From contig CAIRCU010000006.1 of NCBI GenBank assembly GCA_903877165.1, positions 2,580-66,579 of the forward strand: a stretch of 64,000 nt of DNA, read 5' to 3'. The translations under genes were made by a program, and so were the position numbers. The DNA is from Methanobacteriota archaeon (GTDB taxonomy: Archaea > Thermoplasmatota > E2 > DHVEG-1). The stretch's first letter is position 1, and each line of letters starts with the position of its first letter. Of the stretch, positions 1-64,000 are shown piece by piece. The notes beneath the pieces were generated by a model, which did no database searches, was not told where the DNA came from, and was given only the letters and a program-made list of their open reading frames with translations.

Positions 1-1
1 C

Positions 2-334
2 CAGAACGGCTTCGGCATCTACCTCGTAAGCTCCACAGCCAACACGATCTCCTCCTGCACCTTCACAAGCAGCCCCTCCTACCTCACCAACGCGAACAGC
101 ACCGAATTCACCGGCTGCAGCATCGATGCCCTCAGCCTTCGAAACCACTCCTCCGCCCTCCTCAGACAATGCACGAACATCACCGCATCACACGTCTCCA
201 CCTCCAATTCAACCCTCACGTTCGAACCCCCTGTAGCCTCCCAGACGCTCTCACCCCAGCCCGCGAGCGGACACGCCGTCGCCAGTATCTGGGATCACCT
301 CGCCGCCCTCCTGCGAAGCATCCTTCATTTCTAA
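2..334 (+). CDS. 3' end of a larger secreted/surface protein with parallel beta-helix-like repeats (partial, continues upstream of window)
   Basis: Frame 2 is open from the window edge to TAA at 332-334. Translation QNGFGIYLVSSTANTISSCTFTSSPSYLTNANSTEFTGCSI... shows Ser/Thr/Asn-rich repeats typical of right-handed beta-helix (PbH1) surface proteins. There is no start codon in the window. Confidence 0.4.
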   Translation, partial: QNGFGIYLVSSTANTISSCTFTSSPSYLTNANSTEFTGCSIDALSLRNHSSALLRQCTNITASHVSTSNSTLTFEPPVASQTLSPQPASGHAVASIWDHLAALLRSILHF

Positions 335-396
335 ACAGACATCATCCGTGGACCTAACCACTCTTTGTAATCGTACCATTAAATACCGGCGGCCTC

Positions 397-996
397 ATGT
401 CACCTTTGAGTATGAAGGAGACGCTCCTGGTCGTCGAACACTGCGAGAAAGGTCTCTCCGAATGGCTCACGCTTGAGTACCGGCATGCGGCCAACATCTG
501 GCCACGCCACACCCTCTTCACCAACGTCAAATCTCCTGCGACCGCCGCAAAACTGCGCGCCTACGGGGAAGTGACCCGTGAAAAGGCTAACGACCACCTC
601 GCCGGACACCGCTGCCTCATCCTCGACCCCAAAGCAGCCGCGCCCCTCACCCCGCACGATTTCACCGGCCTCTATGCCGTCATCATCGGTGGCATCCTGG
701 GCTACAAGACCCCGCGAGGCAGGACCAAGGCACTCATCAGCGACCATTCATCGTTCGAGACCAGGCATATCGGATCCATCCAGCTGACGATCGATGGCGC
801 CGCGTTCGTCGCCAAGGCAATCGCACTCGGCATGAAACTTGAGGACATCGAGATCGCGTACGAAGTCGAAATCACCCACAACCCGGTGCACAGCACGGTT
901 CTTCCCTTCGGCTACCCAGTAATCGACGGAAAACCGATCATCACGCCAGGACTCATCGAGTACCTGACCAGGGATGAAGAAACGAAGAAGACTTAG
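397..996 (+). CDS. conserved hypothetical protein (199 aa), function unknown
   Basis: Clean ORF with no low-complexity bias. Its end overlaps the convergent csp gene by 4 nt. I cannot place it in a family from sequence alone. Confidence 0.5.
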   Translation: MSPLSMKETLLVVEHCEKGLSEWLTLEYRHAANIWPRHTLFTNVKSPATAAKLRAYGEVTREKANDHLAGHRCLILDPKAAAPLTPHDFTGLYAVIIGGILGYKTPRGRTKALISDHSSFETRHIGSIQLTIDGAAFVAKAIALGMKLEDIEIAYEVEITHNPVHSTVLPFGYPVIDGKPIITPGLIEYLTRDEETKKT

Positions 997-1232
997 CTTT
1001 CTTGCACGGCGAGACTCATGGCGACCGGCCCGCGCTTCGACTCAGACACGCGGTATATCACCTTGTCGCCCTTCTGCAGATAAATCGTCCAGAACGGCAG
1101 CTCGGACTTATGTACGAACACCCGCTGACCATCGTCACCACGGATGAACCCAAAGCCCTTCCGCACGTCATAGAACGACACGATGCCCTGCATCGTCATC
1201 TGTTCATCATTTGCTTGTTGTGAAATATTCAT
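993..1232 (-). CDS. csp: cold-shock protein (CspA family, S1-like cold-shock DNA-binding domain)
   Basis: MQGIVSFYDVRKGFGFIRGDDGQRVFVHKSEL matches the CSD RNP-1 and RNP-2 motifs (KGFGFI ... VFVH). The true start may be the internal MQGIV. Confidence 0.85.
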   Translation of the reverse strand: MNISQQANDEQMTMQGIVSFYDVRKGFGFIRGDDGQRVFVHKSELPFWTIYLQKGDKVIYRVSESKRGPVAMSLAVQES

Positions 1233-1375
1233 AGATTGTCCTTCTGAACCGGAAAAAGAATGTCAGTTTTTTTACCAAAAGTCTTGGAAAAAACTCCTTA
1301 CTTCTGTTTCTAACGGTTACGGGTCCCCAGTAGCATGCACCCCTTTAAATAGTTTTCTTCCCGTACCCCACGACT

Positions 1376-1855
1376 GTGCCAGCCACACCACAGACTCCAA
1401 CCGTCAGACACGCGACACCAGACGACCTCCCCAGCATCATCGCCCTCGAAAACAAATGTTTCCCCGGCCCCATCGCCTACACCCCACGACAGCTCTGCTA
1501 CCTCCTCACCACAGCCAACAGCGCCGTCCTCGTCGAAACCCTCCACAACCGTCTCCGCGGCTTCATCATCATCCTCTACCGCCGCGGCTCCACCACCGCC
1601 GGCATCGAGACCATCGACGTCGACCCAGACGCCCAACGCAATGGCATCGCACGCCGACTCCTCACCGCCGCAGAAGACGACATGCACGCCCACCATATCG
1701 CCCGCGTCAGACTCGAAGTCTCAACCCAAAACACACCGGCCATCGGCCTCTACCAACACGCCGGATACAACACCACAGAGTTCCTCCACAACTACTACAC
1801 CTACAAGCATCACGGCTCACGCGACGCGTTCCGCATGACCAAAGACCTCTCATGA
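1376..1855 (+). CDS. GNAT family N-acetyltransferase (RimI-like)
   Basis: ATPDDLPSIIALENKCF, the RNGIARRLL acetyl-CoA binding motif and the Y...GY tail identify it. It is likely leaderless; a TTTAAATA box sits at 1345-1352. Confidence 0.8.
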   Translation: MPATPQTPTVRHATPDDLPSIIALENKCFPGPIAYTPRQLCYLLTTANSAVLVETLHNRLRGFIIILYRRGSTTAGIETIDVDPDAQRNGIARRLLTAAEDDMHAHHIARVRLEVSTQNTPAIGLYQHAGYNTTEFLHNYYTYKHHGSRDAFRMTKDLS

Positions 1856-3276
1856 CGAGGCACCACGCAGGACACCCACTCCCCGTCCTGTAACCCGCAA
1901 TACCCTTTTGTGTACTCCTCCATGATCGACAGCAGACTGTCACGGAACTGCGCAGGGACGTACTCCATGCTGCACGACGGACCGTTGTGGATTCGCTCCA
2001 CATGATCGACGCTGCGCACCTCAGGCCCAGCACCCCCCTGCATCAGGAAAAACGACTGCTCCTTCTCATCCTTATCCAGCTTCAGGTTCGACGTCTTCAC
2101 CCGGGCAGGGAACCCTTCCACCGCCTGCTTCGTGTACCGAATCAGCTGCGGATCGATCTTATTGGCGAGCAAGAACAACAGGATTCCCATGCACTTCGAG
2201 CACGTCCCGCAGGGGATGACCTCCTCGCCTTCGATATGGCAAGAGTGGCATGACCGCTGGTTCCTCGCAAGATCAGGGTACCGCGAGAACAAGATCCGCT
2301 CCACGATCAACCCCGTGATGGGCCGCACCGCCGACCACTGCACCATCCCAGGCATCCGCCGTTGGTACCACAGGTTCATCCGACGATCGAAGCTCACATC
2401 CTGGTCATAGATGCCATAATAATCAACCAGCCCCTTGAACGACGGCGTCATCCGCAGATCATCAAACTCGCTGCCAATCAGGAGGTTACCGATCCTCCGC
2501 TGCGCGAACAGCGGCATGAGCGCGAACACATAGTACGGGAAGATGCACATGCGGACGGGGTACACATCCGCCCTGATCTGCCGGTGGTCTTTCCGAATAA
2601 AGGGCAAGTGATCCAGCATGAACAGATAGAAACGATCCACGTTCGTCCACACCCGTCCCGTGTTCGGCTCGGTCTGCTCATGGTACCGATACGCGGTCAT
2701 CGCGGTTCGCCAATGCCCGCCGCTCTCATTCACATACAGCGGATGCACATCCACGCCAAGCTCCTTGAGCATCCCGTACGTGGTAAGACTTTCCTTCCCG
2801 CCGCTTGAGAGAATCCCACAGCGCAATGCATCGAAGTCTTTCTGTAGAGGGGCATCCGTCGCAATCGAATCAGGGATGAAGGTCGATTTCGGCTTCGCGG
2901 CCGCCGCCGTCGCATCCTCTTCAGCGATCTGGTACCCGGGCAGCAGGTACGGCGCCGACGGCTTGACGAGCTCATGGATATACGTCTCACCGCAAAACAC
3001 CGCGTTGAGATCATTGAGGAGGCCGAGGTCCGCGGAGCTGACCGGGAACCGCAGGGTGAACCGCTCAGTGAACAACCCGTAGTTCAGCAACGGCATGCAG
3101 AACGCGAGCCGGAGAAACGGTAGAAACTCAGAGGAGATCGGATCTTGGTACTGCAGGGACAGGTCGAACGAGAACTGCTGCTTGTGCCGCGTCGTTAGGG
3201 TCACGGTCGTCGTCGCCGTAGTCTTATCAATGACGGGCTCTGAAAGGCTGATGTCTTTGAAGCAGACGAAATCCAT
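1810..3276 (-). CDS. PP-loop (N-type ATP pyrophosphatase) superfamily protein with an unknown ~150-aa N-domain and C-terminal Cys cluster
   Basis: The SGG-K-ES motif (ILSSGGKESL) is a variant of the PP-loop SGGxDS. The C-terminal region carries CHSCH...CGTCSKC (CxxC...CxxCxxC), as in QueC/TtuA-like zinc or Fe-S sites. The ATG at 3276 is coupled to the stop of the upstream DUF1611 gene. Confidence 0.55.
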   Translation of the reverse strand: MDFVCFKDISLSEPVIDKTTATTTVTLTTRHKQQFSFDLSLQYQDPISSEFLPFLRLAFCMPLLNYGLFTERFTLRFPVSSADLGLLNDLNAVFCGETYIHELVKPSAPYLLPGYQIAEEDATAAAAKPKSTFIPDSIATDAPLQKDFDALRCGILSSGGKESLTTYGMLKELGVDVHPLYVNESGGHWRTAMTAYRYHEQTEPNTGRVWTNVDRFYLFMLDHLPFIRKDHRQIRADVYPVRMCIFPYYVFALMPLFAQRRIGNLLIGSEFDDLRMTPSFKGLVDYYGIYDQDVSFDRRMNLWYQRRMPGMVQWSAVRPITGLIVERILFSRYPDLARNQRSCHSCHIEGEEVIPCGTCSKCMGILLFLLANKIDPQLIRYTKQAVEGFPARVKTSNLKLDKDEKEQSFFLMQGGAGPEVRSVDHVERIHNGPSCSMEYVPAQFRDSLLSIMEEYTKGYCGLQDGEWVSCVVPRHERSLVMRNASREP

Positions 3277-3278
3277 AG

Positions 3279-4334
3279 TTAGGTCACCTTTTCCGTTAAC
3301 GGTTCGATCGCGTCGATGATGCCGGCGACGCCATCGGTGAGCGGGTCGACGACAGGGACATGAAACAGATTAGCATAGCGTTGGATGACTGCAGGCATTT
3401 GGGCCGGTGAGAGATGCTCATGGTTCAAACCGATCCCAAGCAATGGTTTTTCCGTTAAAAGCTCAGCGATGGTGACGACGCGTTTGGGATCCGGCATGGG
3501 ATAGCCTGGGAAGCCGTCGAGATGCGGCCGGCCCGGGGCATCCATGAGCAGAAACCCATGGACGCGACCAGCAGCGAGGATTTCGAAACCGCCGGGGAAA
3601 AAGGGATGGACGAGGCTGCCCTGCCCTTCGATGACGATGAACTGCGGATGGTCGTCCCTCCAGCTGTCGATGATGGCGCCTTCGATACCGCCGGAGACGA
3701 AGTCGTTGATGAGGGCGTCGAGGACGACGCCATGACGCCAGCCCTGCATCCAGCCGGTCTGCCCCGTGAAAATCATGTCCGCGCTGTACCCGCGTTTCCG
3801 AAGCTCGTTGACCAAAACGACGGCCATGGTGCGTTTACCAATCGCGGAGTCCGTGCCAAGCAAGGCGATGCGCACCGACGGGATGTTGATTATTTCCCCG
3901 GTGTAGAACCGCTTGTGGTCCCGGTAGATTTTCCGTACATCGGTGATGGTGCAGCCGTGTTTGTTAGCGAGAGCGACGCAGCGCGGCTTGTCCGAAATGA
4001 ACTCGTGCAGACCGGAGACGACGTTGAGGCCATGACCAAGGGCCCATTCGACCGCGCCCTCGTACCCCGATGGGAGGACGCCGCCTTCGGAGACCGCGCC
4101 GACGATGAAGGTCTCCGGCTTGGTTCGCATGACTGCAGTCTCAAGTGAAGGAAAGACGGGAATGCCGCTGGGTTTTCCATCCAGGATCTGTCCGGCGTCG
4201 CCGCCAGGCAGCGTGGAGTCAACGACGCCGACGATGCTGTAGCGTTGGCAGTAGCGGACGAGGCCATGAGCGGTCTTGCCGTCGGTCGCGGTAAAGAGCC
4301 GGTCAGCGTACACGATAGCGCGTGGTAAGGTCAT
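3279..4334 (-). CDS. DUF1611 (COG3367, DgcN-like) domain protein
   Basis: 351 aa with an N-terminal Rossmann-like domain and a C-terminal P-loop-like GTDSAIGKRT motif, the usual DUF1611 architecture. It lies between the PLP-enzyme and PP-loop genes on the same strand. Confidence 0.6.
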   Translation of the reverse strand: MTLPRAIVYADRLFTATDGKTAHGLVRYCQRYSIVGVVDSTLPGGDAGQILDGKPSGIPVFPSLETAVMRTKPETFIVGAVSEGGVLPSGYEGAVEWALGHGLNVVSGLHEFISDKPRCVALANKHGCTITDVRKIYRDHKRFYTGEIINIPSVRIALLGTDSAIGKRTMAVVLVNELRKRGYSADMIFTGQTGWMQGWRHGVVLDALINDFVSGGIEGAIIDSWRDDHPQFIVIEGQGSLVHPFFPGGFEILAAGRVHGFLLMDAPGRPHLDGFPGYPMPDPKRVVTIAELLTEKPLLGIGLNHEHLSPAQMPAVIQRYANLFHVPVVDPLTDGVAGIIDAIEPLTEKVT

Positions 4335-4382
4335 ACGAAGATCACGTTCGATGGTCCTGGAAAAGTCCTCACGCTGTTGGTG

Positions 4383-5399
4383 TTAGCGGAATTTCCTCCC
4401 CGTGAGAACAAGGACGTAATCGGAGTTGAGGACGCGGTGCTGTTTGAATCTGATGAGTGCTTCGATGGGGCTGGTGGAGGCGGGAAGCACGTTGAGGCCT
4501 TCGAAGTCTCTGAGGATCCTATGGTACTTCATCATGGAGGCGTCACTGGCGTAGTCCGCCCAGCCATTGCTGTCGTAGATCGCGCTGAGGGCGTCGTCGC
4601 CGTCGTACGAATGGTAGCTGATGAGCGGCTCGTTAATCGTAGTCTCATGGAGCTCCTCAGGGCGGAGGTCCTCGGTCTTGGAGGCACCGGTCTTGAAGCT
4701 GCGCACGATCGGGTTGCCACCTGGAGTGGAGGCGCCGACGAGGTAAGGAATGTGGTCAATGATGCCCTGGTCGAGCAGGTGTTTGAAGCCGTGGTAGATG
4801 CCGACGAGGGTAGTGCCGTTGCCGACCGGGGCAGCGACCGCGGTGGGGCAGCGGCCGAGCTGCGCGTAGATCTCAGTCGCGATGCTCATGTAGCCGCGCC
4901 AACCTTCGTTGCCGTTGCCTGGATTCGCGTCGTAGTAGTGCTCGGTCTTGGCGAGCCTTCGGCTGGCTTCGACCGCGTCTTCGTACTTATCGTAATCGCT
5001 GAGGATCTCTGCGCCGAGTGAGTGGAGCGTTTCGCGGCGATGCGGCGTCATGGTGTATTTCTCTGGGATGAGGATTTTTGCTTTGAGGCCGACTAGGTTG
5101 GCGAAGTACGCGAGTGAGACGCCGTAGTTACCGCACGTACCCACGGTGACGGTATCGTACCCCTCACGCATCGCCTTGTGCACGTGGTACTGAGAAATGC
5201 GGTCCTTCTGCGTCCCAGTGGGATTGCTGCCTTCGAACTTCAGGTAGATGTTCCCAAAACCCAGGAGCGACTCAAGGTTTCGCGCGTGAGTAAATAATGT
5301 TCCCCCAACCACCTTGGTGGGTGGCGGCTCCTCATCTTTTTGGAGGCCCAACACATCCATTTTTTGTAAACTCCCATGTCCTTTGACGATTTGGGACAA
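4383..5399 (-). CDS. PLP-dependent fold-type II enzyme (threonine synthase / Trp-synthase-beta-like)
   Basis: YLKFEGSNPTGTQKDR matches the threonine-synthase PLP-lysine motif (F/LEGxNPTGSFKDR). A glycine-rich loop (GTCGNYG) is present. At 338 aa it is shorter than canonical ThrC. Confidence 0.65.
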   Translation of the reverse strand: MSQIVKGHGSLQKMDVLGLQKDEEPPPTKVVGGTLFTHARNLESLLGFGNIYLKFEGSNPTGTQKDRISQYHVHKAMREGYDTVTVGTCGNYGVSLAYFANLVGLKAKILIPEKYTMTPHRRETLHSLGAEILSDYDKYEDAVEASRRLAKTEHYYDANPGNGNEGWRGYMSIATEIYAQLGRCPTAVAAPVGNGTTLVGIYHGFKHLLDQGIIDHIPYLVGASTPGGNPIVRSFKTGASKTEDLRPEELHETTINEPLISYHSYDGDDALSAIYDSNGWADYASDASMMKYHRILRDFEGLNVLPASTSPIEALIRFKQHRVLNSDYVLVLTGRKFR

Positions 5400-5571
5400 G
5401 ACCCTATATGTGAAACGAGTTCTTAAATTTTTACGTAACGACGCTGTTCGAAAAAATTTTTTTTGCGCGTTTGGAAAATTTCGTGAGGCTCACTTTGTTT
5501 TCTTCGTCGCAACGACTGAGCGTGTTTTCTGCACCGCGGCGTGTGTTTTTTTGTGAGCTGTTTTCCCTAGG

Positions 5572-5583
5572 TTTTATATAGCG
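5572..5583 (+). promoter_or_regulatory. TATA-box-like element (TTTTATATAG) upstream of the small zinc-ribbon gene
   Basis: AT-rich box in GC-rich DNA, about 50 nt upstream of the ATG at 5634. The same intergenic region probably also holds the promoter for the divergent PLP-enzyme operon. Confidence 0.3.
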
Positions 5584-5633
5584 CCATGTCATTGCCAGGC
5601 GTAGGATCACCTCTACGAACTAGGAGCACTACT

Positions 5634-5765
5634 ATGCCGCATTACTGCAGTATTTGTGGAGATGAGTTAGAGCCTGAAGAAGAGCAAGAGGGTATCTGCG
5701 AGAGCTGCAAGCTTTCTCAAGGCGTGGAACCCGGCACGGATGATGTGGAAACCGAATCCCATTGA
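5634..5765 (+). CDS. small acidic zinc-ribbon protein (43 aa, CxxC...CxxC)
   Basis: Manual translation gives MPHYCSICGDELEPEEEQEGICESCKLSQGVEPGTDDVETESH. Two CxxC pairs are present. An upstream TATA box, a downstream hairpin and a T8 run flank it. It is too short for the ORF track. Confidence 0.45.
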   Translation: MPHYCSICGDELEPEEEQEGICESCKLSQGVEPGTDDVETESH

Positions 5766-5826
5766 CGTCCTCACGTCGGACGTAAGGGTCACGTGCACGC
5801 TACGGCCTTGCTCCGCGCTTTTTTTT
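5765..5826 (+). terminator. hairpin (ACGTCC-n7-GGACGT) followed by a T8 run
   Basis: Inverted repeat at 5765-5783 and oligo-T at 5819-5826. Oligo-T tracts are the usual archaeal termination signal. Confidence 0.3.
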
Positions 5827-5920
5827 CAATGGTCTCGGACCCGCTTTTTCTTCCTCATGGATATTATTAAATAGTCTTCGGGCGTTGACGAAACCAGTAA
5901 TCTACTAGGAGAAAACCTGT

Positions 5921-6154
5921 ATGGCCATTGGCTTTGTCTTAATTCATGTCGCGCCCGCGCATGAGCACGAGGTCTACAACAAGCTAACAAAACTGCCGCA
6001 GATCATCGAGCTGCATCCGCTGTTCGGTGAGTACGATCTCATCGCGAAGATCGAGGCGAAGGATTTCGAGGAACTCGGGACGATCATCGTCAACAAGATC
6101 CGCTCGATTACCGGCGTGCTTGACACCAAGACCTTGACCGGACTGACGTTCTAA
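5921..6154 (+). CDS. stand-alone Lrp/AsnC ligand-binding (RAM) domain protein
   Basis: 77 aa. VLIHVAPAHEHEVYNKL...YDLIAKIEAKDFEEL matches the AsnC C-terminal regulatory domain. No HTH is present. Confidence 0.7.
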   Translation: MAIGFVLIHVAPAHEHEVYNKLTKLPQIIELHPLFGEYDLIAKIEAKDFEELGTIIVNKIRSITGVLDTKTLTGLTF

Positions 6155-6681
6155 GGTCTTCGTTTCGCATCAGGGTGTTGGTACATCCGGTACGCGGTCC
6201 GCTTGTCCGGCAGCACCAGCCCGTTGTGCAGGTCGCCGATGTACGAGGAGAGCGTCGGCTGCGGGTGCCGCGACGGTTTTTCCATACGCAGGATCAGCAG
6301 CTGCCCGATGCGCATCCCTGCCTTCAGCGTGAACGCCGTGTCCGAGGCGTTGAAGATCTCCAGCGTCAGATTCCCATCGGAGCCCGGCGAGATCAACATG
6401 CTGCCCATGTGCGAGGTGATGCCGAACCGCGCGAGCGTCGTGGACCCGTCGTACAACCCCGCATGGTCGTTCGGCATGGTGACGTGTTCGAGGGTAGAGC
6501 TGAGGATGAGTGCCTTTGGCTCCAGGATGTAACTGTCTTGGGTCTGGATGACTCCCGCGGGTTTGGCGAACTGATTCGAGAGGTGCAGACGCAGCGAGGC
6601 CGACTTCAGGATTGGCTCCGGGGTGACCTTCAGTTTCTTCTGACTAAGGAGTTCAGCAATCGATTGATCAGAAAGCAGCAT
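6151..6681 (-). CDS. dcd: dCTP deaminase
   Basis: MLLSDQSI...LRLHLSN...PNDHAGLYDGSTTLARFGI matches the dCTP deaminase/dUTPase fold. I set the start at the internal Met (MLLSD), typical for Dcd. The ORF extends to 6702. Confidence 0.8.
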   Translation of the reverse strand: MLLSDQSIAELLSQKKLKVTPEPILKSASLRLHLSNQFAKPAGVIQTQDSYILEPKALILSSTLEHVTMPNDHAGLYDGSTTLARFGITSHMGSMLISPGSDGNLTLEIFNASDTAFTLKAGMRIGQLLILRMEKPSRHPQPTLSSYIGDLHNGLVLPDKRTAYRMYQHPDAKRRP

Positions 6682-6746
6682 AGGCCCTCGCAGGCACAAC
6701 AAGCCGGCGTCGTATTTAAGGATTGGTGACGACCGTTTGAGGCACT

Positions 6747-6756
6747 ATTATATATG
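6747..6756 (+). promoter_or_regulatory. TATA-box-like element (ATTATATATG)
   Basis: About 50 nt upstream of the ATG at 6806. Confidence 0.25.
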
Positions 6757-6805
6757 TACAATGGGATTCACGCACGCCCCATGGTAAAGGGAGTCGTGAG
6801 AACCT

Positions 6806-7708
6806 ATGGCCTACTGTACACGCTGCGGGGTGCAGAACCCCGAGGATGCACACTACTGCAGTAAATGCGGATCCCTGCTGGCCGGGTCCAGCGTAGACCT
6901 CGAGCGGCACATCCATCATTTCTCCCAGGAAGTCGAGGAGTTGGGCCGGCGGCTTGACCGCTCAATCCAGAACAGGGAGCGGCGTCACGAGTCATGGTAC
7001 GACCGCACGTTCGGCGTCTTCGGGCCACTCATCAGCAGCGTCATCGGCCTGCTAGTCCTCCTGCTCGTCATCCAGGCGCTCATCACGGTGAGCGGCCAGG
7101 GTGTATGGCCCATGCGGGTCGCCAACTTCCTTAAGAACTACATCGGGGTCCTATTCGTACTCATGCTGATTGGGGGATACGTCTCGTATCTCTCCCGGAA
7201 GTACCGTCCGTTCCGCTGGGTCGCGCCGCTCATCGGCGGCATCATCTTCTACATCATGCTGTGGCTAGTGAGCATTATCCTCTCAGCTCTCAGCGTGGAC
7301 CTCGCGAACCAGACGCTTCAGACCATCTCCAATCAGTTCACGGTTCTCGCCTTGCCGCTGACGTTCCTCATCGTCGGCTTAGGGTACATCGGATTGTTCT
7401 TCTCACTATCACGACATGACGACCATCCGCTGCCTCCCACACCGCCATCACCGACGCCCGCACCGTCGGCAGCCCCGGTTCAACCACCCATGCCAGCGCC
7501 CGTTGCGCCGCCCGCGCGCCTCTATCGCTCGGGGCGGGAGCGGATTCTCGGCGGGGTCTGCGGCGGCATCGCCGAGTACCTCAACATCGACCCGGTCATC
7601 ATCCGCGTGGTGTTCGTCATCGGCATGGTCCTCTCCTTCGGCGTCCTCGTCCTCGGGTACTTCCTACTGTGGATCCTCGTGCCGCGCAACCCCAGTCATC
7701 CATGGTGA
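6806..7708 (+). CDS. membrane protein with N-terminal zinc ribbon and C-terminal PspC domain
   Basis: The N-terminus CTRCGVQNPEDAHYCSKCG is a zinc ribbon. Four TM helices and a Pro-rich linker follow. The C-terminus LYRSGRERILGGVCGGIAEYLNIDPVIIRVVFVI is the PspC signature. Confidence 0.75.
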   Translation: MAYCTRCGVQNPEDAHYCSKCGSLLAGSSVDLERHIHHFSQEVEELGRRLDRSIQNRERRHESWYDRTFGVFGPLISSVIGLLVLLLVIQALITVSGQGVWPMRVANFLKNYIGVLFVLMLIGGYVSYLSRKYRPFRWVAPLIGGIIFYIMLWLVSIILSALSVDLANQTLQTISNQFTVLALPLTFLIVGLGYIGLFFSLSRHDDHPLPPTPPSPTPAPSAAPVQPPMPAPVAPPARLYRSGRERILGGVCGGIAEYLNIDPVIIRVVFVIGMVLSFGVLVLGYFLLWILVPRNPSHPW

Positions 7709-7767
7709 CCAGGAAAAGAAAGCAGCCCTGAAGCACCATCCCCCCTTTTTTGTTCCTCCTTGTGTGA

Positions 7768-7838
7768 CAGCCCCGGGCGGATTTGAACCGCCGACGTTGG
7801 CTCCAAAGGCCAAAATGTTGCCACTACACCACGGGGCT
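7768..7838 (-). tRNA. tRNA-Gln (anticodon UUG), archaeal-type
   Basis: Manual fold gives acceptor AGCCCCG/CGGGGCU, D-arm GTGT-AGTGGCA-ACAT, anticodon stem TTGGC/GCCAA with loop CTTTGGA (anticodon TTG), and T-arm GGCGG-TTCAAAT-CCGCC. There is no encoded CCA. The discriminator is G73. Confidence 0.85.
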
Positions 7839-7870
7839 ATAGACCTACCCGGTAACAGAGCCATGGCATT

Positions 7871-9559
7871 TTAAGGTTTAGGACCCGCCGCGCTCTGAAT
7901 CTTCCCCCATGTGTCCCGCAGTTCCGTCGTGCGGTTCAAGACGAGATGGCCGGGGGTCGTGTCAGTGTCGACGCAGAAGTACCCGAGGCGTTCGAACTGG
8001 AAGCGATCTAGCGGCTTGCAGGTCTTGACCGCTGGCTCGACCTTACACTGCTGCAGGATCTCCAGGGATTGGGGGTTCAGGAGCGTCTTATAGTCGGCGC
8101 CCTTCTGATCCAGGGGATCGCGTACCGTGAACAGCTTGTTGTACAATCGGACTTCAGCGTCCACGGCGTCCGATGCGGACACCCAGTGGATCGTTGACTT
8201 CACCTTCCGGCCGTCCGGGGCGTACCCGCCCTTGGTCGCCGGGTCGTACGTGCAGCGCAGCTCCACGACCTTTCCATCGCGTTTGACGACATCCCGGCAG
8301 GTGATGAAATACGCGTAGCGCAGCCGTACCTCGCGGCCCAGGGCGAGACGGTAGAACTTCGGCGGCGGCTGCTCCATGAAGTCGTCCTGTTCGATGTACA
8401 GGGTCTTGGAGAACGGGATCCGCCGCGAGCCCATGCCCGGGTCCTCAGGGTTGTTGACGGCGTCGACCTCCTCCTTGGTCTCCGGGTAGTTCTCAATCGT
8501 CACTTTCAATGGCCTTAGGACGCCCATGTACCGCGGCGCGGTCTTGTTGAGATCCTCGCGGATGCAGTACTCGAGGAACTCGAAGTCCACGATGCTGTTG
8601 ACCTTGGCGACACCGATGCGCTTGGCGAACGTCCGGATCCCTGAGGGTGAGTACCCGCGTCTGCGCATCCCGGAGATCGTCGGAAGCCTTGGGTCGTCCC
8701 AGCCTTTGACGAGGCCGTCATTCACGAGTTGCAGTAGCAGCCGTTTGCTCATCACCGTGAAGGTGAGGTTAAGGCGGGCGAACTCGATTTGCTGCGGGTG
8801 GTACACGCCGAGGGCGTCCAGGAACCAGTCGTACAGCGGACGGTGGTTCTCGAACTCAAGTGTGCAGATCGAATGCGTGATGTGCTCGATGGAGTCCTCG
8901 AGGCCGTGCGCCCAGTCGTACATTGGGTAAATACACCATTTATCCCCTGTGTTGTGATGGGTGGCGCGCAGGATGCGGTACATCACCGGGTCGCGCATGT
9001 TGAGGTTCGGGTGGTTCATGTCGATCTTTGCGCGCAGGACCTTGGAGCCGTCCGGGAACTCCCCGGCCTTCATGCGGCGGAACAACGAAAGGTTCTCGTC
9101 GATGGAGCGGTCGCGGTACGGGCTCTTCGTCCCTGGATTGGTGAGGGTGCCACGCAGCTCCGCGATCTGGTCCGCGGTGAGGTCGTCGACGTACGCCTTG
9201 CCTTTCTTGACAAGGTCTTCTGCGTACGTGTACATCTGGTCGAAATAGTCGGAGGCATAGAACAATCTGTCCTGCCAGTCGAAGCCGAGCCATTTGACGT
9301 CCGTGATGATGGACTGGACGTACTCCTCTTCTTCTTTGGCTGGGTTGGTGTCGTCGAAGCGCAGGTTGCATTTGCCGTTGTACTGCTCGGCGATGCCGAA
9401 GTTCAGGCAGATGGATTTCGCATGGCCGATGTGCAGGTAGCCGTTTGGCTCCGGTGGGAACCGGGTATGTACGCGTCCCTGGTACTTGTTGGACGCGAGG
9501 TCCGCGTCGATGATCTCTCGGATGAAGTCCTTGCTTGCCTGCGGCTCGGCCATCTTCAC
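7871..9559 (-). CDS. glnS: glutaminyl-tRNA synthetase, bacterial-type
   Basis: Full-length collinear similarity to E. coli GlnRS, including [27 protein letters not shown] (HIGH), [14 protein letters not shown] (KMSKS), WCIYPMYD and the C-terminal anticodon-binding beta-barrels (HWVSA...FQFERLGYF). Confidence 0.9.
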
Positions 9560-9584
9560 ATCTCCCTTTTCTTGTGGTGATGAA

Positions 9585-9656
9585 GCAGCCCCGAGCGGAT
9601 TCGAACCGCTGACAAGAGATCCAGAGTCTCCTATGTTAACCGCTACACCACGGGGC
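9585..9656 (-). tRNA. tRNA-Gln (anticodon CUG), archaeal-type
   Basis: Manual fold gives acceptor AGCCCCG/CGGGGCU, D-arm GTGT-AGCGGTTA-ACAT, anticodon stem GGAGA/TCTCT with loop CTCTGGA (anticodon CTG), and T-arm AGCGG-TTCGAAT-CCGCT. The discriminator is G73 and there is no encoded CCA. Confidence 0.85.
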
Positions 9657-9789
9657 TATGCGACTTGGGTGAAACAGAGAGCAGATAAAAAAAGGTAGCT
9701 ATAATACTTTTCAGGGCGTCCCGGCGCGATAGACGGGTGGGAGAAGCCCGTGTTGAGGACGGGGGACGCGAAAGGAGAGGCAGTGCGGT

Positions 9790-10059
9790 TTATCCTTTGG
9801 TGAACAGGATGTTGCCGGAGGGGGTCATGGCCTGGAGGGATTCGTTGTTCTCGATGTAGAGGGTCAGGTGCTGTCCCTGAATCTCGCAGCCCAACAGGAC
9901 GTAGTCCGTGGCGTCCACTGGGTAGAGCAGGATGTTGGGGATGAGGGTCCCTTGGGTGGTTTCCCCTGAGTCGAGGCTCAGTTCAACCGTGGCCTGGGTC
10001 TGAGTGATGCTTGCGTTCAGGGTCTGCGTCCAGTTGCCGTTGATGTCGAAGGTGTCCAT
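9790..10059 (-). CDS. C-terminal portion of a secreted protein; same frame as 10108-10731, separated by a single TAA (possible pseudogene or read-through)
   Basis: Same reading frame as the upstream ORF. The 16 codons between them encode KIPVAYTYPDLTGNWT, continuing a GNWT motif that recurs right after the Met (DINGNWT). Confidence 0.4.
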   Translation of the reverse strand: MDTFDINGNWTQTLNASITQTQATVELSLDSGETTQGTLIPNILLYPVDATDYVLLGCEIQGQHLTLYIENNESLQAMTPSGNILFTKG

Positions 10060-10107
10060 GGTCCAGTTTCCGGTGAGGTCCGGGTACGTGTATGCGACCG
10101 GGATTTT

Positions 10108-10731
10108 TTAGAACGTGACGTTGACGTCGTCGAGGTAGTACGTGCGGCTCGTCTCCCAGGTGCCCCAGACGCCGATGCTTATGTAGAGCGTGCCGGTGGC
10201 ACTTGAGGTCGCGACGAAGTCGTAGGATTTCGGGAACCAGATGAGGTTGGTGGTGTTCACGCCGTTCCCGGTCTCATCTTGGTAGATGAGTCCTGCTGAG
10301 GCTGGGGGTTCGGCGGTGACGCTGGTGATGATGCGGAAGAGGTTCATGCCGTAGTCCGAGGTGCCGAACTGGTAGGAGACCGAGATGTAGTACTGGGATG
10401 TTGGGTCGACGTGGAAGGCGCGTTGGATCCAGATCTTGCCTGCATCGTTGAGGTTGTCCAGCTGGAGTTGGAGGCTGGTGGTGCCGTCCATTGCTTGGGT
10501 GGTGGTCCGGTTGATCCACCAGTGGACTGGCGGGTCGAGAAGGTCGGTGCCGTTCGCGGTCCAGTTGTCCATGGATGTTTCGAAGGATGATCTGGTGGAA
10601 TTGACGTGCGGCTGCGAGGGAGGTGGGTGTTGGGTCGCAGGGGTGCTGGTGTAGATGATGGCGATGCCGATGGCGGTCAGGGAGAAGACGATGAGGCAGA
10701 TGATGAGAATAGCTTTAGTCGCAAGGCGCAT
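10108..10731 (-). CDS. secreted/membrane-anchored protein, N-terminal portion (signal-anchor), unknown function
   Basis: It has an N-terminal hydrophobic helix (AILIICLIVFSLTAIGIAIIY) and a Ser/Thr/Asn-rich extracellular domain. It ends at a TAA and continues in frame into 9790-10059. Confidence 0.5.
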   Translation of the reverse strand: MRLATKAILIICLIVFSLTAIGIAIIYTSTPATQHPPPSQPHVNSTRSSFETSMDNWTANGTDLLDPPVHWWINRTTTQAMDGTTSLQLQLDNLNDAGKIWIQRAFHVDPTSQYYISVSYQFGTSDYGMNLFRIITSVTAEPPASAGLIYQDETGNGVNTTNLIWFPKSYDFVATSSATGTLYISIGVWGTWETSRTYYLDDVNVTF

Positions 10732-10812
10732 AGGAGTCTCCTGCGGGTCTGCGTAAGGTGTTCCGCGCTTTTTACCCTTGTGGAAAATGTTGGGGATTCA
10801 CCGAACCACGAT

Positions 10813-11262
10813 TTATGGGAACAGGCGGTAGACTGTCACGTTATCCCAAATGCTTTGTCCATCCTGAAAAGTGACTCTCACCCCTAACGTTGGAGCATGC
10901 CCAAAGATCGGTACTGGGATTGGATTCACAGGCCAGCCGAAAGGCGGTGCAGTCTGAATGCTCCCTTGTCCGTCATAGTAGACCATAATGAGCACAATAC
11001 CATCACCGCCGCTGATAGAGATTCCCATTGGTATCTCACGCTTGAAACGGTAATGCAGGAAAAGTGGAACGGAGTAGTTCGCGATCTTATGGTCGTTCCA
11101 ATACAGCCCGTTCTCTGGGGTATTGTGGAATGCGATTGGATCCTGCATGACGGTGGATGTCTTGTACGAAGGAACCGTTCCAGCGACCGTCAGCGGGGCG
11201 ATGAGACAAAGACAGACGATGACGAGTCCGACACTCTTTCCCCCATTCCGTTTCCCCGGCAT
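10813..11262 (-). CDS. small secreted protein (signal-anchor), unknown function
   Basis: 149 aa. An N-terminal basic stretch is followed by a hydrophobic helix (VGLVIVCLCLIAPLTVAG). Confidence 0.45.
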   Translation of the reverse strand: MPGKRNGGKSVGLVIVCLCLIAPLTVAGTVPSYKTSTVMQDPIAFHNTPENGLYWNDHKIANYSVPLFLHYRFKREIPMGISISGGDGIVLIMVYYDGQGSIQTAPPFGWPVNPIPVPIFGHAPTLGVRVTFQDGQSIWDNVTVYRLFP

Positions 11263-11440
11263 ACAAATCGCTCCTTAAGTAGTAAGAATACAACGATGTC
11301 TACTTATTTTTTTCGTAAATGCTATTTAAAGACGAGTTCGGTTTTATTAGAGAAGGAAGTAGCCGTTGCGGCTTTCCTGTGTGTTTCGTCATGGTCTCTT
11401 TGGTTTTTTCGAGGCAAAAAATATATAGGATGGCAGATAT

Positions 11441-13063
11441 TTGTTACACCGGGTTCGTATGAGAGGAGTAGCAATCCTGGTTGTCTGCATCGTCCTAATG
11501 CAAGGGATGCTGGTTATCGCGGGTGAAAACTCGGGACAAACGGGGATGTCGCGGGAAGAGATGCTGAAGTATCAGTCTTCTTGGGAAGTGAGTGGTTCTG
11601 GCAAAGCTCTCACATCCAACGCCATAAGTGAGATCCCTTCGATGCAGAGTGCGTCCCCATTATCGTTCACGGAGGGCCCTATGGATTCGCCCTGGCCAAT
11701 GCTGAGCCATGACAGTGTTCATTCCGGTAGAAGTCAATACAGCACGAAAAACGTTTCTGGGGCAGAACTATGGCAGGTTCATGGGGACTCTTCAGGGGAA
11801 GTATGGAGTTCAGCAGTGATTGATAAAAATGGCACCATTTACTTTGGTACACTTGGTTCCGATTCAGGTTTGTATGCCTTGTATCCGAACGGGACAAGAA
11901 TATGGAGATACCATGCACATGACTTGATTTGGTGCACACCTGCTCTTGCGGAAGATGGCACCATTTATTTCGGCACCTGGGGCTCCTATTTCACTGCTGT
12001 GAAACCAAATGGACAAGAGAAATGGTTATACCCTGCAGGGATGTGTTACTCTCCCGCAATCGCAAAGGATGGCACAATCTATTTTGGTACAGACAGTCGC
12101 TTTGTGTACGCCTTGAACCCAAATGGGACGCTGAAATGGCGGTATCTGACCGGGTATATCGTCTTGGGATGCCCCGCTCTGGGAAGCGATGGCACAATCT
12201 ATATTGGCTCCGGTGACTACAACCTCTACGCCCTCAACCCCAACGGCACTCTCCGCTGGCTTTTCCACACCGGCGGCTACATCAAAGGATCCGCCTCCAT
12301 CGCACCAGATGGCACAATATACGTGCCAAGCTTCGATGGCTACTTGTACGCAGTAAACCCGAATGGGACATTGCGATGGAAGGCATCTACCGGCGGGAGC
12401 GTTGCTGGCGCCGGGGTCGCCCTAGCCGCTGATGGAACAATCTACATCGGTACCGATCAGCTCCGGGCATTCTATCCCAATGGCACCCTGAAATGGTGTA
12501 CCAACGTACAAGGATATGTCTCTGCCACAGTCCCTGCGGTCTCCGGTGATGGCACGATTTTCGTAACCGGTGGAAGTAACCTGGTCGCCGTGAACCCGGA
12601 TGGAACGGTGAAATGGCGCTCCACGATTTCTAACGAGCAGTGCCATTCATCACCCTGCATTGGTCCAAACGACCGGGTCTACGTCGGCTCCATTTATCGA
12701 GACTATGGGTATCTCCATGCGTTTGGGCCCGGTGAGCCGAAGAAAATCGAGATTCTCCAGCCGCAGCTAGGGCATCTCTACATCTTTGACAATGACCATG
12801 GACGGACACTCTTTAACCGTACTGTCATCATCGGAGCGGTCACCATCAAGGTGAACGTCTACAGTCCGGACGAGATCATCAACGTCTCATTCTATATCGA
12901 TGACTTCCATGCTTCCGTCACCAGCCCTCCGTATGAATGGAGAATGGACCAGAGGTACGGAAAAAAACCGCTGATGAAAGGCTCCATTACCGTGGTTGGG
13001 TACTACAAGGGTGGACCATCCTGGACCGAGTCGATGCCCGTGGTCTACTTCCATCTCCTTTAA
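11441..13063 (+). CDS. secreted PQQ-like beta-propeller repeat protein
   Basis: It has a signal peptide and about 8 tandem 40-aa repeats of the form DGTIYFGT...LYALNPNGTLKW(R), the PQQ-repeat/beta-propeller pattern. Confidence 0.75.
   Translation: MLHRVRMRGVAILVVCIVLMQGMLVIAGENSGQTGMSREEMLKYQSSWEVSGSGKALTSNAISEIPSMQSASPLSFTEGPMDSPWPMLSHDSVHSGRSQYSTKNVSGAELWQVHGDSSGEVWSSAVIDKNGTIYFGTLGSDSGLYALYPNGTRIWRYHAHDLIWCTPALAEDGTIYFGTWGSYFTAVKPNGQEKWLYPAGMCYSPAIAKDGTIYFGTDSRFVYALNPNGTLKWRYLTGYIVLGCPALGSDGTIYIGSGDYNLYALNPNGTLRWLFHTGGYIKGSASIAPDGTIYVPSFDGYLYAVNPNGTLRWKASTGGSVAGAGVALAADGTIYIGTDQLRAFYPNGTLKWCTNVQGYVSATVPAVSGDGTIFVTGGSNLVAVNPDGTVKWRSTISNEQCHSSPCIGPNDRVYVGSIYRDYGYLHAFGPGEPKKIEILQPQLGHLYIFDNDHGRTLFNRTVIIGAVTIKVNVYSPDEIINVSFYIDDFHASVTSPPYEWRMDQRYGKKPLMKGSITVVGYYKGGPSWTESMPVVYFHLL
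11880..12620 (+). repeat. intragenic tandem ~120-nt repeats encoding PQQ-type blades
   Basis: Recurring gatggcac(a/c)at(t/c)ta... and ccaaatgggac(a/g)ctgaaatgg units lie inside the propeller gene. Confidence 0.5.
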
Positions 13064-13126
13064 AATACGGTATCCCCTTGGAAAGCAACAGTTAAAACAT
13101 CCTTCTGATATCCAAGCCTTAGTCTT

Positions 13127-13534
13127 ATGCACGAATGGGCACTTGCCGAATCCATCCTTGCCGCCGCAGAGAAAACCGCGACACAAGAACACCTTAAAAC
13201 CATCAAGGAACTCACCATCAACCTCGGTGAACTGCAGCAGATCGACCGTGGCATCCTGCGCTTCGCCCTCAAAGCACTTGCCGACGAACACCCAAGCTTC
13301 ACGAAAGCGAAATTCGTTTTCAAGACCGAAAAAAGCCAGTTCACCTGCAACGTCTGCGCCCACACCTGGGATTACAAGGACCTGAAAAAAACCCTCGGCG
13401 CAACCGAGGCAGAGGCCGTCCATTTCATCCCCGAGGCCGCGCTCGCGTACGTCCGCTGCGTCCGCTGCGGCAGCCCGGACTTCCAGATCACCAAAGGCCG
13501 CGGCGTCACCCTCGCTACCGTGAAAGGAACCTGA
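13127..13534 (+). CDS. hypA: hydrogenase nickel-incorporation protein HypA
   Basis: MHEWALAESI at the N-terminus, and CxxC...CxxC (CNVCAH...CVRCGSPDFQITKGRGV) with HFIPE. It is nearly collinear with Thermococcus HypA, which is about 139 aa. Confidence 0.8.
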   Translation: MHEWALAESILAAAEKTATQEHLKTIKELTINLGELQQIDRGILRFALKALADEHPSFTKAKFVFKTEKSQFTCNVCAHTWDYKDLKKTLGATEAEAVHFIPEAALAYVRCVRCGSPDFQITKGRGVTLATVKGT

Positions 13535-13538
13535 GAGC

Positions 13539-14285
13539 ATGGATCCCCGACCCTCCATCATCGCCACCCGGTTCGCCCGCATCAAGACCGTGATCGCGGT
13601 CGCCAGCGGCAAAGGCGGCGTCGGTAAAAGTATGATAGCCGCCACACTCGCACTTTCTCTCGCAAAAAACCACCGCGTCGGCCTCTTCGACCTCGACGTC
13701 TATGGACCCTCAGCCCACCTCATCCTCGGAGCTTCTGACCTCCAACCCACGGAGGACAAAGGCCTCGTCCCACCCCGCATCAGCAACGTCTCTTTCATGA
13801 GCCCTGTGTTCTTCACCCAAGGGAGAGCCTCTCCGCTGCGCGGCTCTGACGTCACCAACATGATCCTCGAACTCCTCGCCATCACCCAATGGAGGAAACT
13901 GGACTATCTCATCCTGGATATGCCCCCGGGCATCGGCGACGAGACCCTGGACGTCATCCGCTTCGTCCCCAACTGTACCTTCCTCGTCGTCACCACGCCC
14001 TCCAAGGTCGCGATGGGCGCGGTCGACAAACTCCTCGACATCCTGCAGGAACTCCACCGCCCCATCATCGGAATCCTAGAGAACATGGCAACCGAACCCT
14101 CACCTATCAAAGACGACATCACGAAGCGCAGTCTGCGCTACCTCGGCAGCCTCCCCTACGACCCGTCCCTTGAGGCCGCACTCGGACACCCAGAAAAGAT
14201 ACTGACAACACCTTTCGGACAATCCCTTCGCCGCCTCCTCCCAGCAATCGAACGCTACGAGACCGCGGCTTCCTCAAACAAGTAA
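13539..14285 (+). CDS. Mrp/MinD-family P-loop ATPase lacking the Fe-S CxxC motif; probable HypB-type Ni-insertion partner of HypA
   Basis: IAVASGKGGVGKS is a deviant Walker A, and the fold is ParA/Mrp. No CPxC follows the ENMA segment. It is tightly linked to hypA (4 nt gap), as with the Mrp/MinD-type HypB of Thermococcus kodakarensis. Confidence 0.6.
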   Translation: MDPRPSIIATRFARIKTVIAVASGKGGVGKSMIAATLALSLAKNHRVGLFDLDVYGPSAHLILGASDLQPTEDKGLVPPRISNVSFMSPVFFTQGRASPLRGSDVTNMILELLAITQWRKLDYLILDMPPGIGDETLDVIRFVPNCTFLVVTTPSKVAMGAVDKLLDILQELHRPIIGILENMATEPSPIKDDITKRSLRYLGSLPYDPSLEAALGHPEKILTTPFGQSLRRLLPAIERYETAASSNK

Positions 14286-15526
14286 GTACGGGCCTCACCC
14301 ACCGTGAACAACGACCCGGTCACGCAAATCAAATCCTGCTCCCCCGCGACACTCATCGCTGTCCCCAGCGCCTCTGGAACCGTCGCGCAGACAAGGACAT
14401 CTTGTTTCTCCGCAAGCGACCGCGCCAGCTCCAGCAGCTCCTGCGGTTGACACGCCCGCGGGTTCGACGACCTCGTCAACACCACCGTGGACGCCACCGG
14501 CATGATGATCTCCAGCATCCGCCGGACATCCTTATCATGACAGATCCCCACCACTAATACGATATTCATCTCCGGGAAATCCTGATCCAGCGTCTCCCGC
14601 AGCATCGCCATCCCATGCGGATTATGCGCCCCATCCAGCACGATTAGCGGCTCATCCGAGACGACCTCCATCCTCCCCGGGTTGAACGCCTCAGTAATCC
14701 CCTCAGTAATCGCCTGATCCGAAATGAACACACCCTGCACCTGCAGCTGCTCAAGAGCAGCAAGCGCCACAGCGACATTCTGCCCCTGGTACACCCCAAG
14801 CATCCCGGTACTCACGGTATATTCCCGCAGCTCCCCCTGTACCCGGAACTCCTGCGACGACTGAGAACGACTCGTCCGCCTCCACTTCTTGTCATCGACC
14901 ACGACCACCGTTGACCCAAGCTTCGTAGCGGCATCCTTGATGACAGCAAGCGCACTGCCAGAAGCAGCGGTCACCACAGGCACGCTAGCCTTGATAATCC
15001 CCGCCTTCTCAGCGGCGATCTTCTCCTCCGTCTTCCCAAGGATCTCCGTATGCTCCAGCGCAATATTCGTAATCACCGACACAAGAGGAATGATGACATT
15101 CGTGGCGTCGAACCGGCCGCCAAGGCCGACCTCCACCACCGCGTACTCCACTTTCTTCTCCTTGAAATACAGGAACGCCAGCGCCGTCGTGATCTCAAAG
15201 AACGTCGGCGGCTCCCCCTCAGCAATCATCTGTTCAACCACAGGCCGGACTCTGGCCACGTACCGGTCGATGTCCTCACCGCTGATCGGCACATCATCGA
15301 TTACGATGCGTTCCGAGAACCACTGCAGATGTGGAGAGATATACACCCCGACATGGTACCCCGCGGCCTCAAGCACGCTCGCGACGTACTGGCAGACCGA
15401 ACCTTTCCCGTTCGTCCCCGCGACATGCACGCACCGCAGGCCCTTCTGCGGGTCTCCCAGGCGCTGCAACAGGAGCGACACGCGTTCCAACCCGAACTTC
15501 CAGCCGTACTTATCAAAGCTGTACAA
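14255..15526 (-). CDS. folC: folylpolyglutamate synthase / dihydrofolate synthase
   Basis: GLERVSLLLQRLGDPQ...HVAGTNGKGSV (P-loop) and the Mur-ligase fold identify it. The start is uncertain: no ATG/GTG lies near the expected N-terminus, so I set a TTG at 15526. The ORF-track ATG at 15736 would overlap all of purN's 3' end. Confidence 0.7.
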   Translation of the reverse strand: MYSFDKYGWKFGLERVSLLLQRLGDPQKGLRCVHVAGTNGKGSVCQYVASVLEAAGYHVGVYISPHLQWFSERIVIDDVPISGEDIDRYVARVRPVVEQMIAEGEPPTFFEITTALAFLYFKEKKVEYAVVEVGLGGRFDATNVIIPLVSVITNIALEHTEILGKTEEKIAAEKAGIIKASVPVVTAASGSALAVIKDAATKLGSTVVVVDDKKWRRTSRSQSSQEFRVQGELREYTVSTGMLGVYQGQNVAVALAALEQLQVQGVFISDQAITEGITEAFNPGRMEVVSDEPLIVLDGAHNPHGMAMLRETLDQDFPEMNIVLVVGICHDKDVRRMLEIIMPVASTVVLTRSSNPRACQPQELLELARSLAEKQDVLVCATVPEALGTAMSVAGEQDLICVTGSLFTVGEARTYLFEEAAVS

Positions 15527-15548
15527 CCACTGGATCCCAGGCGAATTC

Positions 15549-16220
15549 TCAGTAGCCGTCAGAGTACAGCACCTCAGGATAACACTCGTACTTCGTCTTC
15601 CAGGAATCCCCGGGCAGGATCCGGACGTACCGACCCTCGATAACCAGACGACCCTGCACGAACAACTCGATCGTCCGAGGCAGAACCTGATGCTCCACCT
15701 CAAGGATCCGCTGCGCCAAAGTATCCCTGGTATCACCAGGTAGTACCTTCACCGCGGCCTGCAGGATGATCGGGCCATGATCCATCTCCTCATCCATGAA
15801 ATGCGTCGTGCACCCGGTGATCTTCACGCCGTACTGCAGCGCATCCCCTGGCCCGTTCACCCCTTTGAACGATGGAAGCAGCGCAGGATGGATGTTGATC
15901 AGGCGGCCTTTCCATTTCCGGACGAACTCCGGGGTCAGGACCCGCATGTACCCTGCGCCGACCACCAAGCCCACCTGATGCTGCTCCAAAATGGAGTCAA
16001 TCTGCGACTCATGCATCACCCGATTCTTCCCGACGCACTCGATGCAGTACCAGGGGATGTGGTGCCGCTCCGCGCGCTTCAACGCCTGCGCCTCCGCCCG
16101 GTCACTGATCACGACCGCGACGGTAGCGTTGATCCGCCCATGTTCTGAGGCGTCGATGATGCTTTGCAGATCGGTCCCAGACCCGGATGCGAGCACCGCG
16201 ACTCGAAGACTCTTCCCCAT
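15549..16220 (-). CDS. purN: phosphoribosylglycinamide formyltransferase
   Basis: LRVAVLASGSGTDLQSII, NIHPALLP and the HFMDEEMDHGPII motif are present. I chose the internal Met (MGKSL) as the start. Confidence 0.85.
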   Translation of the reverse strand: MGKSLRVAVLASGSGTDLQSIIDASEHGRINATVAVVISDRAEAQALKRAERHHIPWYCIECVGKNRVMHESQIDSILEQHQVGLVVGAGYMRVLTPEFVRKWKGRLINIHPALLPSFKGVNGPGDALQYGVKITGCTTHFMDEEMDHGPIILQAAVKVLPGDTRDTLAQRILEVEHQVLPRTIELFVQGRLVIEGRYVRILPGDSWKTKYECYPEVLYSDGY

Positions 16221-16285
16221 ATATTCCCTCTGTGTTCTTTTGCACCGAACCATCTACGATGTTTTCAATGTTCCGGCTCCATTTT

Positions 16286-17392
16286 TTAGAGGTGGGAGAG
16301 TATGTCCTGGATGGATTCCCAGGGGGCATCGGTCTTGAACCCGGTGGGAGTGAAATGCGTACGCGAGGCGAAAAACCCCTCAAGTCGCAGTACCTCCAGG
16401 AAATGATTCAACGGAGGCATGGAGCGCTTCAGCCTCGACGTGATATCCTCGACGGTGTAGAAGAACGGAGGTGCCTCGACTTCATCCTCAAGGAGAGAAA
16501 GCAGCTTCCAGAGCTGATGCTTGGAGCCCAGAGGCTTTGAGAACACAAGGGATCTGACCTCCTGCACGACTTTCGCCTGTAGCAGCGGCCCCATCCACAA
16601 CGGACCCACAGGATGCTGTGACGAGATGGCTAAGGGGATGTCCGATGCTGGGATCGTCAGGAGATGCCCCATAGATGCATTGGCGGCGTGCTTCCCGTTG
16701 TCGACTTTCACGTAGACCCGGAAGTAATGGTCGGTCGTATAACAGAGGAGCGGAAGGATGCCTTTGTCGTACTTCCCCGCCTCACGCGCAAGTACTCCGA
16801 TGAGGATGCGCAGGCCGACCTCGTGCATGCAGGGACCATGGAGCGGCCAGGCGGCGTACCGCCGGTGGCAGACCTCGGGGAAGACGCCGCAGAGCGGTGC
16901 GGTGTCCGTCGCAGTACACGCAAGCAGTCCCCCGGGGCTGATGCTGCGCATCGCCGAATCCACGAAGGAGATGGGTGAGCCGAAGGGGTCGATGTCGATG
17001 GAGTGGAACCGCTCCCTGGCGAGCAGGATGTTGAGGTCAGCGTTGCTCGCGATGGCGTTCTTGAGGCTGTTGCGCTGGATGTTCTCCTGGATGAGGTCGA
17101 AGGCGGACTCTTTGCTGTCGTTAATCGTGACCTGCGTGTCTCCATCGAGTTCCTTGGCGAGCCGCAGGCCGCGGATGCCGGAGGCGGCGAGCCCGTCGCA
17201 GATCCTGGTCGGTTTCTGCCGACTGGTAAGAAACCATTGGTTGACGAGGACGGAGAGGTCGCGGCTGAGTTCCATAGAAGGGTTGTAGAAAGGCTCTTTG
17301 GTCCGCGTGGCTGGTCCGCGTTTCGTGGTCTTGGGTGCTGTGACGAGAACCTGGGTTTGGCCTTCAGTGATGGAAAAACGAGCCTGGGTCAT
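16286..17392 (-). CDS. trm1: tRNA (guanine26-N2)-dimethyltransferase Trm1
   Basis: FYNPSMELSRDLSVLV, IDIDPFGSP and the C-terminal Cys residues are typical of archaeal Trm1. Confidence 0.85.
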   Translation of the reverse strand: MTQARFSITEGQTQVLVTAPKTTKRGPATRTKEPFYNPSMELSRDLSVLVNQWFLTSRQKPTRICDGLAASGIRGLRLAKELDGDTQVTINDSKESAFDLIQENIQRNSLKNAIASNADLNILLARERFHSIDIDPFGSPISFVDSAMRSISPGGLLACTATDTAPLCGVFPEVCHRRYAAWPLHGPCMHEVGLRILIGVLAREAGKYDKGILPLLCYTTDHYFRVYVKVDNGKHAANASMGHLLTIPASDIPLAISSQHPVGPLWMGPLLQAKVVQEVRSLVFSKPLGSKHQLWKLLSLLEDEVEAPPFFYTVEDITSRLKRSMPPLNHFLEVLRLEGFFASRTHFTPTGFKTDAPWESIQDILSHL

Positions 17393-17400
17393 AATCGTGT

Positions 17401-17961
17401 TTAGTAGAGTGGGGGCAGCTTCTCCGCCATGATCTTTTCGATTTTATAGGGGAGAAGGTTGCGGTTGACTGGGGTGACTTCGAGGATGCGGATGTCGTCG
17501 CGGCGTCTGATATCTTGCAGGAGTGGGGTCCTGGATTTCTTGTGCAGGGTGACCAGGATGGGTTTGTCGGAGTCCAGGGCTTCGATGACGACTTCGCAGA
17601 AGCGTTCGGAGAGCATTTCCATTTTACCGATTTCGTCGATGACGATGATGTCGATGGCTTCTTCGTTGACGGCGCGCTCTATCGCGTGGACGCCGACGCG
17701 TTCGAGGGAGAAGAGGTCGACGCCGTATTTGCCGACCTTGTCCTTGCATTCCATGTCGAGTTTCGCAAAGACTGCTTTTTCCTTGGTCATCCAGTCTGCG
17801 ACATAGAAGCCGACGCGTTTCTTCTTCTCAACGATCGGCTCGGATATCATCCCTTCGACGGTATACCCGCTCTTCTCGATCTTCTCGATGATCTTGATGA
17901 GCGTCTCGGTCTTTCCGACGCTGGGCATCCCGGTGATACCGATCTTCGGGATATCGTCCAT
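17401..17961 (-). CDS. nucleoside-triphosphatase THEP1 family (COG1618)
   Basis: IGITGMPSVGKTE is a Walker A, and IVIDEIGKME is Walker B-like. The size is about 186 aa. Confidence 0.75.
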   Translation of the reverse strand: MDDIPKIGITGMPSVGKTETLIKIIEKIEKSGYTVEGMISEPIVEKKKRVGFYVADWMTKEKAVFAKLDMECKDKVGKYGVDLFSLERVGVHAIERAVNEEAIDIIVIDEIGKMEMLSERFCEVVIEALDSDKPILVTLHKKSRTPLLQDIRRRDDIRILEVTPVNRNLLPYKIEKIMAEKLPPLY

Positions 17962-18023
17962 AGTTCGTATAGGTAATGCGATTGGAATTTAGAAAGCTTT
18001 GGTATATGAAATAATCGGCGGTG

Positions 18024-18707
18024 TCACGCCTTTTTTTTCCTTGCGAGGAACGGCCCGGCGAGGATGTACACCAGGATCATTACCAGGAGTAGAAGGGGGC
18101 CAGCGATCCTCAGGAGGATTACGAGCGCGAGTGCGGTGATGATTACGAGGCTTGCCACTACAGTTGAGCGGTTCCCCAGTTTTGGAAAAAGGAGTGACGA
18201 GATTTTCATCAGACCGAGGAGAACGAGCACAGCGACGATGACGAGCGGCGGGAACCACGTGGTCCCCAACATCCCGAGAGATATGACGATGATGGTGCTC
18301 GCCGATGCTGGCAGGCCGACGAACACCTCTTTTTCTTTCAGGAGGTGGAACGATGAGAGCCGTGTCGCGGAGCAGAACAGAAAGAACAGCATCCCTGCGA
18401 GGAGGAGAGCGAAGACTACAGGATTCAGCGACGTCGCGGTGTACACCCCGTAGAGGAATACCAGGGGGGCGATCGTCAGGGAAGTCAAGTCCGCCATCGC
18501 CTCCAAGTAGTCGCCGACCTGTCCGCTGCCGAACCTGCGGGCGACGACGCCGTCCAGACCATCCGCAAGCAACGCCAGCAGAATCAACACAAACGCAAGG
18601 GGGAACTGCCCGGAGAACACCGCGAGGACAGCGAGCAGCCCGAAGCAGGCATTGAGAATCGAGAGCAAGTCTGCGGCAGTCAGGAATCTAAGCATGGATG
18701 TCGGCAA
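18024..18707 (-). CDS. pssA: CDP-alcohol phosphatidyltransferase; archaetidylserine synthase-like
   Basis: DGLDGVVARRFGSGQVGDYLEAMADL carries the D-G-x2-A-R-x8-G-x3-D-x3-D motif. It is a polytopic membrane protein overlapping psd by 20 nt. Confidence 0.8.
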   Translation of the reverse strand: MPTSMLRFLTAADLLSILNACFGLLAVLAVFSGQFPLAFVLILLALLADGLDGVVARRFGSGQVGDYLEAMADLTSLTIAPLVFLYGVYTATSLNPVVFALLLAGMLFFLFCSATRLSSFHLLKEKEVFVGLPASASTIIVISLGMLGTTWFPPLVIVAVLVLLGLMKISSLLFPKLGNRSTVVASLVIITALALVILLRIAGPLLLLVMILVYILAGPFLARKKKA

Positions 18708-19335
18708 GGGTATCCTCTCCTGCTTTCACTTTATCACGGAGTTTCACGGCAAGCGTGGAGACGGCAGCCTTGGGAAGATACACGTCCACGCGCGAACCCA
18801 GACGGATCAACCCGATGCGATCCCCTTTCTTCACTCGGTCGCCTTCCTTGATGTAGGGGATGATGCGTCGGGCGACGGTCCCCGCGATCTGCATGACTTT
18901 CACGCGGCCAACCGAAGAGTCGAAAAGTAGTGTCACGCGCTCGTTACGTTCGGAGTCCTTGGAGAACGCGGGGAGATGGCTTCCGTTTGTATGCTCCAGG
19001 CGGACGACGGTGCCGTCGACCGGGCTTCGATTCACATGCACGTTGTGGATGTTCAGGAAGGTCTTGACCCAGATGCAGGATCCCACATCCGGGTCGTCCA
19101 CAGGGGAGATGCCGGTGATGATGCCGTCAGCGACCGCGACGATTCCGGATCCGATGGTTCGCTCGGGATCACGGAAGAATACCACGAGGAGAACCAAGCC
19201 TATGATTCCAAGGAAGGTGAGGATGAGAAACCCGAAGCGTAGAAGCCCCTGGAGAACCATGCTGGCAGCGACGCAGGCGACCGTGACTAGCCCGACGCCC
19301 ACGATCCATGCAAGACCGCCACGCGCGATCCTCAT
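18688..19335 (-). CDS. psd: phosphatidylserine (archaetidylserine) decarboxylase proenzyme
   Basis: An N-terminal TM is present. The LGSRVD segment (GS cleavage-site region) and the overall size fit the small archaeal-type PSD. Its start overlaps the upstream membrane gene by 4 nt. Confidence 0.75.
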   Translation of the reverse strand: MRIARGGLAWIVGVGLVTVACVAASMVLQGLLRFGFLILTFLGIIGLVLLVVFFRDPERTIGSGIVAVADGIITGISPVDDPDVGSCIWVKTFLNIHNVHVNRSPVDGTVVRLEHTNGSHLPAFSKDSERNERVTLLFDSSVGRVKVMQIAGTVARRIIPYIKEGDRVKKGDRIGLIRLGSRVDVYLPKAAVSTLAVKLRDKVKAGEDTLADIHA

Positions 19336-20261
19336 GTGTGTTTCCCTCTAAAGATATGTTCAAGGGGGCCGTTGCGTTTCGGCAGTGAAATCGCATCCAT
19401 GATTTCATCGTATAACTCCGGGACAATCTTGAACGTGAGGAACAGCAGCGCGATGAGCGCAAGTAAGGAGCCGACCTTGCCGATGACGTTGTGCGCCATC
19501 TCAAAGGAGACGATACTGTCTCCGGTGAGTATCACGACTCCGGCGTTCCGCACCAGGTTCAGAAGGTAGACGGGGACGACTGTGGCAAGCAACGCGATGG
19601 CCCTGCGTTTCAGAGGGATCTTCGGCAGGGCGCCAAGCATTCCGACGAACAGCAGCAGGGACTGGATTGCTGTACAGGCGAAGATGATCCGGATGGGGAC
19701 GTCATTGTACAGAATGTTGGGCCCGTTCTGTACGGCACCGACCCCAAACAGATGGAGCAGCCAGACGGTCTGTCCGGCGACGGCCACGATGAGGCCGTCT
19801 CGGGCGCTGGGCAGCAGGATTTCAAGCGAGAAGTAGATAATGCCCGCTAGGAACGTCGCTCCTGCGATCCATTTCAGGGCGGAGGGGTGTTCATCGCGCT
19901 CTTTGGAGAGCCATTCGTGGTACGCCAGGTAGACGAGGACGTAGATGCCGACGACGCAGAGGGCGGCATTGAAAATATCGCCTCCTTCGGAGAAGTACAG
20001 CAGATTCGGATAGGTGGACCAAAACAGGGCGAAGAGCACCCAGCCGGTCATCTTCAGCTGGCTTCCGCGCTGCTTCTGACTGTCGAGTGTGCCGGCGCCG
20101 AGCAACAGCAGGCTGCTGAAGAGCGGGACTGCGATAACCCATTGGTAGGAGGGCTGCGGGTACGGGAAGAGGAAGAAGTTGACGAGGAGCATGGCTGACG
20201 GTCCGCCGAGGAACCACGCCAGAATCCGAAGATCCTTCCCAGATGTCTGTGATAGCGGCAT
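19332..20261 (-). CDS. artA: polytopic membrane protein, probable archaeosortase/exosortase family (ArtA-like)
   Basis: It has about 8 TM helices, a conserved Cys196 (IIFACTAIQ) and Arg238 42 residues later within NLVRNAGVVILTGD, as expected for the exosortase/archaeosortase Cys...Arg active site. It is translationally coupled to psd-pssA, the known genomic partners of artA. Confidence 0.5.
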   Translation of the reverse strand: MPLSQTSGKDLRILAWFLGGPSAMLLVNFFLFPYPQPSYQWVIAVPLFSSLLLLGAGTLDSQKQRGSQLKMTGWVLFALFWSTYPNLLYFSEGGDIFNAALCVVGIYVLVYLAYHEWLSKERDEHPSALKWIAGATFLAGIIYFSLEILLPSARDGLIVAVAGQTVWLLHLFGVGAVQNGPNILYNDVPIRIIFACTAIQSLLLFVGMLGALPKIPLKRRAIALLATVVPVYLLNLVRNAGVVILTGDSIVSFEMAHNVIGKVGSLLALIALLFLTFKIVPELYDEIMDAISLPKRNGPLEHIFRGKHT

Positions 20262-20459
20262 TGCTTGAAGATCAAGGCTCCATATTGGGTGAACCTACAA
20301 AAACCCATTGGTATTCAAAGGAGAAAGGGAACGAAAGAAACATGCTTCAGATAGAGGAGCATCTGTAACCGCCGTTGGCTGTCGCGCGACAGACGATGCG
20401 GACTCTCATGAGGAGTACGGAAGAAAAAGAAAAAAAAGAAAAAAGAGGGGGGTGGTTGT

Positions 20460-22070
20460 TTATATTTTCACGTAGAAGAACAGTATCTTCGCGGTGTACG
20501 ACTGTGTGGCTGATACGCCTTCGTCACAGGTCGCCGAGACCGTGATGGAGATTGCCCCAAGGCCCAGGAAGAACCCGGATTTGAAGCTGAAATCTCCGCC
20601 GACGAGCAGAGCGGCTTGGGTGGCTGTCTTTGAGACGTTCACCTTGTGCAGAATGCCACCGGTGATCGCGATGTTGCAGACCAGGTTCGTCGCGTTTGCT
20701 TCCCCGTCGTTCGTGGCCTTTGCGGTCACGCCTATTCCACCGGAGACCAACGAAACGGTCAGGTGTGGCATGAGATGCGGGCTTCCCCCAGTGTCGAAGT
20801 AGATGTCATTGTCTGATCCACGGGAGTCGGTCCAGACGATGAATGGGTAGTACACGTCCGCCATGTGCCAGGCGTTCACGACCGTCCCATCCTGATCATT
20901 GATCTGGAGTGGGGCTCCCCATGTGGCTCCTCCATCGGTTGAGGTGGTGAGGAACAGGTTCCCATCTTTCATGAACAAGCAGTAGGCGCTCGAACCGGAC
21001 ATGAAGACGCGCGGGTTGACTTCATCGGAGGCGGTGTTGGCGACCACGACGTTGTGCGTCCAGGTGACACCGTTATCCGCTGTGTAGCTGCACATGAGGT
21101 CTTGGTTGCCCGCAGCATCCGATTGGTAGACCACGATAGCGTTCGTCCCGCTGGCACCGACCGCTGGTTTCACACAGTTCGCGGTGTAGGGTGTCTCCCA
21201 CATGCCCCACTGAGTCTTCCACTGTTCCATGTCGTTCTGGGCGACGGCGTCACCCCAGCGGACGTTGATGATTTGTTTGCTTACTGTGGTGTTGGTGTAT
21301 TGGAACGCGAAGAAGAACAGGGTGCTGGTGGAGGCGATGGATGAGTAGGTTGCGGGGCGTCCGTTCCAGGTGCTGTCCCAGGTGAAGGTCCATGTGTCTG
21401 CAGCGGCTCCATTGTGGGTGACTACTGCGGCCGATGGGACGCTGTAGGGTGGGTAGACGATGTCCGCGATGTAGGTGAACGCGGCGATGGTGCGGTCTGT
21501 CACGTAGGTTGCGATCCCGCCGCAGTCATGGTTGTAAACCTGCTGAGCTGAGGGCGTGAAGTACTGCCATGTCCAAGCTGTCGGATCAATGCTTGGATCT
21601 TGGCCACTGAGGAAATACTGAGTGTCTGTTCCTTGGTCGATGAAGGCGACCCATAACAACCCTGTGGAATCGACGGTTGCCACTGGAGTGGTCTGGACAC
21701 CATCAACAGGGAGATACCATGCGGCGGACCAGGTCGCCCCGTTGTCCGTTGATTCTTTCATGAGGACATTAGGGTCGATTCCGTCGTCGAGGACGTAGAA
21801 GATCCAGAGGTTCCCGCTGCCGTCTTTGACGATGGATGGAGTCATTTCATTGCCGGCATCGCCTGCGGCCAGGACGTCGGTGCCTCGTCCGAGTGGTGAG
21901 GCCGAGGTCGCTTTCTGGAATTTGACGTTGGCGATTTGCGCATTTATGTTCGCTGCGGTTGGTGTAGTCTTGACAGTAAAAGCCGTTGCGCTTGGTAAAA
22001 GGAATGCCAAGGCGATGGCTAGTACTACAACTGCCTTTAACGAGTTTCTCTTCAGATGTGTTGCGCTCAT
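20460..22070 (-). CDS. secreted BNR/Asp-box repeat protein with a conserved hydrophobic C-terminal tail
   Basis: It has a signal peptide and Asp-box motifs STDNGATW, DNGVTWTH and TSTDGGATWG. The C-terminus ...SITVSATCDEGVSATQSYTAKILFFYVKI is homologous to the tail of the next gene. Confidence 0.7.
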   Translation of the reverse strand: MSATHLKRNSLKAVVVLAIALAFLLPSATAFTVKTTPTAANINAQIANVKFQKATSASPLGRGTDVLAAGDAGNEMTPSIVKDGSGNLWIFYVLDDGIDPNVLMKESTDNGATWSAAWYLPVDGVQTTPVATVDSTGLLWVAFIDQGTDTQYFLSGQDPSIDPTAWTWQYFTPSAQQVYNHDCGGIATYVTDRTIAAFTYIADIVYPPYSVPSAAVVTHNGAAADTWTFTWDSTWNGRPATYSSIASTSTLFFFAFQYTNTTVSKQIINVRWGDAVAQNDMEQWKTQWGMWETPYTANCVKPAVGASGTNAIVVYQSDAAGNQDLMCSYTADNGVTWTHNVVVANTASDEVNPRVFMSGSSAYCLFMKDGNLFLTTSTDGGATWGAPLQINDQDGTVVNAWHMADVYYPFIVWTDSRGSDNDIYFDTGGSPHLMPHLTVSLVSGGIGVTAKATNDGEANATNLVCNIAITGGILHKVNVSKTATQAALLVGGDFSFKSGFFLGLGAISITVSATCDEGVSATQSYTAKILFFYVKI

Positions 22071-22281
22071 AAAACTTCCCCTTTCTGCTTTCTATATTTC
22101 TCTTTGCCTATATATATCTTCTTTACGGGTATATATAAGCAAAGCTAGGATTCTGCTGTCATTTACGGATCTTGTGTGTTCTTCCCTGGACGTTGTTCAT
22201 CCGGTAGTTGAAGTGAAGAAGAGAGGCACCCGGAAGGGATTCCTTCCGGGATTTCACGTGGATGAGGGGCGACGTGTGGTT

Positions 22282-23313
22282 CTATTTAACCCCTATGATC
22301 CAGAACAGGAACACGAACCCGCTGGCCGTGCCTGTCACTGCGGTGGTGTTCTCCACGCAGTTGGCAGTCACCGTAATAGAGACTTCCCCAAAGCCAAGGA
22401 CCTTTTCACTGGTGGCGGTCGCCGATGCTCCGATGAGGATCGAGGGGATGCTGCCGGGGGTTGATTTGCCTTTCAGCAGGAATCCGCCGTTCATGGCGAT
22501 GGTCCAGCTGATGTTGGTGGCGTCCCCGTTACCGGTGTTCTCAATGACTGCGGTGACTGTTCCCTTGCTGCCCGTGATGCTGCTGATTTGCAGAGATGGC
22601 TTGGGCTGCTGTTGGCTTCCTGTGGTGATGGACATGTCGTCGTAGTAGACGGGGGTGGCGCTGTTAGCCCACAGGTCGACGGCTGAGAGTTTCAGCACGC
22701 CGCTCCCATCGTTGTCGGGGGTAGCGGTCCAGTTCTTCGCAATCAGCAGGTCGCCGTCGTAGTAGAATGCGAACATGTCAGAGGTCAGGTTGACCTCGGC
22801 GCGCAGCTCGCACCATTTCCCAAGTTGAAGAGGCAACGTGGCGGCGTCATTCTCGGATTCAACGACCATGAGGTCGGAGTCGAATCTGAGTTGGACCGCA
22901 TATATGCAGTTATTGTCGCCTCCATCCCAGTAGTCGCTGAGCAGGATGAAGTAGGTTTGGCCCATGACGTTCTGGGGGATGTACTGCCAGGCGATGTACG
23001 TGAAATTCCCCGATTCAATATCGTACTCGTGGACGTTGTCGCTTGCGTTGGAGATCATGTCTGAGTGCGGGGAGCTTCTCGACTGTACGTCAGAGACGGT
23101 GCCGTGGGCGTTAGAGTCGTTGTCCCAGCCTTTCCATCCGCCGCTGCCAGCAGAGCCATCGAGGAATGTTCCGTTGGCGTAGCTATCGAAGTTATCGCTC
23201 CAAATAATAGAGGTCTGTCGTGGGATTGGCGCGCGCGTTTGGGCAGACGCGTGCGGAAGAAAACTTGCGCTTAAGAGGAGTATTACTCCCAATACTAACA
23301 ATTTTGTTTTCAT
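22282..23313 (-). CDS. secreted protein (concanavalin/jelly-roll-like), sharing a C-terminal tail with the BNR protein
   Basis: It has a signal peptide (LLVLGVILLLSASFLPHASA). Its C-terminus ...SITVTANCVENTTAVTGTASGFVFLFWIIGVK aligns with the tail of 20460-22070. Confidence 0.6.
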   Translation of the reverse strand: MKTKLLVLGVILLLSASFLPHASAQTRAPIPRQTSIIWSDNFDSYANGTFLDGSAGSGGWKGWDNDSNAHGTVSDVQSRSSPHSDMISNASDNVHEYDIESGNFTYIAWQYIPQNVMGQTYFILLSDYWDGGDNNCIYAVQLRFDSDLMVVESENDAATLPLQLGKWCELRAEVNLTSDMFAFYYDGDLLIAKNWTATPDNDGSGVLKLSAVDLWANSATPVYYDDMSITTGSQQQPKPSLQISSITGSKGTVTAVIENTGNGDATNISWTIAMNGGFLLKGKSTPGSIPSILIGASATATSEKVLGFGEVSITVTANCVENTTAVTGTASGFVFLFWIIGVK

Positions 23314-23360
23314 ATCTCATGCCTCCCTATAGCCTTTGAGTAATTCGAATGGTCTTTCTT

Positions 23361-23404
23361 CCTATTATAAGTTATGTCCAGTTCCCCTGTTGTCTTTATA
23401 AAGG
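23361..23404. promoter_or_regulatory. divergent promoter region with two TATA-like boxes (CCTATTATAAG, CTTTATAAAGG)
   Basis: AT-rich boxes sit between the minus-strand secreted-protein gene (start 23313) and thyX (start 23479). Confidence 0.25.
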
Positions 23405-23478
23405 TCGCGGGTGAGGACGGTTGTTCATCACAATCCTTTTAGTGCCATGGCTCATAGCGGGTGCGGGTGGAGTGACGC

Positions 23479-24141
23479 ATGAAGGTGACGCTCATTGGGT
23501 ACAGTCCGGAACCGGAGAAAGTCCCGGGGATGGCCGCGATGCTGACCCATTCGAAGACTACGCCGGAGGCGCTGTATGGCTTGCCGGACCAGCAGACCCG
23601 CAAGGTGCTGGAGCAGGTCATGGAGCTGGGCCATACGAGTGTGATTGAGCATACGTGTTTTACGTTCGCGATCAGCGGGGTGAGCCGGTCGTTGACGCAT
23701 CAGCTGGTCCGTCATCGGATCGCGAGCTACTCGCAGCAGAGCCAGCGGTACGTGAATCTCAGTGATCCGCAGTACGTCGTCCCGCCGACCATCACGGAGC
23801 ACGCAGAGATGGCTGCGGAGTACGAAAAAACGATGGCGTTGATTTGGAAGCAGTACAACAGTCTACTGAAGCTTGGCATCCCGGCGGAGGATGCGCGGTA
23901 CGTGCTGCCGAACGCGACGTGCACCAACATCCTTGTGACTATGAATGCGCGGGAGCTGCTGCATTTCTTCGAGCTACGCTGCTGCCTGCATGCACAATGG
24001 GAGATTCGGAAGCTTGCGGACTTGATGCTCGCGGAGGTCAAGCAGGTAGCGCCGACGATTTTTCAGCATGCGGGGCCCGCATGCGAGTCCAGCGGGGTAT
24101 GCCCGGAGCACAAGACGGACTGCCCGCGGTACCCGGGGTGA
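23479..24141 (+). CDS. thyX: FAD-dependent thymidylate synthase ThyX
   Basis: The ThyX motif RHRxxSxxxxSxR is present in HQLVRHRIASYSQQSQRY. Confidence 0.85.
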   Translation: MKVTLIGYSPEPEKVPGMAAMLTHSKTTPEALYGLPDQQTRKVLEQVMELGHTSVIEHTCFTFAISGVSRSLTHQLVRHRIASYSQQSQRYVNLSDPQYVVPPTITEHAEMAAEYEKTMALIWKQYNSLLKLGIPAEDARYVLPNATCTNILVTMNARELLHFFELRCCLHAQWEIRKLADLMLAEVKQVAPTIFQHAGPACESSGVCPEHKTDCPRYPG

Positions 24142-24147
24142 TGCCTC

Positions 24148-24819
24148 ATGCGGCCTCGGGTGATCCTGAACTGTGCGATGTCTGCGGATGGCAAGGTTGC
24201 ATTGCCCTCCCGGCGTCAGCTGCGGATCTCTTGCGATGAGGATATGGCTCGGGTCCACAAACTTCGCTCGGAATGCGACGCGGTCCTGGTAGGCGTCGAA
24301 ACGGTGCTTTCGGATAATCCGAAGTTGACGGTCAGCGAACACTATGTGCCGCATCCGCGGCAGCCGCTACGCGTGGTCTTGGATGGTTCCTGTCGGACGC
24401 CGCCGGATTCCTTGGTGGTGAACGCGGCGGCGAGAACCGTGCTGTTCACGAGACAGGAGTGCCATACGTCGTTTCCTCAGGATACGGTCGAAGTCGTCAG
24501 TGGTCCCGTGGATGCCGACGGTTTGCTTGATCTCAGTTGGGTGCTTTCCGAGTTGTCTCGGCGTGGAATACGGCAGATCCTTGTGGAGGGCGGAGGCACG
24601 GTGCTGTGGAGTTTTCTACGGCAGGGTCTTGTCGATGTTCTCTTCGTGTACGTTGGTCCCTTGGTGGTCGGGGGTGCGCAGACGCCGACGCTGGCGTCGG
24701 GTCAAGGTGTGGCCTCAGCCTCGGAAGTGGTTCGGTTAAATGTGCGGAATGTGTCGCGGCTTGGACCCGGGGTGCTGCTCGAATACCACCCTGTTAATGG
24801 GAAAAAGGATGAATCGTGA
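24148..24819 (+). CDS. RibD C-terminal-domain reductase (archaeal 2,5-diamino-6-ribosylamino-pyrimidinone 5'-phosphate reductase / DHFR-like fold)
   Basis: VILNCAMSADGKVAL...VHKLRSECDAVLVGVETVLSDNPKLTV...QILVEGGGTV is the typical RibD_C/DHFR-like Rossmann signature. The gap to thyX is 6 nt. Confidence 0.7.
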   Translation: MRPRVILNCAMSADGKVALPSRRQLRISCDEDMARVHKLRSECDAVLVGVETVLSDNPKLTVSEHYVPHPRQPLRVVLDGSCRTPPDSLVVNAAARTVLFTRQECHTSFPQDTVEVVSGPVDADGLLDLSWVLSELSRRGIRQILVEGGGTVLWSFLRQGLVDVLFVYVGPLVVGGAQTPTLASGQGVASASEVVRLNVRNVSRLGPGVLLEYHPVNGKKDES

Positions 24820-25171
24820 TTTTTGGACGTATATAGATATTAGGTGCCAGTTTTTGTGTGTTTGGCCAAAAACCCGGGGAGAACCTTTATTATTCCGCAA
24901 CGTCCTCTGTGCATGCGTGGGGAATACATGAAGACTGATAGCACCCCGGGGGGAATGACGACTGTGATGTGCGGCTTTGGAGGCCTTGTGGGATCTCTTC
25001 CCATTTGGAATGCCCAACGTTCCTTAGCCTTTTCAGGGTCGATGGCATCCCATATCTCCTCTTTCTCCTCAGATGGACGATCGCCTCCCGATCTCCATAA
25101 TCTTGTGCATGTACAAGCGTTCAAGGCTGCACAGTAGCGTCACCCCCTCCTCGGTGCTATACCTCCTCCAT

Positions 25172-27202
25172 ATGAATAGTAATTTTTATATACTCGAAGG
25201 TTCTTTGTTGGGGGTGGAGGCTAAGGGTTTCGTGCGACTGAGAATATTGGCGGTTAGTCTTCTATGCGTGTTATTGGCAAGCACTGCCTGGGGCGTCAGC
25301 TTGCCACGCACCACCGCTCCGCAAACCCTGGTCGTCCATCTCGACTTCCAAGCGCCAACCTTCGTCGCGGACGGCGACACGTATCGAATCACCATCCCGG
25401 AAGCTCCCGCCTGTCTCTTCGAACCCGGCTGGCCCGCCCTCCCAAAATACCTCCAGACCTTCACCCTGCCCTTCGGCGCCGACGTCACCAACGTCGCAAT
25501 ACACACCTCGCATACGTCCGTCCTCATCCTGTCACACCCACTCTCATCCACACCGATACCCGCGATAAGTGGTCTCCCCACGGACATCGTCAGCGAAAAC
25601 GCGTACGGGCCCATGGAGTTCTACCCGCCTCAACAAGTCCTCTACCAGACCGGAGGCGGACTCGACGCCGCAGGCAAGCACGTTACCTTCCTCACCCTCA
25701 TCGTCATCCCCGCCCAGTACCAGACCTCGACGACGGCCCTGCGCTGGGCATGCAACTGGACCATCACCCTGTCCTACACCATTCCCTCCCACAATCCGTT
25801 CCCTACCGAATCAACCACGCCACTGGTCATCATCACCCCCGCAAGGTTCACCAAGGCGCTCGAGCCGCTCGTCGCTCATAAGATTGCGCTCGGCATCCCG
25901 ACCACAGTGAAGACCCTCACCGACATCTACCGGGAATACAACGGAAGAGACAAAGCGGAACAAATCAAATTCTTTATCAAAGACGCGGTCGACCACTGGG
26001 GTACCAAATACGTCCTGCTCGTCGGCGGTATGTCCACGACGCTCTTTGGAATGCCACGGGACTCCTCAAGTCTCGGCGCGAACGACTGGTTCATCCCCGT
26101 CCGATACTCGAACCTCAAGGACTTCTACACACCCAGCGACCCCGGCTTCATCTCCGACCTCTATTACGCTGATTTGTACAACGGCAACGGGCAGTTCTGC
26201 AGTTGGGACTCCAACGGCGACGGCGTCTACGGCGGCTGGGACCAGCCGTCTCTGTCCGGCGGGACCGTCGTCCCCCTCGGTCATGGAACGGACACCCTCG
26301 ACTTCTACCCTGACGTCTGCGTCGGCCGTCTCCCCTGCCGGACGGTCGCAGAATGCCGCACCATGGTTGATAAAATCATCGCCTATGAAAGTGTCCCTGC
26401 GAGCGCCTCCTGGCTACAGCGCATCCTCGTGGCCGCAGGCGACCCGTACTACGACGCCGGCACGAACATTTATGAAGGCGAGGCGATCGGCGATGCCGTC
26501 ATCTCGGCCCTCCCAGGACTTCAATCCATGCGTCTCTACGCCTCGTTCGAGGGAAACGACTCCTCGGCAACTCCTCTGACCCGCAACATCCTTCGAGAGC
26601 TCGATGCGGGCTGCTGCTTCCTCTTGTTGGATGGTCATGGCGGGCCCGGCTGGTGGAACACCTGCTGGCCCGGGCGCTGCAACGCCACGATTCTCCTCGG
26701 TGGTCTCTCTGATGCTGATTTGTACCGGCTGCATAACGGGGGGCTGCTCCCTGTGACCGTCATCGGCGGCTGCCATTGCTGCCAGTTTAACGTTACCCTG
26801 CTGTCGACCCTCCTGGACCCCAGCAACTCCCATGCAACGTGGTCGAACGGCCATCCTCTGTTCCGCTGCCTTGGCGAGGCGCTTCTGATGAAGAAGAACG
26901 GCGGGAGCATCGCAGTGATTGGTTCCACGGGCCTTGGGTATGAGCAGTCCGGGGAGAACGGGGACCTGGATGGAGACGGGCGGAACCTGCCGGATAGCGC
27001 CGAGGCGCTCGGCGGGTACCTGGAGGTCTCGTTGTTCCAGGCGTACCAGAACGGGACCCGGACGCTTGGTATGCTGTGGACTCAGGCGATAGGGCAGTAT
27101 CTTGAGCATTACCCGGGGATGCTGAATCGCGATGATGCGAAGACCGTTGAGGAGTGGGTCGTGCTCGGCGACCCCAGCCTGCTCGTCGGCGGCCACACGT
27201 AG
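25172..27202 (+). CDS. secreted peptidase C25 (gingipain-like) family protein
   Basis: It has a signal peptide (RLRILAVSLLCVLLASTAWG), a catalytic His in LLLDGHGGPGWW and a Cys in VTVIGGCHCCQF. A GTG at 25232 is an alternative start; the ORF-track ATG at 25073 is probably too far upstream. Confidence 0.7.
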   Translation: MNSNFYILEGSLLGVEAKGFVRLRILAVSLLCVLLASTAWGVSLPRTTAPQTLVVHLDFQAPTFVADGDTYRITIPEAPACLFEPGWPALPKYLQTFTLPFGADVTNVAIHTSHTSVLILSHPLSSTPIPAISGLPTDIVSENAYGPMEFYPPQQVLYQTGGGLDAAGKHVTFLTLIVIPAQYQTSTTALRWACNWTITLSYTIPSHNPFPTESTTPLVIITPARFTKALEPLVAHKIALGIPTTVKTLTDIYREYNGRDKAEQIKFFIKDAVDHWGTKYVLLVGGMSTTLFGMPRDSSSLGANDWFIPVRYSNLKDFYTPSDPGFISDLYYADLYNGNGQFCSWDSNGDGVYGGWDQPSLSGGTVVPLGHGTDTLDFYPDVCVGRLPCRTVAECRTMVDKIIAYESVPASASWLQRILVAAGDPYYDAGTNIYEGEAIGDAVISALPGLQSMRLYASFEGNDSSATPLTRNILRELDAGCCFLLLDGHGGPGWWNTCWPGRCNATILLGGLSDADLYRLHNGGLLPVTVIGGCHCCQFNVTLLSTLLDPSNSHATWSNGHPLFRCLGEALLMKKNGGSIAVIGSTGLGYEQSGENGDLDGDGRNLPDSAEALGGYLEVSLFQAYQNGTRTLGMLWTQAIGQYLEHYPGMLNRDDAKTVEEWVVLGDPSLLVGGHT

Positions 27203-27205
27203 ACG

Positions 27206-28174
27206 TTATTCTTCTGGCATGTAGTTCATCTTGTGCAGCCGTGAGGCGTAAACGTAGCGGTACTTCTTGATGGCTTCCGGGAACTGGTTGGTGAGGTCTT
27301 TCATGATTTGGTGGAACTGCTCCAAGGTTTTGACGTGGTATTCGAGTTCGAGGTCGGAGATGCCGACGGATTTGTCGATGCGGACGAGGTGCGGGTTGGT
27401 CTTGGCGTAGTTGATGATTTTGCCGCGCTGCTTGTAGTCTTTGAGGTCGATGTCTGCTTTGAAGAACTGGTACCCAAGCTTGCCGTAGTCGATGTCCGCG
27501 CGGAAGCCTTGGATGACGCCTTGTTTGATGAGTTTCTTGAGTCGGTAATTGACGACAGCGGGCGTGGAATCCAGTTTTGTGGCGAGTTCTTTTACCGGCA
27601 TGCGGGCGTTCGGGGTGATGAGCCGTAGGAGTCGGTAGTCGAGGTCGTCGATGGTGACCTGCTCGCCGCCGCCGGTGATCTCGAACTTGGTGCGATCGGA
27701 CTTGTTCGGATCGTCGAGCAGGTAGGAATGTCGGTACGTGTAAATCTGGATGTACGCGGAGAACCATTGCTCCAGGAAGTTATCGCGGAACCTGCGCAGG
27801 GTCTCTTCCCAGAAGGCGTAGAAGTCATTGATGTTCTTGACCCACATGATGACCGCGAGGTCGAAGCGACCCTCCGCGGAGATCGTCCACCAGTTCAGCT
27901 TCTGTTTGGTAAAATGCTCGATGAGCTCCCGTTCGCGCTCCTGGGTCATGTACTGGTAGACGAGGTAGACGCGGAAGCTGATGTACCCCAGCCTGAAGGC
28001 GTCGATGACCGTGTAGAAGGTCTTGATGTACTCGTTCTCAATGAGCTTGTTTATCCTGTAAGCGACCACGGTCTTGGAGAGGCCGACCTTCTTGCCGATT
28101 TTCGCGAAGGACTGGCGCGAGTCCAGGTCGAGTTGGTAGAGAATCTCCCGGTCCTTGGAGTCGATTTTCACCAT
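27206..28174 (-). CDS. tandem-fused Lrp/AsnC family transcriptional regulator (two HTH+RAM units)
   Basis: Two consecutive HTH_AsnC modules (SRQSFAKIGKKVGLSKTVVAYRINKL and NARMPVKELATKLDSTPAVVNYRLKKL) are each followed by a RAM domain. The gene is divergent from purF. Confidence 0.8.
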   Translation of the reverse strand: MVKIDSKDREILYQLDLDSRQSFAKIGKKVGLSKTVVAYRINKLIENEYIKTFYTVIDAFRLGYISFRVYLVYQYMTQERERELIEHFTKQKLNWWTISAEGRFDLAVIMWVKNINDFYAFWEETLRRFRDNFLEQWFSAYIQIYTYRHSYLLDDPNKSDRTKFEITGGGEQVTIDDLDYRLLRLITPNARMPVKELATKLDSTPAVVNYRLKKLIKQGVIQGFRADIDYGKLGYQFFKADIDLKDYKQRGKIINYAKTNPHLVRIDKSVGISDLELEYHVKTLEQFHQIMKDLTNQFPEAIKKYRYVYASRLHKMNYMPEE

Positions 28175-28361
28175 GGCATATGTGTCATCATCCGTGTAAA
28201 ATATTAATGTTTCTATATTCGTTCAAAAAAAACAGTAAAAACTAGTCCATTTCCATGTTTCTATAAGAAAATCTCGGAGTGAGTCTGCCACCCTGCGACA
28301 CGTCACCTCCTGGTCAGGTGAACAAGCTATATATAACCTCTCTTCAATCAGGGTGCTATCA

Positions 28362-29795
28362 ATGTGTGGGATCGTAGGCATTATCGGGGGGCGACCAGTT
28401 TCTCGACTGATTTACCATAGCCTCTTCGCCATCCAGCATCGAGGGCAATCCTCCGCCGGGATGCTTACGTACGACGGCAACATTCACGTCACCAAAGACA
28501 GCGGACTCGTCCGCGACGTCTTCAACGACGAAAAGAAGATCAACAAACCCGGCAACATCGGCATCGGCCACACCAGGTACTCCACCGCAGGCATGGATGA
28601 TGAAGAGTCCCTTAAGAAGAACGCCCAACCCGAGTACCTCGTCAACCCGTTTCTCGCCGCAGTCCACAACGGCAACATCTACAACGGCTCAGACATCGCC
28701 AAGGAAACCGCCAGGATCCCACGCACCGACTGCGACATCCAATGGCTCCTGCTCCCCATGGCGGACGCCCTCTACAAAAAAGAAGTCACCCCCGAGCTCA
28801 TCATGGACTCCTGCGCCCATCTCATCACCCAGCTCAAGGGCAGCTACTCCGCCCTCTACCTCGCGGACTCCGGAGACCACCCCTACCTCTTCGCAATGAC
28901 CGACCCCCGCAAGATCCGCCCCCTCGTCCTCGGAAAATCCAACGGCATGTACTGCCTCACCTCCGAGACCAGGGTCTTCAAGCGCATCAACTTCGAATAC
29001 ATCAAGGACATCCCCGGAGGCAGCGTCATCATCATCGACGAGCACGGCACCATCTGGGAAAAACAGATCATCAAGAAACCAGAGATGCCCTGCATGTTCG
29101 AGTTCGTCTACTTCGCCAAACCGGACAGCCGCATCAAAGACCGCTCGATCCACAACGTCCGCCAGGAAATCGGCCAACGCCTCGCCGTCGAACAACCCGC
29201 GACCGCGGACATCGTCATCCCGGTCCCAGAATCCGGCAGACGCTACGCCATCGGCTACTCCCGACAATCCAGCATCCCCCTCGAAGAAGGCATCATGAAG
29301 GACAAGGACGAACGCAGCTTCATCCAACAGACCCAGGAGAACCGGGACAAGACCGTCGAAGAAGGCCTCTCCTTCCTCAGATCAGCCCTCGAAGACAAAC
29401 GCGTCGTCCTCGTCGACGACTCCATCGTCCGCGGCACCAACATCCGCAAGATCGTCAAAGGACTGCGCACCGCCGGCGCCCGCGAAGTCCACGTCAGAAT
29501 CGGCTGCCCGCCCCTCATCGCCCCCTGCTACCTCGGCATCGACATGCGCAGCCGCAAGGAATTCCTCGCACGAACACCATCCGGCGACATCAAACCCGTC
29601 GACGAGATCAGCAAGGAAATCGGCGCAGACTCACTCGGCTACATTAGCATCGAAGGACTCCGTAAAGCCATCGGCTTCGAACACTGCCGCGGCTGCATCG
29701 ACTTCCCCGCAGGATATCCTCCGGAGATGCAGCAGGACGTCCAACGCCTCTACCACCTCAACCACCAAGGCATCCGCGCCTACGAAAGCTGCTAA
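28362..29795 (+). CDS. purF: amidophosphoribosyltransferase
   Basis: The N-terminal MCGIVGI (Ntn Cys1), the PRTase motif VVLVDDSIVRGTN and the C-terminal Cys residues identify it. Confidence 0.9.
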   Translation: MCGIVGIIGGRPVSRLIYHSLFAIQHRGQSSAGMLTYDGNIHVTKDSGLVRDVFNDEKKINKPGNIGIGHTRYSTAGMDDEESLKKNAQPEYLVNPFLAAVHNGNIYNGSDIAKETARIPRTDCDIQWLLLPMADALYKKEVTPELIMDSCAHLITQLKGSYSALYLADSGDHPYLFAMTDPRKIRPLVLGKSNGMYCLTSETRVFKRINFEYIKDIPGGSVIIIDEHGTIWEKQIIKKPEMPCMFEFVYFAKPDSRIKDRSIHNVRQEIGQRLAVEQPATADIVIPVPESGRRYAIGYSRQSSIPLEEGIMKDKDERSFIQQTQENRDKTVEEGLSFLRSALEDKRVVLVDDSIVRGTNIRKIVKGLRTAGAREVHVRIGCPPLIAPCYLGIDMRSRKEFLARTPSGDIKPVDEISKEIGADSLGYISIEGLRKAIGFEHCRGCIDFPAGYPPEMQQDVQRLYHLNHQGIRAYESC

Positions 29796-29809
29796 TACCA
29801 CTCATCCCT

Positions 29810-30118
29810 ATGATCGAAATTCACATCGGCTCCACCGAAGAACGCATCATCCGTCACCTCCAACGCCACTACCCCGTCACCATCACCCAGCTCTACAAGA
29901 GCTTACACCTTTCCCCCACCACCATCAGACGCACCCTCACCAAACTCCAGCACGCCGGCGTCGTCCACATCGACCCGCTCCCCGGCCGCACCTACGTCCG
30001 CCTCCTCCGCGACGACATCCACTTCCTCAGCAACCGCCCACACCACAAACCCACGACAAAGAAACCTGCCGGCCGCCAACCAACACCTCCAGACTACGAC
30101 GACATCATGTACTCCTAA
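29810..30118 (+). CDS. small winged-helix DNA-binding protein
   Basis: 102 aa. The wHTH segment is ITQLYKSLHLSPTTIRRTLTKLQHAGVV. It lies 14 nt after purF. Confidence 0.5.
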   Translation: MIEIHIGSTEERIIRHLQRHYPVTITQLYKSLHLSPTTIRRTLTKLQHAGVVHIDPLPGRTYVRLLRDDIHFLSNRPHHKPTTKKPAGRQPTPPDYDDIMYS

Positions 30119-30180
30119 CCAAGGAAAAGGAATTATAACACTTTTACCATTCTCTACCCCAGACCAAGACTAGAAGGTGG

Positions 30181-31899
30181 ATGGAGACCATGGAGACAGC
30201 CTCAGTTCAAGTACAGGCACCTAATAGCATTTCTTCACGCCCCGCGGGCAAACCTAAGATTGCATACTTCTCCATGGAGATCGGCATCGACGAACACATC
30301 CCCACCTACAGCGGAGGCTTAGGCATCCTCGCCGGAGACACCCTCAAAGCCGCCGCCGATCTCAACGTCCCCATCGTCGCCGTCACACTCCTCTCAGAAA
30401 AAGGCTACTTCTACCAAGAAATCGACCCAGACGGCAACCAAATCGAACGCCCCTACAACTTCAACATCAACGACTTCCTCAAACCACTCCCCAGTAAAAC
30501 CGACGTCACCATCGAAGGCCGCCCCGTCAACATCCGCATCTGGTACTACCTCGTCCAAGGCATCAGCGGCTACATCGTCCCCATCTTCTTCCTCGACACC
30601 AACCTCGAAGAAAACAGCGCCTACGACCGCGAAATCACCAAATACCTCTACGGCGGCGACACCCGCTACCGCCTCGCCCAAGAAATCATCCTGGGCATCG
30701 GCGGCATCCGCGCCATCCACGCCCTCGGCTACACCACCATCGACAAATACCACATGAACGAAGGACACGCAGCACTCGGCACACTCGAACTCTACCGCAG
30801 ATACCAAGAAGTCGACAAAGTCCGCGAACAATGCGTCTTCACCACCCACACCCCCGTCGCCGCAGGACACGACCAGTTCGACCTCACCCTCGTCAAATCC
30901 ATGATCGGCGACATGCTCCCCCAGAGCCTCTACCCCGAAGTGACCTTCGAAAACCGACTCAACATGACCAGGCTCGCCCTCTTCTTCAGCCACTACGTCA
31001 ACGGCGTCGCCAAACGCCACGGCGAAGTCTCCCGTCTCATGTTCCCCGGCTACGCCATCGACTCCATCACCAACGGCGTCCACACCGCCACCTGGGTCTC
31101 CGAGCCCTTCGCCAGAGTCTTCGACAAATACATGCCCGGCTGGCGCTCCGATCCATTCCTCCTGCGCGCCGCCTTCAGCATCGACAAAAACGACATCTGG
31201 GCAGCCCATATCGAAGCCAAGAAGAAACTCGTCGACTTCGTCAACAACCGCTACAACGTCGGCATGAACTACGACCATTTCACCATCGGTTTCGCCCGCA
31301 GACAGACCGCATATAAACGCCCTGAACTCCTCATCTCCGATCCCCAGAGACTCATGAACATCGCGGAAAAAGCAGGTCCCATCCAGATTATCTACGCGGG
31401 CAAAGCCCATCCCAAAGACGGCAGCGGCAAGGAATCCATCCGCCGCATCTACAGCGTCATGAAATCCATTAAAGGCAAAGTGAAAATGACGTACATCGAC
31501 AACTACGACATGGCGATCTCCAAGCTCATGACATCAGGCGTCGACATCTGGCTCAATACCCCCCGCCGTCCCCAGGAGGCATCTGGCACCTCCGGGATGA
31601 AAGCCGCACACAACGGCGTCCCCCAGTTCAGCACCCTGGATGGCTGGTGGATTGAAGGCAGAATCGAAAACATCACAGGCTGGGCCATCGGCACCAGGAA
31701 ATCCAACGAACGAGAATCAGACGACGACGCGGACCGCGATGACCTCTACACCAAACTCGAATCCTGGATCATGCCCAAATTCTACAATGACCGGGACAAC
31801 TGGATCCGCACGATGCGCAGCTGCATCGCCATCAATGCCTCCTTCTTCAACACCAACCGGATGATCCAGCAGTACGTCCTAAACGCGTACTTCATGTAG
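30181..31899 (+). CDS. glgP: alpha-glucan (glycogen/maltodextrin) phosphorylase, short archaeal type (GT35)
   Basis: YFSMEIG and SGGLGILAGD are the hallmark N-terminal motifs, and the PLP lysine region is EASGTSGMKAAHNG. Confidence 0.85.
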   Translation: METMETASVQVQAPNSISSRPAGKPKIAYFSMEIGIDEHIPTYSGGLGILAGDTLKAAADLNVPIVAVTLLSEKGYFYQEIDPDGNQIERPYNFNINDFLKPLPSKTDVTIEGRPVNIRIWYYLVQGISGYIVPIFFLDTNLEENSAYDREITKYLYGGDTRYRLAQEIILGIGGIRAIHALGYTTIDKYHMNEGHAALGTLELYRRYQEVDKVREQCVFTTHTPVAAGHDQFDLTLVKSMIGDMLPQSLYPEVTFENRLNMTRLALFFSHYVNGVAKRHGEVSRLMFPGYAIDSITNGVHTATWVSEPFARVFDKYMPGWRSDPFLLRAAFSIDKNDIWAAHIEAKKKLVDFVNNRYNVGMNYDHFTIGFARRQTAYKRPELLISDPQRLMNIAEKAGPIQIIYAGKAHPKDGSGKESIRRIYSVMKSIKGKVKMTYIDNYDMAISKLMTSGVDIWLNTPRRPQEASGTSGMKAAHNGVPQFSTLDGWWIEGRIENITGWAIGTRKSNERESDDDADRDDLYTKLESWIMPKFYNDRDNWIRTMRSCIAINASFFNTNRMIQQYVLNAYFM

Positions 31900-33744
31900 G
31901 AGCATCTTTTCGAACGGCGGCCTCCTCCCCTCGATATCCTCGATGAGTGTCCGGAGGACTTCAGCCACACTCCACGCCTGCGTGATACATCCCTGCGGCG
32001 AAAAGGGCGGCTCCGGGTCGAACAACTCCGGGATCGTCCCATCCCATCGCTCGCCGAACACCGTAAGCATCGGCTCAAGAAAAGCCTCCCGGGCATACCG
32101 CCGGATAGCCGCCGTACGTCCATGGGTCTTCACATACGCCGTGATGAACGGGCCAAGCAGCCACGGCCACACGATGCCGTTATGATAGGCCAGGTCTTTA
32201 TTCAACGGCTCGAACAGCGATCCTTTATACTGCGTATCATCAGCCGCCAGCGTCTTGAGCCCAAACGGCGAGAGGAGATGATTCTGCACACTCTCAACGA
32301 TAGCTTCCTGCAGCGGCGCGTCCACCAATGGGAAATCCAAGGAGACTAGGAAGATCTTGTTGGGCCGTAGCGACTTGTCTTTCGTATCAATGACATCGAA
32401 CTGTTGGTCGTACTGCCGCCGGAAACTCTCTGAGACGCGTTCCGCAAGGCTGCTGTATTGGTCTTTTCGATGGATCATCGTGGCACAAATCCCCATGATT
32501 TGGAGAGCATTGTACCATAGAGCCTGGATCTCCACCGCTTTCTGATTTCGTGGGGTCGGATAGTAATCCCCTATCTTCACGTCCATCCATGTCAGCCCCG
32601 GGCCATGACAAATCAGCCCATCGCTATCCATGTGAATACCGAAGTCCGTCCCTTTGATGTAATGCTGGATGATGCTGTCTAACGTCGGCCAGATTATATG
32701 GAGGAATTCCTCATCATTCGTGTACTTGAGGTACTGGAAGACCCGGTCGACGAACCACAGCGAGGCGTCGACGGTATTATAGGCAGGGGCGGAATCGCGG
32801 TCCATAAAGACGTTGGGCACGAGTCCGTTCCTACAATACTCCGCGAGACTGAGCAAGAGCTCCCGGGTCTTCTGGTACCGTTTGGTCACCAGGGTGATTC
32901 CGGGGAGGGCGATGAGAATATCCCTTCCCCAATCGCTGAACCAGTGATACCCAGCGACGATGCTCGTACCGTCGCCTTTCTGTACGAGGAACTGGTCGGC
33001 GGCAAGCATTAACGGTCTATAGTCTTTCGGCAAAGCCGCCTGCGAAAGCATTTCATCCAATCTGAGAAGTTCTTGATACTGAACTACTGCAGGATTGCTC
33101 GGCAGGTCAGGCTCCACGGTCATACAGAGATAGTAGGATGCGGAGGCTGACAGCTGTTTTTCAAAAGACCCGAGGCGCACCGCGGCATCGACCCATGCAT
33201 CCTTGCGCTCCCTATCTATTTCGTAGTGCAACTCTTCCCATGATTCATGTGGTGAATACGAGGCGTTCTCGACCCCGATCCTCAGAGTGCGATCGCTCCT
33301 GGATGTGGTGATTGCCACCTGGCCATTGGCCACGGATTGATGAAGGGAAAACGAACGAGGGGAGAGGCAGTCGTAGAAATGACGGGCGGTGACGATCGGC
33401 TGATGATAGAGCCGGCAGGGCCGTTTCGTGTCAACGTCGTACTTGATGACGGTCGTATTCTTTCCATGCTGCATGCAGAATGTTTTTGTTACCGTGATGT
33501 CTTCGAAGTGATATGATAACGAGGGCAAGAACTCGAACGAAAACACCGGGGTCACATCTTGGAGGCGAAGAGTTTTATCGCCGTACACCAGATAGTCATA
33601 GATGTTGGAGACGAACACCCAGCGGTTGGTCGGAGGCTGCAGGCTTGCGATGAGGAGTCCGTGGAATTTACGGGTCGTCCCATGATGATGCGTAAGCGAG
33701 GCGTACCCGCCAATCCCGTTGGTTACAATCCATTCCCGCATCAC
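31879..33744 (-). CDS. glycogen debranching enzyme, archaeal type (amylo-alpha-1,6-glucosidase family)
   Basis: The N-terminus EWIVTNGIGGYAS, a length of about 620 aa and a C-terminal (alpha/alpha)6 GDE-like region support the call. Confidence 0.75.
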   Translation of the reverse strand: MMREWIVTNGIGGYASLTHHHGTTRKFHGLLIASLQPPTNRWVFVSNIYDYLVYGDKTLRLQDVTPVFSFEFLPSLSYHFEDITVTKTFCMQHGKNTTVIKYDVDTKRPCRLYHQPIVTARHFYDCLSPRSFSLHQSVANGQVAITTSRSDRTLRIGVENASYSPHESWEELHYEIDRERKDAWVDAAVRLGSFEKQLSASASYYLCMTVEPDLPSNPAVVQYQELLRLDEMLSQAALPKDYRPLMLAADQFLVQKGDGTSIVAGYHWFSDWGRDILIALPGITLVTKRYQKTRELLLSLAEYCRNGLVPNVFMDRDSAPAYNTVDASLWFVDRVFQYLKYTNDEEFLHIIWPTLDSIIQHYIKGTDFGIHMDSDGLICHGPGLTWMDVKIGDYYPTPRNQKAVEIQALWYNALQIMGICATMIHRKDQYSSLAERVSESFRRQYDQQFDVIDTKDKSLRPNKIFLVSLDFPLVDAPLQEAIVESVQNHLLSPFGLKTLAADDTQYKGSLFEPLNKDLAYHNGIVWPWLLGPFITAYVKTHGRTAAIRRYAREAFLEPMLTVFGERWDGTIPELFDPEPPFSPQGCITQAWSVAEVLRTLIEDIEGRRPPFEKMLLHEVRV

Positions 33745-33769
33745 ATAACCTGTGGTATCGCTTGGTGTC

Positions 33770-35011
33770 TTAGAGGCATTCTTGGTAGATCTCCAAGGTC
33801 CGTTTCGTTACCGTATCCCAGGTGAATTCTTTGAGGACCCGCGCCCGCCCGTACTCGCCCATGGCTTTACCCTTATCCGGGAGGCTGAGGGCCTGTTTGA
33901 TTCCCCAGGCGATATCCTCAGGGGCGTAGGGGTTGACGTGGAAGCCGCACTGCTCGTCACCGCTGGGAGTGATCTGCTCGCGCATCCCGTTGGTGCCGCG
34001 GGCGCCGACGATGACCGGTTTTGCCATGGACATGGCTTCGGTGCAGACGATGCCGAACGGCTCGTACAACGACGGTAGGACAACGATGTCGGATGCCGCA
34101 TAATGCTGGATGCGTTCTGCTTCGTTGATGAACTCTGTTCTGAAAACCACGTGCTGCGCAATGCCCAGTTGGTCTGCCATGGACCGGAGGCTTTGCTCCA
34201 TGTCACCGACTCCGAGGATTACGAGTTTGACATTTGGGAACTCGCGGATGACTGCGGGCATGGCCTGGACGAGCTTGTCCACACCTTTCACTGCCACGAG
34301 CCGGCCGATGAAAAACACCATAATCTCGTTGGGATGGATGCCGTAGCGGCGCCGCAGCGCTTCACGCTGTTCGAGGGTGATGCGCTCCGGATTGTATTTC
34401 TCAGGGTCGACGCCGTTCCAACACACCCGGATTTTTTCTTGGGGGAATCCGAGTTTGAGGAGCTCGTCGGCCATGGCGTTGCTGACGGTTATGATTCGGT
34501 CTGCGATCTGGCCGCCTTCGTATTCGATGTCCTTGATCGTATGCGAGCCGCGGCCTATGGACCGGCCGACCTCCGTGGAGTGCACGTGGAAGACCAAGGG
34601 TATTTTCAATTCTTTCTTAGAGATGATGCCGCCCATGATGCCGAGCCAGTCGTGGCCGTCGATGATGTCGAAGCTGCGGCTGTTCTTGCGGACGAGGCCG
34701 TTGGTGAGCTGCGAGGTGGACATGATGTTGTAACTGAGGACGTCTGCGAAGAACTTGAAGTACGGTCCCCATGATCTCAGCTCGTGGTCCGCGCAGAGGT
34801 AGAACGTGCTTGTCAGGTCGAGGGTCTTGGGTCGGTAGACTTCGACGCCGTGGGTTAGGTCCATCGGTGGGAAGGTGTTGTCTCGATTCAGGGAGAAGAC
34901 GGCGACGTCGTGTTTCCAGGCAGCCATCTTCATGGTGACCTCGGAGACAAACGTACCGAGTCCTCCGTAGAGTACTGGGGGGTACTCCCAGGAAAAATGT
35001 ACGATCTTCAT
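33770..35011 (-). CDS. glycosyltransferase, GT4/GT5 glycogen-synthase-like
   Basis: MKIVHFSWEYPPVLYGGLG is a glycogen-synthase-type start, and the C-terminal motif is EPFGIVCTEAMSMAKPVI. Confidence 0.7.
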   Translation of the reverse strand: MKIVHFSWEYPPVLYGGLGTFVSEVTMKMAAWKHDVAVFSLNRDNTFPPMDLTHGVEVYRPKTLDLTSTFYLCADHELRSWGPYFKFFADVLSYNIMSTSQLTNGLVRKNSRSFDIIDGHDWLGIMGGIISKKELKIPLVFHVHSTEVGRSIGRGSHTIKDIEYEGGQIADRIITVSNAMADELLKLGFPQEKIRVCWNGVDPEKYNPERITLEQREALRRRYGIHPNEIMVFFIGRLVAVKGVDKLVQAMPAVIREFPNVKLVILGVGDMEQSLRSMADQLGIAQHVVFRTEFINEAERIQHYAASDIVVLPSLYEPFGIVCTEAMSMAKPVIVGARGTNGMREQITPSGDEQCGFHVNPYAPEDIAWGIKQALSLPDKGKAMGEYGRARVLKEFTWDTVTKRTLEIYQECL

Positions 35012-35027
35012 AGGGTGGCTTCTCTCC

Positions 35028-36224
35028 TCACTTGCCGTTAACCTTTTCCTTGAGATCCTGAAGAATGTTCATGTAGTTTATGAATCCATCGTACGGGACT
35101 TCATAGGGGCTGAAGTACGCATGCACGGTGCCGTCCTCGAAGCCTTTGGTGGAAAGGTAGTAGAGGTGGTCCGAGGTCTGTAGCAGCCGCCAGACGTTGA
35201 GCAGCTCCTTGTCCTTAGGCCTCTGTTTCTTGATCATACGTCCGATGTCTTTGAGTTCGTTGAAGCAGGCGATCTGCATGTTGTTGCCCAGCCAAGTGGA
35301 GACGTTGCGGTCCTCGTCAGCCCAGGAGATCGCCCAGGGGACGTCGATGTCGCCGACCGCCTGGTACTTCTCGACGGCTTCGCTGACGGTCGCAAACTCG
35401 AGGTTGTCGTACTTGAGGACCTCGTTGGGGAGGTGTTTGAGGAATTCGAAGATGCCGGTATCCTCCCACTGGTGCTCGCCGAAGGTCTCGTAATCCATGA
35501 ACAGGTTGATGACGTCGCCGAAGGAGTTGGACATCCAGCGTGCGTACTTGTCCGCGGTGAGCGGATAGCCGCTCCAGTTCTTCGCGCCGAACCGGAAGCC
35601 GACGTCGTCGCTGAGCTTGTAGTTGCGCATCAGGACCTTGATGTTGGAGTACTGGGATTTGTACACGAAGTTAGGGGACCGCCACCCCAGGATCCGCTCC
35701 GAGCCTTCGGTGAGGATGCCCTCGTAGCCCATGTCCGCGACCTTCCCCGCGATCCTGTTGTCGTAGATCGTCTCAGTGTTGCGGAAGGATTTCGGCGAGT
35801 AGTTGAAGATTTTCTTGATCGTCTGCCGATGCTGTTTCACCTGCGCTTCGAACTCATCGAGGTCGTCGAAGAGGCTGGAGAGCGAGTGGTAGTAGGTCTC
35901 ATCTAGGAGGTCGACGGCCCCGGTCTTCACTAGGTCCTTGAAGCTGTCCAGCAGCTCCGGCAGGAACATCTGACAGTATTCGATGAAGGTGCCCGTGAGG
36001 CTGTACGAGATGCGGAACTTGCCGTCGGTCTTGCGGATGAGATCCAGTAAAAGCTTATTCGTCGGAAGGTAGCATTTCCTCGCGACTTTCTCAAAGATCT
36101 TCTGGTTGAGCTCGTGGTTGAAGTAGGTCGCGTACGGATCCTCGGTATGCCCGATGTTGAACACCGAGAACCGGCTCAGCCTCATGGGTTGGTGGACTTC
36201 GAAGTAGAACACGACGGATGGCAT
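35028..36224 (-). CDS. glycoside hydrolase family 57 protein (alpha-amylase/glucanotransferase-type)
   Basis: FYFEVHQP is the GH57 region I. MDYETFGEH carries the catalytic Glu, and a downstream Asp region is present. Confidence 0.8.
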   Translation of the reverse strand: MPSVVFYFEVHQPMRLSRFSVFNIGHTEDPYATYFNHELNQKIFEKVARKCYLPTNKLLLDLIRKTDGKFRISYSLTGTFIEYCQMFLPELLDSFKDLVKTGAVDLLDETYYHSLSSLFDDLDEFEAQVKQHRQTIKKIFNYSPKSFRNTETIYDNRIAGKVADMGYEGILTEGSERILGWRSPNFVYKSQYSNIKVLMRNYKLSDDVGFRFGAKNWSGYPLTADKYARWMSNSFGDVINLFMDYETFGEHQWEDTGIFEFLKHLPNEVLKYDNLEFATVSEAVEKYQAVGDIDVPWAISWADEDRNVSTWLGNNMQIACFNELKDIGRMIKKQRPKDKELLNVWRLLQTSDHLYYLSTKGFEDGTVHAYFSPYEVPYDGFINYMNILQDLKEKVNGK

Positions 36225-37342
36225 TACGCAAGACCCCTGTAGACCCGGAGCGTCTGATCCGCTACCCGGTCCCAGGTAAATAATTGTACTTCTCTTTTTG
36301 AACTTTGCCTCATCGTGCTATGTAGGGAGTCATACCGCAGCAGGGCGATGATTTTGTTCGCCATCTCGTCGGTATCCCAAAAATCAACCTTAAAACAGTT
36401 CTTCAGTACCTCGGAGACGCCTGCGCTGCGGGACACGATGGTCGGGGTCCCCGCCGAGATCGCCTCAAGGGCCGTAATCCCAAAAGGTTCGCTGACCGAG
36501 GGCATCACGTAGATGCTGGAGATCTTATAGATGTGCTGGACTTCCTCATCGGACAGTTTGCCGGTGAAGACCACCTTGTTGGAGATGCCCATGTCCACGG
36601 CCTGGTTGATGAGTTTGGGCATCATGTCGCCCACGCCCGCGATGACGAACTTCGCGTCCTCGTACTCCAGGACCTTCTTCGCTGCCTTTAAAAAGAACTC
36701 TGGTCCCTTCTGGATCGTCAGGCGACCTAAGAACAGAACGAGCGGTTTCTTCTCCCCTTCTTCCTCCGTGGGGTACACCGCGTTGTGGATGACCGTGATT
36801 TTCTCAGCTGGAATCCCGTATTTCTCCACGACGATCTTCTTGGTGTAGTTGCTGACCGCGATGATCCGGTCCGCCTTCTGCATGCCTTCGCGTTCCAAGT
36901 CGATGAACCACTGGTTCGGGTACAGCATACCGGCACGGTCGTACTCGGTCGAGTGAACCGTCAGGACCAGAGGGATGTGCAGCTTCTCCTTGATTTGAAC
37001 ACCGGCCTTCATCGTCAGCCAGTCGTGGACGTGCACCACGTCGTAGTTGCCTTTGACGCGGGCAGCGAGCAGGTTGTTGTACCGGTACACGAGGTCGAAG
37101 AACTTGCCGCCCAGGGCTTTGTCATCCGGACGGTCATATGGAAAGATGGCATCACCGGGCTCGCCGACCTCGATGATCTTGATGTTCTTGTTATCACTCT
37201 TCACTTTTTGCCGCAGCTTCGGCATGTAAAAGTCAATATGGACGTTTTTTTCGGCGAGGCCATGGGTCAACCCATAGCAATGGGTACCTAAACCACCAAC
37301 TTTAAAGGGCGGGTATTCCCAGCCGAGCATTGCAACTTTCAT
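36224..37342 (-). CDS. glycosyltransferase, GT4/GT5 glycogen-synthase-like (paralog of 33770-35011)
   Basis: MKVAMLGWEYPPFKVGGLG and EPFGITALEAISAGTPTIVS are present. Confidence 0.7.
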   Translation of the reverse strand: MKVAMLGWEYPPFKVGGLGTHCYGLTHGLAEKNVHIDFYMPKLRQKVKSDNKNIKIIEVGEPGDAIFPYDRPDDKALGGKFFDLVYRYNNLLAARVKGNYDVVHVHDWLTMKAGVQIKEKLHIPLVLTVHSTEYDRAGMLYPNQWFIDLEREGMQKADRIIAVSNYTKKIVVEKYGIPAEKITVIHNAVYPTEEEGEKKPLVLFLGRLTIQKGPEFFLKAAKKVLEYEDAKFVIAGVGDMMPKLINQAVDMGISNKVVFTGKLSDEEVQHIYKISSIYVMPSVSEPFGITALEAISAGTPTIVSRSAGVSEVLKNCFKVDFWDTDEMANKIIALLRYDSLHSTMRQSSKREVQLFTWDRVADQTLRVYRGLA

Positions 37343-37944
37343 TTGAACTTTTCCTCACCAGAGTGCATGGTGGATGTGAAAGTATTCTCGGAGAAAAATC
37401 CCCGAGGTTTCCTCTGCTTCACCACTGCATTTTCTGTTTTTAAGCTTGATGCGAGCGTAGAACAACATCTTCTATTTATAACTTCCTTTTTTTCACAACT
37501 CTCCTTTTCTTTCGTCTGAGAAGCTTTCCTCCATTCGATTCTAGTTTCCACTACGAACATCGTAGCTGAAGTTGATAACACTTTTAGGCATATAATTCTA
37601 TCTAAAAAACGAAGCAAAAAAGTAACGAATGAGATTCATTTTTGATGTCGCTGTCACCCAACACGCACAAAAGCAAGTGAGCGTTGGGTGCGGTGACATA
37701 CCCTGCCCCAGTGTTGCAGCAGGAGGAGCAGGGTACTGCGCATATCGCGACACGCTGTTGGATGCCGTGGTTGTCCTGTCCTTCATCTCTTGACCTTTCG
37801 TCGGTTCGATCGCACAGGGACCCTAAGCGGCATCGCCTGTCCCCTTGATTTTGCCCCTCCACTCATGTTGTCATGGAGGTCTTCGTAACCAAGGGGTAAG
37901 GAAACAATTCCAGCCTTTGTTCATTAATCTTTCGCTATGCCTTT

Positions 37945-38757
37945 TTAGCGGTAGGTGTTCATCATGTCCCGAAGCCCGGCCGCCTTGTTTCTCGCGGCCG
38001 AAGCGAAATCCTCGCCTGAGGAGGCGAACAGGATCTCGCGGGAAGAATTCACCAGGGCCATCTCCCCTTGGCTGTTAGTACCATACCTGATTGTCTTCTC
38101 GACGTCACCGCCTTGCTTTCCGACGCCAGGGATGAGAATCGGGACGTGATTTCCAAGAATCTTTCGCACGAGCCGCAGCTCCTCAGGGTACGTCGCTCCG
38201 ACGACCGCGCCACAGTTCAGATTGGTATTCCATTCGCTGATCTTCCTGGCGACGACTTGATACAGCGGCGTCGAGCCGATCTGCAGGTCTTGAAGCTCCC
38301 CGGCAGACGGGTTCGACGTCCGGCACAGAATGAAGCTGCATTTCTCCTTGTACTCAAGGAACGGGGCGATCCCGTCCTTGCCGAGGTACGCGTTCACGGT
38401 CACGGCATCCGCCTTATACATGTCAAAGAGCGCCTGCGCGTACTTCTTCGCCGTGTTCCCGATATCATTGCGCTTTCCATCCAGGATGATGAAGACGTCG
38501 TGTGGGATTGCCGCGATGGTCTGCTCAAGCACAAGGCTTCCTTCCGCCCCGAGGACTTCATAGAACGCCAGGTTGAGCTTGTAGGCGCAGACGAGGTCTT
38601 TGGTCGCCTCGATCACCGCCTTGTTGAACACCAGCACCGGATGCTTCTTGGCCTTCAGAAACCCGGGAATCTTCTCCGCGTCGGTATCCAAGCCCACGCA
38701 CAGGAGGCTGTTGTTGTGCTGGACGCTTCCGGATAACTTCTCATCCCACTTCATCAC
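37945..38757 (-). CDS. pyrF: orotidine 5'-phosphate decarboxylase
   Basis: LCVGLDTD and IILDGKRNDIGNT carry the Asp-x-Lys-x-x-Asp catalytic motif. It is a type-2 OMPDC of about 270 aa. Confidence 0.85.
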   Translation of the reverse strand: MMKWDEKLSGSVQHNNSLLCVGLDTDAEKIPGFLKAKKHPVLVFNKAVIEATKDLVCAYKLNLAFYEVLGAEGSLVLEQTIAAIPHDVFIILDGKRNDIGNTAKKYAQALFDMYKADAVTVNAYLGKDGIAPFLEYKEKCSFILCRTSNPSAGELQDLQIGSTPLYQVVARKISEWNTNLNCGAVVGATYPEELRLVRKILGNHVPILIPGVGKQGGDVEKTIRYGTNSQGEMALVNSSREILFASSGEDFASAARNKAAGLRDMMNTYR

Positions 38758-38850
38758 TCAAACCCCGCCAGCGTCAACGCGCTCCTCCTATAAAAAAACT
38801 GTTCCCCCAGGGTTAGCTATATAACAAAACACGGGTTATTCCCCTCCAGA

Positions 38851-39924
38851 ATGAAGATCATCTACGGCGTCTGCTCCTGGGGGCTTGGCCATGCGACGCG
38901 CTCCCTTCCCGTGATCCGCGCGCTGCTCAAAGAAGACCACCAGCTCACCGTCATCTCCCATGACCGTGCACTCACATTACTTCAATCCGAGCTCGGCGAC
39001 CAAGCCTGCTACGAGGACATCCAAGACTACCCCATGCTTCTCAGCGAGAATTCCAGGCAATTCCTCGCGAAATCCGCCGTGTACTGGCCGGTCTTCATCC
39101 ACCGCATCGAACAAGGACTCGCCAGCCTGCAGACCATCCTCAACAAACAACAGTACGACTGCATCATCTCCGACGGACGCTACGACATGTACAGCAAACA
39201 CATCCCCTCCCTCTTCATCAGCCATCAGATGCGCATCATGAACCCCCTCAGAATCAAGATGCTGGAACGCGGCAGCGAACGCTTCAACCTCTTCTTCTTC
39301 AACCGCTTCAGCGACATCATCGTCCCCGACACCAAAACCGACAGCCTCTCCGGCGACCTCTCCCACAACCTCAAACTCATCGACGAAGACGAGATCCACT
39401 ACGTCGGCCCGCTCTCCGACTTCCGCCGCAAAACACTCCCCAAGACCATCGACTACCTCATCTCCCTCTCCGGACCAGAGCCGCAGCGCAGCATGCTGGA
39501 AGCCAGACTCATGGCCCAGCTCGCACCACTCTCCGGAAACATCGTAGTCACCTTAGGGAAAACAGAGACCGCCACCAAGACCAAAACCCGGAACATCACT
39601 ACCTACAGCTCCGTCTCCCGGACTACACGAGAAAACCTGCTCAACAAAGCAAAACTCGTCATCGCCCGCTCCGGCTACACCACCATCATGGACCTCGCCG
39701 TCGTCGGCACCAAAGCACTCCTCATCCCCACCCCCGGCCAAATCGAGCAGGAATACCTCGCCACGTACCACCAGAGCCTCGGACAGTTCGCCACCGCAAC
39801 CCAACATGCCGTCGACCTCACCACAGACATCGGCCGCATCAAGGCCACCACCGGCATCACCAAAACGCACTCCGTGAACAAGACCGTGGAGCGCATTCTC
39901 GACATCGTGACGCAGCGTACGTGA
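38851..39924 (+). CDS. glycosyltransferase, GT1/GT28 (MurG/UDP-glycosyltransferase-like)
   Basis: The N-terminus GVCSWGLGHATRSLPV is a Gly-rich GT-B acceptor-domain motif. The C-terminal half is a GT28_C-like Rossmann domain (ARSGYTTIMDLAVVGTKALLIP). Confidence 0.6.
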   Translation: MKIIYGVCSWGLGHATRSLPVIRALLKEDHQLTVISHDRALTLLQSELGDQACYEDIQDYPMLLSENSRQFLAKSAVYWPVFIHRIEQGLASLQTILNKQQYDCIISDGRYDMYSKHIPSLFISHQMRIMNPLRIKMLERGSERFNLFFFNRFSDIIVPDTKTDSLSGDLSHNLKLIDEDEIHYVGPLSDFRRKTLPKTIDYLISLSGPEPQRSMLEARLMAQLAPLSGNIVVTLGKTETATKTKTRNITTYSSVSRTTRENLLNKAKLVIARSGYTTIMDLAVVGTKALLIPTPGQIEQEYLATYHQSLGQFATATQHAVDLTTDIGRIKATTGITKTHSVNKTVERILDIVTQRT

Positions 39925-39978
39925 CCCATTACCGGAATTGGTATAAACGGCGAGGTTCATACGGCGAACCGAGAGAGA

Positions 39979-41787
39979 GTGACAAGGATTTTTACCCCTA
40001 CCACTATTTTGAAAAAATGGTATTTTTGGCTCATTCTCGTAACATTCTTCGCCATCATTCTGCGGTCGATCCCCGCCTGGACCAATGCGGCCTGGGGCAG
40101 CGACTTCGGCATCTACTACGGCCTCACCAAGGCGTTCGTCAGCACCGGCAACCTCATCAACACGTACAACGGCTGGGGCGGCTCCTACCAGTACTTCCCC
40201 ATCCTTTACACCGTGACCGGCGTCGCTCACTGGCTCACCGGCCTTGACATCCTCGTCGTCATGCCGAAAATCGCCCCGATCTTCGGCGGACTCACGGTCG
40301 CAATCCTCTACTTCATCGTCTACGAGCTCCTCAAACGACGCGACATTGCCTTACTCTCCGCCGCCTTCCTCGCAGTTGCGCCATTCCACGTGTACCAGAC
40401 CAGCCATGCTGCGCCCCTTACCATGGGACATTTCTTCATGCTTCTCTCCCTCTACCTGTTCATTAAATACCTCAAGGACAGCCGTTATCTCCTCCCGCTC
40501 ATCCTCTCCACGATTCTGCTGATTATGTCCCATCACCTCACCACCTACTTCTACCTCATCTCCCTGTTCGGGATTGTCGTCTTCCAAAGCATCAGCACGC
40601 CCCTTCGTGAATTGAAACGTCAGATCCTCTACGTCTTAGTCTGTTCTCTCATGGCCTTCGTCTACTGGTTCACGGTCGCTATTCCCGTCTTCAATGATTA
40701 CATGGGGAAGACCAAGTTGTTCTCCCCGTTGATGCTCGTGGCCCTGTTCTATCTACTGTTCTTCGGATTGTTATTCTTCATTTCGCATGGAAAGGCTCAT
40801 GGATGGTTCTCCCGCTTTGCCATACCGCGGCTCGGTCTGGCGGAAGGACCAGTGAACAGAAAACGAGCCGCTATTTTCCTCATTGTCACGGTCTGTAGCC
40901 TTCTCGGCGCGGCCTTGTTTTTTTTCTTCATCCCGTTCCCGGTCTCTATCGTCAAAATGAATACGACGACCCTCCTCTACTCTCTCCCGATCATCGCGTT
41001 CACCGGCGTCTGCGCTCTAGGACTTGAATGCCTGCGGGAGCTGCAGAACCGGCGGATCATCCAAGGCTGGTTCTTCGCTATTTTCGCCTCATTCACGTTC
41101 GCCTTTTTCACCGGAGACACGACCTTGTTTCCGGACCGCCACATCGAATACCTCATGGTCCCCATGTGCATCATCTCCGCATACGGCCTGTACCGATTCC
41201 TCGAAGGGAAACTTCATGTCCCCTCACTTCCCGCGCTGTCGCTGCAGCACATCCCAACCCGTCAGTGGCTCATCGTCTGCATCGCCAGCTTTATCATTTG
41301 CTCCAACGGCATGGCGGTGTACCCTGTGAAGAACTCCGTAGGCGGTATCGACGAAACCATCTCCCAACCCTCACTAGCAGCCATCCAATGGGTGACTCAG
41401 AATCTTGACAGAAATCAGACTCTTGTCGCGACCGACCTGCGGCTCTCGAAGATTGCCTGGGCTGACGGCTTCAATACCACCTTTGAGGCCACGAACGAAA
41501 CCTGGACCAGCGACAACTGGTCAGGATGTCTTAGCGACCTCGAAGGCAATGAGACCCGAGGCAGAATTACCACGATTGTCATCGACGACGTGATGAAAAA
41601 CAGCGTCGTCAACCTCGCCTTATTCCGCAACGAGTACATGACCAACGCATCATACCAGAAATTCGCGGCAGAGCCCTTCCACCTCCTCTACCGAAACGAC
41701 ACCAGGACTTCGGAAGGCGAGATCGTCCACTGGGTCGAAGTGTACGCGGTGAACTGGACGTACATCGAACACTATAAGACCCGCTAG
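39979..41787 (+). CDS. GT-C superfamily membrane glycosyltransferase (PMT/ArnT-like); not AglB
   Basis: It has about 11 N-terminal TM helices with an early acidic loop (AWGSDFGIYYG) and a C-terminal soluble domain of about 200 aa. No WWDYG motif is present. Confidence 0.45.
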   Translation: MTRIFTPTTILKKWYFWLILVTFFAIILRSIPAWTNAAWGSDFGIYYGLTKAFVSTGNLINTYNGWGGSYQYFPILYTVTGVAHWLTGLDILVVMPKIAPIFGGLTVAILYFIVYELLKRRDIALLSAAFLAVAPFHVYQTSHAAPLTMGHFFMLLSLYLFIKYLKDSRYLLPLILSTILLIMSHHLTTYFYLISLFGIVVFQSISTPLRELKRQILYVLVCSLMAFVYWFTVAIPVFNDYMGKTKLFSPLMLVALFYLLFFGLLFFISHGKAHGWFSRFAIPRLGLAEGPVNRKRAAIFLIVTVCSLLGAALFFFFIPFPVSIVKMNTTTLLYSLPIIAFTGVCALGLECLRELQNRRIIQGWFFAIFASFTFAFFTGDTTLFPDRHIEYLMVPMCIISAYGLYRFLEGKLHVPSLPALSLQHIPTRQWLIVCIASFIICSNGMAVYPVKNSVGGIDETISQPSLAAIQWVTQNLDRNQTLVATDLRLSKIAWADGFNTTFEATNETWTSDNWSGCLSDLEGNETRGRITTIVIDDVMKNSVVNLALFRNEYMTNASYQKFAAEPFHLLYRNDTRTSEGEIVHWVEVYAVNWTYIEHYKTR

Positions 41788-41814
41788 CGGCTTACCCGTT
41801 GTAGGGATGCAAAA

Positions 41815-42924
41815 ATGCGAGTCGCGGAAATCACCACCTACAAGGAGGGAGGGGTGTATACCCATGTTGCAAAGCTCGCATCCCGACTCCCAGACCAGAC
41901 GCTTCTGATTACCGGGAATTCAAAGAAATCAGGGTACGAAGAAGGCGATGGCCTGCGGTTCTTCCATGTTCCCTGCCTGTTCTCTCTGCAGGAAATCTAT
42001 TTCATCAACCCTCCGGGGTCGGTTCGAAAAGTCCGTCAGGTACTAAGGGAGAACGATATCCAGCTTCTACATCTCCACGGGCCGCTGTTTTCCTTCGGCG
42101 GCGCCCTGTATCGGAAATCCTCGGTGCCTGTGGTTGTCACCACCCATTACGTGCTTGATTTCAAAGGAAACCGATTCGCCGCGGCTCTCTACACGGGAGT
42201 CATCCGCTGGATGACTCGGCGCATGGCCCGGTATGCGCAACGCGTCATTTGTGTCAACAAGGACTATGCGAAAGTGTACGCCTCATGGGGTATTGATCCT
42301 AAAAAGATCGTCTACATCCCGAACGGGATCGATACCGAGACGTTCTCGCCGGGTCCTTCGGATATAAAACAATCGCTTGATTGTCAGCAGCTCATCGTCT
42401 ACTGGGGTCGTCTCGGATATCAAAAAAATGTCTCCACTCTCATCCAGGCCTTCAAGAATGTCACCATCCCCGGCGTGAAATTAGCAGTCATCGGGAAAGG
42501 GCCGGATCTGCCGAAACTCCAGGCACTCGCTGGCACCGACGGCCGCATCGTCTTCCCTGGGTATCTCACTGAAAATGAGCTGCTCCGTTACGCTCGGGGT
42601 GCAGACCTCGCCGTGCTTCCCTCCAGAGGGGAGAGTTGGGGGCTGGTGATCGGTGAGGCGATGGGCTGCGGCCTGCCCGTGATTTCCAGCGATGTCGGCA
42701 TGGCACGGGAGCTGCTCGGAGACGACCGCGGGGTTGTGTTGAACGGTGAGGCTGTTGATGAACTCACCCAGAAAATAGAGTATCTCCTGCGTCATCCTGC
42801 TGAGTCACAGGCCATGGGCGCGCGAGCCAGGGCATTCGTCGTGGATCGATACAGTTGGACTCAAGTTGCCACGCAGGTCCGCATGCTCTACGAGGCTTGT
42901 GTTAGTGAAAGAGGTACGGGCTGA
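41815..42924 (+). CDS. glycosyltransferase family 4
   Basis: The C-terminal GT4 signature is PSRGESWGLVIGEAMGCGLPVISSDVG. Confidence 0.75.
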   Translation: MRVAEITTYKEGGVYTHVAKLASRLPDQTLLITGNSKKSGYEEGDGLRFFHVPCLFSLQEIYFINPPGSVRKVRQVLRENDIQLLHLHGPLFSFGGALYRKSSVPVVVTTHYVLDFKGNRFAAALYTGVIRWMTRRMARYAQRVICVNKDYAKVYASWGIDPKKIVYIPNGIDTETFSPGPSDIKQSLDCQQLIVYWGRLGYQKNVSTLIQAFKNVTIPGVKLAVIGKGPDLPKLQALAGTDGRIVFPGYLTENELLRYARGADLAVLPSRGESWGLVIGEAMGCGLPVISSDVGMARELLGDDRGVVLNGEAVDELTQKIEYLLRHPAESQAMGARARAFVVDRYSWTQVATQVRMLYEACVSERGTG

Positions 42925-43891
42925 GGGACGAGGCGATTGAGCGCGGCGACGCGAACACGTCCGTGGCGAAATATTGGTACCACCCGCAGTTGCGGTCGCA
43001 GGCCTGCATGGCCTTTCTCGCCGCCTGGGCTTGTGGGGTTTGGAGGAACTCCATAAAGCTGCCTTCCGTGAAGTTGTAGAGGTGTTCACCAATGGTGCGA
43101 CAGGGGTAGAACAGGCCGCCGTCTGAGTCGATGATCACTGACGATGTCGAGCACCCATGGCTGGTGTTGATGTTGTCGAGGAAGCCTTTCGGCGTGGTGA
43201 TCGTCTGCGGGTACAGTTTCTTGAGCCGGAGGATTTCGGTGCGGAACGCCGCGGGTTCCGGATAGTAATCGTCGGTGCCATCCAGGTGGCAGGCGGGCAT
43301 GATCACAGTGCGGGCGTGGGCATCATGGATGCGTTTGACTTTCTTTTCGAGGGCCGGGAGTGTTTCTTTGGTCACGACGATCTGGATGCAGATTTCTGGG
43401 CCGTACGACTGGAATTCTTCGAGGCGGTCGAAGAACTCAAGGTTCCCATGGCCTTCGTCGATGCTGATGTGCAGGTAGTCGATGTATCGGGCGTACTCCG
43501 TCATCGGTCGCTTGTCGAGGAGGTGGCCGTTCGTGGTGAAGAAGAGGTAGAAGGGTTTCGTGGAGGCGTATTTGAGGATCTCGCCGAGGTCCTTTCTGAC
43601 GAGCGGGTCGCCGCCCTCAAGGCTGAGGACGATGATGCTGGAGGCGGCGAGGTTATCCAGTACTTTGTAGACGCCGTCGGTGGGCAGGTCCGGGGTCTTC
43701 TCTTTCCAGACGTTGCAGAAGGCGCACTGCAGGCTGCAGTGATGGGTGACTTTGAAGGAGGCGTAGAAGGGATAGACGGCCTCGTGAGCCAGGGAGTTCG
43801 TCAGGGCGTACCGTACTGTCGAGAGGTACTTGGAGGGTGGCAGGGTTTTCATCGTCTGAACATTCCGTAACAGACGATGCGTCATAAGCAT
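42902..43891 (-). CDS. radical SAM protein with partial SPASM/twitch-like C-terminal Cys residues
   Basis: CSLQCAFCNVW is a CxxxCxxC motif, and GGDP is a SAM-binding glycine motif. The C-terminal Cys residues are ...C...C and CDRNC. Confidence 0.7.
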   Translation of the reverse strand: MLMTHRLLRNVQTMKTLPPSKYLSTVRYALTNSLAHEAVYPFYASFKVTHHCSLQCAFCNVWKEKTPDLPTDGVYKVLDNLAASSIIVLSLEGGDPLVRKDLGEILKYASTKPFYLFFTTNGHLLDKRPMTEYARYIDYLHISIDEGHGNLEFFDRLEEFQSYGPEICIQIVVTKETLPALEKKVKRIHDAHARTVIMPACHLDGTDDYYPEPAAFRTEILRLKKLYPQTITTPKGFLDNINTSHGCSTSSVIIDSDGGLFYPCRTIGEHLYNFTEGSFMEFLQTPQAQAARKAMQACDRNCGWYQYFATDVFASPRSIASSLSPYLFH

Positions 43892-43964
43892 TGTTGTTTG
43901 GTCGGTTTTTTAAGGAGGGGGGAGCGTCACCTTTTAATAGGGGATACGGCATTCAGCACTTCCT

Positions 43965-44132
43965 ATGCCAAAGAAAGCGGAGAAGTGCAACTCGTGCGGT
44001 AAGGGGTTGCTCGAACAGGGATCGACTACGTTCCCCTGTCCCAGCTGCGCCACCGCCATCGGACGTTGCTGCAACTGCCGTGAGCAAAGCATCGATTACA
44101 TCTGTCCGCAGTGCGGGTTTCGAGGACCCTGA
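43965..44132 (+). CDS. Zn-ribbon protein (COG2888-like), conserved upstream partner of aEF-1beta
   Basis: Manual translation gives MPKKAEKCNSCGKGLLEQGSTTFPCPSCATAIGRCCNCREQSIDYICPQCGFRGP, with four CxxC pairs. It sits immediately upstream of EF-1beta. Confidence 0.6.
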   Translation: MPKKAEKCNSCGKGLLEQGSTTFPCPSCATAIGRCCNCREQSIDYICPQCGFRGP

Positions 44133-44146
44133 CGGGGATTTTTACT

Positions 44147-44419
44147 ATGGGCGAAGTCATCGCGTTAATCCGAATGATGCCTGACGGCGTGCTCAGTGAC
44201 CAGGAGATGGACGTCATCGCTGGGGAAGTCCGGAAGGTTATCCAGAAGCCGATTCGCCTTGGGCGCGTTGAAGTCAAGGAAATCGCGTTCGGTCTTAAGG
44301 GTCTTGATGTGACCATCGTGGTCCCGGACTCCGAAGGCGGCCTGGATCCGATTGTCGAGAAACTAGGGAAGATTAAAAAAGTCGACAACGTGGAAGTCGT
44401 CGACGTCGGCAGAATCTAA
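44147..44419 (+). CDS. translation elongation factor aEF-1 beta
   Basis: MGEVIALIRMMPDG...EIAFGLKGLDVTIVVPDSEGG...VDVGRI matches aEF-1beta, which is about 90 aa. I chose the start at the internal Met. The ORF-track start is 44111. Confidence 0.8.
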   Translation: MGEVIALIRMMPDGVLSDQEMDVIAGEVRKVIQKPIRLGRVEVKEIAFGLKGLDVTIVVPDSEGGLDPIVEKLGKIKKVDNVEVVDVGRI

Positions 44420-45102
44420 CCGGCTTTATCGACCGCTATTTTCATGGGCTCCTGATAGAAGATCAGAGCCTCCTTACCGTTATCCGTCGAATAGTAGATA
44501 GGATACGCGCTGTTCGACGTGTCCCCTTCGACGAGCTCCGCGAAATGCATCTTGTTGAGGTGCCACTTGACGACATGATGGTTCATGTTCAGTGCATGGG
44601 CGATCTCCAGCAGATGCTTGCCGGGATGGTCGCTGATGAACTGCAGGATGTCCCGGGCGTTCTTGTTCCGAAGCACGGACTCGGCGATCGCCCGCTGTCG
44701 GACTTCAAGGCCGCCTTCGACGAGGTAGTACACCTTCTTGCCGCCGATAAGTCGGCTGCGCACCAGGTTCGTCTGCTCCAGTTTCCGCAGATGCCAGGCG
44801 GCGTTGCTCGGCTTCAGATCTAGCTCCCGGGCGATCTCCCGGAGATGCGAACCCGGGTACTCATCGATATAGTCATAGAGGTGCTTGCGCGTCTCCGTGT
44901 CCAAGACGTTCTCCGGCGTCACGTACTTGATGCCGCCATAGAAGAACAAGAAGCCAAAGATTACTGCCACGAGAATGATAATGACTGTGGTCGTGGCCGC
45001 TCCTGTTCCTTCCGACGGCGACGTCGATGCCAGCACGCCAGGGGCTACATTCAGCAAAAACACGACGGCTACGATGAACGCGATGCCTTCCTTGTACTGC
45101 AC
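44416..45102 (-). CDS. membrane-anchored transcriptional regulator with two ArsR-like wHTH domains
   Basis: Two N-terminal hydrophobic helices are present. The two wHTH units are HLREIARELDLKPSNAAWHLRKLEQTNLV and HLLEIAHALNMNHHVVKWHLNKMHFAELV. It is divergent from the paralog array. Confidence 0.6.
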   Translation of the reverse strand: MQYKEGIAFIVAVVFLLNVAPGVLASTSPSEGTGAATTTVIIILVAVIFGFLFFYGGIKYVTPENVLDTETRKHLYDYIDEYPGSHLREIARELDLKPSNAAWHLRKLEQTNLVRSRLIGGKKVYYLVEGGLEVRQRAIAESVLRNKNARDILQFISDHPGKHLLEIAHALNMNHHVVKWHLNKMHFAELVEGDTSNSAYPIYYSTDNGKEALIFYQEPMKIAVDKAG

Positions 45103-45357
45103 TGCTATCCCATCCTTATATTTCCTGCATCCCTACTATTAGGAAGACATCTCATCCCTCCTTAAAAAACTTCCCAGCCCATGTCCTACAGGAGGTCCAC
45201 CCAAATACGAACTTATTTAAAGAAGCTCCCTCTTTATATGTGGTGGATGCGGGAGGACAAAATGCAGGAAAAACAGCGAATTATACAAATTTTCTTCCGT
45301 TAACCTCTCACAGCCAAAGAGGACAAGAGAGTAAAATAGCCAAAGGGGAAAGGGGTT

Positions 45358-47742
45358 ATGGCTGCACGACGGAAAATGTATTCATTGATTATCCTGCTGT
45401 TGCTTCTGAGCGCGAATGCCGCGGCGATCGTCCCGGTTCTCGCTCAATCGACATCACCTGATTCTGAATCTCAACAAAGCGCAGCATCCGCAGTAAAAGA
45501 ACCATCCGTAGTCCCGTTTACCTTCACGGTCTACGGAAAAGACGGACTGCGAACGTACACCACTCAGATGCCGTTCGCTGACGCGCAAGCCATTCTCGCG
45601 TCCTGCCGCACTCTCGCCAACACTATGGTCAGCAACCCACAGGGGACGACAAATCCGGGTCTGCAAGATCAGCTCCTGACCACGCTCCTAGCGCATCATG
45701 CCATCCCACAAGAAATCAAAGACAACGTGCTCGCTGTCCTGCGTCAGACGCCCAGATTTCCCTTCAGTTCCCATGAGAGCCGACATCTCACCCAGTTCAA
45801 CTCCCAGGCAAGCGAATGGCTCTGCAGCTTCGCCTCTGCGGGGGATGGCTCCTCCCTACCGATTATCATCCTGCCGCGGTTCATCCCCTTTATCCTGACC
45901 CCGATTCCGCGTGTGATCATGCGATGGAACGCTGACTATGCGGTCACCTCCTGCGGTGCGCTGCGGTCAAGCAACGGGTTCATCGCCGAAGGCGCACAGA
46001 GCGGTATCGCCCTGGGATTCTGGGGCATCGGCTTCACCGTCCACCTTCCACCCTTCATGAACACCTACGGGTTGTTCGGATACGCGGTCTACTCCCATGT
46101 GACCTCGGACTACATCGAGTTCTACCCTCCGAACAATCCTCCGGAGATCTCCGGCAGTGACCCCGCCGACGGCCAAACGGATGTCCCTGTGGCGCTCAGC
46201 GAGCTTCGGTTCCGCCTCGCCGATGCGGACGGAGACCTCATGAGCTACAACGTAACCACCATCCCGGACATCGGCTCCGGCAGCGGTGGTCTCAAGCCTG
46301 ACGGCGTCTACTCCTTACCTGTCAGCGGATTGAAAGAACTCACGAAGTACTCGTGGACCGTCAGCGTATCAGACGGCAAGGACACCACCACTCAGACTTA
46401 TTCCTTCACGACCGAAGGCGTCTCCCCTATCGTCTCCAACCCCCGGCCCTTCGATGGGGAAAAGGAAGTCCAAACCGACCTCACCGAGCTGCGCTTCACC
46501 CTGCAAGACCCCCAGCATGACTTCATGAGCTACACCGTCCAGACCTCTCCGGACATCGGGTCCGCAAGCGCCACGAACGTCGCGGGAGGAACCTACACCG
46601 TGCCTGTCAACGGCCTGACCATCGGGACCCTCTACCATTGGTACATCAACGCCACCGACGGGACCCATTGGACTAGGATGGTCCTCAGCTTCACCTCAGG
46701 GTACCCCTCCCACTTCAACCCCTATGACTATGGATGGCAGTACCGAAAACAGATCACTATCGACCACACCAAGGTCACTGAGCCCCTCACGAACTTCACG
46801 GTCCTCATCAGCATCACGGACAGCGACCTGACGAAGGCACAAAGCGACGGAGGCGACATCCTCTTCATGGACAACACCGGTTCCGCCGTGAAGATCCACC
46901 ATGAAATCGATGTCTTCGACTCATCCACCGGCACGCTTGCCGCATGGGTCCAAGTCCCTGAGCTATCCTCCACCACTGACACGGTGTTCTACATGTACTA
47001 CGGGAACCCTACCTGCGTCGACCAAGCATACCCTCAGGAGACCTGGGATTCCTCGTACCTCGCAGTCTGGCACATGGGGGACGCAACGACTTCGACCATC
47101 ACGGACAGCACGAATAACGACAACACCGGGACGAAAGGCGTAGTCAACGGACCGACGGAGCAGGGCGGCGTGACCGGAACAAGCCAGGACTTCGACGGCA
47201 CCGACGACTACATCCAATTCACCACCCCCATCATCCCCACCGGGCCAAAGACCGTCACCGGATGGATCAAGCGGCATACCACGGCAGACTACGGTGTCGT
47301 CCTCGCGACCTCCACCGGGATTAGCAGCCTAGACCGCGGAACCGCGTGGACCATGATCCCCGGCAACGACAAAAAAATGCAGTGCTTCCTCGGCAACGAC
47401 GAGTACGGATCCCATTACATGACCGTCTACATCACGATCCCAGACCTGACGAATTGGCACTACTACGCTATGACCTACGACGGTACGACCCTGCAGATGT
47501 ACCTCGATGGGTCCTCCGATGTCTCGACGACCACCAAGGTCGGCAGCGAAACCCCGCCAGACTACAACCTCCGCATGGGCAAGACCAACCATCCTTCCTA
47601 CGTCTACCCCCTCGACGGCACCCTCGATGACATCACCATCTCGGATGTCCCCCGCAGCATCGGTTGGGTACAGACATCGTACCAGACGATGAGCGACCCC
47701 GCACACTTCTTCACTGAAGGACCGGAGGAACACGGTCCATAA
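45358..47742 (+). CDS. large secreted protein, paralog 1: novel N-domain + 2x Ig/FN3-like + DUF2341 + LamG (concanavalin-like)
   Basis: It has a signal peptide (LIILLLLLSANAAAIVPVLA). The DUF2341 signature is YGWQYRKQITIDH...NFTVLISITDSDL...DGGDILFMD...WVQVPELSS..DTVFYMYYGNP. The LamG_3-like C-terminus is LDDITISDVPRS. Confidence 0.7.
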   Translation: MAARRKMYSLIILLLLLSANAAAIVPVLAQSTSPDSESQQSAASAVKEPSVVPFTFTVYGKDGLRTYTTQMPFADAQAILASCRTLANTMVSNPQGTTNPGLQDQLLTTLLAHHAIPQEIKDNVLAVLRQTPRFPFSSHESRHLTQFNSQASEWLCSFASAGDGSSLPIIILPRFIPFILTPIPRVIMRWNADYAVTSCGALRSSNGFIAEGAQSGIALGFWGIGFTVHLPPFMNTYGLFGYAVYSHVTSDYIEFYPPNNPPEISGSDPADGQTDVPVALSELRFRLADADGDLMSYNVTTIPDIGSGSGGLKPDGVYSLPVSGLKELTKYSWTVSVSDGKDTTTQTYSFTTEGVSPIVSNPRPFDGEKEVQTDLTELRFTLQDPQHDFMSYTVQTSPDIGSASATNVAGGTYTVPVNGLTIGTLYHWYINATDGTHWTRMVLSFTSGYPSHFNPYDYGWQYRKQITIDHTKVTEPLTNFTVLISITDSDLTKAQSDGGDILFMDNTGSAVKIHHEIDVFDSSTGTLAAWVQVPELSSTTDTVFYMYYGNPTCVDQAYPQETWDSSYLAVWHMGDATTSTITDSTNNDNTGTKGVVNGPTEQGGVTGTSQDFDGTDDYIQFTTPIIPTGPKTVTGWIKRHTTADYGVVLATSTGISSLDRGTAWTMIPGNDKKMQCFLGNDEYGSHYMTVYITIPDLTNWHYYAMTYDGTTLQMYLDGSSDVSTTTKVGSETPPDYNLRMGKTNHPSYVYPLDGTLDDITISDVPRSIGWVQTSYQTMSDPAHFFTEGPEEHGP

Positions 47743-47762
47743 AAAAAATAGGAGATAGAATC

Positions 47763-50159
47763 ATGAGAAAAGAACGGTATAGTAAAATACAGCTTGTCCT
47801 CTGCATATGCCTCCTGTCGGTATTGCTCTGCGCAAGCCTAGCCCCTACCCTCGCAAGTCCGATATCCTACAACGCAACGCCACAAACGTCCAAGACGACG
47901 GTCGCAACAGAACCCCAGGCCATCCCCTTCACCGTCACGGTCTACGAAAAGACAGGGCTTCGTACCTACACGACCCAGATGAAGGAAAGCGACATCCAAG
48001 CCATCCTGCAGGAAGCATCAGCGCTGAGACTCGCTGTGCAGCACTCGCCGCAGGCAGAAGCAACCCAGCAGCTCCAAACGCAGTTTATCACCTCGTTACT
48101 TACGTATCAGGCGATACCGCAAGAAGCCAAGGACCAGGTGCTCGCCTCGCTGATGCAGCCGCCGACACTGCGCTCCCGCCACACTTCAGCTTCTCCCTTG
48201 TCCGGCACTAGCTCGGAAGGGACGGAATGGCTCTGCAACTTTGTCTCTGCTGGAGAAGGTTCCTCAGCGCCGATCATCATCCTGCCGCGGTTCATCCCCT
48301 TCATCCTCAGTCCCATCCCGCGTGTGTTCATGCGCTGGAGCGCTGACGACGCAATCACCTCCTGTGGCGCTCTACGGTCAAACAACGGGTTCGTCGCTGA
48401 AGGCGCACAGAGCGGTATCGCCCTGGGATTCTGGGGCATCGGCTTCACCGTCCACCTCCCGCCCCTCATGAACTCCTACGGTTTGTTCGGGTATGCTCTC
48501 TATGCGCATGTGACCGCTGATTACATAGAGTTCTTCCCGCCGAACAGCCCACCGGAGATCACGGGCGCTGACCCCGCCAATAATCAGCAGAACGTCCCGG
48601 TTACGCTGTCGGAACTGCGTTTCCAAATCGCTGACGCTGACCAGGATCTCATGAGTTACAACGTGACTACTTATCCGGATATCGGCTCCGGCAGTGGCGG
48701 CCTCAAATCCGATGGTGTCTACACGATTCCGATTAGCGGCCTGCAGGAACTCGCGAGCTACACCTGGCATGTCACGGTCAGTGACGGAAAGGATACAACG
48801 GATCAGACCTACAAGTTCACCACTGAAGCCGTAGCCCCGGTCATCTCAAACCCAAATCCTGCCGATGGGGAGCGCGAAGTCCCCATGGACATCCCTCAGC
48901 TTCAGTTCACCCTGAAAGACTACCAGCATGATGCCATGGACTATACTGTCGTGACGCAGCCAGATATCGGATCTGTTCAAGCCACAGGGGTCCACGATGG
49001 AACCTACACGGTCCCCGTGTCCGGTCTCACCTATGGCGTGACCTATCGATGGTTCATCAATGCGACCGACGGTACGCACTGGACCAGGAAGGTTCTTTCC
49101 TTCATCACGGGATACCCGTCGATTTTCGATCCATACGACTACGGCTGGCACTATCGCAAGCAGATCACCATCATACACGGCCAGGTCGCTGCCGACCTTC
49201 AGAACTTCCCGGTCCTCATCAGCATGACGGACCCAGATCTCGTTAGAGCACAGGCGGATGGCGCGGATTTCTTGTTCATGAGCGGACCAGGGCCCGCCAC
49301 CAAATGGCACCATGAGATTGAGACTTTCACGCACGACTCCGGCAGCCTTGTCGCCTGGGTCAACATCCCGCAGCTGTCCTCAACCCAGGACACCACCTTT
49401 TACCTGTACTATGGGAATCCGAACAGCTCTGACCAACAATATCCTGAAAAAACCTGGGATTCGTCAACCCTTGCCGTCTGGCATATGAATGACGCCACCA
49501 CATCGACTATCAAGGACAGCACGGGGCATGGTTTCACAGGCGTCAAGAAGGCGGCGTTGATGCCTTCGCAATGGTCCGGGAAGGTCGGCTATGGGCAGCT
49601 CTTCAACCTCACAGATTCAATATGGGAGTACATCGTCGTTTACGATCAAGGAGGCCTCAGCATCCCCAATGATTTCACCCTCTCTGCATGGATTCTGCCT
49701 TACACCGATGCTGGCATGAACGTCGCAGGGAAGCACCAGGAGATCCGGGCAGATTATTCGGGATATGCCATCCATTGGAACGTAGTGGGTTCTGAGACGA
49801 AGATGTCCCTGCGTTGCGATGGAGGCGGGTACGCATACCAATACATCTATGCGGACAACCAAGTTCCCAGCAATACCTGGTACTATTTGTCTGGTGAGAA
49901 GCGACTCGGGACGAACTATGTGTTCGTCGACGGCCAGCAGCAGAGCCATACCGGGACACAGTCCCTCCTCAACTCCGAGTACCCGTTCTGCATCGGTGCT
50001 TGGACGACTGACCCGAATAGCATCAACTTCAATGGCGTCATCGATGAGGTCCGCCTCTCGTCCACAGGTCGATCCCCTGCGTGGATCCAGACCGAGTATC
50101 ACACCATGAGTGATCCTGCATCGTTCTTCACGGTAGGGCCTGAGGAACATAGTCCATAA
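47763..50159 (+). CDS. large secreted protein, paralog 2 (same architecture)
   Basis: It has a signal peptide, a conserved N-domain (QSGIALGFWGIGFTVHLPP), DUF2341 (YGWHYRKQITIIHG...FYLYYGNP) and a LamG-like C-terminus (IDEVRLSSTGRSPAWIQTEY). Confidence 0.7.
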   Translation: MRKERYSKIQLVLCICLLSVLLCASLAPTLASPISYNATPQTSKTTVATEPQAIPFTVTVYEKTGLRTYTTQMKESDIQAILQEASALRLAVQHSPQAEATQQLQTQFITSLLTYQAIPQEAKDQVLASLMQPPTLRSRHTSASPLSGTSSEGTEWLCNFVSAGEGSSAPIIILPRFIPFILSPIPRVFMRWSADDAITSCGALRSNNGFVAEGAQSGIALGFWGIGFTVHLPPLMNSYGLFGYALYAHVTADYIEFFPPNSPPEITGADPANNQQNVPVTLSELRFQIADADQDLMSYNVTTYPDIGSGSGGLKSDGVYTIPISGLQELASYTWHVTVSDGKDTTDQTYKFTTEAVAPVISNPNPADGEREVPMDIPQLQFTLKDYQHDAMDYTVVTQPDIGSVQATGVHDGTYTVPVSGLTYGVTYRWFINATDGTHWTRKVLSFITGYPSIFDPYDYGWHYRKQITIIHGQVAADLQNFPVLISMTDPDLVRAQADGADFLFMSGPGPATKWHHEIETFTHDSGSLVAWVNIPQLSSTQDTTFYLYYGNPNSSDQQYPEKTWDSSTLAVWHMNDATTSTIKDSTGHGFTGVKKAALMPSQWSGKVGYGQLFNLTDSIWEYIVVYDQGGLSIPNDFTLSAWILPYTDAGMNVAGKHQEIRADYSGYAIHWNVVGSETKMSLRCDGGGYAYQYIYADNQVPSNTWYYLSGEKRLGTNYVFVDGQQQSHTGTQSLLNSEYPFCIGAWTTDPNSINFNGVIDEVRLSSTGRSPAWIQTEYHTMSDPASFFTVGPEEHSP

Positions 50160-50178
50160 GTCAAATGAAGGGAAAGAT

Positions 50179-52551
50179 ATGGGAGCGAGATCGTATCGGA
50201 AAAAATGGTCCGCCGTCTGCATCGGTCTACTGATGCTTTCAGTTTGTGCAAGCATCATCCCTGGATCCGCGGGTACTCCATCTAAGGATGTTGCCGTTCA
50301 AAGCGAAAGGACTATGGTTGCGGCAAGTCCACATACTATCCCCGTCACAGTCACCCTTTACGAAAAGACAGGGCTTCGTACCTACACGACCCAGATGAAG
50401 GAAAGCGACATCCAAGCCATCCTGCAGGAAGCCTCAGCGTTGAGACTCGCTATGCAACGCTCGCCGCAGACAGAAGCAACCCAGCAGCTCCAAACGCAGT
50501 TTATCACCTCGTTACTTACGTATCAGGCGATCCCGCAGGAAGCCAAGGACCAGGTGCTCGCCTCGCTGATGCAGCCGCCGGCCCTGCGCTCCCGCCACAC
50601 TTCAGCTTCTCCTTTGTCCGGCACTAGCTCGGAAGGGACGGAATGGCTCTGCAGCTTCGCCTCAGCCGGGGAAGGTGCATCCTTGCCGATTATCATCCTG
50701 CCGCGGTTCATTCCCTTCATCCTCAGCCCCATCCCGCGTGTGTTCATGCGCTGGAGCGCTACCGATGCGGTCACCTCCTGCGGTGCGCTGCGGTCAAACA
50801 ACGGGTTCGTCGCCATGGGTCAGCAGCAGGGCATCGCCCTGGGATTCTGGGGCATCGGCTTCACCGTCCACCTCCCGCCCCTCATGAACTCCTACGGATT
50901 GTTCGGATATGCGCTCTATTCGCATGTGACCGCCGAGTACATGGAGTACTACCCGCCGAACAGCCCACCGGAGATCATAGAGACCGATCCTGCAGATGGT
51001 CAACAAATGGTTTCTCTGTCTACCACCGACCTACGTTTCAGCATTAAGGATGTCGACGGGGATCTCATGAGCTACAACGTGACGACGTCTCCAGACATCG
51101 GTTCCGGCAGCGGCGGCCTGAAGCCAGGCGGATTATATTCTATCCCGATAAGTGGGCTGGAGAGTTTCACTCAATACACTTGGCATATCCAGGTAAGTGA
51201 CAGCAAAGATACCATTGAAAAAACCTTGACGTTTACCACAGAGCCGGTAGCACCAGTTATTTCGAATCCATCACCAGCAGATAGGGAACGTTATGTACCA
51301 ACCGACCTCCAACAGCTACAGTTCACCTTAAAGGATTTTCAAGGTGACGCGATCAACTATACTGTTGAAACCTCGCCCTTCATCGGCTCCGGAAGTGGTA
51401 CCGGTGTACACAACGGTACCTATACCGTAGCTGTCAGCGGTCTCGAAAACTCCACGACATACCGATGGTACATCAACGCGACAGATGGCACACACTGGAC
51501 ACGAACAACATTCAGATTTGATACCGGGTTCCCTGCCAACTTCGATCCCTTTGAACACGGCTGGCATTATCGGAAACAGATCACTATTGGCCACACTAAC
51601 ATCCCTCAGGATTTGGCCAATTTCCCAGTCTTAGTAAGCACCGTTGATACTGATCTTCAAGAGAAAGCACAACCAAACGGTGACGACATCCTTTTCATGA
51701 ACAATACTGGTTTCGCTACACGGTTAAACTATGAGATAGAGCAATACGACGGGTCCCTCGGAAAGCTCATCGCCTGGGTCAATATCACACAGCTTTCATC
51801 GAATGAAGACACCACGTTTTATATGTATTATGGAAATCCAACAACCCTGAGTCAACAAAATCCAGAAAAAACCTGGGATTCAAATTATGTGGCTGTATGG
51901 CATTTCGGAGAAACATCAGGAACAAATATTGCAGACAGCACGTCAAACCACTTCAACGCAACAGCGAATACCTATACCCCAGTCACGGCTGGGCGTATAG
52001 GAAACGGAAGATATTTCGATATGACAAATAGTGAAATATACGTTGGTACTCCATCAGCATTTGGTGGTATGACTTCATATACGGTCGAGTCCTGGGCAAA
52101 TCCAAAAAGCATAAGCGGGGAACATAGGATATTTGATAGGAGTGGACAAAGCAATCCAAATACTATTTTATTCTATCAGAACAATGCTTTGTCATATTTG
52201 ACTACAAATAATGTTGATTCCTCAAGTTACATAAATGCCTTTACTGTCGATAGTTGGACACATGCAGTCGGGGTATTCACGGGTTCAAGTGGGGAAAGCG
52301 CCGTCTATAAAAATGGAGTAAAAGGCATGCCAATTACGACAACACAAGCCAATCCATCTGCCGGGAATTTCACGATATACATAGGGCGAGCATGCCTAAG
52401 TTCTTCTTCATCGTATAGATGGTATGGAACCCTTGATGAACTGCGTTTCTCAAAAATAGCTAGAACCTCTGCATGGATTAGCGTTTCATACCAGAATCAA
52501 GACGATCCAACGGGGTTCATGAATATCGGACCTGAAGAACCAGGCCCCTAG
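50179..52551 (+). CDS. large secreted protein, paralog 3 (same architecture)
   Basis: It has a signal peptide, a conserved N-domain, DUF2341 (HGWHYRKQITIGHT...FYMYYGNP) and a LamG-like C-terminus (LDELRFSKIARTSAWISVSY). Confidence 0.7.
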   Translation: MGARSYRKKWSAVCIGLLMLSVCASIIPGSAGTPSKDVAVQSERTMVAASPHTIPVTVTLYEKTGLRTYTTQMKESDIQAILQEASALRLAMQRSPQTEATQQLQTQFITSLLTYQAIPQEAKDQVLASLMQPPALRSRHTSASPLSGTSSEGTEWLCSFASAGEGASLPIIILPRFIPFILSPIPRVFMRWSATDAVTSCGALRSNNGFVAMGQQQGIALGFWGIGFTVHLPPLMNSYGLFGYALYSHVTAEYMEYYPPNSPPEIIETDPADGQQMVSLSTTDLRFSIKDVDGDLMSYNVTTSPDIGSGSGGLKPGGLYSIPISGLESFTQYTWHIQVSDSKDTIEKTLTFTTEPVAPVISNPSPADRERYVPTDLQQLQFTLKDFQGDAINYTVETSPFIGSGSGTGVHNGTYTVAVSGLENSTTYRWYINATDGTHWTRTTFRFDTGFPANFDPFEHGWHYRKQITIGHTNIPQDLANFPVLVSTVDTDLQEKAQPNGDDILFMNNTGFATRLNYEIEQYDGSLGKLIAWVNITQLSSNEDTTFYMYYGNPTTLSQQNPEKTWDSNYVAVWHFGETSGTNIADSTSNHFNATANTYTPVTAGRIGNGRYFDMTNSEIYVGTPSAFGGMTSYTVESWANPKSISGEHRIFDRSGQSNPNTILFYQNNALSYLTTNNVDSSSYINAFTVDSWTHAVGVFTGSSGESAVYKNGVKGMPITTTQANPSAGNFTIYIGRACLSSSSSYRWYGTLDELRFSKIARTSAWISVSYQNQDDPTGFMNIGPEEPGP

Positions 52552-52566
52552 TTTTTTTCTTTTACA
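52552..52566 (+). terminator. oligo-T tract (TTTTTTTCTTTT) immediately after the third paralog
   Basis: A T7 run follows directly after the TAG stop. Confidence 0.25.
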
Positions 52567-52579
52567 TTGATATGCATGG

Positions 52580-52642
52580 TATCACACCATGAGCGATCCT
52601 GCATCGTTCCACACCGTAGGCCCGGAAGAACAGGGAGTCTAA
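52580..52642 (+). pseudogene. 63-bp relic of the 3' end of a fourth paralog
   Basis: It encodes YHTMSDPASFHTVGPEEQGV*, which matches the C-termini of paralogs 2 and 3 (YHTMSDPASFFTVGPEEHSP) at near-identical DNA. No upstream coding sequence remains. Confidence 0.7.
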
Positions 52643-52688
52643 CCGGTCCTACCTTACTCCTGTGAGAATAGATTCGTCCGTGAAGTCC

Positions 52689-54395
52689 TTAATTATGGGT
52701 AAGAACGCCGGTCAGAGTGGGTTTTTGGCTTTCGATGCGAACAAAACCGAACCGTTCAAACTGAACGGTCTCTCCAGGCGGGATGCCTCCAACCGCCTGC
52801 TCTGCGAACCCCTCCACCGTCCGAAGGCTCTCGGCGTTGAACGTGTCGTTAACGAAGATCGGCCCCGGAACGATAACAGTCATCCTTATGAACTGATCTG
52901 ATGTCCACTGGATCTTCGCGGTATCAGCGAGGAGCTTCTCGCCTGCGTAGCTACCGTTCACCTCGTTGTCTATATGGGTAACCCTGACGTTGAACAGGTC
53001 TTTGAGCCGGATTGTGTCTCCCACCTTGAATCGAGCTACATCCTCCTTTGGGATGTAGAAGGTGGATGATACTTTTACTTCTCGCTCTCCCATCGCGGCC
53101 GTGGGATGCAGTCGGATTCGTTTCGTCTTCAACGGGGCACCAATGACCGTGAGTTTCACCGGCTGCGGGACGAAGAAATACCGTTTGACCCGCGGGTCGA
53201 GGTACTTGCGGTTGGCGGCTTCGACCAGGCTGAAATCCACGACTGATTCGACCTTCGAAGTGCCCTGGGAGAGTACGAACAGGCGGATTGCCTCCGGGGT
53301 GATCCCCCGGTGTCGCAGCCCCCGCAGCGTCGGCAGACGTACGTCATCATACCCAGAGACGAGGCCCTGCTCGATGAGCGGCTTGATTTTCCGTTTTGAC
53401 ACCGGCATCCCCTCGATGGAGAGCCTGGCGAACTCGATGAGATGAGGCTTGCGGAGCTTGAGTTTATCGAGAATGTAGAAGTACACCTCGTCGCGCAGCT
53501 CGTATTCTTTCGTGCGGAACGGGTGCGTCACCCCGCTGATGCTGTCTTCGACTGCGCCTGCGAAATCGTACGTCGGCCACAGCCGGTACTTCGTCCCAGT
53601 GAGCGGATGCGGCGACTCGATCACCCGGAACAGCGTAGGATCACGCATGGCGGTATTGGCACTGCTCATGTCCGCCTTCAACCGTAGGATTGCGTTCTTC
53701 ACTGTCCCGTTTTGCAGTCCTTCAAACAACTCAAGGGATTCTTTCCCCCGAGACCGACACGCGCACGCAATGCCCTTGAACCTGGAATCCCGAATCACTT
53801 CCGAGGAGCACGTACAGACGTAGGCGTCCCCCTGGATGATGAGTTGTCTGGCGAGCTGATAATGAACGGGGAGATGATCGGAGGTATTGTACTCTTCATT
53901 CCAGGTTATCCCAAGCCACTGGAGGTCCTCTTTCTGCGCCTGGTAGAACTCGACCTGCGCGTTCTCCGGGTTCGTATCATCAAACCGCAGGATGAACTTC
54001 CCGTCGTACATCCTCGCGTACTCGCTGTCGATGATCGCGGCCTTCGCATGACCGATGTGCAGATAGCCGTTCGGCTCCGGAGGAAACCGTGTCACGACCT
54101 TTCCTTTCTCCGCAGCTGGGAGCGGCGGCAGTGAAAAATCCCGTTCTTTCTTCTCCTTCACAAGCAACTCTGGTGCGAGACGAGTAAGTTCGGCACGTTG
54201 CTGCTCAAGAGAGAGACTGTTGACTTCTGAGACGACCTCATGGACCACCAGGTTGATTTCCTGGGGCGTCACCGGGGTTCCTTTGAAGGCAGCGATGACC
54301 TTCCCAGCGACCGCCTTCTCGTTCGCCTTCCCGTTGAACTGCACTGAGTTCTGCAGCGCAAATTTCCGCGCCTCCTCAGGAATCGACCCAGGCAT
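52689..54395 (-). CDS. gltX: glutamyl-tRNA synthetase, archaeal/eukaryotic GlxRS type
   Basis: [21 protein letters not shown] is the HIGH motif and MPVSKRK is the KMSKS motif. The archaeal-type C-terminal anticodon-binding domain gives 568 aa. Confidence 0.85.
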   Translation of the reverse strand: MPGSIPEEARKFALQNSVQFNGKANEKAVAGKVIAAFKGTPVTPQEINLVVHEVVSEVNSLSLEQQRAELTRLAPELLVKEKKERDFSLPPLPAAEKGKVVTRFPPEPNGYLHIGHAKAAIIDSEYARMYDGKFILRFDDTNPENAQVEFYQAQKEDLQWLGITWNEEYNTSDHLPVHYQLARQLIIQGDAYVCTCSSEVIRDSRFKGIACACRSRGKESLELFEGLQNGTVKNAILRLKADMSSANTAMRDPTLFRVIESPHPLTGTKYRLWPTYDFAGAVEDSISGVTHPFRTKEYELRDEVYFYILDKLKLRKPHLIEFARLSIEGMPVSKRKIKPLIEQGLVSGYDDVRLPTLRGLRHRGITPEAIRLFVLSQGTSKVESVVDFSLVEAANRKYLDPRVKRYFFVPQPVKLTVIGAPLKTKRIRLHPTAAMGEREVKVSSTFYIPKEDVARFKVGDTIRLKDLFNVRVTHIDNEVNGSYAGEKLLADTAKIQWTSDQFIRMTVIVPGPIFVNDTFNAESLRTVEGFAEQAVGGIPPGETVQFERFGFVRIESQKPTLTGVLTHN

Positions 54396-54401
54396 CGCCC
54401 T

Positions 54402-55385
54402 CTACTTCTCCCGAAAAATCGCGTAATTGGCAAGCTCCAGTAGCAGTTGGCGAGCTGCTGAAGGCTGTATCTTCTCGAGGTTGGTTTTCGCCTCGTGGTT
54501 ATAATGAAGGGCAACCGACCGGGCGTACTCAATGGACTTCGATGTCTTGAAGACTTCAAGCACGGACTTGATTTCCTGATCCGAAGCCTTCGGATTCCCG
54601 AAGATCGCCTCAAGAACCGCCTGCTGCTCCGCGTTGCTATGTGAAAGACAGTGGACAGCAATCAAGGTTTTCTTCCCGTTTCGGATATCGTTGCCGATGT
54701 CTTTGCCCAGCACCTCGATGTTGCTGCTTATATCCAGATAGTCATCCCAGATCTGAAACGACAGGCCAAGGAACATCCCGAAGTTCGCGAGAGCATCCAC
54801 CTCATCTTGGGAGCCGCCGCCGATCCGGCCTCCGCCCTTCGCCGCGAGCTGGAACAGCACCCCGGTCTTCTTGCTGATCATATGCAGGTATTCCTTTTCG
54901 CTGACGATCTTACGATGCTCGAAGTCCATGTCGAGCTCCTGGCCTTCGCAGATATCGAGGACGCACTGTACCAAATCGACCTCGAGCTCCTTGAACATCT
55001 CAGGGTCGATTGTCAGCTCATGCATCGCTTGGAACGATTTCGCGAACAGCAAATCCCCGGCGAGAATCGCGGTTGATTCACCGAACTTTATATGAACCGT
55101 CTGAAGGCCACGTCGCACCAGGGATTTATCCATGATATCGTCGTGAACCAACGTAAAATTATGCATCAACTCAAGCGCGGCACCAAACGGCAGCGCCATC
55201 CGCTGCTCCCCGAACACGCTCTCGCAGGCCAGCATCGCGATCACGGGGCGCATCCGCTTCCCGCCGCCCAGCGGCAGATGCCGCACGGCCTCGTACAGCC
55301 TCTGCGGATCGCGCGCCGGCAGCAGATGATGCCAGTACGATTCGAAGATTGTCACCCGCTTGGTAATCTCACTCGTCAAGTCCAT
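54402..55385 (-). CDS. idsA: geranylgeranyl diphosphate synthase (short-chain polyprenyl synthase)
   Basis: FARM is LVHDDIMD, and the second Asp-rich motif is WDDYLD. Confidence 0.85.
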   Translation of the reverse strand: MDLTSEITKRVTIFESYWHHLLPARDPQRLYEAVRHLPLGGGKRMRPVIAMLACESVFGEQRMALPFGAALELMHNFTLVHDDIMDKSLVRRGLQTVHIKFGESTAILAGDLLFAKSFQAMHELTIDPEMFKELEVDLVQCVLDICEGQELDMDFEHRKIVSEKEYLHMISKKTGVLFQLAAKGGGRIGGGSQDEVDALANFGMFLGLSFQIWDDYLDISSNIEVLGKDIGNDIRNGKKTLIAVHCLSHSNAEQQAVLEAIFGNPKASDQEIKSVLEVFKTSKSIEYARSVALHYNHEAKTNLEKIQPSAARQLLLELANYAIFREK

Positions 55386-56415
55386 ACGTCACTTCCGTCG
55401 TTGACAATTTTTCAACAGAGTCGGCTCCTACTAAGAACATCACGGTCCGCAGCTCGCGGAGAATCGTTTCACATTCCAGAATCGTGGCTTTCGCATCCTT
55501 CAACGCCGGCTTCAACATCGTATGTGCTACCCCGGCTGCGCTCGCTCCGAGGATTAACGACTTGGCGGCATCCAGGCCTGTGCGCACCCCGCCGGTCGCG
55601 ATGATCGGCAGCTCCCAGTCCGTGGCTCTGCCGACCTCAAGGATGCAAGTCGGTGTCGGGACTCCCCAATCCCAGAACGTGATGCCTTCTCGGCTATGAA
55701 TCGCGTCCCCTTTAGCCTTCGCACGGTAGTACTCCACGGCGGCGAACGATGTTCCTCCTGCACCTCCGACGTCGATCGCGGCAATCTTCGTCTTCCTGAG
55801 GAGACTGGCGGCTTTGCCGCAGATCCCCGCACCGCTCTCCTTTACGATCACCGGGCGGCCGAATTCCCGTGAGAGCATGTCGATCATCTCGAGACATCCC
55901 TTCGCACGGGCCTCACCCTCGGGTTGAATGGCCTCTTGCAGGAAATTCAGGCAGACCGCGAGAACATCCGCATCAATCATCGAGACGATTTTTTCGGCAT
56001 TTGCGAGAATCTCTTTCTTCTCCCACAGCACCATCTGGGATGCCCCTATGTTGGCGATCTTCAAGGGAATGTCATACTCCGTGATGATGCTGTAGGTGTC
56101 TGCGAGTTTCTCGTTCTCCAAGGCGGCCCGCTGCGAACCGACGCCGAGCGCAACCTGATGCTCTGCGGCGGCCGCCGCCAGATGTTCGTTGATTTTTTTT
56201 CCTTCGGGATACCCGCCGGTCATCCCTGAGAGGACGAGGGGGGCACCTAGGTGTTTCCCAAGCAGCGTTGTCGAAAGATCGATATCCTGTTCGTTGATTT
56301 CTGGGAGGGCGTTGTGCATCAGCTTCACGTCATCCCAGTAGTTATGATGCATCGCGATATTTTCCCGTACCGCGATTTGGATGTGGTCCCGTTTTCGCTC
56401 CTCGGTCTGGTTCAT
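55369..56415 (-). CDS. fni: isopentenyl-diphosphate delta-isomerase, type 2 (FMN-dependent)
   Basis: It has a TIM-barrel IDI-2 pattern: an N-terminal RKRDHI segment, the glycine-rich FMN site GGTSFAAVE, and a length of 348 aa. Confidence 0.85.
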   Translation of the reverse strand: MNQTEERKRDHIQIAVRENIAMHHNYWDDVKLMHNALPEINEQDIDLSTTLLGKHLGAPLVLSGMTGGYPEGKKINEHLAAAAAEHQVALGVGSQRAALENEKLADTYSIITEYDIPLKIANIGASQMVLWEKKEILANAEKIVSMIDADVLAVCLNFLQEAIQPEGEARAKGCLEMIDMLSREFGRPVIVKESGAGICGKAASLLRKTKIAAIDVGGAGGTSFAAVEYYRAKAKGDAIHSREGITFWDWGVPTPTCILEVGRATDWELPIIATGGVRTGLDAAKSLILGASAAGVAHTMLKPALKDAKATILECETILRELRTVMFLVGADSVEKLSTTEVTYGLDE

Positions 56416-57194
56416 GGTCGTGCTCCTTGAATCTGAGTAAATCGTGATGGGTTTCCCATAAGAATATCATAGACCCGGTCTTTTACATTCCCATTCACGA
56501 GGATGACGTCAATACCGAGTTGCGCAATACGGGTGATCGTCTCGAGTTTTCCTTGCATACCTTTGGTGACGTCCGTACGCGTGTCTAATCCGGTTGAAAG
56601 ACGGGGAATATCCTTGACAGCAATCGTCTCAATAAACGTGGCCTTCGGGTCGGTTTTCGGGTTTGCTGTATACAGCCCGTCTTCGTCCATGACGAACACG
56701 ACTTTTTCTGGGTGAAACTGGGTCGCTAACGCCTGCATGAGGAGATCCCCGGAGCAGATCGAGCCGCCCAGCTGGGAATCCAAGGCGACGTCCCCGAAGG
56801 TGACCGGGATGAACCCGCGCTTCAGATAATCTGAGAACACGGTGAAATCCATGGTTTTCAACTGATGATTGTCCAATTCTAGGATAGCATGGGGCGGCAG
56901 CGACATCACCGGCAAGCCTTGGTGGATGAGGGCATCCATGACGAGGCTGTTGAGCCGTAGGACGCTTGCGTGGGTCTGGGCGAACCCCAGGATTTGCGTT
57001 GGTTCGGTGAGTCCTTCGCTGAGTCTGTGCTGCTTCGCGAGGATGTGCCCAAAGGATCCTGCCCCATGGACGAGGATGTAGTCTTTGTTGGCTTTCTTGA
57101 TTTCCCTGGCTAGGCGGTCGACGGTTTCGTGGCGAAACGTTCCTTCTTTGGCTTTATCAGTAATAATACTTCCGCCCAGCTTCACAAGAAACAT
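56412..57194 (-). CDS. isopentenyl phosphate kinase (archaeal mevalonate pathway)
   Basis: It belongs to the amino-acid-kinase family (VKLGGSIITDK...HGAGSFGH) and is about 260 aa. It is in an operon with fni and idsA. Confidence 0.8.
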   Translation of the reverse strand: MFLVKLGGSIITDKAKEGTFRHETVDRLAREIKKANKDYILVHGAGSFGHILAKQHRLSEGLTEPTQILGFAQTHASVLRLNSLVMDALIHQGLPVMSLPPHAILELDNHQLKTMDFTVFSDYLKRGFIPVTFGDVALDSQLGGSICSGDLLMQALATQFHPEKVVFVMDEDGLYTANPKTDPKATFIETIAVKDIPRLSTGLDTRTDVTKGMQGKLETITRIAQLGIDVILVNGNVKDRVYDILMGNPSRFTQIQGARP

Positions 57195-57263
57195 ATGCAG
57201 AGTGCATGGGGAATGCTATAAAAAAGGGTTTTGCTGTCTTTTCTCCACCGATTCAAGCGAATT

Positions 57264-57512
57264 CTATTCGTTTTGATGCGTTGAATAGAGATCTTTCCCT
57301 TTGTTCTGCTCATGGATCAGCCACAGAGAGATCGGCATGCCGCTCTGCGGGTTTCGCATGATTGTGTGGGACCAGGCGTTGAGTTCGTCTTCACTTTTAT
57401 GCTTGTTGCAGTCCTCGCAGATGAAGAACTTGTCGTTGAAGACGAGCCCATGTTGGTTCTCTTGGAGAAAAAACTTTGTTTTACAGATTTCACAGATTTT
57501 TTCTGCGATGAT
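57264..57512 (-). CDS. putative small zinc-ribbon protein (~82 aa) lacking a canonical start codon
   Basis: The minus-strand frame is open from TAA (57513-57515) to TAG (57264-57266). It encodes IIAEKICEICKTKFFLQENQHGLVFNDKFFICEDCNKHKSEDELNAW..., with CxxC...CxxC pairs. No in-frame ATG/GTG/TTG precedes the first Cys pair, so the start would be ATC or a frameshift is present. Confidence 0.25.
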   Translation of the reverse strand: MIAEKICEICKTKFFLQENQHGLVFNDKFFICEDCNKHKSEDELNAWSHTIMRNPQSGMPISLWLIHEQNKGKDLYSTHQNE

Positions 57513-57884
57513 TTATTCCTCCATAGTCGGCATCCACAATTACCAGGGAATCCCATTCACTGGTCTTAAACCTTTTTCTTCCGAGGTCATACGCGTCAGA
57601 GAAAAAAGAGGCGGGAAAGGAGGGATGGGATGCAATTGAGGAGAGGGCTTTGGGGTGTGCTGGATTATACCTCCTTTACCGTTCCAGCTACAAACAAAGA
57701 AATCGCTGTGTTCCTTATTAAGCTACGAACGAGGTCGCTGAAACTATTCACAACCGCGCCCCCTGGATCCTCATTCTTTCCACCGTCGCAGACGTCCAAG
57801 GGAAGGACTTCTCAAGAGTGAAACTATTCGCAGAGAATCGAGAAAAAAACGGAAGAAAAAAAGAGAAGAAAAGAGACGAGGAGT

Positions 57885-58985
57885 CTATGGGTTCTGCTCT
57901 TTGAACCTCGTCAGGAAACTGCATAGCGCCTTCGTCGACTCCAGGCTGACCGCATTATACAGGGAGGCGCGCATGCCGCCGACATCCCGGTGCCCCTTCA
58001 GACCGATGAGGCCGTTCTTCTTCGCCTCGTCGACGCATTTCGCCTCAAGTTCCGGTGTGGCAAGATTGAAGGTGACATTCATCAGCGAGCGGGAATCCTT
58101 CTCCGCGACGCCACGGTAGTACCCGTTGGACTTATCGATGATATCGTAGACGAGTTTCGCCTTCTCCCGGTTCACCTTCTCCACAGCGGGGATGCCGCCA
58201 AGGCCCTTCAGGTGCTCCAGGACCAGCTCGCAGAGGTAGATCGCGAAACACGGCGGAGTATTGTACAACGAGTCCTTCTCCGCATGCGTCTTCCACTTCA
58301 ACATCGTCGGAGTGTTCTCAGGGACTCGGCCCAGGAGGTCCTCACGGACGATGACGATGGTGACGCCCGCAGGGCCGAGGTTCTTCTGCGCCCCCGCGTA
58401 GATCACGCCGAACTTCTTCACATCCACGACCTTGTCCATGAAATCAGAGGACATGTCGCAGGCGAGCGGCACGCTGCTTGGGATGGTCGGCCAGTACTGC
58501 CATTCGATCCCGCCGATGGTCTCATTGCCGGTGATATGGCCGAACGCGGCCTTATCGCTGAACACCACGTTCTTCGGGATATAGGTGAATTTGCGGTCCT
58601 CCGAGGACGCGATGACCTTCACCTCGCCATACAGCTTCGCTTCCTTAATGGCCTTCTTGGACCAGGCGCCCGTGAAGACGTACTCCATGGGTTTGCCAGA
58701 CTGCTGGAGGTTCAGGGGAACATCGAAGAACTGGGTGGAGGCGCCGCCCTGCAGCCACAGGACCTTATAGTCCGTGGGGATGCCCATCAGCTCGCGTAAG
58801 AGGTCGGTGGCGTGCTTCTGGGTCGCGTCGTACTCCTTGGATCGATGCGAGATTTCCAGGACGGACATGCCCGTCCCTTTGTAATCGAGTAGCTCCTTCT
58901 GCGCCTTTTCCAACACCGGGAGCGGTAAGGCTGCCGGACCCGCGTTGAAGTTATGGACACGCTTCGTCATTAGAACTTCCTCCAT
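57885..58985 (-). CDS. serC: phosphoserine aminotransferase
   Basis: HNFNAGPAALP near the N-terminus and the class-V aminotransferase fold identify it. The PLP-lysine region is present. The start may be the internal MTKRV (58970). Confidence 0.85.
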   Translation of the reverse strand: MEEVLMTKRVHNFNAGPAALPLPVLEKAQKELLDYKGTGMSVLEISHRSKEYDATQKHATDLLRELMGIPTDYKVLWLQGGASTQFFDVPLNLQQSGKPMEYVFTGAWSKKAIKEAKLYGEVKVIASSEDRKFTYIPKNVVFSDKAAFGHITGNETIGGIEWQYWPTIPSSVPLACDMSSDFMDKVVDVKKFGVIYAGAQKNLGPAGVTIVIVREDLLGRVPENTPTMLKWKTHAEKDSLYNTPPCFAIYLCELVLEHLKGLGGIPAVEKVNREKAKLVYDIIDKSNGYYRGVAEKDSRSLMNVTFNLATPELEAKCVDEAKKNGLIGLKGHRDVGGMRASLYNAVSLESTKALCSFLTRFKEQNP

Positions 58986-59079
58986 TGATACCGACCCCCC
59001 TGTATGCCTCGAAGAGATTTAAAGGATTCGGAGCTAACCCTGGAGGAGACCAGGAGAAAAACCTCGAAAAACAGGCATC

Positions 59080-59874
59080 TTATGCTTGGGTGTTGCTCTC
59101 TAGGACCTTGCGGGCGAACGTCAGATACCCGGTGTGACCCAGCATGTCGAAGCTTGGGCGCGTCCCCCGTTCTCCCACGACCATCTCCCGCTGGATGTTC
59201 TCCAGCGTCGTACATTCGATGAACGGATGCAGCCTGATCTCCTTCACGGTCTGCTCGACCTGCGAGATGAGCGGCGAATAGCTGCAGAGATACCCGCCGA
59301 CCTTAAGAGCCGTCCAGGCATGCGCTACAGCCTCCCAGGGGTCCGGGATGTCCAGAACGACGGCGTCGAGCTCCCGTTCATCGATCCCCGTGGTGATGTC
59401 TTTGAGCCTCAGGGTGACGTACTTGGCAAGATCTGCCAGCTCCAGGTTCATCTTCGCGTGGTCTAAAAAATCCTGGCGGAGATCATACGAAATGACTTTT
59501 CCTGTCGGAGCGACCGCGGTGGCCAACGCCATGGTCAGCGACCCGGAGCCGATGCCGGCTTCGCAGACGGTCTGTCCCGCCTCAATGCCGCATTGCAGGA
59601 TGATGTGCGCAGCGTCACGCGGCAGGATGACCTGCGCCTTGCGTTTCAGCCCATGCATCTTATCCATGACGGACGGAACAAGAATCCAGAACAGCTTGGA
59701 GCCGATGCGGAGCTGGCTGCCGTAGGCGACGCCGACCAGCGACGCCGGGTTGAGGACGCCCACACCCGGGATCCTGTCCGTCTTGGCTGTCGTGTCTATG
59801 AGGATCTTGCGGAAGCTCTCATCGATGAGGACGACGCGGTCTCCAGGTTGCACACTGCCCGTCATGCCTTCCAC
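59080..59874 (-). CDS. trmI: tRNA (adenine57/58-N1)-methyltransferase TrmI (GCD14 family)
   Basis: VCEAGIGSGSLTMALA is the SAM-binding motif I, and VVLDIPDPWEAV is motif IV. The N-terminal beta-barrel domain is present. Confidence 0.8.
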   Translation of the reverse strand: MEGMTGSVQPGDRVVLIDESFRKILIDTTAKTDRIPGVGVLNPASLVGVAYGSQLRIGSKLFWILVPSVMDKMHGLKRKAQVILPRDAAHIILQCGIEAGQTVCEAGIGSGSLTMALATAVAPTGKVISYDLRQDFLDHAKMNLELADLAKYVTLRLKDITTGIDERELDAVVLDIPDPWEAVAHAWTALKVGGYLCSYSPLISQVEQTVKEIRLHPFIECTTLENIQREMVVGERGTRPSFDMLGHTGYLTFARKVLESNTQA

Positions 59875-60902
59875 CTCGACCAGTCGACGACGGACCCATA
59901 GGTCAGGTTCTCATAGGCGCACTGATCGCGCCATTGCTCACGGCAGGAGCAGGAAAGGGGAGTAAAGACGGATGGGTCCTGATGCAGCGAAAAATCGCTG
60001 ATCGCAGTGAGGACGTCATGGTCGCAGGAACCGCAGTTGTGCGGCCCGCGCTGGCTTCCACCGGCGACGACATCGCATTTGAGATGCCCGGAGAACAGCT
60101 GATGGCCGTGGTGAAGCGCATCCACCAGTGTCCAGAGCCATGGCGGGCGGTACTCGTCACGGTGCCAAAGGTGTTCCACGAGCGTGTGCCGCTGCACGTT
60201 CACAGGATTCAGGGAGATGATATCGGTCATGGGCGCAACGGCTCGGATGGTCTCCAGGGTATCCTCCAGCGCCTCATGCTCGGTGAGAAACGGCGGTTTC
60301 ACCAGCACGTAGGTCTTCACCGAGACCCGATGTTTTTTCAGGAGGGATGCCGCCGTCTTGTACTGGGCGAAGGAGAATCCCTTGTTGATCGCCTTATCTC
60401 GGACGACGTCGTTTGCGGTCTCCAGGCCGATGCCGATCTCGAATTGACGGGCGCCGAGGATCTCTTGGATGTGCATCAGGGTTTTTTCGGTGACGTACTC
60501 AGGACGTGATTCCACGGAGATCTTCGTCGCGTTCGTGAAGGCTGACAGCAGCGCCTTCCTCGCGGGTAGAGGGATTTCGTCTTCATCGAGGAAGCTTCCG
60601 GAGTTGAATATCTTCACGAGGGGTTCGCCGTGGTAGTCCCGCAGCGCAGTCTGGAGCTGCTGTTCGAGGTCTGCTGCTGAAACCGCGGTCCCGGCGCTGT
60701 CGTTGCCATAGCCGCACATGGTGCATCCCGAGCGTTGGGCCCAGGAGCAGCCTCTGGTGGCGAAAATAACGACGAAGGCGTCGACAACGGATCCGTCAAG
60801 GCGGTCCTTCTCTGTCCAACAGCGGACCGGCCGTGTCGTCGACACCCGCGTGTGGGATGCCTTCGAAGAAAAGGTTCTGCACAGCTCCTGAAGTTCGCTC
60901 AT
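59862..60902 (-). CDS. archaeal radical-SAM-like protein with non-canonical Cx7Cx2C motif (TIGR01210/RaSEA-like, tentative)
   Basis: FATRGCSWAQRSGCTMCGY is present. The size is about 346 aa. Its start overlaps the upstream PGF-CTERM gene by 4 nt and its end overlaps trmI by 13 nt. Confidence 0.4.
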   Translation of the reverse strand: MSELQELCRTFSSKASHTRVSTTRPVRCWTEKDRLDGSVVDAFVVIFATRGCSWAQRSGCTMCGYGNDSAGTAVSAADLEQQLQTALRDYHGEPLVKIFNSGSFLDEDEIPLPARKALLSAFTNATKISVESRPEYVTEKTLMHIQEILGARQFEIGIGLETANDVVRDKAINKGFSFAQYKTAASLLKKHRVSVKTYVLVKPPFLTEHEALEDTLETIRAVAPMTDIISLNPVNVQRHTLVEHLWHRDEYRPPWLWTLVDALHHGHQLFSGHLKCDVVAGGSQRGPHNCGSCDHDVLTAISDFSLHQDPSVFTPLSCSCREQWRDQCAYENLTYGSVVDWSRWKA

Positions 60903-62059
60903 TGCCCCTGTTTCTTCTTGCGGATCACGAGGACGACGACAGCAAGCGCGCCCAACGCGATGAGGATCTCAAATCCTGGGGTGGCACTCTGAATAACTGA
61001 TGCGGGCAGCGGGTAGTTCGGCGTTGGGTCAGTGGCAGTCCCGATGTTTTTATCGGCCCCTGTGGAAAACGGGAATGGCTGTGACGCCGTCACATTGTTG
61101 GAGTACCTCGTGGGGTTGTTGAGGAAGTAGTGGCTGACTTCGGCGTAGAGTTGCAGAGAAGTGGTGCTGTTTTGTACCCAGCCGCTCACCTCAGGGGTGG
61201 TCTCGTACCGTTCCGTGTCCGAGGCGGTGCGGCGGGTCGCGTTGATTTCCCTGCCGTCGTCCAGACGGTAGTAGACGCGGAAGTTCTCAGAGCTGATGCG
61301 GCGATCCGCTTTGATAGTAATCGTGTCGCCGCTGGTGAGATCGGTGGACCGCGAGCTGATCACGCTGAGCGCATCCGCGCTGTACGTGAAATTGCCAGTG
61401 ACCGTCGTGCGATGCCCGCTAGGGTCCGTCGCTGAGATCGTGAAGTTGTACTGCCCTAGCAGGGATGTGTTCTGGTCGTAGGTGAACTGGATCATGCCGT
61501 TCTGGAGGGTGACCGGCGGTGAGTTACTGATGCCTTGCGGGTCGGTGTACGTGAAGCTCACACTGCTGATTTGAACATTGTCAGCGACCGAAGCCACGAT
61601 CATCACGGTTCCGCCAGGGGATTGGAATCCAGGGAGGACGGCGACCTGGATCTGGGGTGACTCGCCGTCGTAGAACGGCGGGTTCACCAGCACGATGAGG
61701 ATGAGCAGCCAGGTGAAGAAATAGGTGCCGTAGGCGGTCAACCAGCCGCGGCGGCCGAAGCCGTCGAGGTCGATATGAAGTCTGCTGAAAAGGTAGCGCA
61801 GCCAGGGCATGTTGAAGACGCCGAGGAGCAGGATGAGCTCCCAGCGCAGGAAGCTGCCGGTAAGCAAGACCCAGAAGCCGACAGAGATGATTGCGATGAC
61901 GACGCCGAGGATGAAGGAGATGAAGATCGTCTTGATGTTCCGTCGTTCGCGCTGGATGTATTTCTCTTCGTCGAACGCTGGCATCTTGAAGTCTGTTTCT
62001 TGTTGTTCCGTCGGTTCTTCTTTGTACCGCTTCGCCATGAGACGCCCTGAAGCCATCAC
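60899..62059 (-). CDS. membrane/surface protein with N-terminal TM helices, Ig-like extracellular repeats and a C-terminal PGF-CTERM archaeosortase sorting signal
   Basis: The C-terminus ...SATPGFEILIALGALAVVVLVIRKKKQGQ has a PGF tripeptide, a hydrophobic helix and a basic tail. Three predicted N-terminal TM helices are present. Confidence 0.7.
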   Translation of the reverse strand: MMASGRLMAKRYKEEPTEQQETDFKMPAFDEEKYIQRERRNIKTIFISFILGVVIAIISVGFWVLLTGSFLRWELILLLGVFNMPWLRYLFSRLHIDLDGFGRRGWLTAYGTYFFTWLLILIVLVNPPFYDGESPQIQVAVLPGFQSPGGTVMIVASVADNVQISSVSFTYTDPQGISNSPPVTLQNGMIQFTYDQNTSLLGQYNFTISATDPSGHRTTVTGNFTYSADALSVISSRSTDLTSGDTITIKADRRISSENFRVYYRLDDGREINATRRTASDTERYETTPEVSGWVQNSTTSLQLYAEVSHYFLNNPTRYSNNVTASQPFPFSTGADKNIGTATDPTPNYPLPASVIQSATPGFEILIALGALAVVVLVIRKKKQGQ

Positions 62060-62107
62060 TGTTTAAAAATGTTCTTTCCCACGTCCCTTCCTGCCCAGGC
62101 AGGTTAT

Positions 62108-63610
62108 TTAGAGGAATTCGATGCCCGTAGGCAGTTTGGAGAGGTAGCGGGTGAAGCCCTTGGGCCAATGGTCCGGGTCGAGGCCTTTCTGCGCGAGGAA
62201 CGCGGCGGTCCAGCGTTCCAGCCCGATGCCGCTGCAGCCGCTCCACAGCTCACTTTTCTGCGCCTTGATGTTGAACGCCGTGATGTACTTGTCACCTAGG
62301 ATACTAAGGTTCTGGAACTCCAGCCACTCCGAGTCTTTGCGGGTGCCGCGGTACGGCATATACGCCTCGAAGTCCATGGTGCCGGTCTCCTGGGTGCCGG
62401 ATTCGCCGATCTTACCGGCCTGCTGCATGTACCAGGGGGTGACCCAGGCCTTGCGCCATTCCAGCTCGAAGATGTCGTCGAACACGTGGGTGTACCGCTC
62501 CAGGAGTTTCTCGCGTAGGTCGAGGAGCTGGTCTCGCGTCCCGATGTACACAGGTTCGATGCGATGGAACTCATCGACCCGTTCGATGCCGTGCCTGCCG
62601 CCGGATTCATAGCGGGCAGAGATAGCGGTCTTGTCGTACACGAGGACGGGCAGGGAACTCTCTGAGATGGTCTTTCCCTTGAACGACCAGTAGATCATCG
62701 GGCATTGTGCGTACGCGATGCCTGCGGCTGGTGGGCTGAGGTTCTTCTGCAGCTCGGCGACGTCGACTTCCTTGGTTATCTTCGTGAGGTCGATGAACCG
62801 CTCCCAGTCCTTTGCATCCCTGGTTTTTGGTTCGACGACATAGTAGAACTCGTACGGCATCCCTTCCATATGCCCGGTCTTCAGCCAGATGTCGAACGGC
62901 TTGATGTGCGACTCGATGACCTCTTGGAACCCGAGCGGTTGAAGCACCTCATGGATCGCGATGTATTCCATGGTCTTGAGGATCGCGGCAGCCTGCGGGC
63001 GGTAGAACCATTTCCCCTTGGTGGGGCCTTGTTTGAGCCAACCGAGTTTCTCCATCTCCTCGGTCGGGTCCTTGGTCCAGACCAGGTGTTTCTCCGGTGA
63101 GGCCCAGATGAGCTTCCAGAACTCGGCTTTCCCCTCGTAGTACTGGTTTTCGACCTTCTCTTTGACGAGGGTGATCATCCGGTCGATGTAGTTGCGCTGC
63201 AGGAACTCTTCTGTTGCGTCGGTGATGGTGAGCACCGCTGTCTTCCCGTCGATGGCGACGGAGGCGAAAGGGATAGTAACCGGTTTTTGGGGTGGGCGGT
63301 CCAGCTCGAACGTGATAGTGTATTTTGGGACGGCGATGGACCGGATGCCGAGGTGATGGGATTTGCCGAACTGCGCGCCCAGTGCGTTCTTCACCTGCAG
63401 GAGCGCGTTGTGCGGCCGCAAGCTGGTCTCTGAGGTGATTGTGAGCGTCAGGGTTTTTTCATGGGTCGTCCATTTTGTGATGGCCGCGGTCCGCGAGGGT
63501 TCTTTGGCGAGGAGGGTTGTGTTGAGCGACTCGAGGAACGCTCCCAGCTCCTTGGAAAGCCCGGTGAGGTCTGCACTGAGCGTCAGGACGGCATGCAATT
63601 CGAATCTCAT
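62108..63610 (-). CDS. serS: seryl-tRNA synthetase, atypical methanogen-type
   Basis: It is collinear with Methanosarcina barkeri methanogen-type SerRS, for example AEFWKLIWASP..GWLKQGP...YEFYYV, the zinc-site region AYAQCPMIYW, and motif 3 ELWSGCSGIGLERWTAAFLAQKGLDP. Confidence 0.85.
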   Translation of the reverse strand: MRFELHAVLTLSADLTGLSKELGAFLESLNTTLLAKEPSRTAAITKWTTHEKTLTLTITSETSLRPHNALLQVKNALGAQFGKSHHLGIRSIAVPKYTITFELDRPPQKPVTIPFASVAIDGKTAVLTITDATEEFLQRNYIDRMITLVKEKVENQYYEGKAEFWKLIWASPEKHLVWTKDPTEEMEKLGWLKQGPTKGKWFYRPQAAAILKTMEYIAIHEVLQPLGFQEVIESHIKPFDIWLKTGHMEGMPYEFYYVVEPKTRDAKDWERFIDLTKITKEVDVAELQKNLSPPAAGIAYAQCPMIYWSFKGKTISESSLPVLVYDKTAISARYESGGRHGIERVDEFHRIEPVYIGTRDQLLDLREKLLERYTHVFDDIFELEWRKAWVTPWYMQQAGKIGESGTQETGTMDFEAYMPYRGTRKDSEWLEFQNLSILGDKYITAFNIKAQKSELWSGCSGIGLERWTAAFLAQKGLDPDHWPKGFTRYLSKLPTGIEFL

Positions 63611-63767
63611 AGGATAAAAAACGTATCCCTCCCCGCTACTTAATGGTTATTCATCAGCTATTCTTTCCATAAGAACGCTTCATGAGGATTGATGCACCAC
63701 TTATTCCGTCATTGAACAATAGCATAACTGGACTGTGTTGTCTACCTCTACGAAAAAAATCTGACTC

Positions 63768-63998
63768 CTATTCTTTTTTTTTCGTGACGATGCCTTCGGC
63801 GACCGTCACGCACGCGAGATAGTCATCCAAGGTGTGCAGCAGCGACGGCACGGACGAAGCGGTGATCGTCGCCTGTAGCGTCTTGCCTTCGACTTGTGAA
63901 TGGACAAACTCCTGGTCGTCCAGCTGAACTGATTTCAGGACGTGCTGCGCCTGTGATTTCGACTCAAATTGGATGGACACGGTGCATTCGATGGTCAT
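63768..63998 (-). CDS. pcc1: KEOPS complex subunit Pcc1-like
   Basis: 76 aa. The pattern I.F.S...A..V..S...D ... LQATI.A.....L...LDDYLACVTVAE resembles archaeal Pcc1. Confidence 0.45.
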   Translation of the reverse strand: MTIECTVSIQFESKSQAQHVLKSVQLDDQEFVHSQVEGKTLQATITASSVPSLLHTLDDYLACVTVAEGIVTKKKE

Positions 63999-64000
63999 CC

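Follow-up and report, generated by a model that had tools for sequence, protein, structure and literature searches.

A conserved archaeal operon was identified whose invariant core consists of two enzymes, a DUF1611 protein (B) and a member of a new family (C) built on the QueC-type PP-loop fold; a fold-type II PLP enzyme (A) accompanies them in about three quarters of loci. None of the three is an orthologue of threonine synthase (ThrC), DgcN or QueC, and no match to the A-B-C unit was found among the described pathways with which it was compared. We tentatively suggest that the operon encodes a small-molecule pathway that has an amino acid or dipeptide as its substrate and runs from N-acylation through adenylation to an amide, a reading we regard as possible rather than probable.

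In the 64,000-nucleotide stretch of archaeal DNA analysed here (the window), A (4383..5399), B (3279..4334) and C (1810..3276) follow one another on the minus strand, and the open reading frame listing agrees with the positions given in the first-pass annotation. The 48-nt gap reported between A and B was also recovered, whereas the –1 ATG/TGA overlap reported between B and C was incorrect: the junction reads GTG ACC TAA ct ATG, which is a +2 nt spacer. In relatives, the B and C genes overlap by 8–35 nt. The motifs quoted earlier, FEGSNPTGTQKDR in A and SGGKES and CHSCH...CGTCSKC in C, were all located. Profile searches, which had been recommended and were here made against Pfam and NCBIfam, assigned the three genes to no characterised pathway, and the earlier interpretation overall, of an uncharacterised operon for adenylation-dependent modification of an amino-acid-derived substrate, is supported and agrees with all the findings.

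The operon is a real conserved unit and not a chance arrangement, because all three proteins have many homologues (hundreds to thousands each) and dozens of species-level genomes share the gene order. At least 573 genomes at species level, nearly all of them with an archaeal label, carry a relative of C, which is widely distributed over archaeal phyla and mostly present as a single copy. The DUF1611 gene lies directly upstream of C in 70 of 74 loci, and the PLP gene lies beside B-C in 46 of 62, being missing in the other 16. Co-conservation, a further check proposed at first pass, is strong, and B and C even occur fused in one protein, at a locus with the order PALP / DUF1611::C / creatininase / MR_MLE. 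Two other loci read PALP / DUF1611 / C::creatininase / MR_MLE and DUF1611 / C::methyltransferase.

C is a protein of 488 aa from an unnamed family. Its N-terminal domain is followed by a PP-loop ATP-pyrophosphatase core of the QueC fold, then by a zinc motif and a helical region at the C-terminus; the earlier division into N-terminal domain, PP-loop and Cys cluster stands. Searches of C against Pfam, NCBIfam, PADLOC and PDB sequences gave no match, and an exhaustive HMMER search yielded 210 cluster representatives. The PP-loop SGGKES (residues 158–163; 2788..2805, minus strand) is kept as SGGx[DE]S in 66 of 67 family members, and the family profile matches the PP-loop regions of TtuA, MJ0690, Cap9 and MnmA. 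The Cys motif C343-x12-C356-x2-C359-x2-C362 (residues 343–362; 2191..2250, minus strand) is likewise found in 66 of 67 members, with C343, C356 and C359 invariant and C362 kept in at least 90%. Canonical QueC carries a zinc-binding C(x)8CxxCxxC (PMC13329287), and the motif of C reads as a QueC-type zinc site whose first spacer is longer, 12 residues against 8.

A confident AlphaFold model of C, built as the first-pass annotation had advised (pLDDT 84.6, pTM 0.87), gave QatC, QueC, YcfA and Cap9 as its best Foldseek matches in the PDB, all of which have the Rossmann-type PP-loop ATP-pyrophosphatase core in common with C. QatC was the top whole-length match (E 2.5e-4), while QueC matched with a Foldseek probability of 1.0 for both 3bl5 (TMt 0.69) and 2pg3. 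In this model, the part of C that spans the PP-loop and the Cys cluster has a predicted QueC-type fold and carries a zinc motif of the same type, and the closest solved folds are all from the QueC group of adenylating PP-loop enzymes. Members of that group share with C the SGGx[DE]S loop and, at the same place, a four-Cys motif containing CxxCxxC.

The quality of the QueC match to the core, together with the shared zinc motif and PP-loop, might suggest that C simply belongs to the archaeosine pathway, as a 7-cyano-7-deazaguanine synthase or some other 7-deazaguanine enzyme. This is highly improbable: the three experimentally defined catalytic motifs of QueC (YxQxHxxE, VPxRN and YPDC) are absent from all 67 members examined, C has no sequence-level match to the QueC family PF06508, and no queD, queE or tgt was found in any Pfam-annotated neighbourhood. 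C is instead a new family on this fold, whose active-site signature differs and which has an N-terminal domain in addition. Its associations differ too: QueC is partnered by QueD/QueE, and QatC by QatB, or a CD-NTase serves as partner, whereas C is partnered by the DUF1611 protein, in a setting that is archaeal and chromosomal and, unlike that of repurposed QueC relatives, without a significant match to defence models.

The N-terminal domain of C (residues 1–148; 2833..3276, minus strand) was modelled separately as a beta-beta-beta-alpha-beta-alpha fold (pLDDT 90.1). It had been described as unknown, and the structure search indeed gives no confident relative, with no Foldseek match in the PDB at E ≤ 1e-3; EndoV and Argonaute PIWI, with their RNase-H-like topology, are weakly similar (TM 0.3–0.39). 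A resemblance to folds of nucleic-acid enzymes would suit a role for C in attaching a group to a protein or tRNA, or in converting one there, with B and A preparing the small-molecule donor. Models for such a role exist in QatC and Cap9 (protein N-terminal deazaguanylation) and in TilS, TtuA and MnmA (tRNA). QueC-family proteins are known to modify protein N-termini (PMC13279940), and QatC, the top whole-length match, has N- and C-terminal extensions around its QueC core as C does; the wide, mostly single-copy archaeal spread would also be in keeping with a housekeeping modification. We nevertheless consider macromolecule modification unlikely. The N-domain matches are too weak to carry it (none above TM 0.39), no consistent basic surface of C is implied because pI spans 5.4 to 10.3 across the family, and B begins directly in its fold, without a flexible Gly-rich N-terminus. 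Moreover, the neighbourhoods examined showed no partner resembling QatB, a CD-NTase or TGT, the PADLOC defence models gave no significant match (the sole match was DrmD to B, E 0.083), and the genes that recur beside the unit encode small-molecule or peptide enzymes.

B (351 aa) matches both DUF1611_N and DUF1611 (Pfam PF17396 and PF07755), in agreement with its earlier assignment, and is made up of two domains, Rossmann-like at the N-terminus and P-loop at the C-terminus. It matches PDB entries 7xrj, 2obn and 2g0t at ~1e-32, and the motifs GTDxxxGK, TGQTG and IEGQGSL are common to them; its P-loop-like motif GTDSAIGKRT (residues 160–169; 3828..3857, minus strand) aligns with GTDCSVGKMY in 7xrj, the DgcN structure, and with GTDMAIGKMS in 2obn. 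The only named relative of B is DgcN, the DUF1611 D-glutamate N-acetyltransferase, to which it is 36% identical in the motifs. Against the DgcN model NF041892, B scores 162.5 bits where the cut-off is 480. B is a DgcN-like paralogue with the fold and motifs of DgcN, and N-acylation of the DgcN type by B would be an extrapolation from a homologue at about one third of the family cut-off.

In the known route, DgcN and the N-acetyl-D-Glu racemase DgcA follow an acylate-racemise-deacylate logic (PMC12363236). This is echoed beside B by an enolase-superfamily (MR_MLE) epimerase/racemase and an M14-like hydrolase, a pair that adjoins the unit in 21 loci, and by the fused variants. The two systems differ in that the DgcN pathway lacks C, the constant partner of B, and in that the MR_MLE neighbours are closer to dipeptide epimerases (L-Ala-D/L-Glu epimerase, 240 bits) than to DgcA (159 bits). 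For the creatininase domain, the nearest match is the peptidase MftE (165 bits). Neither epimerase nor peptidase is present in the 64-kb window, and both are absent from many loci.

A is a fold-type II PLP enzyme, as proposed (Pfam PALP, 4e-51), of the threonine-synthase-like PRK06381 group. The length of 338 aa given earlier is that of the listed open reading frame, with a TTG start; since homologues begin 13 codons downstream of this TTG, the true start is probably the ATG at 5360, giving 325 aa (4383..5360). The PLP-lysine motif FEGSNPTGTQKDR (Lys65 in the 338-aa numbering; 5199..5237, minus strand) aligns with NPTGSFKDR of ThrC and is kept as nPTGTqKDR in 55 operon-linked homologues. A was also said to be 60–80 residues shorter than ThrC, which holds against long ThrCs but not against the solved short ones, which have 351–360 aa and align with A end to end. 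The short class II ThrC of T. thermophilus (1UIM) has the same fold, a near-equal length, the NPTGxxKDR context of the PLP lysine and ~30% identity to A.

This likeness raises the question of whether the cluster is incidental, with A a threonine synthase, B a D-glutamate N-acetyltransferase like its one named relative, and C an unrelated hypothetical protein. PGAP would indeed name A a threonine synthase, as it scores 406.7 bits against NF004996 (NCBIfam "threonine synthase", cut-off 266); this PRK06381 model, the only one that A passes, is unvalidated, and against TIGR00260 (thrC) A fails, with 76 bits for a cut-off of 167. The ThrC motif NSVNPxRxEGQKT contains Ser155 and Arg160, which we take to function in substrate phosphate binding in the T. 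thermophilus enzyme; in the A family it is replaced by a conserved YDANPG without a conserved Arg, and the STGNT loop by TCGNY. With B also far below the DgcN cut-off, A conserved in an operon with B-C and not with threonine-pathway genes, and the gene order kept over several archaeal phyla and reinforced by B::C fusions, incidental clustering is very unlikely.

Because of the fusions, the recurrent dipeptide-epimerase-like and peptidase neighbours and the divergent gene for a stand-alone, amino-acid-binding RAM domain, we favour chemistry on an amino acid or dipeptide, and infer the following steps, their order and the substrate. B would N-acylate the alpha-amino group of the substrate with an acyl-CoA, in the manner of DgcN, thereby protecting the amine. 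C would then adenylate a carboxylate of the N-acyl compound (ATP to AMP and PPi) and transfer it, now activated, to ammonia or an amine as the nitrogen nucleophile; the product would be an amide, which might go on to a nitrile. A would either make the unusual amino-acid substrate or, through beta- or gamma-elimination or replacement, take off an amino-acid handle. At loci that have them, the dipeptide-epimerase-like enzyme would invert a stereocentre, the M14-like/MftE-like hydrolase would remove the acyl or peptidyl group, and a GNAT acetyltransferase would provide a second acylation. This five-step scheme cannot be universal, because A (in 16 of 62), the GNAT, the epimerase and the peptidase are absent from many loci. 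The pathway may be one of degradation, for example of D-amino-acid peptides from bacterial cell walls, or of biosynthesis; in a route that only degrades, a step that uses ATP would be unusual, which counts against the scheme.

PP-loop enzymes also adenylate carbonyl and ureido oxygens and also transfer sulfur, and ThrC-type enzymes are established catalysts of elimination and replacement. C might accordingly adenylate a metabolite, perhaps a nucleobase or nucleotide, at a carbonyl or carboxyl and add an amino acid that itself serves as the nucleophile, whereupon A would cleave the adduct by elimination, leaving S or N on the substrate as a thioamide, amidine or amide. In the 6-thioguanine thioamide system, the PP-loop enzyme YcfA adenylates GTP and adds L-Cys, and the adduct is then split by the PLP-dependent lyase YcfC (PMC12494993). 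C has YcfA among its best structural matches, the sulfur transferases TtuA and LarE are also in its Foldseek list, and the pairing of a PP-loop with a PLP enzyme is repeated by C and A wherever A is present. We consider this rather unlikely, however: YcfC is a relative of cysteine desulfurases and A a fold-type II enzyme, YcfA-YcfC has no DUF1611 partner, and the near-universal B is left unexplained while a quarter of loci do without A. The four conserved Cys of C fit the structural zinc of QueC and not the three-Cys [4Fe-4S] site of TtuA, and nothing at the A-B-C locus points to a nucleotide substrate such as the guanine nucleotides of YcfA.

Besides the epimerase-like and peptidase genes, the unit proposed here for amino-acid or dipeptide chemistry often extends to a convergent GNAT. 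In the window this is a protein of 159 aa (1376..1855, plus strand; Acetyltransf_1, 5.9e-16) whose gene overlaps the 3' end of C by 46 nt at its own 3' end, and whose best NCBIfam match, RimI, stays under the cut-off (69 against 86 bits). A GNAT takes this convergent position in 40 of 75 loci, among them loci of both Thermoplasmatota and Bathyarchaeia, and is a probable accessory member. No riboswitch was found. Divergent from the operon lies a gene for a stand-alone RAM (Lrp/AsnC ligand-binding) domain protein of 77 aa (5921..6154, plus strand; PF01037, 8.2e-17), which keeps the same divergent position with 87–95% identity in 11 related loci and may regulate the operon in this clade as an amino-acid sensor.

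The operon proposed in the first-pass annotation was recovered in the ORF listing as three adjacent minus-strand ORFs at the positions it had given, namely A (threonine-synthase-like PLP enzyme; 4383..5399, 338 aa with a TTG start), B (DUF1611 protein; 3279..4334, 351 aa) and C (PP-loop and Cys-motif protein; 1810..3276, 488 aa), and every motif it quoted was found. The 48-nt spacer between A and B was likewise reproduced, but the -1 overlap read between B and C was not: the sequence GTG ACC TAA ct ATG GAT leaves a 2-nt spacer. The B and C genes of relatives overlap by 8-35 nt. Because homologues of A begin at an ATG that lies 13 codons into the ORF as listed, A is probably 4383..5360, with a length of 325 aa. 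By inspection, a TATA-like A/T-rich element, aaaaatttaaga, was found 5' of A (about 5421-5432). An Rfam search detected no riboswitch upstream of the operon, and a promoter and terminator scan, which used bacterial-type signals on an archaeal host, was uninformative.

The intergenic region upstream of the operon also contains a candidate small ORF (5586-5765, +) with a CxxC...CxxC zinc-ribbon pattern, MPHYCSICGDELEPEEEQEGICESCK, and no Pfam match. Further upstream, and divergent from A, lies the gene for a stand-alone 77-aa RAM protein (Lrp/AsnC ligand-binding domain; 5921-6154, +), which is 87-95% identical across 11 loci of the clade of the window, C being about 55% identical. The RAM protein is far more conserved than the neighbouring enzymes, and its orientation is always divergent from the gene for the PLP enzyme (PALP).

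A word-indexed search with C returned 1280 homologues, all unnamed, and an exhaustive HMMER search of 1.84 billion cluster representatives returned 210, of which 54 had E <= 1e-30; the family is compact. When one genome per GTDB species was scanned, relatives of C were present in at least 573 genomes. The lineages with such relatives are Thermoplasmatota, Bathyarchaeia, Thermococci, Aciduliprofundum, Korarchaeia (Methanodesulfokora), Nitrososphaeria/Conexivisphaera and Tiamatella. Gene linkage was counted in the best 80 loci of C relatives, with the loci having enough flank as denominators. A DUF1611 gene lies directly upstream of C on the same strand in 70/74 loci, a PALP gene lies upstream of the DUF1611 gene in 46/62, and a small acetyltransferase (GNAT) gene is convergent downstream of C in 40/75. 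The convergent GNAT is restricted to a clade in which the identity of C is 45% or more and which spans Thermoplasmatota and Bathyarchaeia; in the window this gene occupies 1376..1855 and overlaps C by 46 nt. Together with a fusion of B to C, these counts establish the co-conservation in other genomes on which the first-pass annotation had made its reading depend. B and C form an obligate pair, sometimes as a single polypeptide, which is recurrently accompanied by A, GNAT, an epimerase and a hydrolase as accessories.

Several loci depart from this arrangement or from their labels. Three GTDB records labelled Eubacteriales or Myxococcales (L025, L039 and L040) carry an archaeal-type C of 50-53% identity with a convergent GNAT, one of them (L025) having the full A-B-C block; these records are probably mis-binned, i.e. 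mislabelled or contaminated. On a Thermoplasmatales chromosome (L041, CP070836.1, 5863-10545), C, GNAT, an M14-like peptidase and an enolase-superfamily (MR_MLE) gene lie together without PALP and DUF1611, and at another locus (L064) the DUF1611 gene is 4.7 kb off with a 1531-aa gene between. A distant C paralogue of about 455 aa (L087/L088, 7001-8383 of an archaeal contig), with 25-28% identity over the PP-loop and Cys region and no Pfam match, adjoins an Orn/DAP/Arg decarboxylase gene and has no DUF1611 partner. Linkage to DUF1611 is absent from the distant family of paralogues that includes P0218, whose identity is 25-28%.

Sequence searches with C against Pfam, NCBIfam, PADLOC and the PDB gave no match, and in Pfam none appeared, PF06508 included, even at E <= 10. 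The C family profile matched the PDB only at the level of the PP-loop (TtuA, MJ0690, Cap9 and MnmA, E about 0.01). A confident AlphaFold model was obtained from 50 homologues (pLDDT 84.6, pTM 0.87), for which the best Foldseek match in the PDB was QatC (E 2.5e-4, 475 aligned columns), with QueC (2pg3; 3bl5, TMt 0.69, probability 1.0), YcfA and Cap9 among the further best matches, followed by TtuA and LarE. The three-part architecture claimed for C, comprising an N-terminal domain of no known kind, a PP-loop and a Cys cluster, was borne out: the N-terminal 148 residues modelled alone gave a confident fold (pLDDT 90), and a structure search with this domain found no significant relative. The weak matches returned have an RNase-H-like topology (TM <= 0.39), and this reading of the domain was not relied on.

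Canonical QueC combines SGGxDS with a zinc-binding C(x)8CxxCxxC motif, and its catalytic signature has been experimentally defined as YxQxHxxE, VPxRN and YPDC (PMC13329287). In the C family, SGGx[DE]S is present in 66/67 members (D in 23 and E in 43; SGGKES in the window), and a putative zinc motif, C(x)12CxxCxxC, also in 66/67, the exact 8-residue spacing occurring in 0/67. Each of YxQxHxxE, VPxRN and YPDC was found in 0/67 members, and no queD or queE was found in the annotated neighbourhoods of C loci. Since the catalytic signature is missing from all 67 members though the fold is QueC-like, C is predicted to belong to a new branch of adenylating enzymes with this fold rather than to QueC itself. 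That C is an isofunctional QueC, as its fold alone might suggest, is contradicted by the absence of both the signature and the queD/queE linkage, and is the most improbable of the readings considered. A 2026 survey of the QueC superfamily covered PF06508 members only and left its small archaeal clusters unanalysed; C has no PF06508 match.

B contains both the DUF1611_N and DUF1611 domains (Pfam, 8.8e-23 and 1.3e-53), and its alignment with the solved DgcN 7xrj revealed the common motifs GTDxxxGK, TGQTG and IEGQGSL, in agreement with its initial description as a DUF1611 protein related to DgcN. Its score against the DgcN model NF041892 (162.5 bits) is below the curated equivalog cut-off of 480, and its N-terminus, MTLPRAIVYADRLF, runs straight into the fold, with no flexible Gly N-terminus. 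Public records give B homologues generic names ("DUF1611 domain-containing" or "NAD-dependent epimerase/dehydratase family"). DgcN catalyses the N-acetylation of D-amino acids, which opens a route of acylation, racemisation and deacylation (NCBIfam description; PMC12363236), and DgcN/DgcA are the closest known entities for B and the neighbouring epimerase.

A is a fold-type II PLP enzyme (PALP, 4e-51, Pfam) with the xxKDR Lys motif, its NPTGTQKDR aligning with NPTGSFKDR of threonine synthase (ThrC). It scores 406.7 against the NCBIfam "threonine synthase" model NF004996/PRK06381, above the cut-off of 266, but 76 against TIGR00260 thrC, below the cut-off of 167.1, and five other ThrC models were likewise not passed. 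A had been described as short for a ThrC; it aligns end to end with solved short ThrCs of 351-360 aa, and is therefore not markedly truncated. In T. thermophilus ThrC, Ser155 and Arg160, which we take to be ligands of the O-phosphohomoserine phosphate, lie in the segment NSVNPxRxEGQKT, and the aligned positions in A of the window are Pro and Gly. Across 55 operon-linked A homologues this segment consists of a conserved YDANPG, after which the residues vary and no Arg is conserved, and the STGNT loop of ThrC is changed to TCGNY. A thus has a ThrC-like fold but is probably not a threonine synthase. Short ThrC is the closest known entity, with the fold and Lys motif in common and different phosphate-site residues.

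Additional genes accompany the operon elsewhere. In 21 loci GNAT is followed by an MR_MLE gene and an M14-like peptidase. The C-related protein P0139 is a DUF1611::C fusion in the order PALP / DUF1611::C / creatininase / MR_MLE; another locus (L085) has the order PALP / DUF1611 / C::creatininase / MR_MLE, and a third (L089) DUF1611 / C::SAM-methyltransferase. The MR_MLE neighbours are nearest to L-Ala-D/L-Glu epimerase (240 bits) and DgcA (159 bits), both below cut-off, and the creatininase domain is nearest to the peptidase MftE (165 bits, below the cut-off of 172). All accessories that could be identified come from families whose substrates are amino acids, their N-acyl derivatives or dipeptides. 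No homologue of the MR_MLE, M14, creatininase or methyltransferase accessories was found within the window. The score of A above the NF004996 cut-off, and DgcN as the only named relative of B, would fit a true ThrC and a DgcN lying side by side by chance, but the lost motifs, the scores below threshold and the fusions weaken this reading, which is very improbable.

Judged by their motifs and scores, A, B and C all fall short of the ThrC, DgcN and QueC families, respectively, in one or more defining features, and the likeness to these and to YcfA-YcfC is one of mechanistic analogy, not membership. A literature search for DUF1611, COG3367 and PF07755 found no paper relating DUF1611 to this context, and, in keeping with the initial impression, no described pathway was found to match the operon. 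An anti-phage defence system was also considered and rejected, given the lack of a significant PADLOC match to A, B, C or GNAT (the sole match was DrmD to B, E 0.083), the stable synteny with housekeeping genes and the vertical-looking distribution. The neighbours of C are metabolic enzymes, and a QatC/Cap9-type setting (QatA/B/D or a CD-NTase operon) was not encountered.

Very probably, then, this is a genuine, conserved and uncharacterised operon in which C is an adenylating enzyme of the QueC fold. In QueC-fold enzymes a carboxylate is adenylated and then handed to a nitrogen nucleophile, which is ammonia for QueC (yielding an amide and then a nitrile) and a protein amine for Cap9 and QatC, while YcfA adenylates a carbonyl and adds L-Cys (PMC13329287, PMC13279940, PMC12494993). 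By analogy, we hypothesize that B would N-acylate an amino acid or dipeptide, and that C would adenylate the carboxylate of the N-acyl compound to form an amide, a nitrile or a new peptide bond. A may supply or trim the amino-acid moiety and, where the genes are present, the epimerase would invert and the hydrolase deprotect. On chemical reasoning, N-acylation ahead of carboxyl activation would be sensible because the free amine is kept from the acyl-adenylate. This scheme, the most economical one, is tentative as a whole. Its role could be catabolic or biosynthetic; a catabolic role, which could be to break down D-amino-acid peptides from peptidoglycan, would be in line with heterotrophy in sediments and with the MpaA/YcjG-like pair.

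The closest known pairing of PP-loop and PLP enzymes is YcfA-YcfC, and a similar route (adenylation, addition of an amino acid, PLP-dependent cleavage) would be in keeping with the co-encoding of such enzymes in 46/62 loci; the PLP fold of A is unlike that of YcfC, and the route is unlikely. Slightly less likely still is modification of a tRNA or a protein, the latter resembling the use of a protein amine by Cap9 and QatC; in the family survey, the pI of C gave no signal of nucleic-acid binding. It is also rather improbable that the DUF1611 and QueC-like pair is a housekeeping archaeal conjugation machine, in which A and B would prepare a group that is carboxylated or derived from an amino acid, and C would adenylate this group and attach it to a macromolecule as an amide or nitrile. 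If so, a tRNA nucleoside carboxylate or the terminus of a protein could serve as target, and the pair would be a chromosomal archaeal counterpart of QatC/Cap9, possibly the missing enzyme of an archaeal modification without known biosynthesis.

C represents a protein family that has no Pfam or NCBIfam model or sequence-detectable solved relative, yet is present in hundreds of archaeal species. Repurposing of the QueC scaffold has been recognised recently (QatC, Cap9, YcfA, LarE), and C adds to it a further branch, a new family of this fold whose obligatory partner, DUF1611, is also new. Routine annotation is probably misleading here, both where A is called a "threonine synthase" and where B is labelled "DgcN-like" or "NAD-dependent epimerase". 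The operon-bearing lineages are abundant heterotrophs of sediments and hot springs, and an ATP-dependent amino-acid or peptide pathway in them could bear on the use of detrital peptides or D-amino acids, or on a new metabolite or modification. With so few genes, in vitro reconstitution is feasible.

Elsewhere in the window are two class Ic Glu/Gln-type tRNA synthetases (7871-9559, -, 562 aa; 52689-54395, -, 568 aa), the former having the stronger catalytic-domain match (371 versus 278 bits) and looking GlnRS-like. The presence of both is noteworthy because most archaea are not known to have GlnRS. A tRNA gene (7768-7838, -, Rfam 63 bits) lies between a PspC-domain gene and the GlnRS-like gene. 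A Mur-ligase-family gene (14255-15736, -, 493 aa) was considered as a MurT-like link to D-Glu chemistry; it adjoins a PurN-type formyltransferase (pair 14255-16253) and is probably FolC-like. Three tandem paralogues of about 790-800 aa each (45358-52551, +) are probably surface proteins, since the first has Laminin_G_3 and DUF2341 domains. An archaeosortase-like gene is located at 19332-20261, and a C25 (gingipain-like) peptidase of 709 aa (25073-27202, +) is consistent with a protein-degrading lifestyle.

Follow-up and report, generated by a model that had tools for sequence, protein, structure and literature searches.

We find a bacterial-type glutaminyl-tRNA synthetase (GlnRS) gene, glnS, between two tRNA-Gln genes in a 64-kb stretch of archaeal DNA (64,000 nucleotides, hereafter the window), and the same arrangement, whole or in half, throughout a clade of Thermoplasmatota. 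The explanation we consider probable is that an ancestor of this clade, which includes Thermoprofundales/MBG-D (GTDB class E2), gained a ~560-residue bacterial glnS once, and that the gene has since been passed on vertically within a co-transcribed module whose enzyme would directly charge native tRNA-Gln remodelled at several positions. Reviews published up to 2022 hold that GlnRS is missing from all archaea, and give as the reason a 'unique archaeal tRNA-Gln favoured by GatDE' that E. coli or yeast GlnRS cannot charge (PMC2330236; PMC9499178; PMC5388404). Our literature search, mostly outside subscription journals, found no paper on an archaeal or Thermoplasmatota GlnRS clade. A GlnRS annotation is mentioned in passing for Heimdallarchaeia (Hodarchaeales/Kariarchaeaceae) MAGs, beside cox genes (bioRxiv 10.1101/2024.07.04.601786); these belong to a different phylum, and the gene has a different neighbourhood with no tRNA linkage described.

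The synthetase and its gene unit

The glnS open reading frame lies on the minus strand (7871–9553) and encodes 560 residues from its ATG, or 562 if translation began at a GTG at 9559. Its product scored 732.6 bits against the TIGR00440 glnS model (cut-off 425.8), and 370 bits against the archaeal GluRS model, which is under the cut-off of 401.75. Three Pfam GlnRS/GluRS domains (PF00749, PF03950, and PF20974) matched end to end, and the HIGH motif and a KMSKS-type motif, TVMSKR, are both present. The best PDB matches were the P. aeruginosa and E. coli enzymes, with the E. coli structures aligning over residues 8–552 (696 bits), in agreement with the end-to-end likeness to E. coli GlnRS, HIGH and KMSKS-like segments included, that an earlier note on this DNA had described. 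Domain order, length, motifs and glutamine pocket are all as in bacterial GlnRS (E. coli GlnS, PDB 1GTR/1QTQ; P. aeruginosa, 5BNZ). The top NCBIfam model was PRK14703, the Deinococcus-type GlnRS/YqeY fusion (PDB 2HZ7), at 845 bits, and PGAP names clade members accordingly. The match covers positions 10–560 of the 769 in the model, and the window enzyme, unlike the fusion, stops at 560 residues without the C-terminal YqeY/GatB-like tRNA-binding domain. No such domain was seen in the 14 clade loci that include the gene end, where the reading frame finishes 0–7 residues past the GlnRS core; a bacterial relative with a 227-residue extension (L202; L numbers denote the loci compared) served as a positive control.

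The residues expected to matter for function are largely conserved. H40, H43, and K270 do not vary among the 17 archaeal and 78 related GlnRS sequences compared, and the glutamine pocket (R30, Y211, C229, and Q255 in E. coli) is invariant in all 17 archaeal enzymes. So is R402 of the G36-recognition loop, and L136 of the loop that unpairs 1–72 is found in 15 of the 17 and replaced by W or V in the remaining pair; both loops are missing from archaeal ND-GluRS (PMC2978374). The same paper provided no usable residue as a signature of discriminating archaeal GluRS. The anticodon readers R341, R402, R410, R412, Q517, and R520 are all kept in the window enzyme. Two positions differ: R130 is replaced by A, S or T in 16 of the 17 archaeal sequences, where 60 of 78 bacterial relatives have R, and N takes the place of D235 in 15 of 17. 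Judged from its sequence, the window enzyme is a bona fide GlnRS, and because the residues for glutamine specificity, for reading a YUG anticodon and for opening the 1–72 pair are all kept, we infer that it charges both flanking tRNAs directly with glutamine.

The host is archaeal. As the earlier note had stated, the window also encodes an archaeal-type GluRS (52689–54395, minus strand; PRK04156, 530.9 bits with a cut-off of 516; TIGR00463 gltX_arch, 500.6 bits), and its archaeal character is further backed by an archaeal-type glycogen debranching enzyme and by the source names of near-identical GlnRS proteins.

The window contains exactly two tRNA genes by ARAGORN and Rfam, both for tRNA-Gln and both on the minus strand, with RF00005 scores of 63.2 bits (UUG) and 61.1 bits (CUG) for a gathering score of 29. 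In the direction of transcription the order is tRNA-Gln(CUG), glnS, tRNA-Gln(UUG), with spacers of 32 and 32–35 nt. Upstream of the first gene is a putative archaeal promoter, a purine-rich BRE with a TATA box (GAAAAG-TATTATAG, 9699–9712, minus strand), about 42–55 nt from the mature 5' end of tRNA-Gln(CUG). The tRNA-Gln(CUG) gene (9586–9657, minus strand) has an 8-nt D-loop (AGCGGUUA). The 32-nt spacer from it to the glnS ATG (9554–9585, minus strand) contains GGGAG, which resembles a Shine-Dalgarno motif, but no TATA-like box, and the 32-nt spacer from the glnS stop codon to tRNA-Gln(UUG) (7839–7870, minus strand) is likewise free of one. The tRNA-Gln(UUG) gene (7768–7838, minus strand) has a 7-nt D-loop (AGUGGCA) and a UUCAAAU T-loop, and downstream of it is a T-rich tract (CTTTCTTTTCC, 7712–7722, minus strand), a candidate archaeal oligo-T terminator. 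A convergent plus-strand open reading frame ends at 7708, beside this tract. The UUG coordinates are those given previously, and the CUG gene, earlier placed at 9585–9656, is shifted by one base.

In 10 clade loci (the window itself, L002, L110, L073, L037, L045, L086, L051, L124, and L075), an AAA-N-TATATA-like box precedes tRNA-Gln(CUG) at an equal distance. The spacer between glnS and tRNA-Gln(UUG) is equally short in L002, and is longer, with its own TTAAATAAAAT box, in L109 and L110. The genes of the window unit thus share one strand, short TATA-free spacers and a single upstream promoter-like box, and the spacer between tRNA-Gln(CUG) and glnS leaves no room for a separate archaeal promoter. 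Spacer lengths and promoter-like boxes together suggest that the unit is transcribed as one precursor. A single transcript would run from the BRE/TATA element through all three genes to the T-rich tract, and RNase P and RNase Z would free both tRNAs from it, so that the synthetase and both its substrates would be made together.

Mixed tRNA and protein operons are familiar from bacteria, such as the E. coli tufB operon, thrU-tyrU-glyT-thrT-tufB. Like this operon and the bacterial glnS-tRNA-Gln pairs in L178, L180, L191, and L194, the window unit joins tRNA genes to a translation-factor or synthetase gene in the same orientation with very short spacers. It differs from them in its putative archaeal promoter, in having tRNAs on both sides, and in that these are the presumed substrates of the enzyme encoded between them.

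A clade of archaeal GlnRS and its bacterial origin

The window enzyme is not an isolated case. Hundreds of GlnRS proteins 78–89% identical to it come from sources named Thermoplasmatota or Thermoplasmata, on contigs of up to 4.23 Mb. One of them is M11B2D, an MBG-D/Thermoprofundales MAG, whose contig MUGE01000080.1 (L208) bears the same CUG-glnS-UUG module. The module or half of it is conserved in all 17 clade loci examined, in line with the compact three-gene module described earlier, and the distance from tRNA-Gln to glnS is 32–155 nt in 14 of them and 273–2411 nt in L001, L023, and L075. Synteny of the window with L002 extends to genes around the module, such as folC.

In a neighbour-joining tree (558 columns, 100 bootstraps), the archaeal GlnRS sequences were monophyletic in 98 of 100 replicates and nested among bacterial GlnRS of ~560 residues and 60–72% identity. 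The lateral, bacterial derivation of the enzyme claimed in the earlier note is supported by this nesting, which points to a single old bacterium-to-archaeon transfer of glnS followed by vertical inheritance. A recent acquisition at the window locus, by contrast, does not fit with the hundreds of 78–89% identical relatives, among them M11B2D and closed genomes; the chromosome-scale records are CP070672.1 and CP070767.1. The earlier note had itself regarded a vertically inherited GlnRS clade common in the lineage as speaking against its reading, and such a clade is what we found. Base composition now matches that of the host, with a glnS GC3 of 0.84 compared to 0.68–0.85 for the other window genes.

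Because the sister relation to L155/L177 was recovered in only 29 of 100 replicates, we name no donor lineage. L155/L177 represent a marine bacterium with Omp28 and a bacterial gltX beside glnS. The neighbouring branches are bacterial: L127 has a bacterial tRNA-fMet with an encoded CCA, and L203 has a bacterial-type GluRS and a near relative, L205 (the same as L177), that has Omp28. For the top representatives, the only source names obtained were 'bacterium', Gammaproteobacteria and Plasmodium.

Most clade members are MAG contigs and their closest relatives outside the clade are bacterial, as would be expected if bacterial glnS genes had entered archaeal contigs through mis-binning or chimeric assembly. 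However, archaeal A1-U72 tRNAs lie within 32–35 nt of glnS on both sides, and more than 15 independent assemblies show these junctions, including the 4.23-Mb record, a record of 1.99 Mb whose title calls it a chromosome, the 785-kb contig ERZ25039515:contig_71929 and the 961-kb contig Ga0645781_00016. The window also shares syntenic neighbours with L002, and the codon composition is that of the host. These observations refute an artefact, to which we assign next to no probability.

Descent and remodelling of the flanking tRNAs

Both window tRNAs start with AGCCCCG and end with CGGGGCT-G, which gives A1-U72 and G73. Their anticodon loops are CUCUGGA and CUUUGGA, and neither is followed by an encoded CCA, as the earlier note had stated. 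The tRNA-Gln(UUG) is identical downstream of glnS in L002, L109, L110, L208 (M11B2D), and L210. Of the canonical archaeal traits, A1-U72 is present, and A73 and the 9-nt D-loop with nucleotides 20a/20b (AGYGGCCAA) are absent.

The identity elements of E. coli GlnRS are in part general knowledge. The set comprises U1-A72, G2-C71, G3-C70, G73, G10, the YUG anticodon, A37, and U38 (PMC9976931), and the window tRNAs have G2-C71, G73, G10 and the YUG anticodon. Their 1–72 pair is also a weak A-U, though in the opposite orientation. Where the substrates of bacterial GlnRS have G3-C70, A37, and U38, these presumed substrates of an archaeal host have C3-G70, G37, and A38.

With respect to descent, the tRNAs linked to glnS resemble canonical archaeal tRNA-Gln more than bacterial tRNA-Gln in the acceptor stem (identity 0.98 vs 0.31), D-arm (0.78 vs 0.67), variable region (0.62 vs 0.23), and T-arm (0.72 vs 0.55); the anticodon arm, which is variable, is level (0.61 vs 0.63). 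The AGCCCCG stem and A1-U72 place them in the same lineage as the tRNA-Gln of the ND-GluRS and GatDE system of M. thermautotrophicus (PDB 2D6F). These comparisons identify the flanking tRNAs, as far as sequence can tell, as native archaeal tRNA-Gln that has been remodelled, as the earlier note had proposed in calling them recruited. A different origin could be imagined, in which a bacterial glnS-tRNA cassette was imported and its tRNAs were later archaealised: in the bacterial loci L178, L180, L191, and L194 glnS is indeed followed on its own strand, after 50–85 nt, by a tRNA-Gln(CUG), and the D-loops of the linked archaeal tRNAs are as long as the bacterial ones. We regard this as very improbable, given that in each region the linked tRNAs match canonical archaeal tRNA-Gln at least as well as they match the bacterial form, and are overall no nearer to bacterial tRNA-Gln than the canonical archaeal tRNAs are (0.53 vs 0.53). 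A co-transferred bacterial tRNA was rejected on the region-wise identities. An apparent likeness of the variable-loop 'GUC' to bacterial tRNA-Gln was dropped because it was inconsistent across the clade.

The changes from the canonical archaeal form fall in the elbow, core and acceptor end, and the AGCCCCG stem and A1-U72 are retained. Among 15 unique glnS-linked tRNAs, all lack 20a/20b (alignment column 20, which is present in 61 of 62 canonical sequences), 10 have G or U for A at nucleotide 46, nine have A for G at nucleotide 57, and 10 have G for A at nucleotide 73, with five keeping A73. In a species scan, among the matches listed, a D-loop shortened by 1–2 nt was found in 10 of 11 linked and 4 of 88 unlinked tRNAs (Fisher p = 7e-10) and G73 in 5 of 11 linked and 8 of 88 unlinked (p = 0.005), both tests treating related genomes as independent with no phylogenetic correction. 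The shortened D-loop is therefore the sharper correlate of linkage to glnS. Such changes may be adaptive.

The earlier note had instead given the leading part to nucleotide 73, with the change from A73 to G73 as the key co-adaptation that let a laterally acquired GlnRS use archaeal tRNA-Gln. G73 is an identity element for E. coli GlnRS and A73 the archaeal norm (PMC9499178), and the latter was confirmed in 40 of 40 tRNA-Gln from archaea outside the Thermoplasmatota and in 34 of 42 unlinked Thermoplasmatota tRNA-Gln, again among the matches listed. Both window tRNAs carry G73, and its enrichment when linked to glnS stands. However, A73 is found on both glnS-flanking isoacceptors of CP070767.1, a record titled a chromosome, and on linked tRNAs in L037, L045, L073, and L086, so the discriminator change is not required. 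Nor is G73 confined to linked genes, occurring in at least eight Thermoplasmatota tRNA-Gln that lie away from any glnS (one labelled Thermoplasmataceae), at least seven of which combine it with a canonical D-loop. The bacterial relatives L180, L191, and L194 pair the same type of GlnRS with an A73 tRNA-Gln, and a search for GlnRS residues that track A73 or G73 returned just one alignment column separating the lineages, in the anticodon domain. We thus think it unlikely that G73 was the key step, and take it as a weak signature of co-adaptation.

The indirect route and what the clade means

Archaea that rely on ND-GluRS and GatDE have an archaeal-type GluRS, as does the window, whereas the clade has a dedicated GlnRS and tRNAs that lack 20a/20b and mostly carry G73. 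Neither gatD nor gatE turned up in the window or the fetched clade loci, a small fraction of the genomes, when open reading frames of at least 200 residues were searched with a B. subtilis GatB sequence; the only hits of the probe were the YqeY tail of L202, which is bacterial, and, in L038, a Woesearchaeota GatE whose identity was confirmed against PDB. In M11B2D, however, the supplement of PMC6461988 has a line that annotates the transcribed M11B2D_scaffold_622_3 as gatE (K03330, arCOG01719, 1e-153, TPM 12926). This is a single annotation in a MAG of 5x coverage, with a 40% identical bacterial protein as best nr match; if correct, it calls an absence of GatDE into question, and the direct route may not be the sole route in an organism that also bears the glnS module. 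The remodelled tRNAs, too, retain A1-U72, the base pair by which GatDE identifies tRNA-Gln.

It is conceivable on these grounds that two partly orthogonal systems coexist, with ND-GluRS/GatDE serving canonical tRNA-Gln (A73, 9-nt D-loop) and GlnRS serving the remodelled set, in which case remodelling would act to keep the two tRNA sets apart, and not simply to adapt the tRNA to GlnRS. In L090 a canonical A73 tRNA-Gln(UUG) directly follows glnS and a remodelled G73 tRNA-Gln(UUG) lies 88 nt further on, and the 5.5-kb contig L029 has one of each. The changed nucleotides of the D-loop also fall in a region that GatDE reads (PMC2330236). On the other side, CP070767.1 shows just the two glnS-flanking tRNA-Gln among the matches listed in the species scan. 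It is also larger D-loops that GatDE rejects, so a shortened one need not by itself block the enzyme. We hold this reading tentatively, as a minority possibility. That some clade members, possibly including the organism of the window, make Gln-tRNA-Gln by two mutually insulated routes within the same cell is likewise possible though doubtful; if they do, they would possess a natural pair of orthogonal tRNA-Gln systems and represent a frozen stage on the way from the indirect to the direct pathway.

Returning to the reading we favour, of one old gain and direct charging, the Thermoplasmatota GlnRS clade is a natural counter-example to the view that archaea are free of GlnRS, with a bacterial GlnRS fixed in archaea that abound in sediment. 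Which nucleotides have changed (20a/20b, 46, 57, and 73) can be read from the tRNA-Gln genes beside glnS, as can the retention of A1-U72, and the 25-year-old barrier hypothesis becomes experimentally addressable with a defined enzyme and defined tRNA variants. The absence of glnS should also not be presumed when archaeal genomes are annotated. Finally, the GlnRS/tRNA pair of this clade might be orthogonal in bacterial or eukaryotic hosts.

A bacterial-type GlnRS in an archaeal setting

ARAGORN and Rfam (RF00005, gathering score 29) found two tRNA genes in the 64-kb window, both tRNA-Gln and both on the minus strand: tRNA-Gln(UUG) at 7768–7838 (63.2 bits) and tRNA-Gln(CUG) at 9586–9657 (61.1 bits). 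Between them on the same strand, the glnS ORF (7871–9559) encodes 562 aa if read from a GTG; from an ATG at 9553 it encodes 560 aa, as long as its relatives in the database. The coordinates in an earlier note on this DNA were correct to within one base. Both tRNAs start AGCCCCG and finish CGGGGCU-G, giving an A1-U72 pair and G73, have the anticodon loops CUCUGGA and CUUUGGA, and are not followed by an encoded CCA. The spacer from tRNA(CUG) to the glnS ATG is 32 nt, and that from the glnS stop to tRNA(UUG) is 32–35 nt, varying with each tool's tRNA 5' end.

Judged by all the sequence-defined features of the family, the window enzyme is a genuine bacterial-type GlnRS, as that note had proposed. 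It scores 732.6 bits against the glnS model TIGR00440 (cut-off 425.8) and only 370 bits against the archaeal GluRS model (cut-off 401.75), and three Pfam GlnRS/GluRS domains span it end to end. The top solved-structure matches are the GlnRS of P. aeruginosa (710 bits) and E. coli (696 bits), followed by those of T. thermophilus (587), D. radiodurans (505), human (482) and yeast (419). We mapped residues of 17 archaeal sequences onto E. coli MG1655 GlnRS. The glutamine pocket (R30, Y211, C229 and Q255), the motif residues H40, H43 and K270, and the anticodon readers R341, R402, R410, R412, Q517 and R520 are unchanged in all 17, and L136, part of the loop that unpairs 1-72, is kept in 15/17. Two positions differ within the acceptor-stem-binding region: R130, an arginine in 60/78 bacterial relatives, is A, S or T in 16/17 archaeal proteins, and D235 is N in 15/17. 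In E. coli, D235N is a known mutant with relaxed specificity.

The highest NCBIfam match was PRK14703, 'GlnRS/YqeY fusion', covering only model positions 10–560 of 769. The ORF ends where this match ends, so the YqeY domain is absent and the window enzyme does not belong to that subfamily. Many clade members, although ~560 aa long and without YqeY, are labelled 'glutamine--tRNA ligase/YqeY domain fusion protein' by NCBI/PGAP because PRK14703 is their best-scoring HMM; this name is misleading.

Outside this gene the window is archaeal, as claimed: it encodes an archaeal-type GluRS (52689–54395; PRK04156, 530.9 bits, cut-off 516) and an archaeal-type glycogen debranching enzyme. It also has folC in common with the 785-kb contig of L002, whose GlnRS is 88% identical. 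The GC content of glnS is 0.60 and its GC3 0.84, the GC3 of other window genes being 0.68–0.85, and nothing suggests a recent insertion. Elsewhere, a glycogen/alpha-glucan cluster (30181–37342) comprises alpha-glucan phosphorylase, archaeal-type debranching enzyme, two GT4/GT5-like glycosyltransferases and a GH57 enzyme. Three tandem paralogous ORFs (45358–52551, plus strand) encode proteins of 794 aa, with no NCBIfam match, and of 798 and 790 aa, each with DUF2341 and Laminin_G_3 (concanavalin-like) domains. A 709-aa protein (25073–27202, plus strand) weakly matches the T9SS sortase PorU/peptidase C25 region, and a Peptidase_C25 protein lies near glnS on the 961-kb contig of a relative (L210:3445–5952); both fit earlier reports of extracellular C25 peptidases in MBG-D.

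Ancestry of the GlnRS and conservation of its locus

A GlnRS database search gave 8000 scored candidates. The best 120 of these were all 77–100% identical and about 560 aa long, came from contigs as long as 4.23 Mb and, where named, were assigned to 'Candidatus Thermoplasmatota archaeon', 'Thermoplasmata archaeon' or 'Thermoplasmata archaeon M11B2D'. The last of these belongs to the Thermoprofundales (MBG-D) MAGs recovered from Mai Po (PMC6461988), a group equivalent to GTDB class E2 (PMC9585477). In a neighbour-joining tree (114 sequences, 558 trimmed columns), all GlnRS with archaeal tRNA flanks fell into one clade (bootstrap 98/100), which lay inside a radiation of GlnRS that are ~560 aa long and 60–72% identical to the window protein. 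Neighbouring branches were bacterial wherever checkable: L127 carries a bacterial tRNA-fMet with encoded CCA, and L171, L178, L184, L180, L191 and L194 carry U1-A72 tRNA-Gln. The sister of the archaeal clade was a marine bacterium (L155/L177), and since its support was 29/100 we name no donor lineage. Omp28 genes lie downstream on the L177 contig (L205), and in a 76% identical relative (P0378, locus L203) a bacterial-type GluRS gene lies directly upstream of glnS. In this weakly supported sister lineage, L203 (8600–11674) and L204, on a 2.2-Mb marine bacterial contig, have gltX (PF00749 and PF19269) and glnS in tandem on one strand, with gltX ending 4 nt before glnS.

The nesting of the archaeal clade among bacterial sequences supports the lateral origin put forward earlier, and its simplest reading is one old transfer of glnS from a bacterium to an archaeon, followed by vertical inheritance. 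A recent event is not supported: the window glnS belongs to a clade-wide, vertically inherited archaeal GlnRS, an outcome that the earlier note had itself named as refuting its proposal.

Synteny bears out the compact module. In 17/17 clade loci examined, tRNA-Gln adjoins glnS on the same strand, with tRNAs visible on both sides in the window, L002, L110, L086, L051, L208 (M11B2D) and L210, and on one side in L109, L123, L124, L037, L045, L073, L090, L023, L075 and L001. The distance to glnS is 32–155 nt in 14 loci and 273–2411 nt in L001, L023 and L075. Linkage also occurs on the bacterial side: the metagenome contigs L178, L180, L191 and L194 have a U1-A72 tRNA-Gln(CUG) 50–85 nt downstream of glnS on the same strand.

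In 10 loci, a TATA-like box preceded by a purine-rich element is found ~40–55 nt upstream of tRNA(CUG); in the window it reads GAAAAG-TATTATAG at 9699–9712. Both internal spacers of the window and of L002 lack a TATA-like box; the window has a GGGAG motif ahead of the glnS start codon in the first spacer and a T-rich tract 3' of tRNA(UUG). From these elements together we infer that the window module may be co-transcribed as a single tRNA-mRNA-tRNA precursor, which RNase P and RNase Z would then cut. Not every clade member need rely on co-transcription, since the downstream tRNA of L109 and L110 has its own TTAAATAAAAT box.

Native tRNAs with a remodelled elbow and core

We aligned 15 unique glnS-linked tRNA-Gln with 62 unique canonical archaeal ones from a species-representative scan and 6 bacterial ones from beside related bacterial glnS. 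The linked tRNAs were closer to the archaeal than to the bacterial set overall (identity 0.75 versus 0.53) and in the acceptor stem (0.98 versus 0.31), D-arm (0.78 versus 0.67), variable region (0.62 versus 0.23) and T-arm (0.72 versus 0.55); only the variable anticodon arm was level (0.61 versus 0.63). They are thus native archaeal tRNA-Gln, as had been claimed. On these region-wise identities we reject an import of tRNA-Gln together with glnS.

The linked tRNAs are not typical of either kind of tRNA-Gln, canonical archaeal or bacterial. D-loop column 20 holds a nucleotide in 61/62 canonical tRNAs (A in 58) and is absent from all 15 linked ones; column 19 is filled in 62/62 (C in 61) and absent from 8/15, so that the linked D-loop has 7–8 nt, not 9. 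Nucleotide 46 is A in 61/62 canonical tRNAs and G or U in 10/15 linked ones, nucleotide 57 is G in 58/62 and A in 9/15, and nucleotide 73 is A in 55/62 and G in 10/15. These changes concentrate in the elbow and core.

For the scan, a single genome of each GTDB species was searched with the pattern AGCCCCGTGGTGTAG-N-CTYTGGA, giving at least 120 loci. Among the matches listed, the short D-loop occurs in 10/11 linked versus 4/88 unlinked tRNAs (Fisher p = 7e-10, shared ancestry uncorrected) and G73 in 5/11 versus 8/88 (p = 0.005, likewise uncorrected), and all 40 tRNA-Gln from archaea other than Thermoplasmatota have A73, in agreement with the view that A73 is usual in archaea. D-loop shortening is therefore the stronger marker of linkage and G73 a weak one. 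Excluded from the discriminator counts were 24 loci (for example L008, L016, L021, L025, L050 and L064) whose tRNA-Gln genes match the 5' half of the pattern and are interrupted behind the anticodon loop or inside the T-arm, presumably by introns, some canonical and some non-canonical in position.

As for the proposed co-adaptation of G73 to the enzyme, G73 is enriched among linked tRNAs, but linkage to glnS does not require it and it also occurs without linkage. A73 is present in both glnS-flanking isoacceptors of CP070767.1, whose record is titled a chromosome, and in the linked tRNAs of L037, L045 and L073, and the bacterial relatives L180, L191 and L194 pair the same GlnRS type with A73 tRNA-Gln. 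Conversely, seven Thermoplasmatota tRNA-Gln (L003, L018, L046, L053, L062, L113 and L114), one from a MAG labelled Thermoplasmataceae, combine G73 with the canonical 9-nt D-loop and have no glnS in the fetched block. A single GlnRS column, in the anticodon domain, separates A73 from G73 lineages. Alternatively, G73 may have existed beforehand as a standing polymorphism and eased the acquisition of glnS, instead of arising in response. The polymorphism appears to be restricted to Thermoplasmatota, G73 being seen in 0/40 tRNA-Gln from other archaea among the matches listed.

GatDE and the meaning of the clade

The GatE tail domain reads the size of the tRNA-Gln D-loop and positions 19/20 (PMC2330236), so the part of the tRNA that is remodelled is the part it reads; A1-U72, the other GatDE determinant, is unaltered. 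No GatB/GatE-like ORF was found in the window or the fetched clade loci, which cover a small part of each genome (positive controls worked).

It seems to us rather doubtful that the GatDE route and GlnRS coexist in clade members, although M11B2D, which also carries the glnS module, has a gene annotated as gatE among its highly transcribed genes (M11B2D_scaffold_622_3; K03330, arCOG01719, 1e-153, TPM 12926; best nr match only 40% identity; PMC6461988 supplement). Coexistence would also fit L090 and L029, contigs that each hold a remodelled and a canonical tRNA-Gln(UUG); a slight point against it is that the CP070767.1 chromosome record has only the two glnS-flanking tRNA-Gln among the matches listed. 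In L090 (5665–7697; Thermoplasmatales archaeon SRP067234_co1_304, CAYPIF010000051.1), glnS is followed on one strand by a tRNA-Gln(UUG) of canonical type (A73, 9-nt D-loop), after a further 88 nt by a remodelled G73 tRNA-Gln(UUG), and then by tRNA-Glu(UUC); L123 likewise has a tRNA-Glu-like sequence just after tRNA-Gln. The 5.5-kb contig of L029 (124–2213; Thermoplasmatales archaeon binchicken_co256_245) has two tRNA-Gln(UUG) 2 kb apart on opposite strands. The first has a short D-loop and G73 and is almost the same as the CUG tRNA linked to glnS in L075; the second has A73 and a canonical D-loop. Just 123 nt of this contig precede the first tRNA, so a glnS, if there is one, would be off it.

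Published reviews hold that archaea have no GlnRS (PMC9499178); it was absent from the archaeal genomes analysed previously (PMC5388404), and archaeal tRNA-Gln has been called 'a barrier to acquisition of GlnRS in Archaea' (PMC2330236). One preprint mentions in passing a Heimdallarchaeia GlnRS, there beside cox genes; we found no account of a Thermoplasmatota GlnRS in the literature searched, whose coverage left out most subscription journals. The sequences are not new, since the clade genes are already annotated publicly as glutamine--tRNA ligase. Here a familiar enzyme family stands in a domain said to lack GlnRS, within a conserved tRNA-synthetase-tRNA unit and with its presumed substrate tRNA remodelled. 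Archaea possessing GlnRS do exist, their acquisition of glnS is ancient and clade-wide, and the clade offers a direct experimental handle on why other archaea have no GlnRS.

Follow-up and report, generated by a model that had tools for sequence, protein, structure and literature searches.

An archaeosortase A operon beside genes for exported proteins with a putative CARDB-like C-terminal domain in an uncultured Thermoplasmata-type archaeon

The window, as the whole 64-kb stretch of DNA analysed is termed here, belongs to an uncultured Thermoplasmata-type archaeon. It contains a string of five consecutive minus-strand genes, whose products are, in 5' to 3' order, of 343, 536, 309, 215 and 227 aa (Table 1). 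The string was described in an earlier note, and the list of open reading frames bears out all five sets of coordinates; the C-terminal tails quoted there for the 343-aa and 536-aa proteins are letter-exact. Does the co-oriented string represent a single transcript? Probably not. The 343-aa and 536-aa genes are separated by 211 bp, and the 536-aa gene and artA by 198 bp. Archaeal transcription terminates at oligo-T tracts, and the tract behind the 536-aa gene is likely a terminator that parts this gene from artA. Two TATA-like boxes, 37-58 nt 5' of the start codon, suggest that the 536-aa gene probably has a promoter of its own. The 343-aa, 536-aa and artA genes thus appear to be separate transcription units.

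Table 1. Positions of the genes, domains and putative signals within the window
Feature	Position	Strand	Remarks
pssA, CDP-alcohol phosphatidyltransferase, archaetidylserine-synthase type	18024..18707	-	PF01066; 227-aa open reading frame
psd/pssD, phosphatidyl/archaetidylserine decarboxylase, 215 aa	18688..19335	-	NF003685, PF02666
ArtA, 309 aa, polytopic	19332..20261	-	TIGR04125, TIGR04178; Cys196, Arg238, His257
Oligo-T (pyrimidine) tract, 26 nt	20421..20446	-	directly 3' of the 536-aa stop codon; read from sequence
Exported BNR/sialidase-like beta-propeller protein, 536 aa	20460..22070	-	BNR_2; C-terminal domain (CTD) at end
CTD of the 536-aa protein	20463..20774	-	about residues 433-536; HMM envelope, final ~104 residues
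Two TATA-like boxes	22107..22138	-	5' of the 536-aa start; read from sequence
Exported protein, 343 aa	22282..23313	-	signal peptide, ConA-like N-domain, short linker, C-terminal CARDB-like CTD
CTD of the 343-aa protein	22285..22602	-	about residues 238-343; HMM envelope
C25-family (gingipain-like) cysteine peptidase, 709 aa	25073..27202	+	PF01364, 205 bits; conserved neighbour
Membrane/surface protein, 386 aa	60899..62059	-	ends ...SATPGFEILIALGALAVVVLVIRKKKQGQ; classical tripartite PGF-type signal

The 309-aa protein had been termed archaeosortase-like, and the curated models agree: it scores 130.6 bits with the ArtA model TIGR04125 (cutoff 75) and 57.4 bits with the exosortase/archaeosortase signature TIGR04178 (cutoff 23). 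When it is classified against the archaeosortase profiles, as the earlier note had proposed, ArtA alone is above cutoff, and in the curated HMM search the protein stays under the cutoff in every one of the remaining Art/Xrt subtype models. There are 553 ArtA homologues, many of which carry the name ‘archaeosortase A (PGF-CTERM-specific)’. The hallmark residues Cys196 and Arg238, the latter within NLVRNAG, are present as claimed and, together with His257, are invariant in an alignment of 18 ArtA sequences of 55-100% identity; the three are candidate catalytic residues. By profile and residue pattern, this is a genuine ArtA of the canonical PGF-CTERM type.

The artA stop codon and the psd start codon overlap in an ATGA (19332-19335), which verifies the translational coupling that had been proposed. 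The psd and pssA genes overlap by 8 nt (ATGCTTAG) if pssA starts at the in-frame ATG at 18695; this start gives a 223-aa product that matches relatives and is likelier to be the true one than the TTG at 18707. Identities assigned earlier to these two genes hold at the level of the general families, as psd scores 193.6 bits with NF003685 (cutoff 183) and 132.5 bits with PF02666, and pssA 35.7 bits with PF01066 (cutoff 22). Neither reaches the cutoff of the ‘protein sorting system’ equivalogs (psd, NF038088, 162.9 bits vs 240; pssA, NF038086, 96 bits vs 200, and TIGR04217, 112.4 bits vs 200), and the top NCBIfam matches of pssA are archaetidylserine synthase models, none of which attains its cutoff. 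In related loci with enough downstream sequence, psd and pssA are found 3' of artA.

The clustering of artA, pssA and pssD, and its role in lipid anchoring, have been published (PMC7157517), and artA-psd-pssA appears here as an ordinary lipid-anchoring operon of a kind already known from methanogens. With the ArtA/PGF-CTERM systems of Haloferax volcanii and of Methanosarcina, with its artA-pssA-pssD cluster, the locus shares the sortase family TIGR04125 with its Cys, Arg and His residues, the clustering and translational coupling of artA with decarboxylase and phosphatidyltransferase genes, and the presence of a PGF-type tripartite tail in the genome. It differs in that it belongs to an uncultured Thermoplasmata lineage known here from sequence alone, that its psd and pssA fall below the equivalog cutoffs, and that the sole PGF-type tail in the window fits Heimdall-CTERM better than PGF_CTERM. 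By analogy with the Haloferax work, PssA would form archaetidylserine from CDP-archaeol and serine, PssD would decarboxylate it to archaetidylethanolamine, and ArtA would cut PGF-type tripartite signals and join the new C-terminus to a lipid.

A cognate signal for ArtA is present within the window, at the end of the 386-aa protein, where PGF is followed by a 15-residue apolar run and RKKK, with a hydropathy of 2.5 in the best 19-residue window. This tail scores 33.2 bits with the Heimdall-CTERM model NF045529 (cutoff 24), the PGF_CTERM match being weaker. The protein is a candidate for an ordinary ArtA substrate, and a likely one in this genome. All the DNA examined yielded just two classical tripartite tails, and the normal ArtA substrate pool of the lineage is therefore poorly sampled.

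The two proteins encoded 5' of artA are of another type. A full-length AlphaFold2 (AF2) model of the 343-aa protein (pLDDT 72.5) consists of a signal helix at residues 2-17, an all-beta N-domain and the CTD. The N-domain (about residues 36-231) is a concanavalin-A-like lectin/glucanase jelly-roll, with Foldseek matches to the calreticulin lectin domain, CBM66, GH16 and galectins at E of about 1e-5, and orthologues of the protein lie 5' of artA in nine related loci (L001, L002, L003, L009, L011-L013, L082 and L084). The 536-aa protein matches BNR_2 with 37.2 bits (cutoff 31.4); it has an orthologue of 78% identity in L001 and a relative of 28% identity in L008. Both would be Sec-exported and directed at glycans, the 343-aa protein with a ConA-like lectin module, the 536-aa protein with a BNR beta-propeller, and each is capped by the CTD.

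That the two proteins share a homologous module at the C-terminus was proposed from the sequence, with a length of about 35 aa. The homology stands (BLASTP E = 4e-13, 33% identity) and the length does not: the alignment extends over about 110 residues, 421-533 of the 536-aa and 225-337 of the 343-aa protein, so that the ‘tail’ makes up only the final third of a complete domain of about 105 aa. An AF2 model of the CTD built on a 58-sequence alignment (pLDDT 97.2, pTM 0.87) is an Ig/CARDB-type beta-sandwich, in which strands at domain positions 70-83 and 86-104 constitute a terminal hairpin that corresponds to the tail, and the C-terminal apolar segment is modelled as a beta-strand within the sandwich at pLDDT >94. 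The earlier note had allowed that the tail might turn out to be the last strand of an Ig-like fold, and so it was found (pLDDT 97). The column profile of 150 members, which is independent of the AF2 model, also supports a terminal beta-hairpin: apolar and polar residues alternate at positions 75-82 and 87-94, charged residues make up 20-60% in the ‘linker’ columns, and only columns 97-101 are uniformly apolar. The hairpin would consist of strand F (I-T-V-T-A-T), a Cys-x-Glu-Gly turn, and strand G ending in an apolar run of 5-8 residues; the C-terminal peptides are ...GFVFLFWIIGVK and ...AKILFFYVKI. The turn is near-invariant among the 150 members (77-79% conserved), and its Cys-x-Glu motif lies about 20 residues before the protein end.

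The family, with the signature G-[FL]-G...I-T-V-T-A-T-C-[DA]-E-G...apolar-strand, comprises 1,477 clusters, and every named member is from Thermoplasmatota. Its fusion partners are PKD, PQQ/BNR propeller, beta-helix, FG-GAP and peptidase C10 modules, and of 89 members available at full length, 79 carry a hydrophobic segment at the N-terminus. No curated model describes it, which bears out the suggestion that the shared module was undescribed. Its Ig-like sandwich resembles solved CARDB (PF07705) structures, e.g. PF1109 (3idu/2kl6) and Methanosarcina MA_4588 (2l0d). Pfam CARDB gives 20.4 bits with the isolated CTD of the 343-aa protein (gathering 22.7) and no match with that of the 536-aa protein, while 33 of 58 family members match at E <= 0.01, the best at 8e-6. 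In the window, the match covers only CARDB profile positions 16-83 of 101, and the terminal hairpin therefore lies outside it. CARDB domains typically occur in arrays, whereas the CTD is strictly C-terminal, single-copy and has its own signature. The CTD probably constitutes a new C-terminal subfamily of CARDB-like domains. Ig/CARDB domains are not usually confined to the C-terminus; such a placement is more characteristic of modules for sorting or attachment.

How are CTD genes distributed with respect to artA? Of 58 related loci, covered over at most 20 kb each, 19 have a co-oriented CTD gene directly 5' of artA; nearly all of these belong to a single sub-clade, and they include 15 of the 16 loci where ArtA is at least 60% identical. 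Only about four copies are found elsewhere in 757 kb. In one sub-clade, CTD genes are non-randomly adjacent to artA. The artA-adjacent genes are of three unrelated N-terminal types, with up to three tandem copies. In the remaining 39 loci there is no CTD gene 5' of artA and the slot is empty or occupied by Nuo-like or other genes, yet the artA-psd-pssA unit is intact. These loci speak against the notion of substrates encoded in cis for this sortase. The interval between thyX and artA is an insertion-prone slot, in which empty, Nuo-like, CTD-bearing and other states alternate between loci, and the CTD-artA adjacency tracks ArtA phylogeny. Shared ancestry could explain the enrichment, and the adjacency may reflect a synteny inherited within the lineage, in an intergenic slot whose content varies; a functional link between the CTD and ArtA is unlikely.

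Taken as a whole, the locus is probably a known ArtA operon that lies beside genes for Sec-exported proteins capped by a non-cleaved, surface-associating CARDB-like CTD, a reading held with moderate confidence. The most likely role of the CTD is in surface association or oligomerization: it would be a folded module rather than a cleavable sortase signal, and might hold exoproteins at the envelope non-covalently.

The CTD might instead be a mere Ig-like spacer or stabilizer with no part in sorting or anchoring. In that case its place at the protein end and next to artA would be a chance legacy of domain shuffling and tandem duplication in a variable slot. The generic sandwich fold, the insertion-prone interval, the tandem paralogues (three in locus L014) and an adjacency that follows ArtA phylogeny are all consistent with this. 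However, in 148 of 150 representatives no more than 7 residues follow the domain, and no protein carries it internally or more than once, which is hard to square with a neutral spacer, and the last strand, unusually apolar on both faces, together with the conserved turn motif suggests a specific interaction. A spacer role is possible but rather unlikely.

The earlier note proposed that the tail is a new signal of this sortase. In this explanation, the CTD or its last ~35 residues would be recognized by ArtA for lipid anchoring dependent on PssA and PssD, with the substrates in cis. The non-random adjacency favours it, as does the presence of the CTD on all three unrelated N-domains beside artA, its solely C-terminal position with a conserved Cys-x-Glu near the end, and the restriction of named members to a phylum whose relatives carry this ArtA. 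Known tripartite signals (PGF-CTERM, PEP-CTERM, CGP-CTERM, MYXO-CTERM and others) are likewise C-terminal on many unrelated exported proteins, and a short conserved Cys motif followed by an apolar stretch recalls the Cys-containing ones. These signals, however, are linear and of 20-35 residues, whereas the CTD is folded and has about 105. In an ArtA-type signal the signature motif directly abuts a transmembrane helix (Haft preprint); in the CTD, a polar, often charged strand of about 10-12 residues separates Cys-x-Glu-Gly from the apolar run. This run is no longer than 11 residues (median 6; n=150), and a membrane-spanning segment of about 17-20 residues is absent. Median hydropathy of the tail over 19 residues is 0.94, and it reaches at least 1.6 in only 10 of the 150. 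There is no basic C-terminal cluster either: 3 of 150 members have two or more Lys or Arg among their six C-terminal residues, and an acidic residue falls within the last four positions in 20 of 150. The suggestion that the tails are not PGF-CTERM is confirmed, in that no NCBIfam sorting-signal model, PGF-CTERM included, matches either tail or any of 58 isolated CTDs. The sortase is of the canonical type with a PGF-type tail in its genome, the operon persists in loci that lack a CTD gene, Cys and Glu of the turn are absent in about 22% of CTD members, and the genes look like separate transcription units. As the tail is the last beta-hairpin of a confidently folded domain of about 100 residues, a new sortase signal is very unlikely.

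Could another machine be involved? The T9SS CTDs (type A/B) of Bacteroidota are also Ig-like domains of about 100 aa at the C-terminus of diverse secreted proteins, with a C25 peptidase nearby. A C25 gene is a conserved neighbour here, 1.8-4.7 kb 5' of artA in many loci, with or without a CTD gene, and there is no co-variation of C25 and CTD genes across related loci. That the CTD is a folded sorting signal processed by this peptidase, as in the T9SS, where the C25-family sortase PorU removes the CTD, is suggested by its ~100-aa beta-sandwich at the very end of many unrelated exoproteins and by the peptidase's top NCBIfam match, the PorU model, yet the explanation is most improbable. That match scores 69.7 bits where the cutoff is 420, which does not identify a cognate PorU-type sortase, and neither a match to T9SS CTD sequence models nor preferential structural similarity was found for the CTD. 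These organisms are not known to have an outer membrane or a T9SS.

A broader possibility is that the CTD represents an unrecognized folded sorting or attachment domain of Thermoplasmatota, akin to T9SS CTDs in logic and matured via ArtA/PssD/PssA or the C25 peptidase. This is quite unlikely; cleavage or lipidation at the Cys-x-Glu-Gly hairpin turn would be one possibility. If true, it would explain both the strict C-terminal position of the domain and its repeated placement directly 5' of artA.

The reading of the five-gene region that seems moderately probable, with its core claims taken jointly, is a standard ArtA operon and separate exported proteins whose shared tail is the terminal hairpin of a CARDB-like domain. 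All five co-oriented minus-strand ORFs, and both tail sequences quoted in the earlier note, were recovered exactly. The C-termini of the 343-aa lectin-like and 536-aa BNR proteins (one ending ...TASGFVFLFWIIGVK, the other ...TAKILFFYVKI) are indeed homologous, but the extent of about 35 aa first given to the module did not hold: about 110 residues align (421-533 of the 536-aa against 225-337 of the 343-aa protein, BLASTP, E = 4e-13). A 35-aa tail as an autonomous unit is ruled out, as BLASTP, HMM envelopes and AlphaFold2 all give a domain of about 105 aa, here termed the CTD.

The earlier note had named, as an outcome that would count against a sorting signal, the last strand of an Ig-like fold shared with genomes that lack this sortase; on the first half of this, AlphaFold2 places the tail as the terminal beta-hairpin of such a fold. 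The isolated CTD is predicted to be all-beta (pLDDT 97.2, pTM 0.87, 58-sequence alignment), the tail forming two long paired strands in the model (CTD residues 70-83 and 86-104) whose predicted connecting turn holds the Cys-x-Glu. A full-length model of the 343-aa protein, of lower and only moderate confidence (6-sequence alignment), has the same CTD topology and a predicted signal helix and ConA-like lectin/glucanase jelly-roll N-domain. Does the hairpin depend on prediction? Column statistics from 150 family representatives make it evident independently: positions 75-82 alternate between about 100% and about 15% apolar (I-T-I-T-V-T-A-T), positions 87-94, formerly taken as a variable linker, alternate likewise and are 20-60% charged at some positions, and only 97-101 are uniformly apolar. 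Among the same 150, Cys is present in 77% and Glu in 79%, the Cys-[Asp/Ala]-Glu-Gly turn (CTD 83-86) is kept in about 75-80%, and no partner cysteine is conserved. The turn may represent a metal site, a covalent modification site or an intermolecular disulfide.

How large is the family? An exhaustive profile search gave at least 1,477 clusters (50% identity) at E <= 1e-3, and 309 at E <= 1e-10. Such a search was needed; word-index homologue searches with the CTD gave 3 and 10 matches, mostly fragments. A genome-contig scan with a 10-sequence CTD sub-alignment gave only 4 loci. The window holds no copies besides the two. Members with a taxon name are all Thermoplasmatota, Thermoplasmata, Thermoplasmatales or "Euryarchaeota" MAGs. 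Pfam CARDB matches weakly in 33 of 58 isolated CTDs (best E = 8e-6), none of the 58 matches an NCBIfam model, and a PDB sequence search with the CTD profile returned nothing significant. The CTD is a new, uncurated variant in the CARDB/Ig superfamily, set apart by its strictly C-terminal position, the conserved G-x-G...ITVTATC[DA]EG hairpin and a terminal strand that is apolar. It ends within seven residues of the protein C-terminus in 148 of the 150 top representatives (exactly at it in 110), with the consensus LGFGk.tItVtAtC[DA]EG.sa..ta.G.vlLFFvlGVK and variants that include ...GTQIIIFTxV and ...GKLLLFFVTGL. An N-terminal hydrophobic segment is found in 79 of 89 full-length CTD proteins, and the modules capped are PKD arrays, PQQ and BNR propellers, beta-helices, FG-GAP repeats and a C10 peptidase. 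Within the lectin-like 343-aa family, an additional PKD domain lies between lectin module and CTD in some members (locus L004, 4957-6297; protein P0267). One of these members, P0176, has the alternative ending ...GTQIIIFTSVS; thus the tail subtype is not tied to the N-terminal family.

The sortase-like gene pointed out earlier, when classed against curated Art/Xrt models, is archaeosortase A: the 309-aa protein scores 130.6 bits with TIGR04125 (cutoff 75) and 57.4 with the exosortase/archaeosortase signature model (cutoff 23), and all other Art/Xrt subtype models fall under cutoff. Its homologues number 553 at E <= 1e-5, many annotated "archaeosortase A (PGF-CTERM-specific)", and those with taxon names are Thermoplasmata or Thermoplasmatota MAGs. 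An alignment of 18 sequences shows Cys196, Arg238 and His257 without exception. NF003685 (193.6 against a cutoff of 183) and PF02666 identify the 215-aa protein as a phosphatidylserine decarboxylase, and the pssA product is a CDP-alcohol phosphatidyltransferase whose top matches are archaetidylserine synthase models, each under its cutoff. The proposed artA/psd translational coupling is borne out by the ATGA (19332-19335) shared by artA stop and psd start. Also overlapping are psd and pssA (region 18693-18707, minus strand), where an in-frame ATG at 18695 gives an 8-nt ATGCTTAG overlap and a 223-aa product. Relatives likewise have an 8-nt overlap and products of 222-223 aa; because both overlap and length agree, ATG 18695 is probably the true start and TTG 18707 wrong. 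The two upstream genes are not overlap-coupled to the operon, being set apart by gaps of 211 and 198 bp, with a 26-nt oligo-T tract (20446-20421) directly 3' of the 536-aa stop and TATA-like boxes 5' of its start. From gaps, tract and boxes, the string probably represents three transcription units; a bacterial-type promoter/terminator scan is uninformative for an archaeon. Clustering of artA with pssA and pssD has already been published, as has the finding that ArtA-dependent lipid anchoring needs PssA/PssD (PMC7157517, citing Haft 2012). The operon is known in kind and nothing new as such, one more instance, from Thermoplasmata, of an association already described.

Coordinates of features in the window and, in the last line, in the related locus L019
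Feature	Position	Strand	Remark
343-aa protein	22282-23313	-	ORF
536-aa protein	20460-22070	-	ORF
ArtA, 309-aa polytopic protein	19332-20261	-	ORF
psd product, 215 aa	18688-19335	-	ORF
pssA product, 227 aa	18024-18707	-	mechanical ORF, TTG start
Cys-[Asp/Ala]-Glu-Gly turn	residues 319-322 (343-aa), 515-518 (536-aa)		
thyX-artA slot	20262-23478		
C25 (gingipain-family) cysteine peptidase	25073-27202	+	
Three tandem ~790-aa paralogues	45358-47742, 47763-50159, 50179-52551	+	
Pair of class-I tRNA synthetase paralogues, Glu/Gln type	7871-9559, 52689-54395	both -	
386-aa protein, N-terminal TM segments, textbook PGF + TM + RKKK tail	60899-62059	-	Heimdall-CTERM model
362-aa ORF of L019	3716-4801	+	beside artA

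Why, then, do the CTD genes lie beside artA? In the first seven genomes (ArtA identity 57-100%), every protein encoded in the slot between divergent thyX and artA carries the CTD, on three unrelated N-terminal types, one lectin-like of about 340 aa and two BNR. A genome-contig scan with a single ArtA sequence gave no confirmed relatives; 80 more loci (identity 49-79%) came from metagenomes scanned with an ArtA profile. Of the 58 loci that extend 1.3 kb or more upstream of artA, 19 have a co-oriented CTD gene directly upstream: 15 of 16 where ArtA is at least 60% identical to that of the window, 4 of 35 at 55-59%, and 0 of 7 below 55%. Loci without a slot CTD gene still have artA-psd-pssA intact. 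Across the related loci L001-L090, about 17-20 have no gene in the equivalent interval, divergent thyX lying 15-650 bp from artA; about 17 have a NuoH/NuoN-like membrane-complex operon there, four an unrelated gene on the opposite strand (L071, L073, L085, L090), L089 a C25 peptidase directly upstream of artA, and 19 between one and three tandem CTD genes (three in L014). Classical ArtA substrates mostly do not take the place of absent CTD genes; thyX, the Nuo-like operon and others do. The single exception is L019 (ArtA 58% identical), where the gene between a Nuo-like operon and artA is a 362-aa ORF whose product ends ...IYLIFGVVLLIAVVLSFILGRYRFSKK. This end is a classical TM-plus-basic anchor without PGF motif, and the protein may be an ArtA-adjacent substrate of another kind.

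The adjacency is a real local enrichment, since only about four CTD ORFs lie outside the slot in 757 kb, and it is phylogenetically clustered, in an insertion-prone interval. A single event or a few, inherited since, can explain it with no function needed, though it may also be functional. That the CTD is a neutral structural domain, its synteny accidental, has perhaps one chance in a handful, or slightly better; strict C-terminality is the sole property that still suggests more than a plain Ig spacer.

The proposal of the earlier note, that the tail is a novel ArtA-dependent signal, is improbable. CTD genes adjoin artA and the CTD is terminal, but ArtA is of canonical type, 39 of the 58 loci have no CTD gene in cis, and fold and composition disagree. 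Membrane-embedded sortase signals, PGF-CTERM included, are tripartite, with a motif abutting a TM helix without spacer, then a basic cluster (Haft preprint), and the CTD family shows none of these features. In 150 members apolar runs have a median length of 6 residues and reach at most 11, hydropathy in the best 19-residue window has a median of 0.94 (1.6 or more in only 10), at least two K/R are among the last six residues in 3, and an acidic residue is at the end in 20. A folded hairpin that lacks both a TM-length apolar run and a basic cluster leaves the sortase-signal claim unsupported. The tail of the 386-aa protein (...SATPGFEILIALGALAVVVLVIRKKKQGQ) scores 33.2 with Heimdall-CTERM (cutoff 24; the PGF_CTERM match is weaker), with an apolar run of 15 residues and hydropathy of 2.5; the genome that encodes this canonical ArtA thus also encodes at least one candidate substrate of canonical type. 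The genome looks Thermoplasmata, not Heimdallarchaeia, though this tail passes that NCBIfam model, whose name may be too narrow taxonomically.

The least credible reading, by analogy, makes the CTD a T9SS-CTD-like folded signal processed by the neighbouring C25 peptidase, but the peptidase scores 69.7 with the PorU model (cutoff 420), T9SS CTD similarity is absent, presence of the C25 gene does not track that of CTD genes, and the analogy found neither sequence nor preferential structural support. The T9SS sortase PorU model is the peptidase's top NCBIfam match, far under cutoff, and many loci have the gene as a conserved neighbour of artA, 1.8-4.7 kb upstream, CTD genes present or not. Elsewhere in the window, the ~790-aa paralogues each have a signal-peptide-like N-terminus, DUF2341 and Laminin_G_3 (ConA-like) domains and a similar C-terminus, ...F(F/M)x(E/V/I)GPEExxP; they look like another exported lectin-like family with a conserved C-terminal motif. 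Both tRNA synthetase paralogues, within 64 kb, have tRNA-synt_1c and both anticodon-binding domains.

In the preferred reading of operon plus separate exported proteins, artA-psd-pssA would be a standard lipid-anchoring operon acting on PGF-type tails, by analogy with Haloferax enzymology, and the upstream genes would encode Sec-exported glycan-directed proteins, each capped by a CARDB-like C-terminal beta-sandwich. CARDB/Ig modules have a general role on cell-surface proteins. Because of that role, the strict terminal position and the bilaterally apolar last strand, the CTD may constitute a folded surface-association or oligomerisation module. Were it linked functionally to ArtA or to some other processing enzyme, no folded-domain sorting signal would have been described in archaea before it. 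The family is large and uncatalogued, and in uncultured Thermoplasmatota many exported proteins end in it; with its sub-clade-specific position beside artA, it merits a curated model, which would improve secretome annotation for these abundant sediment and freshwater archaea and help the study of exoenzyme retention at the cell surface.
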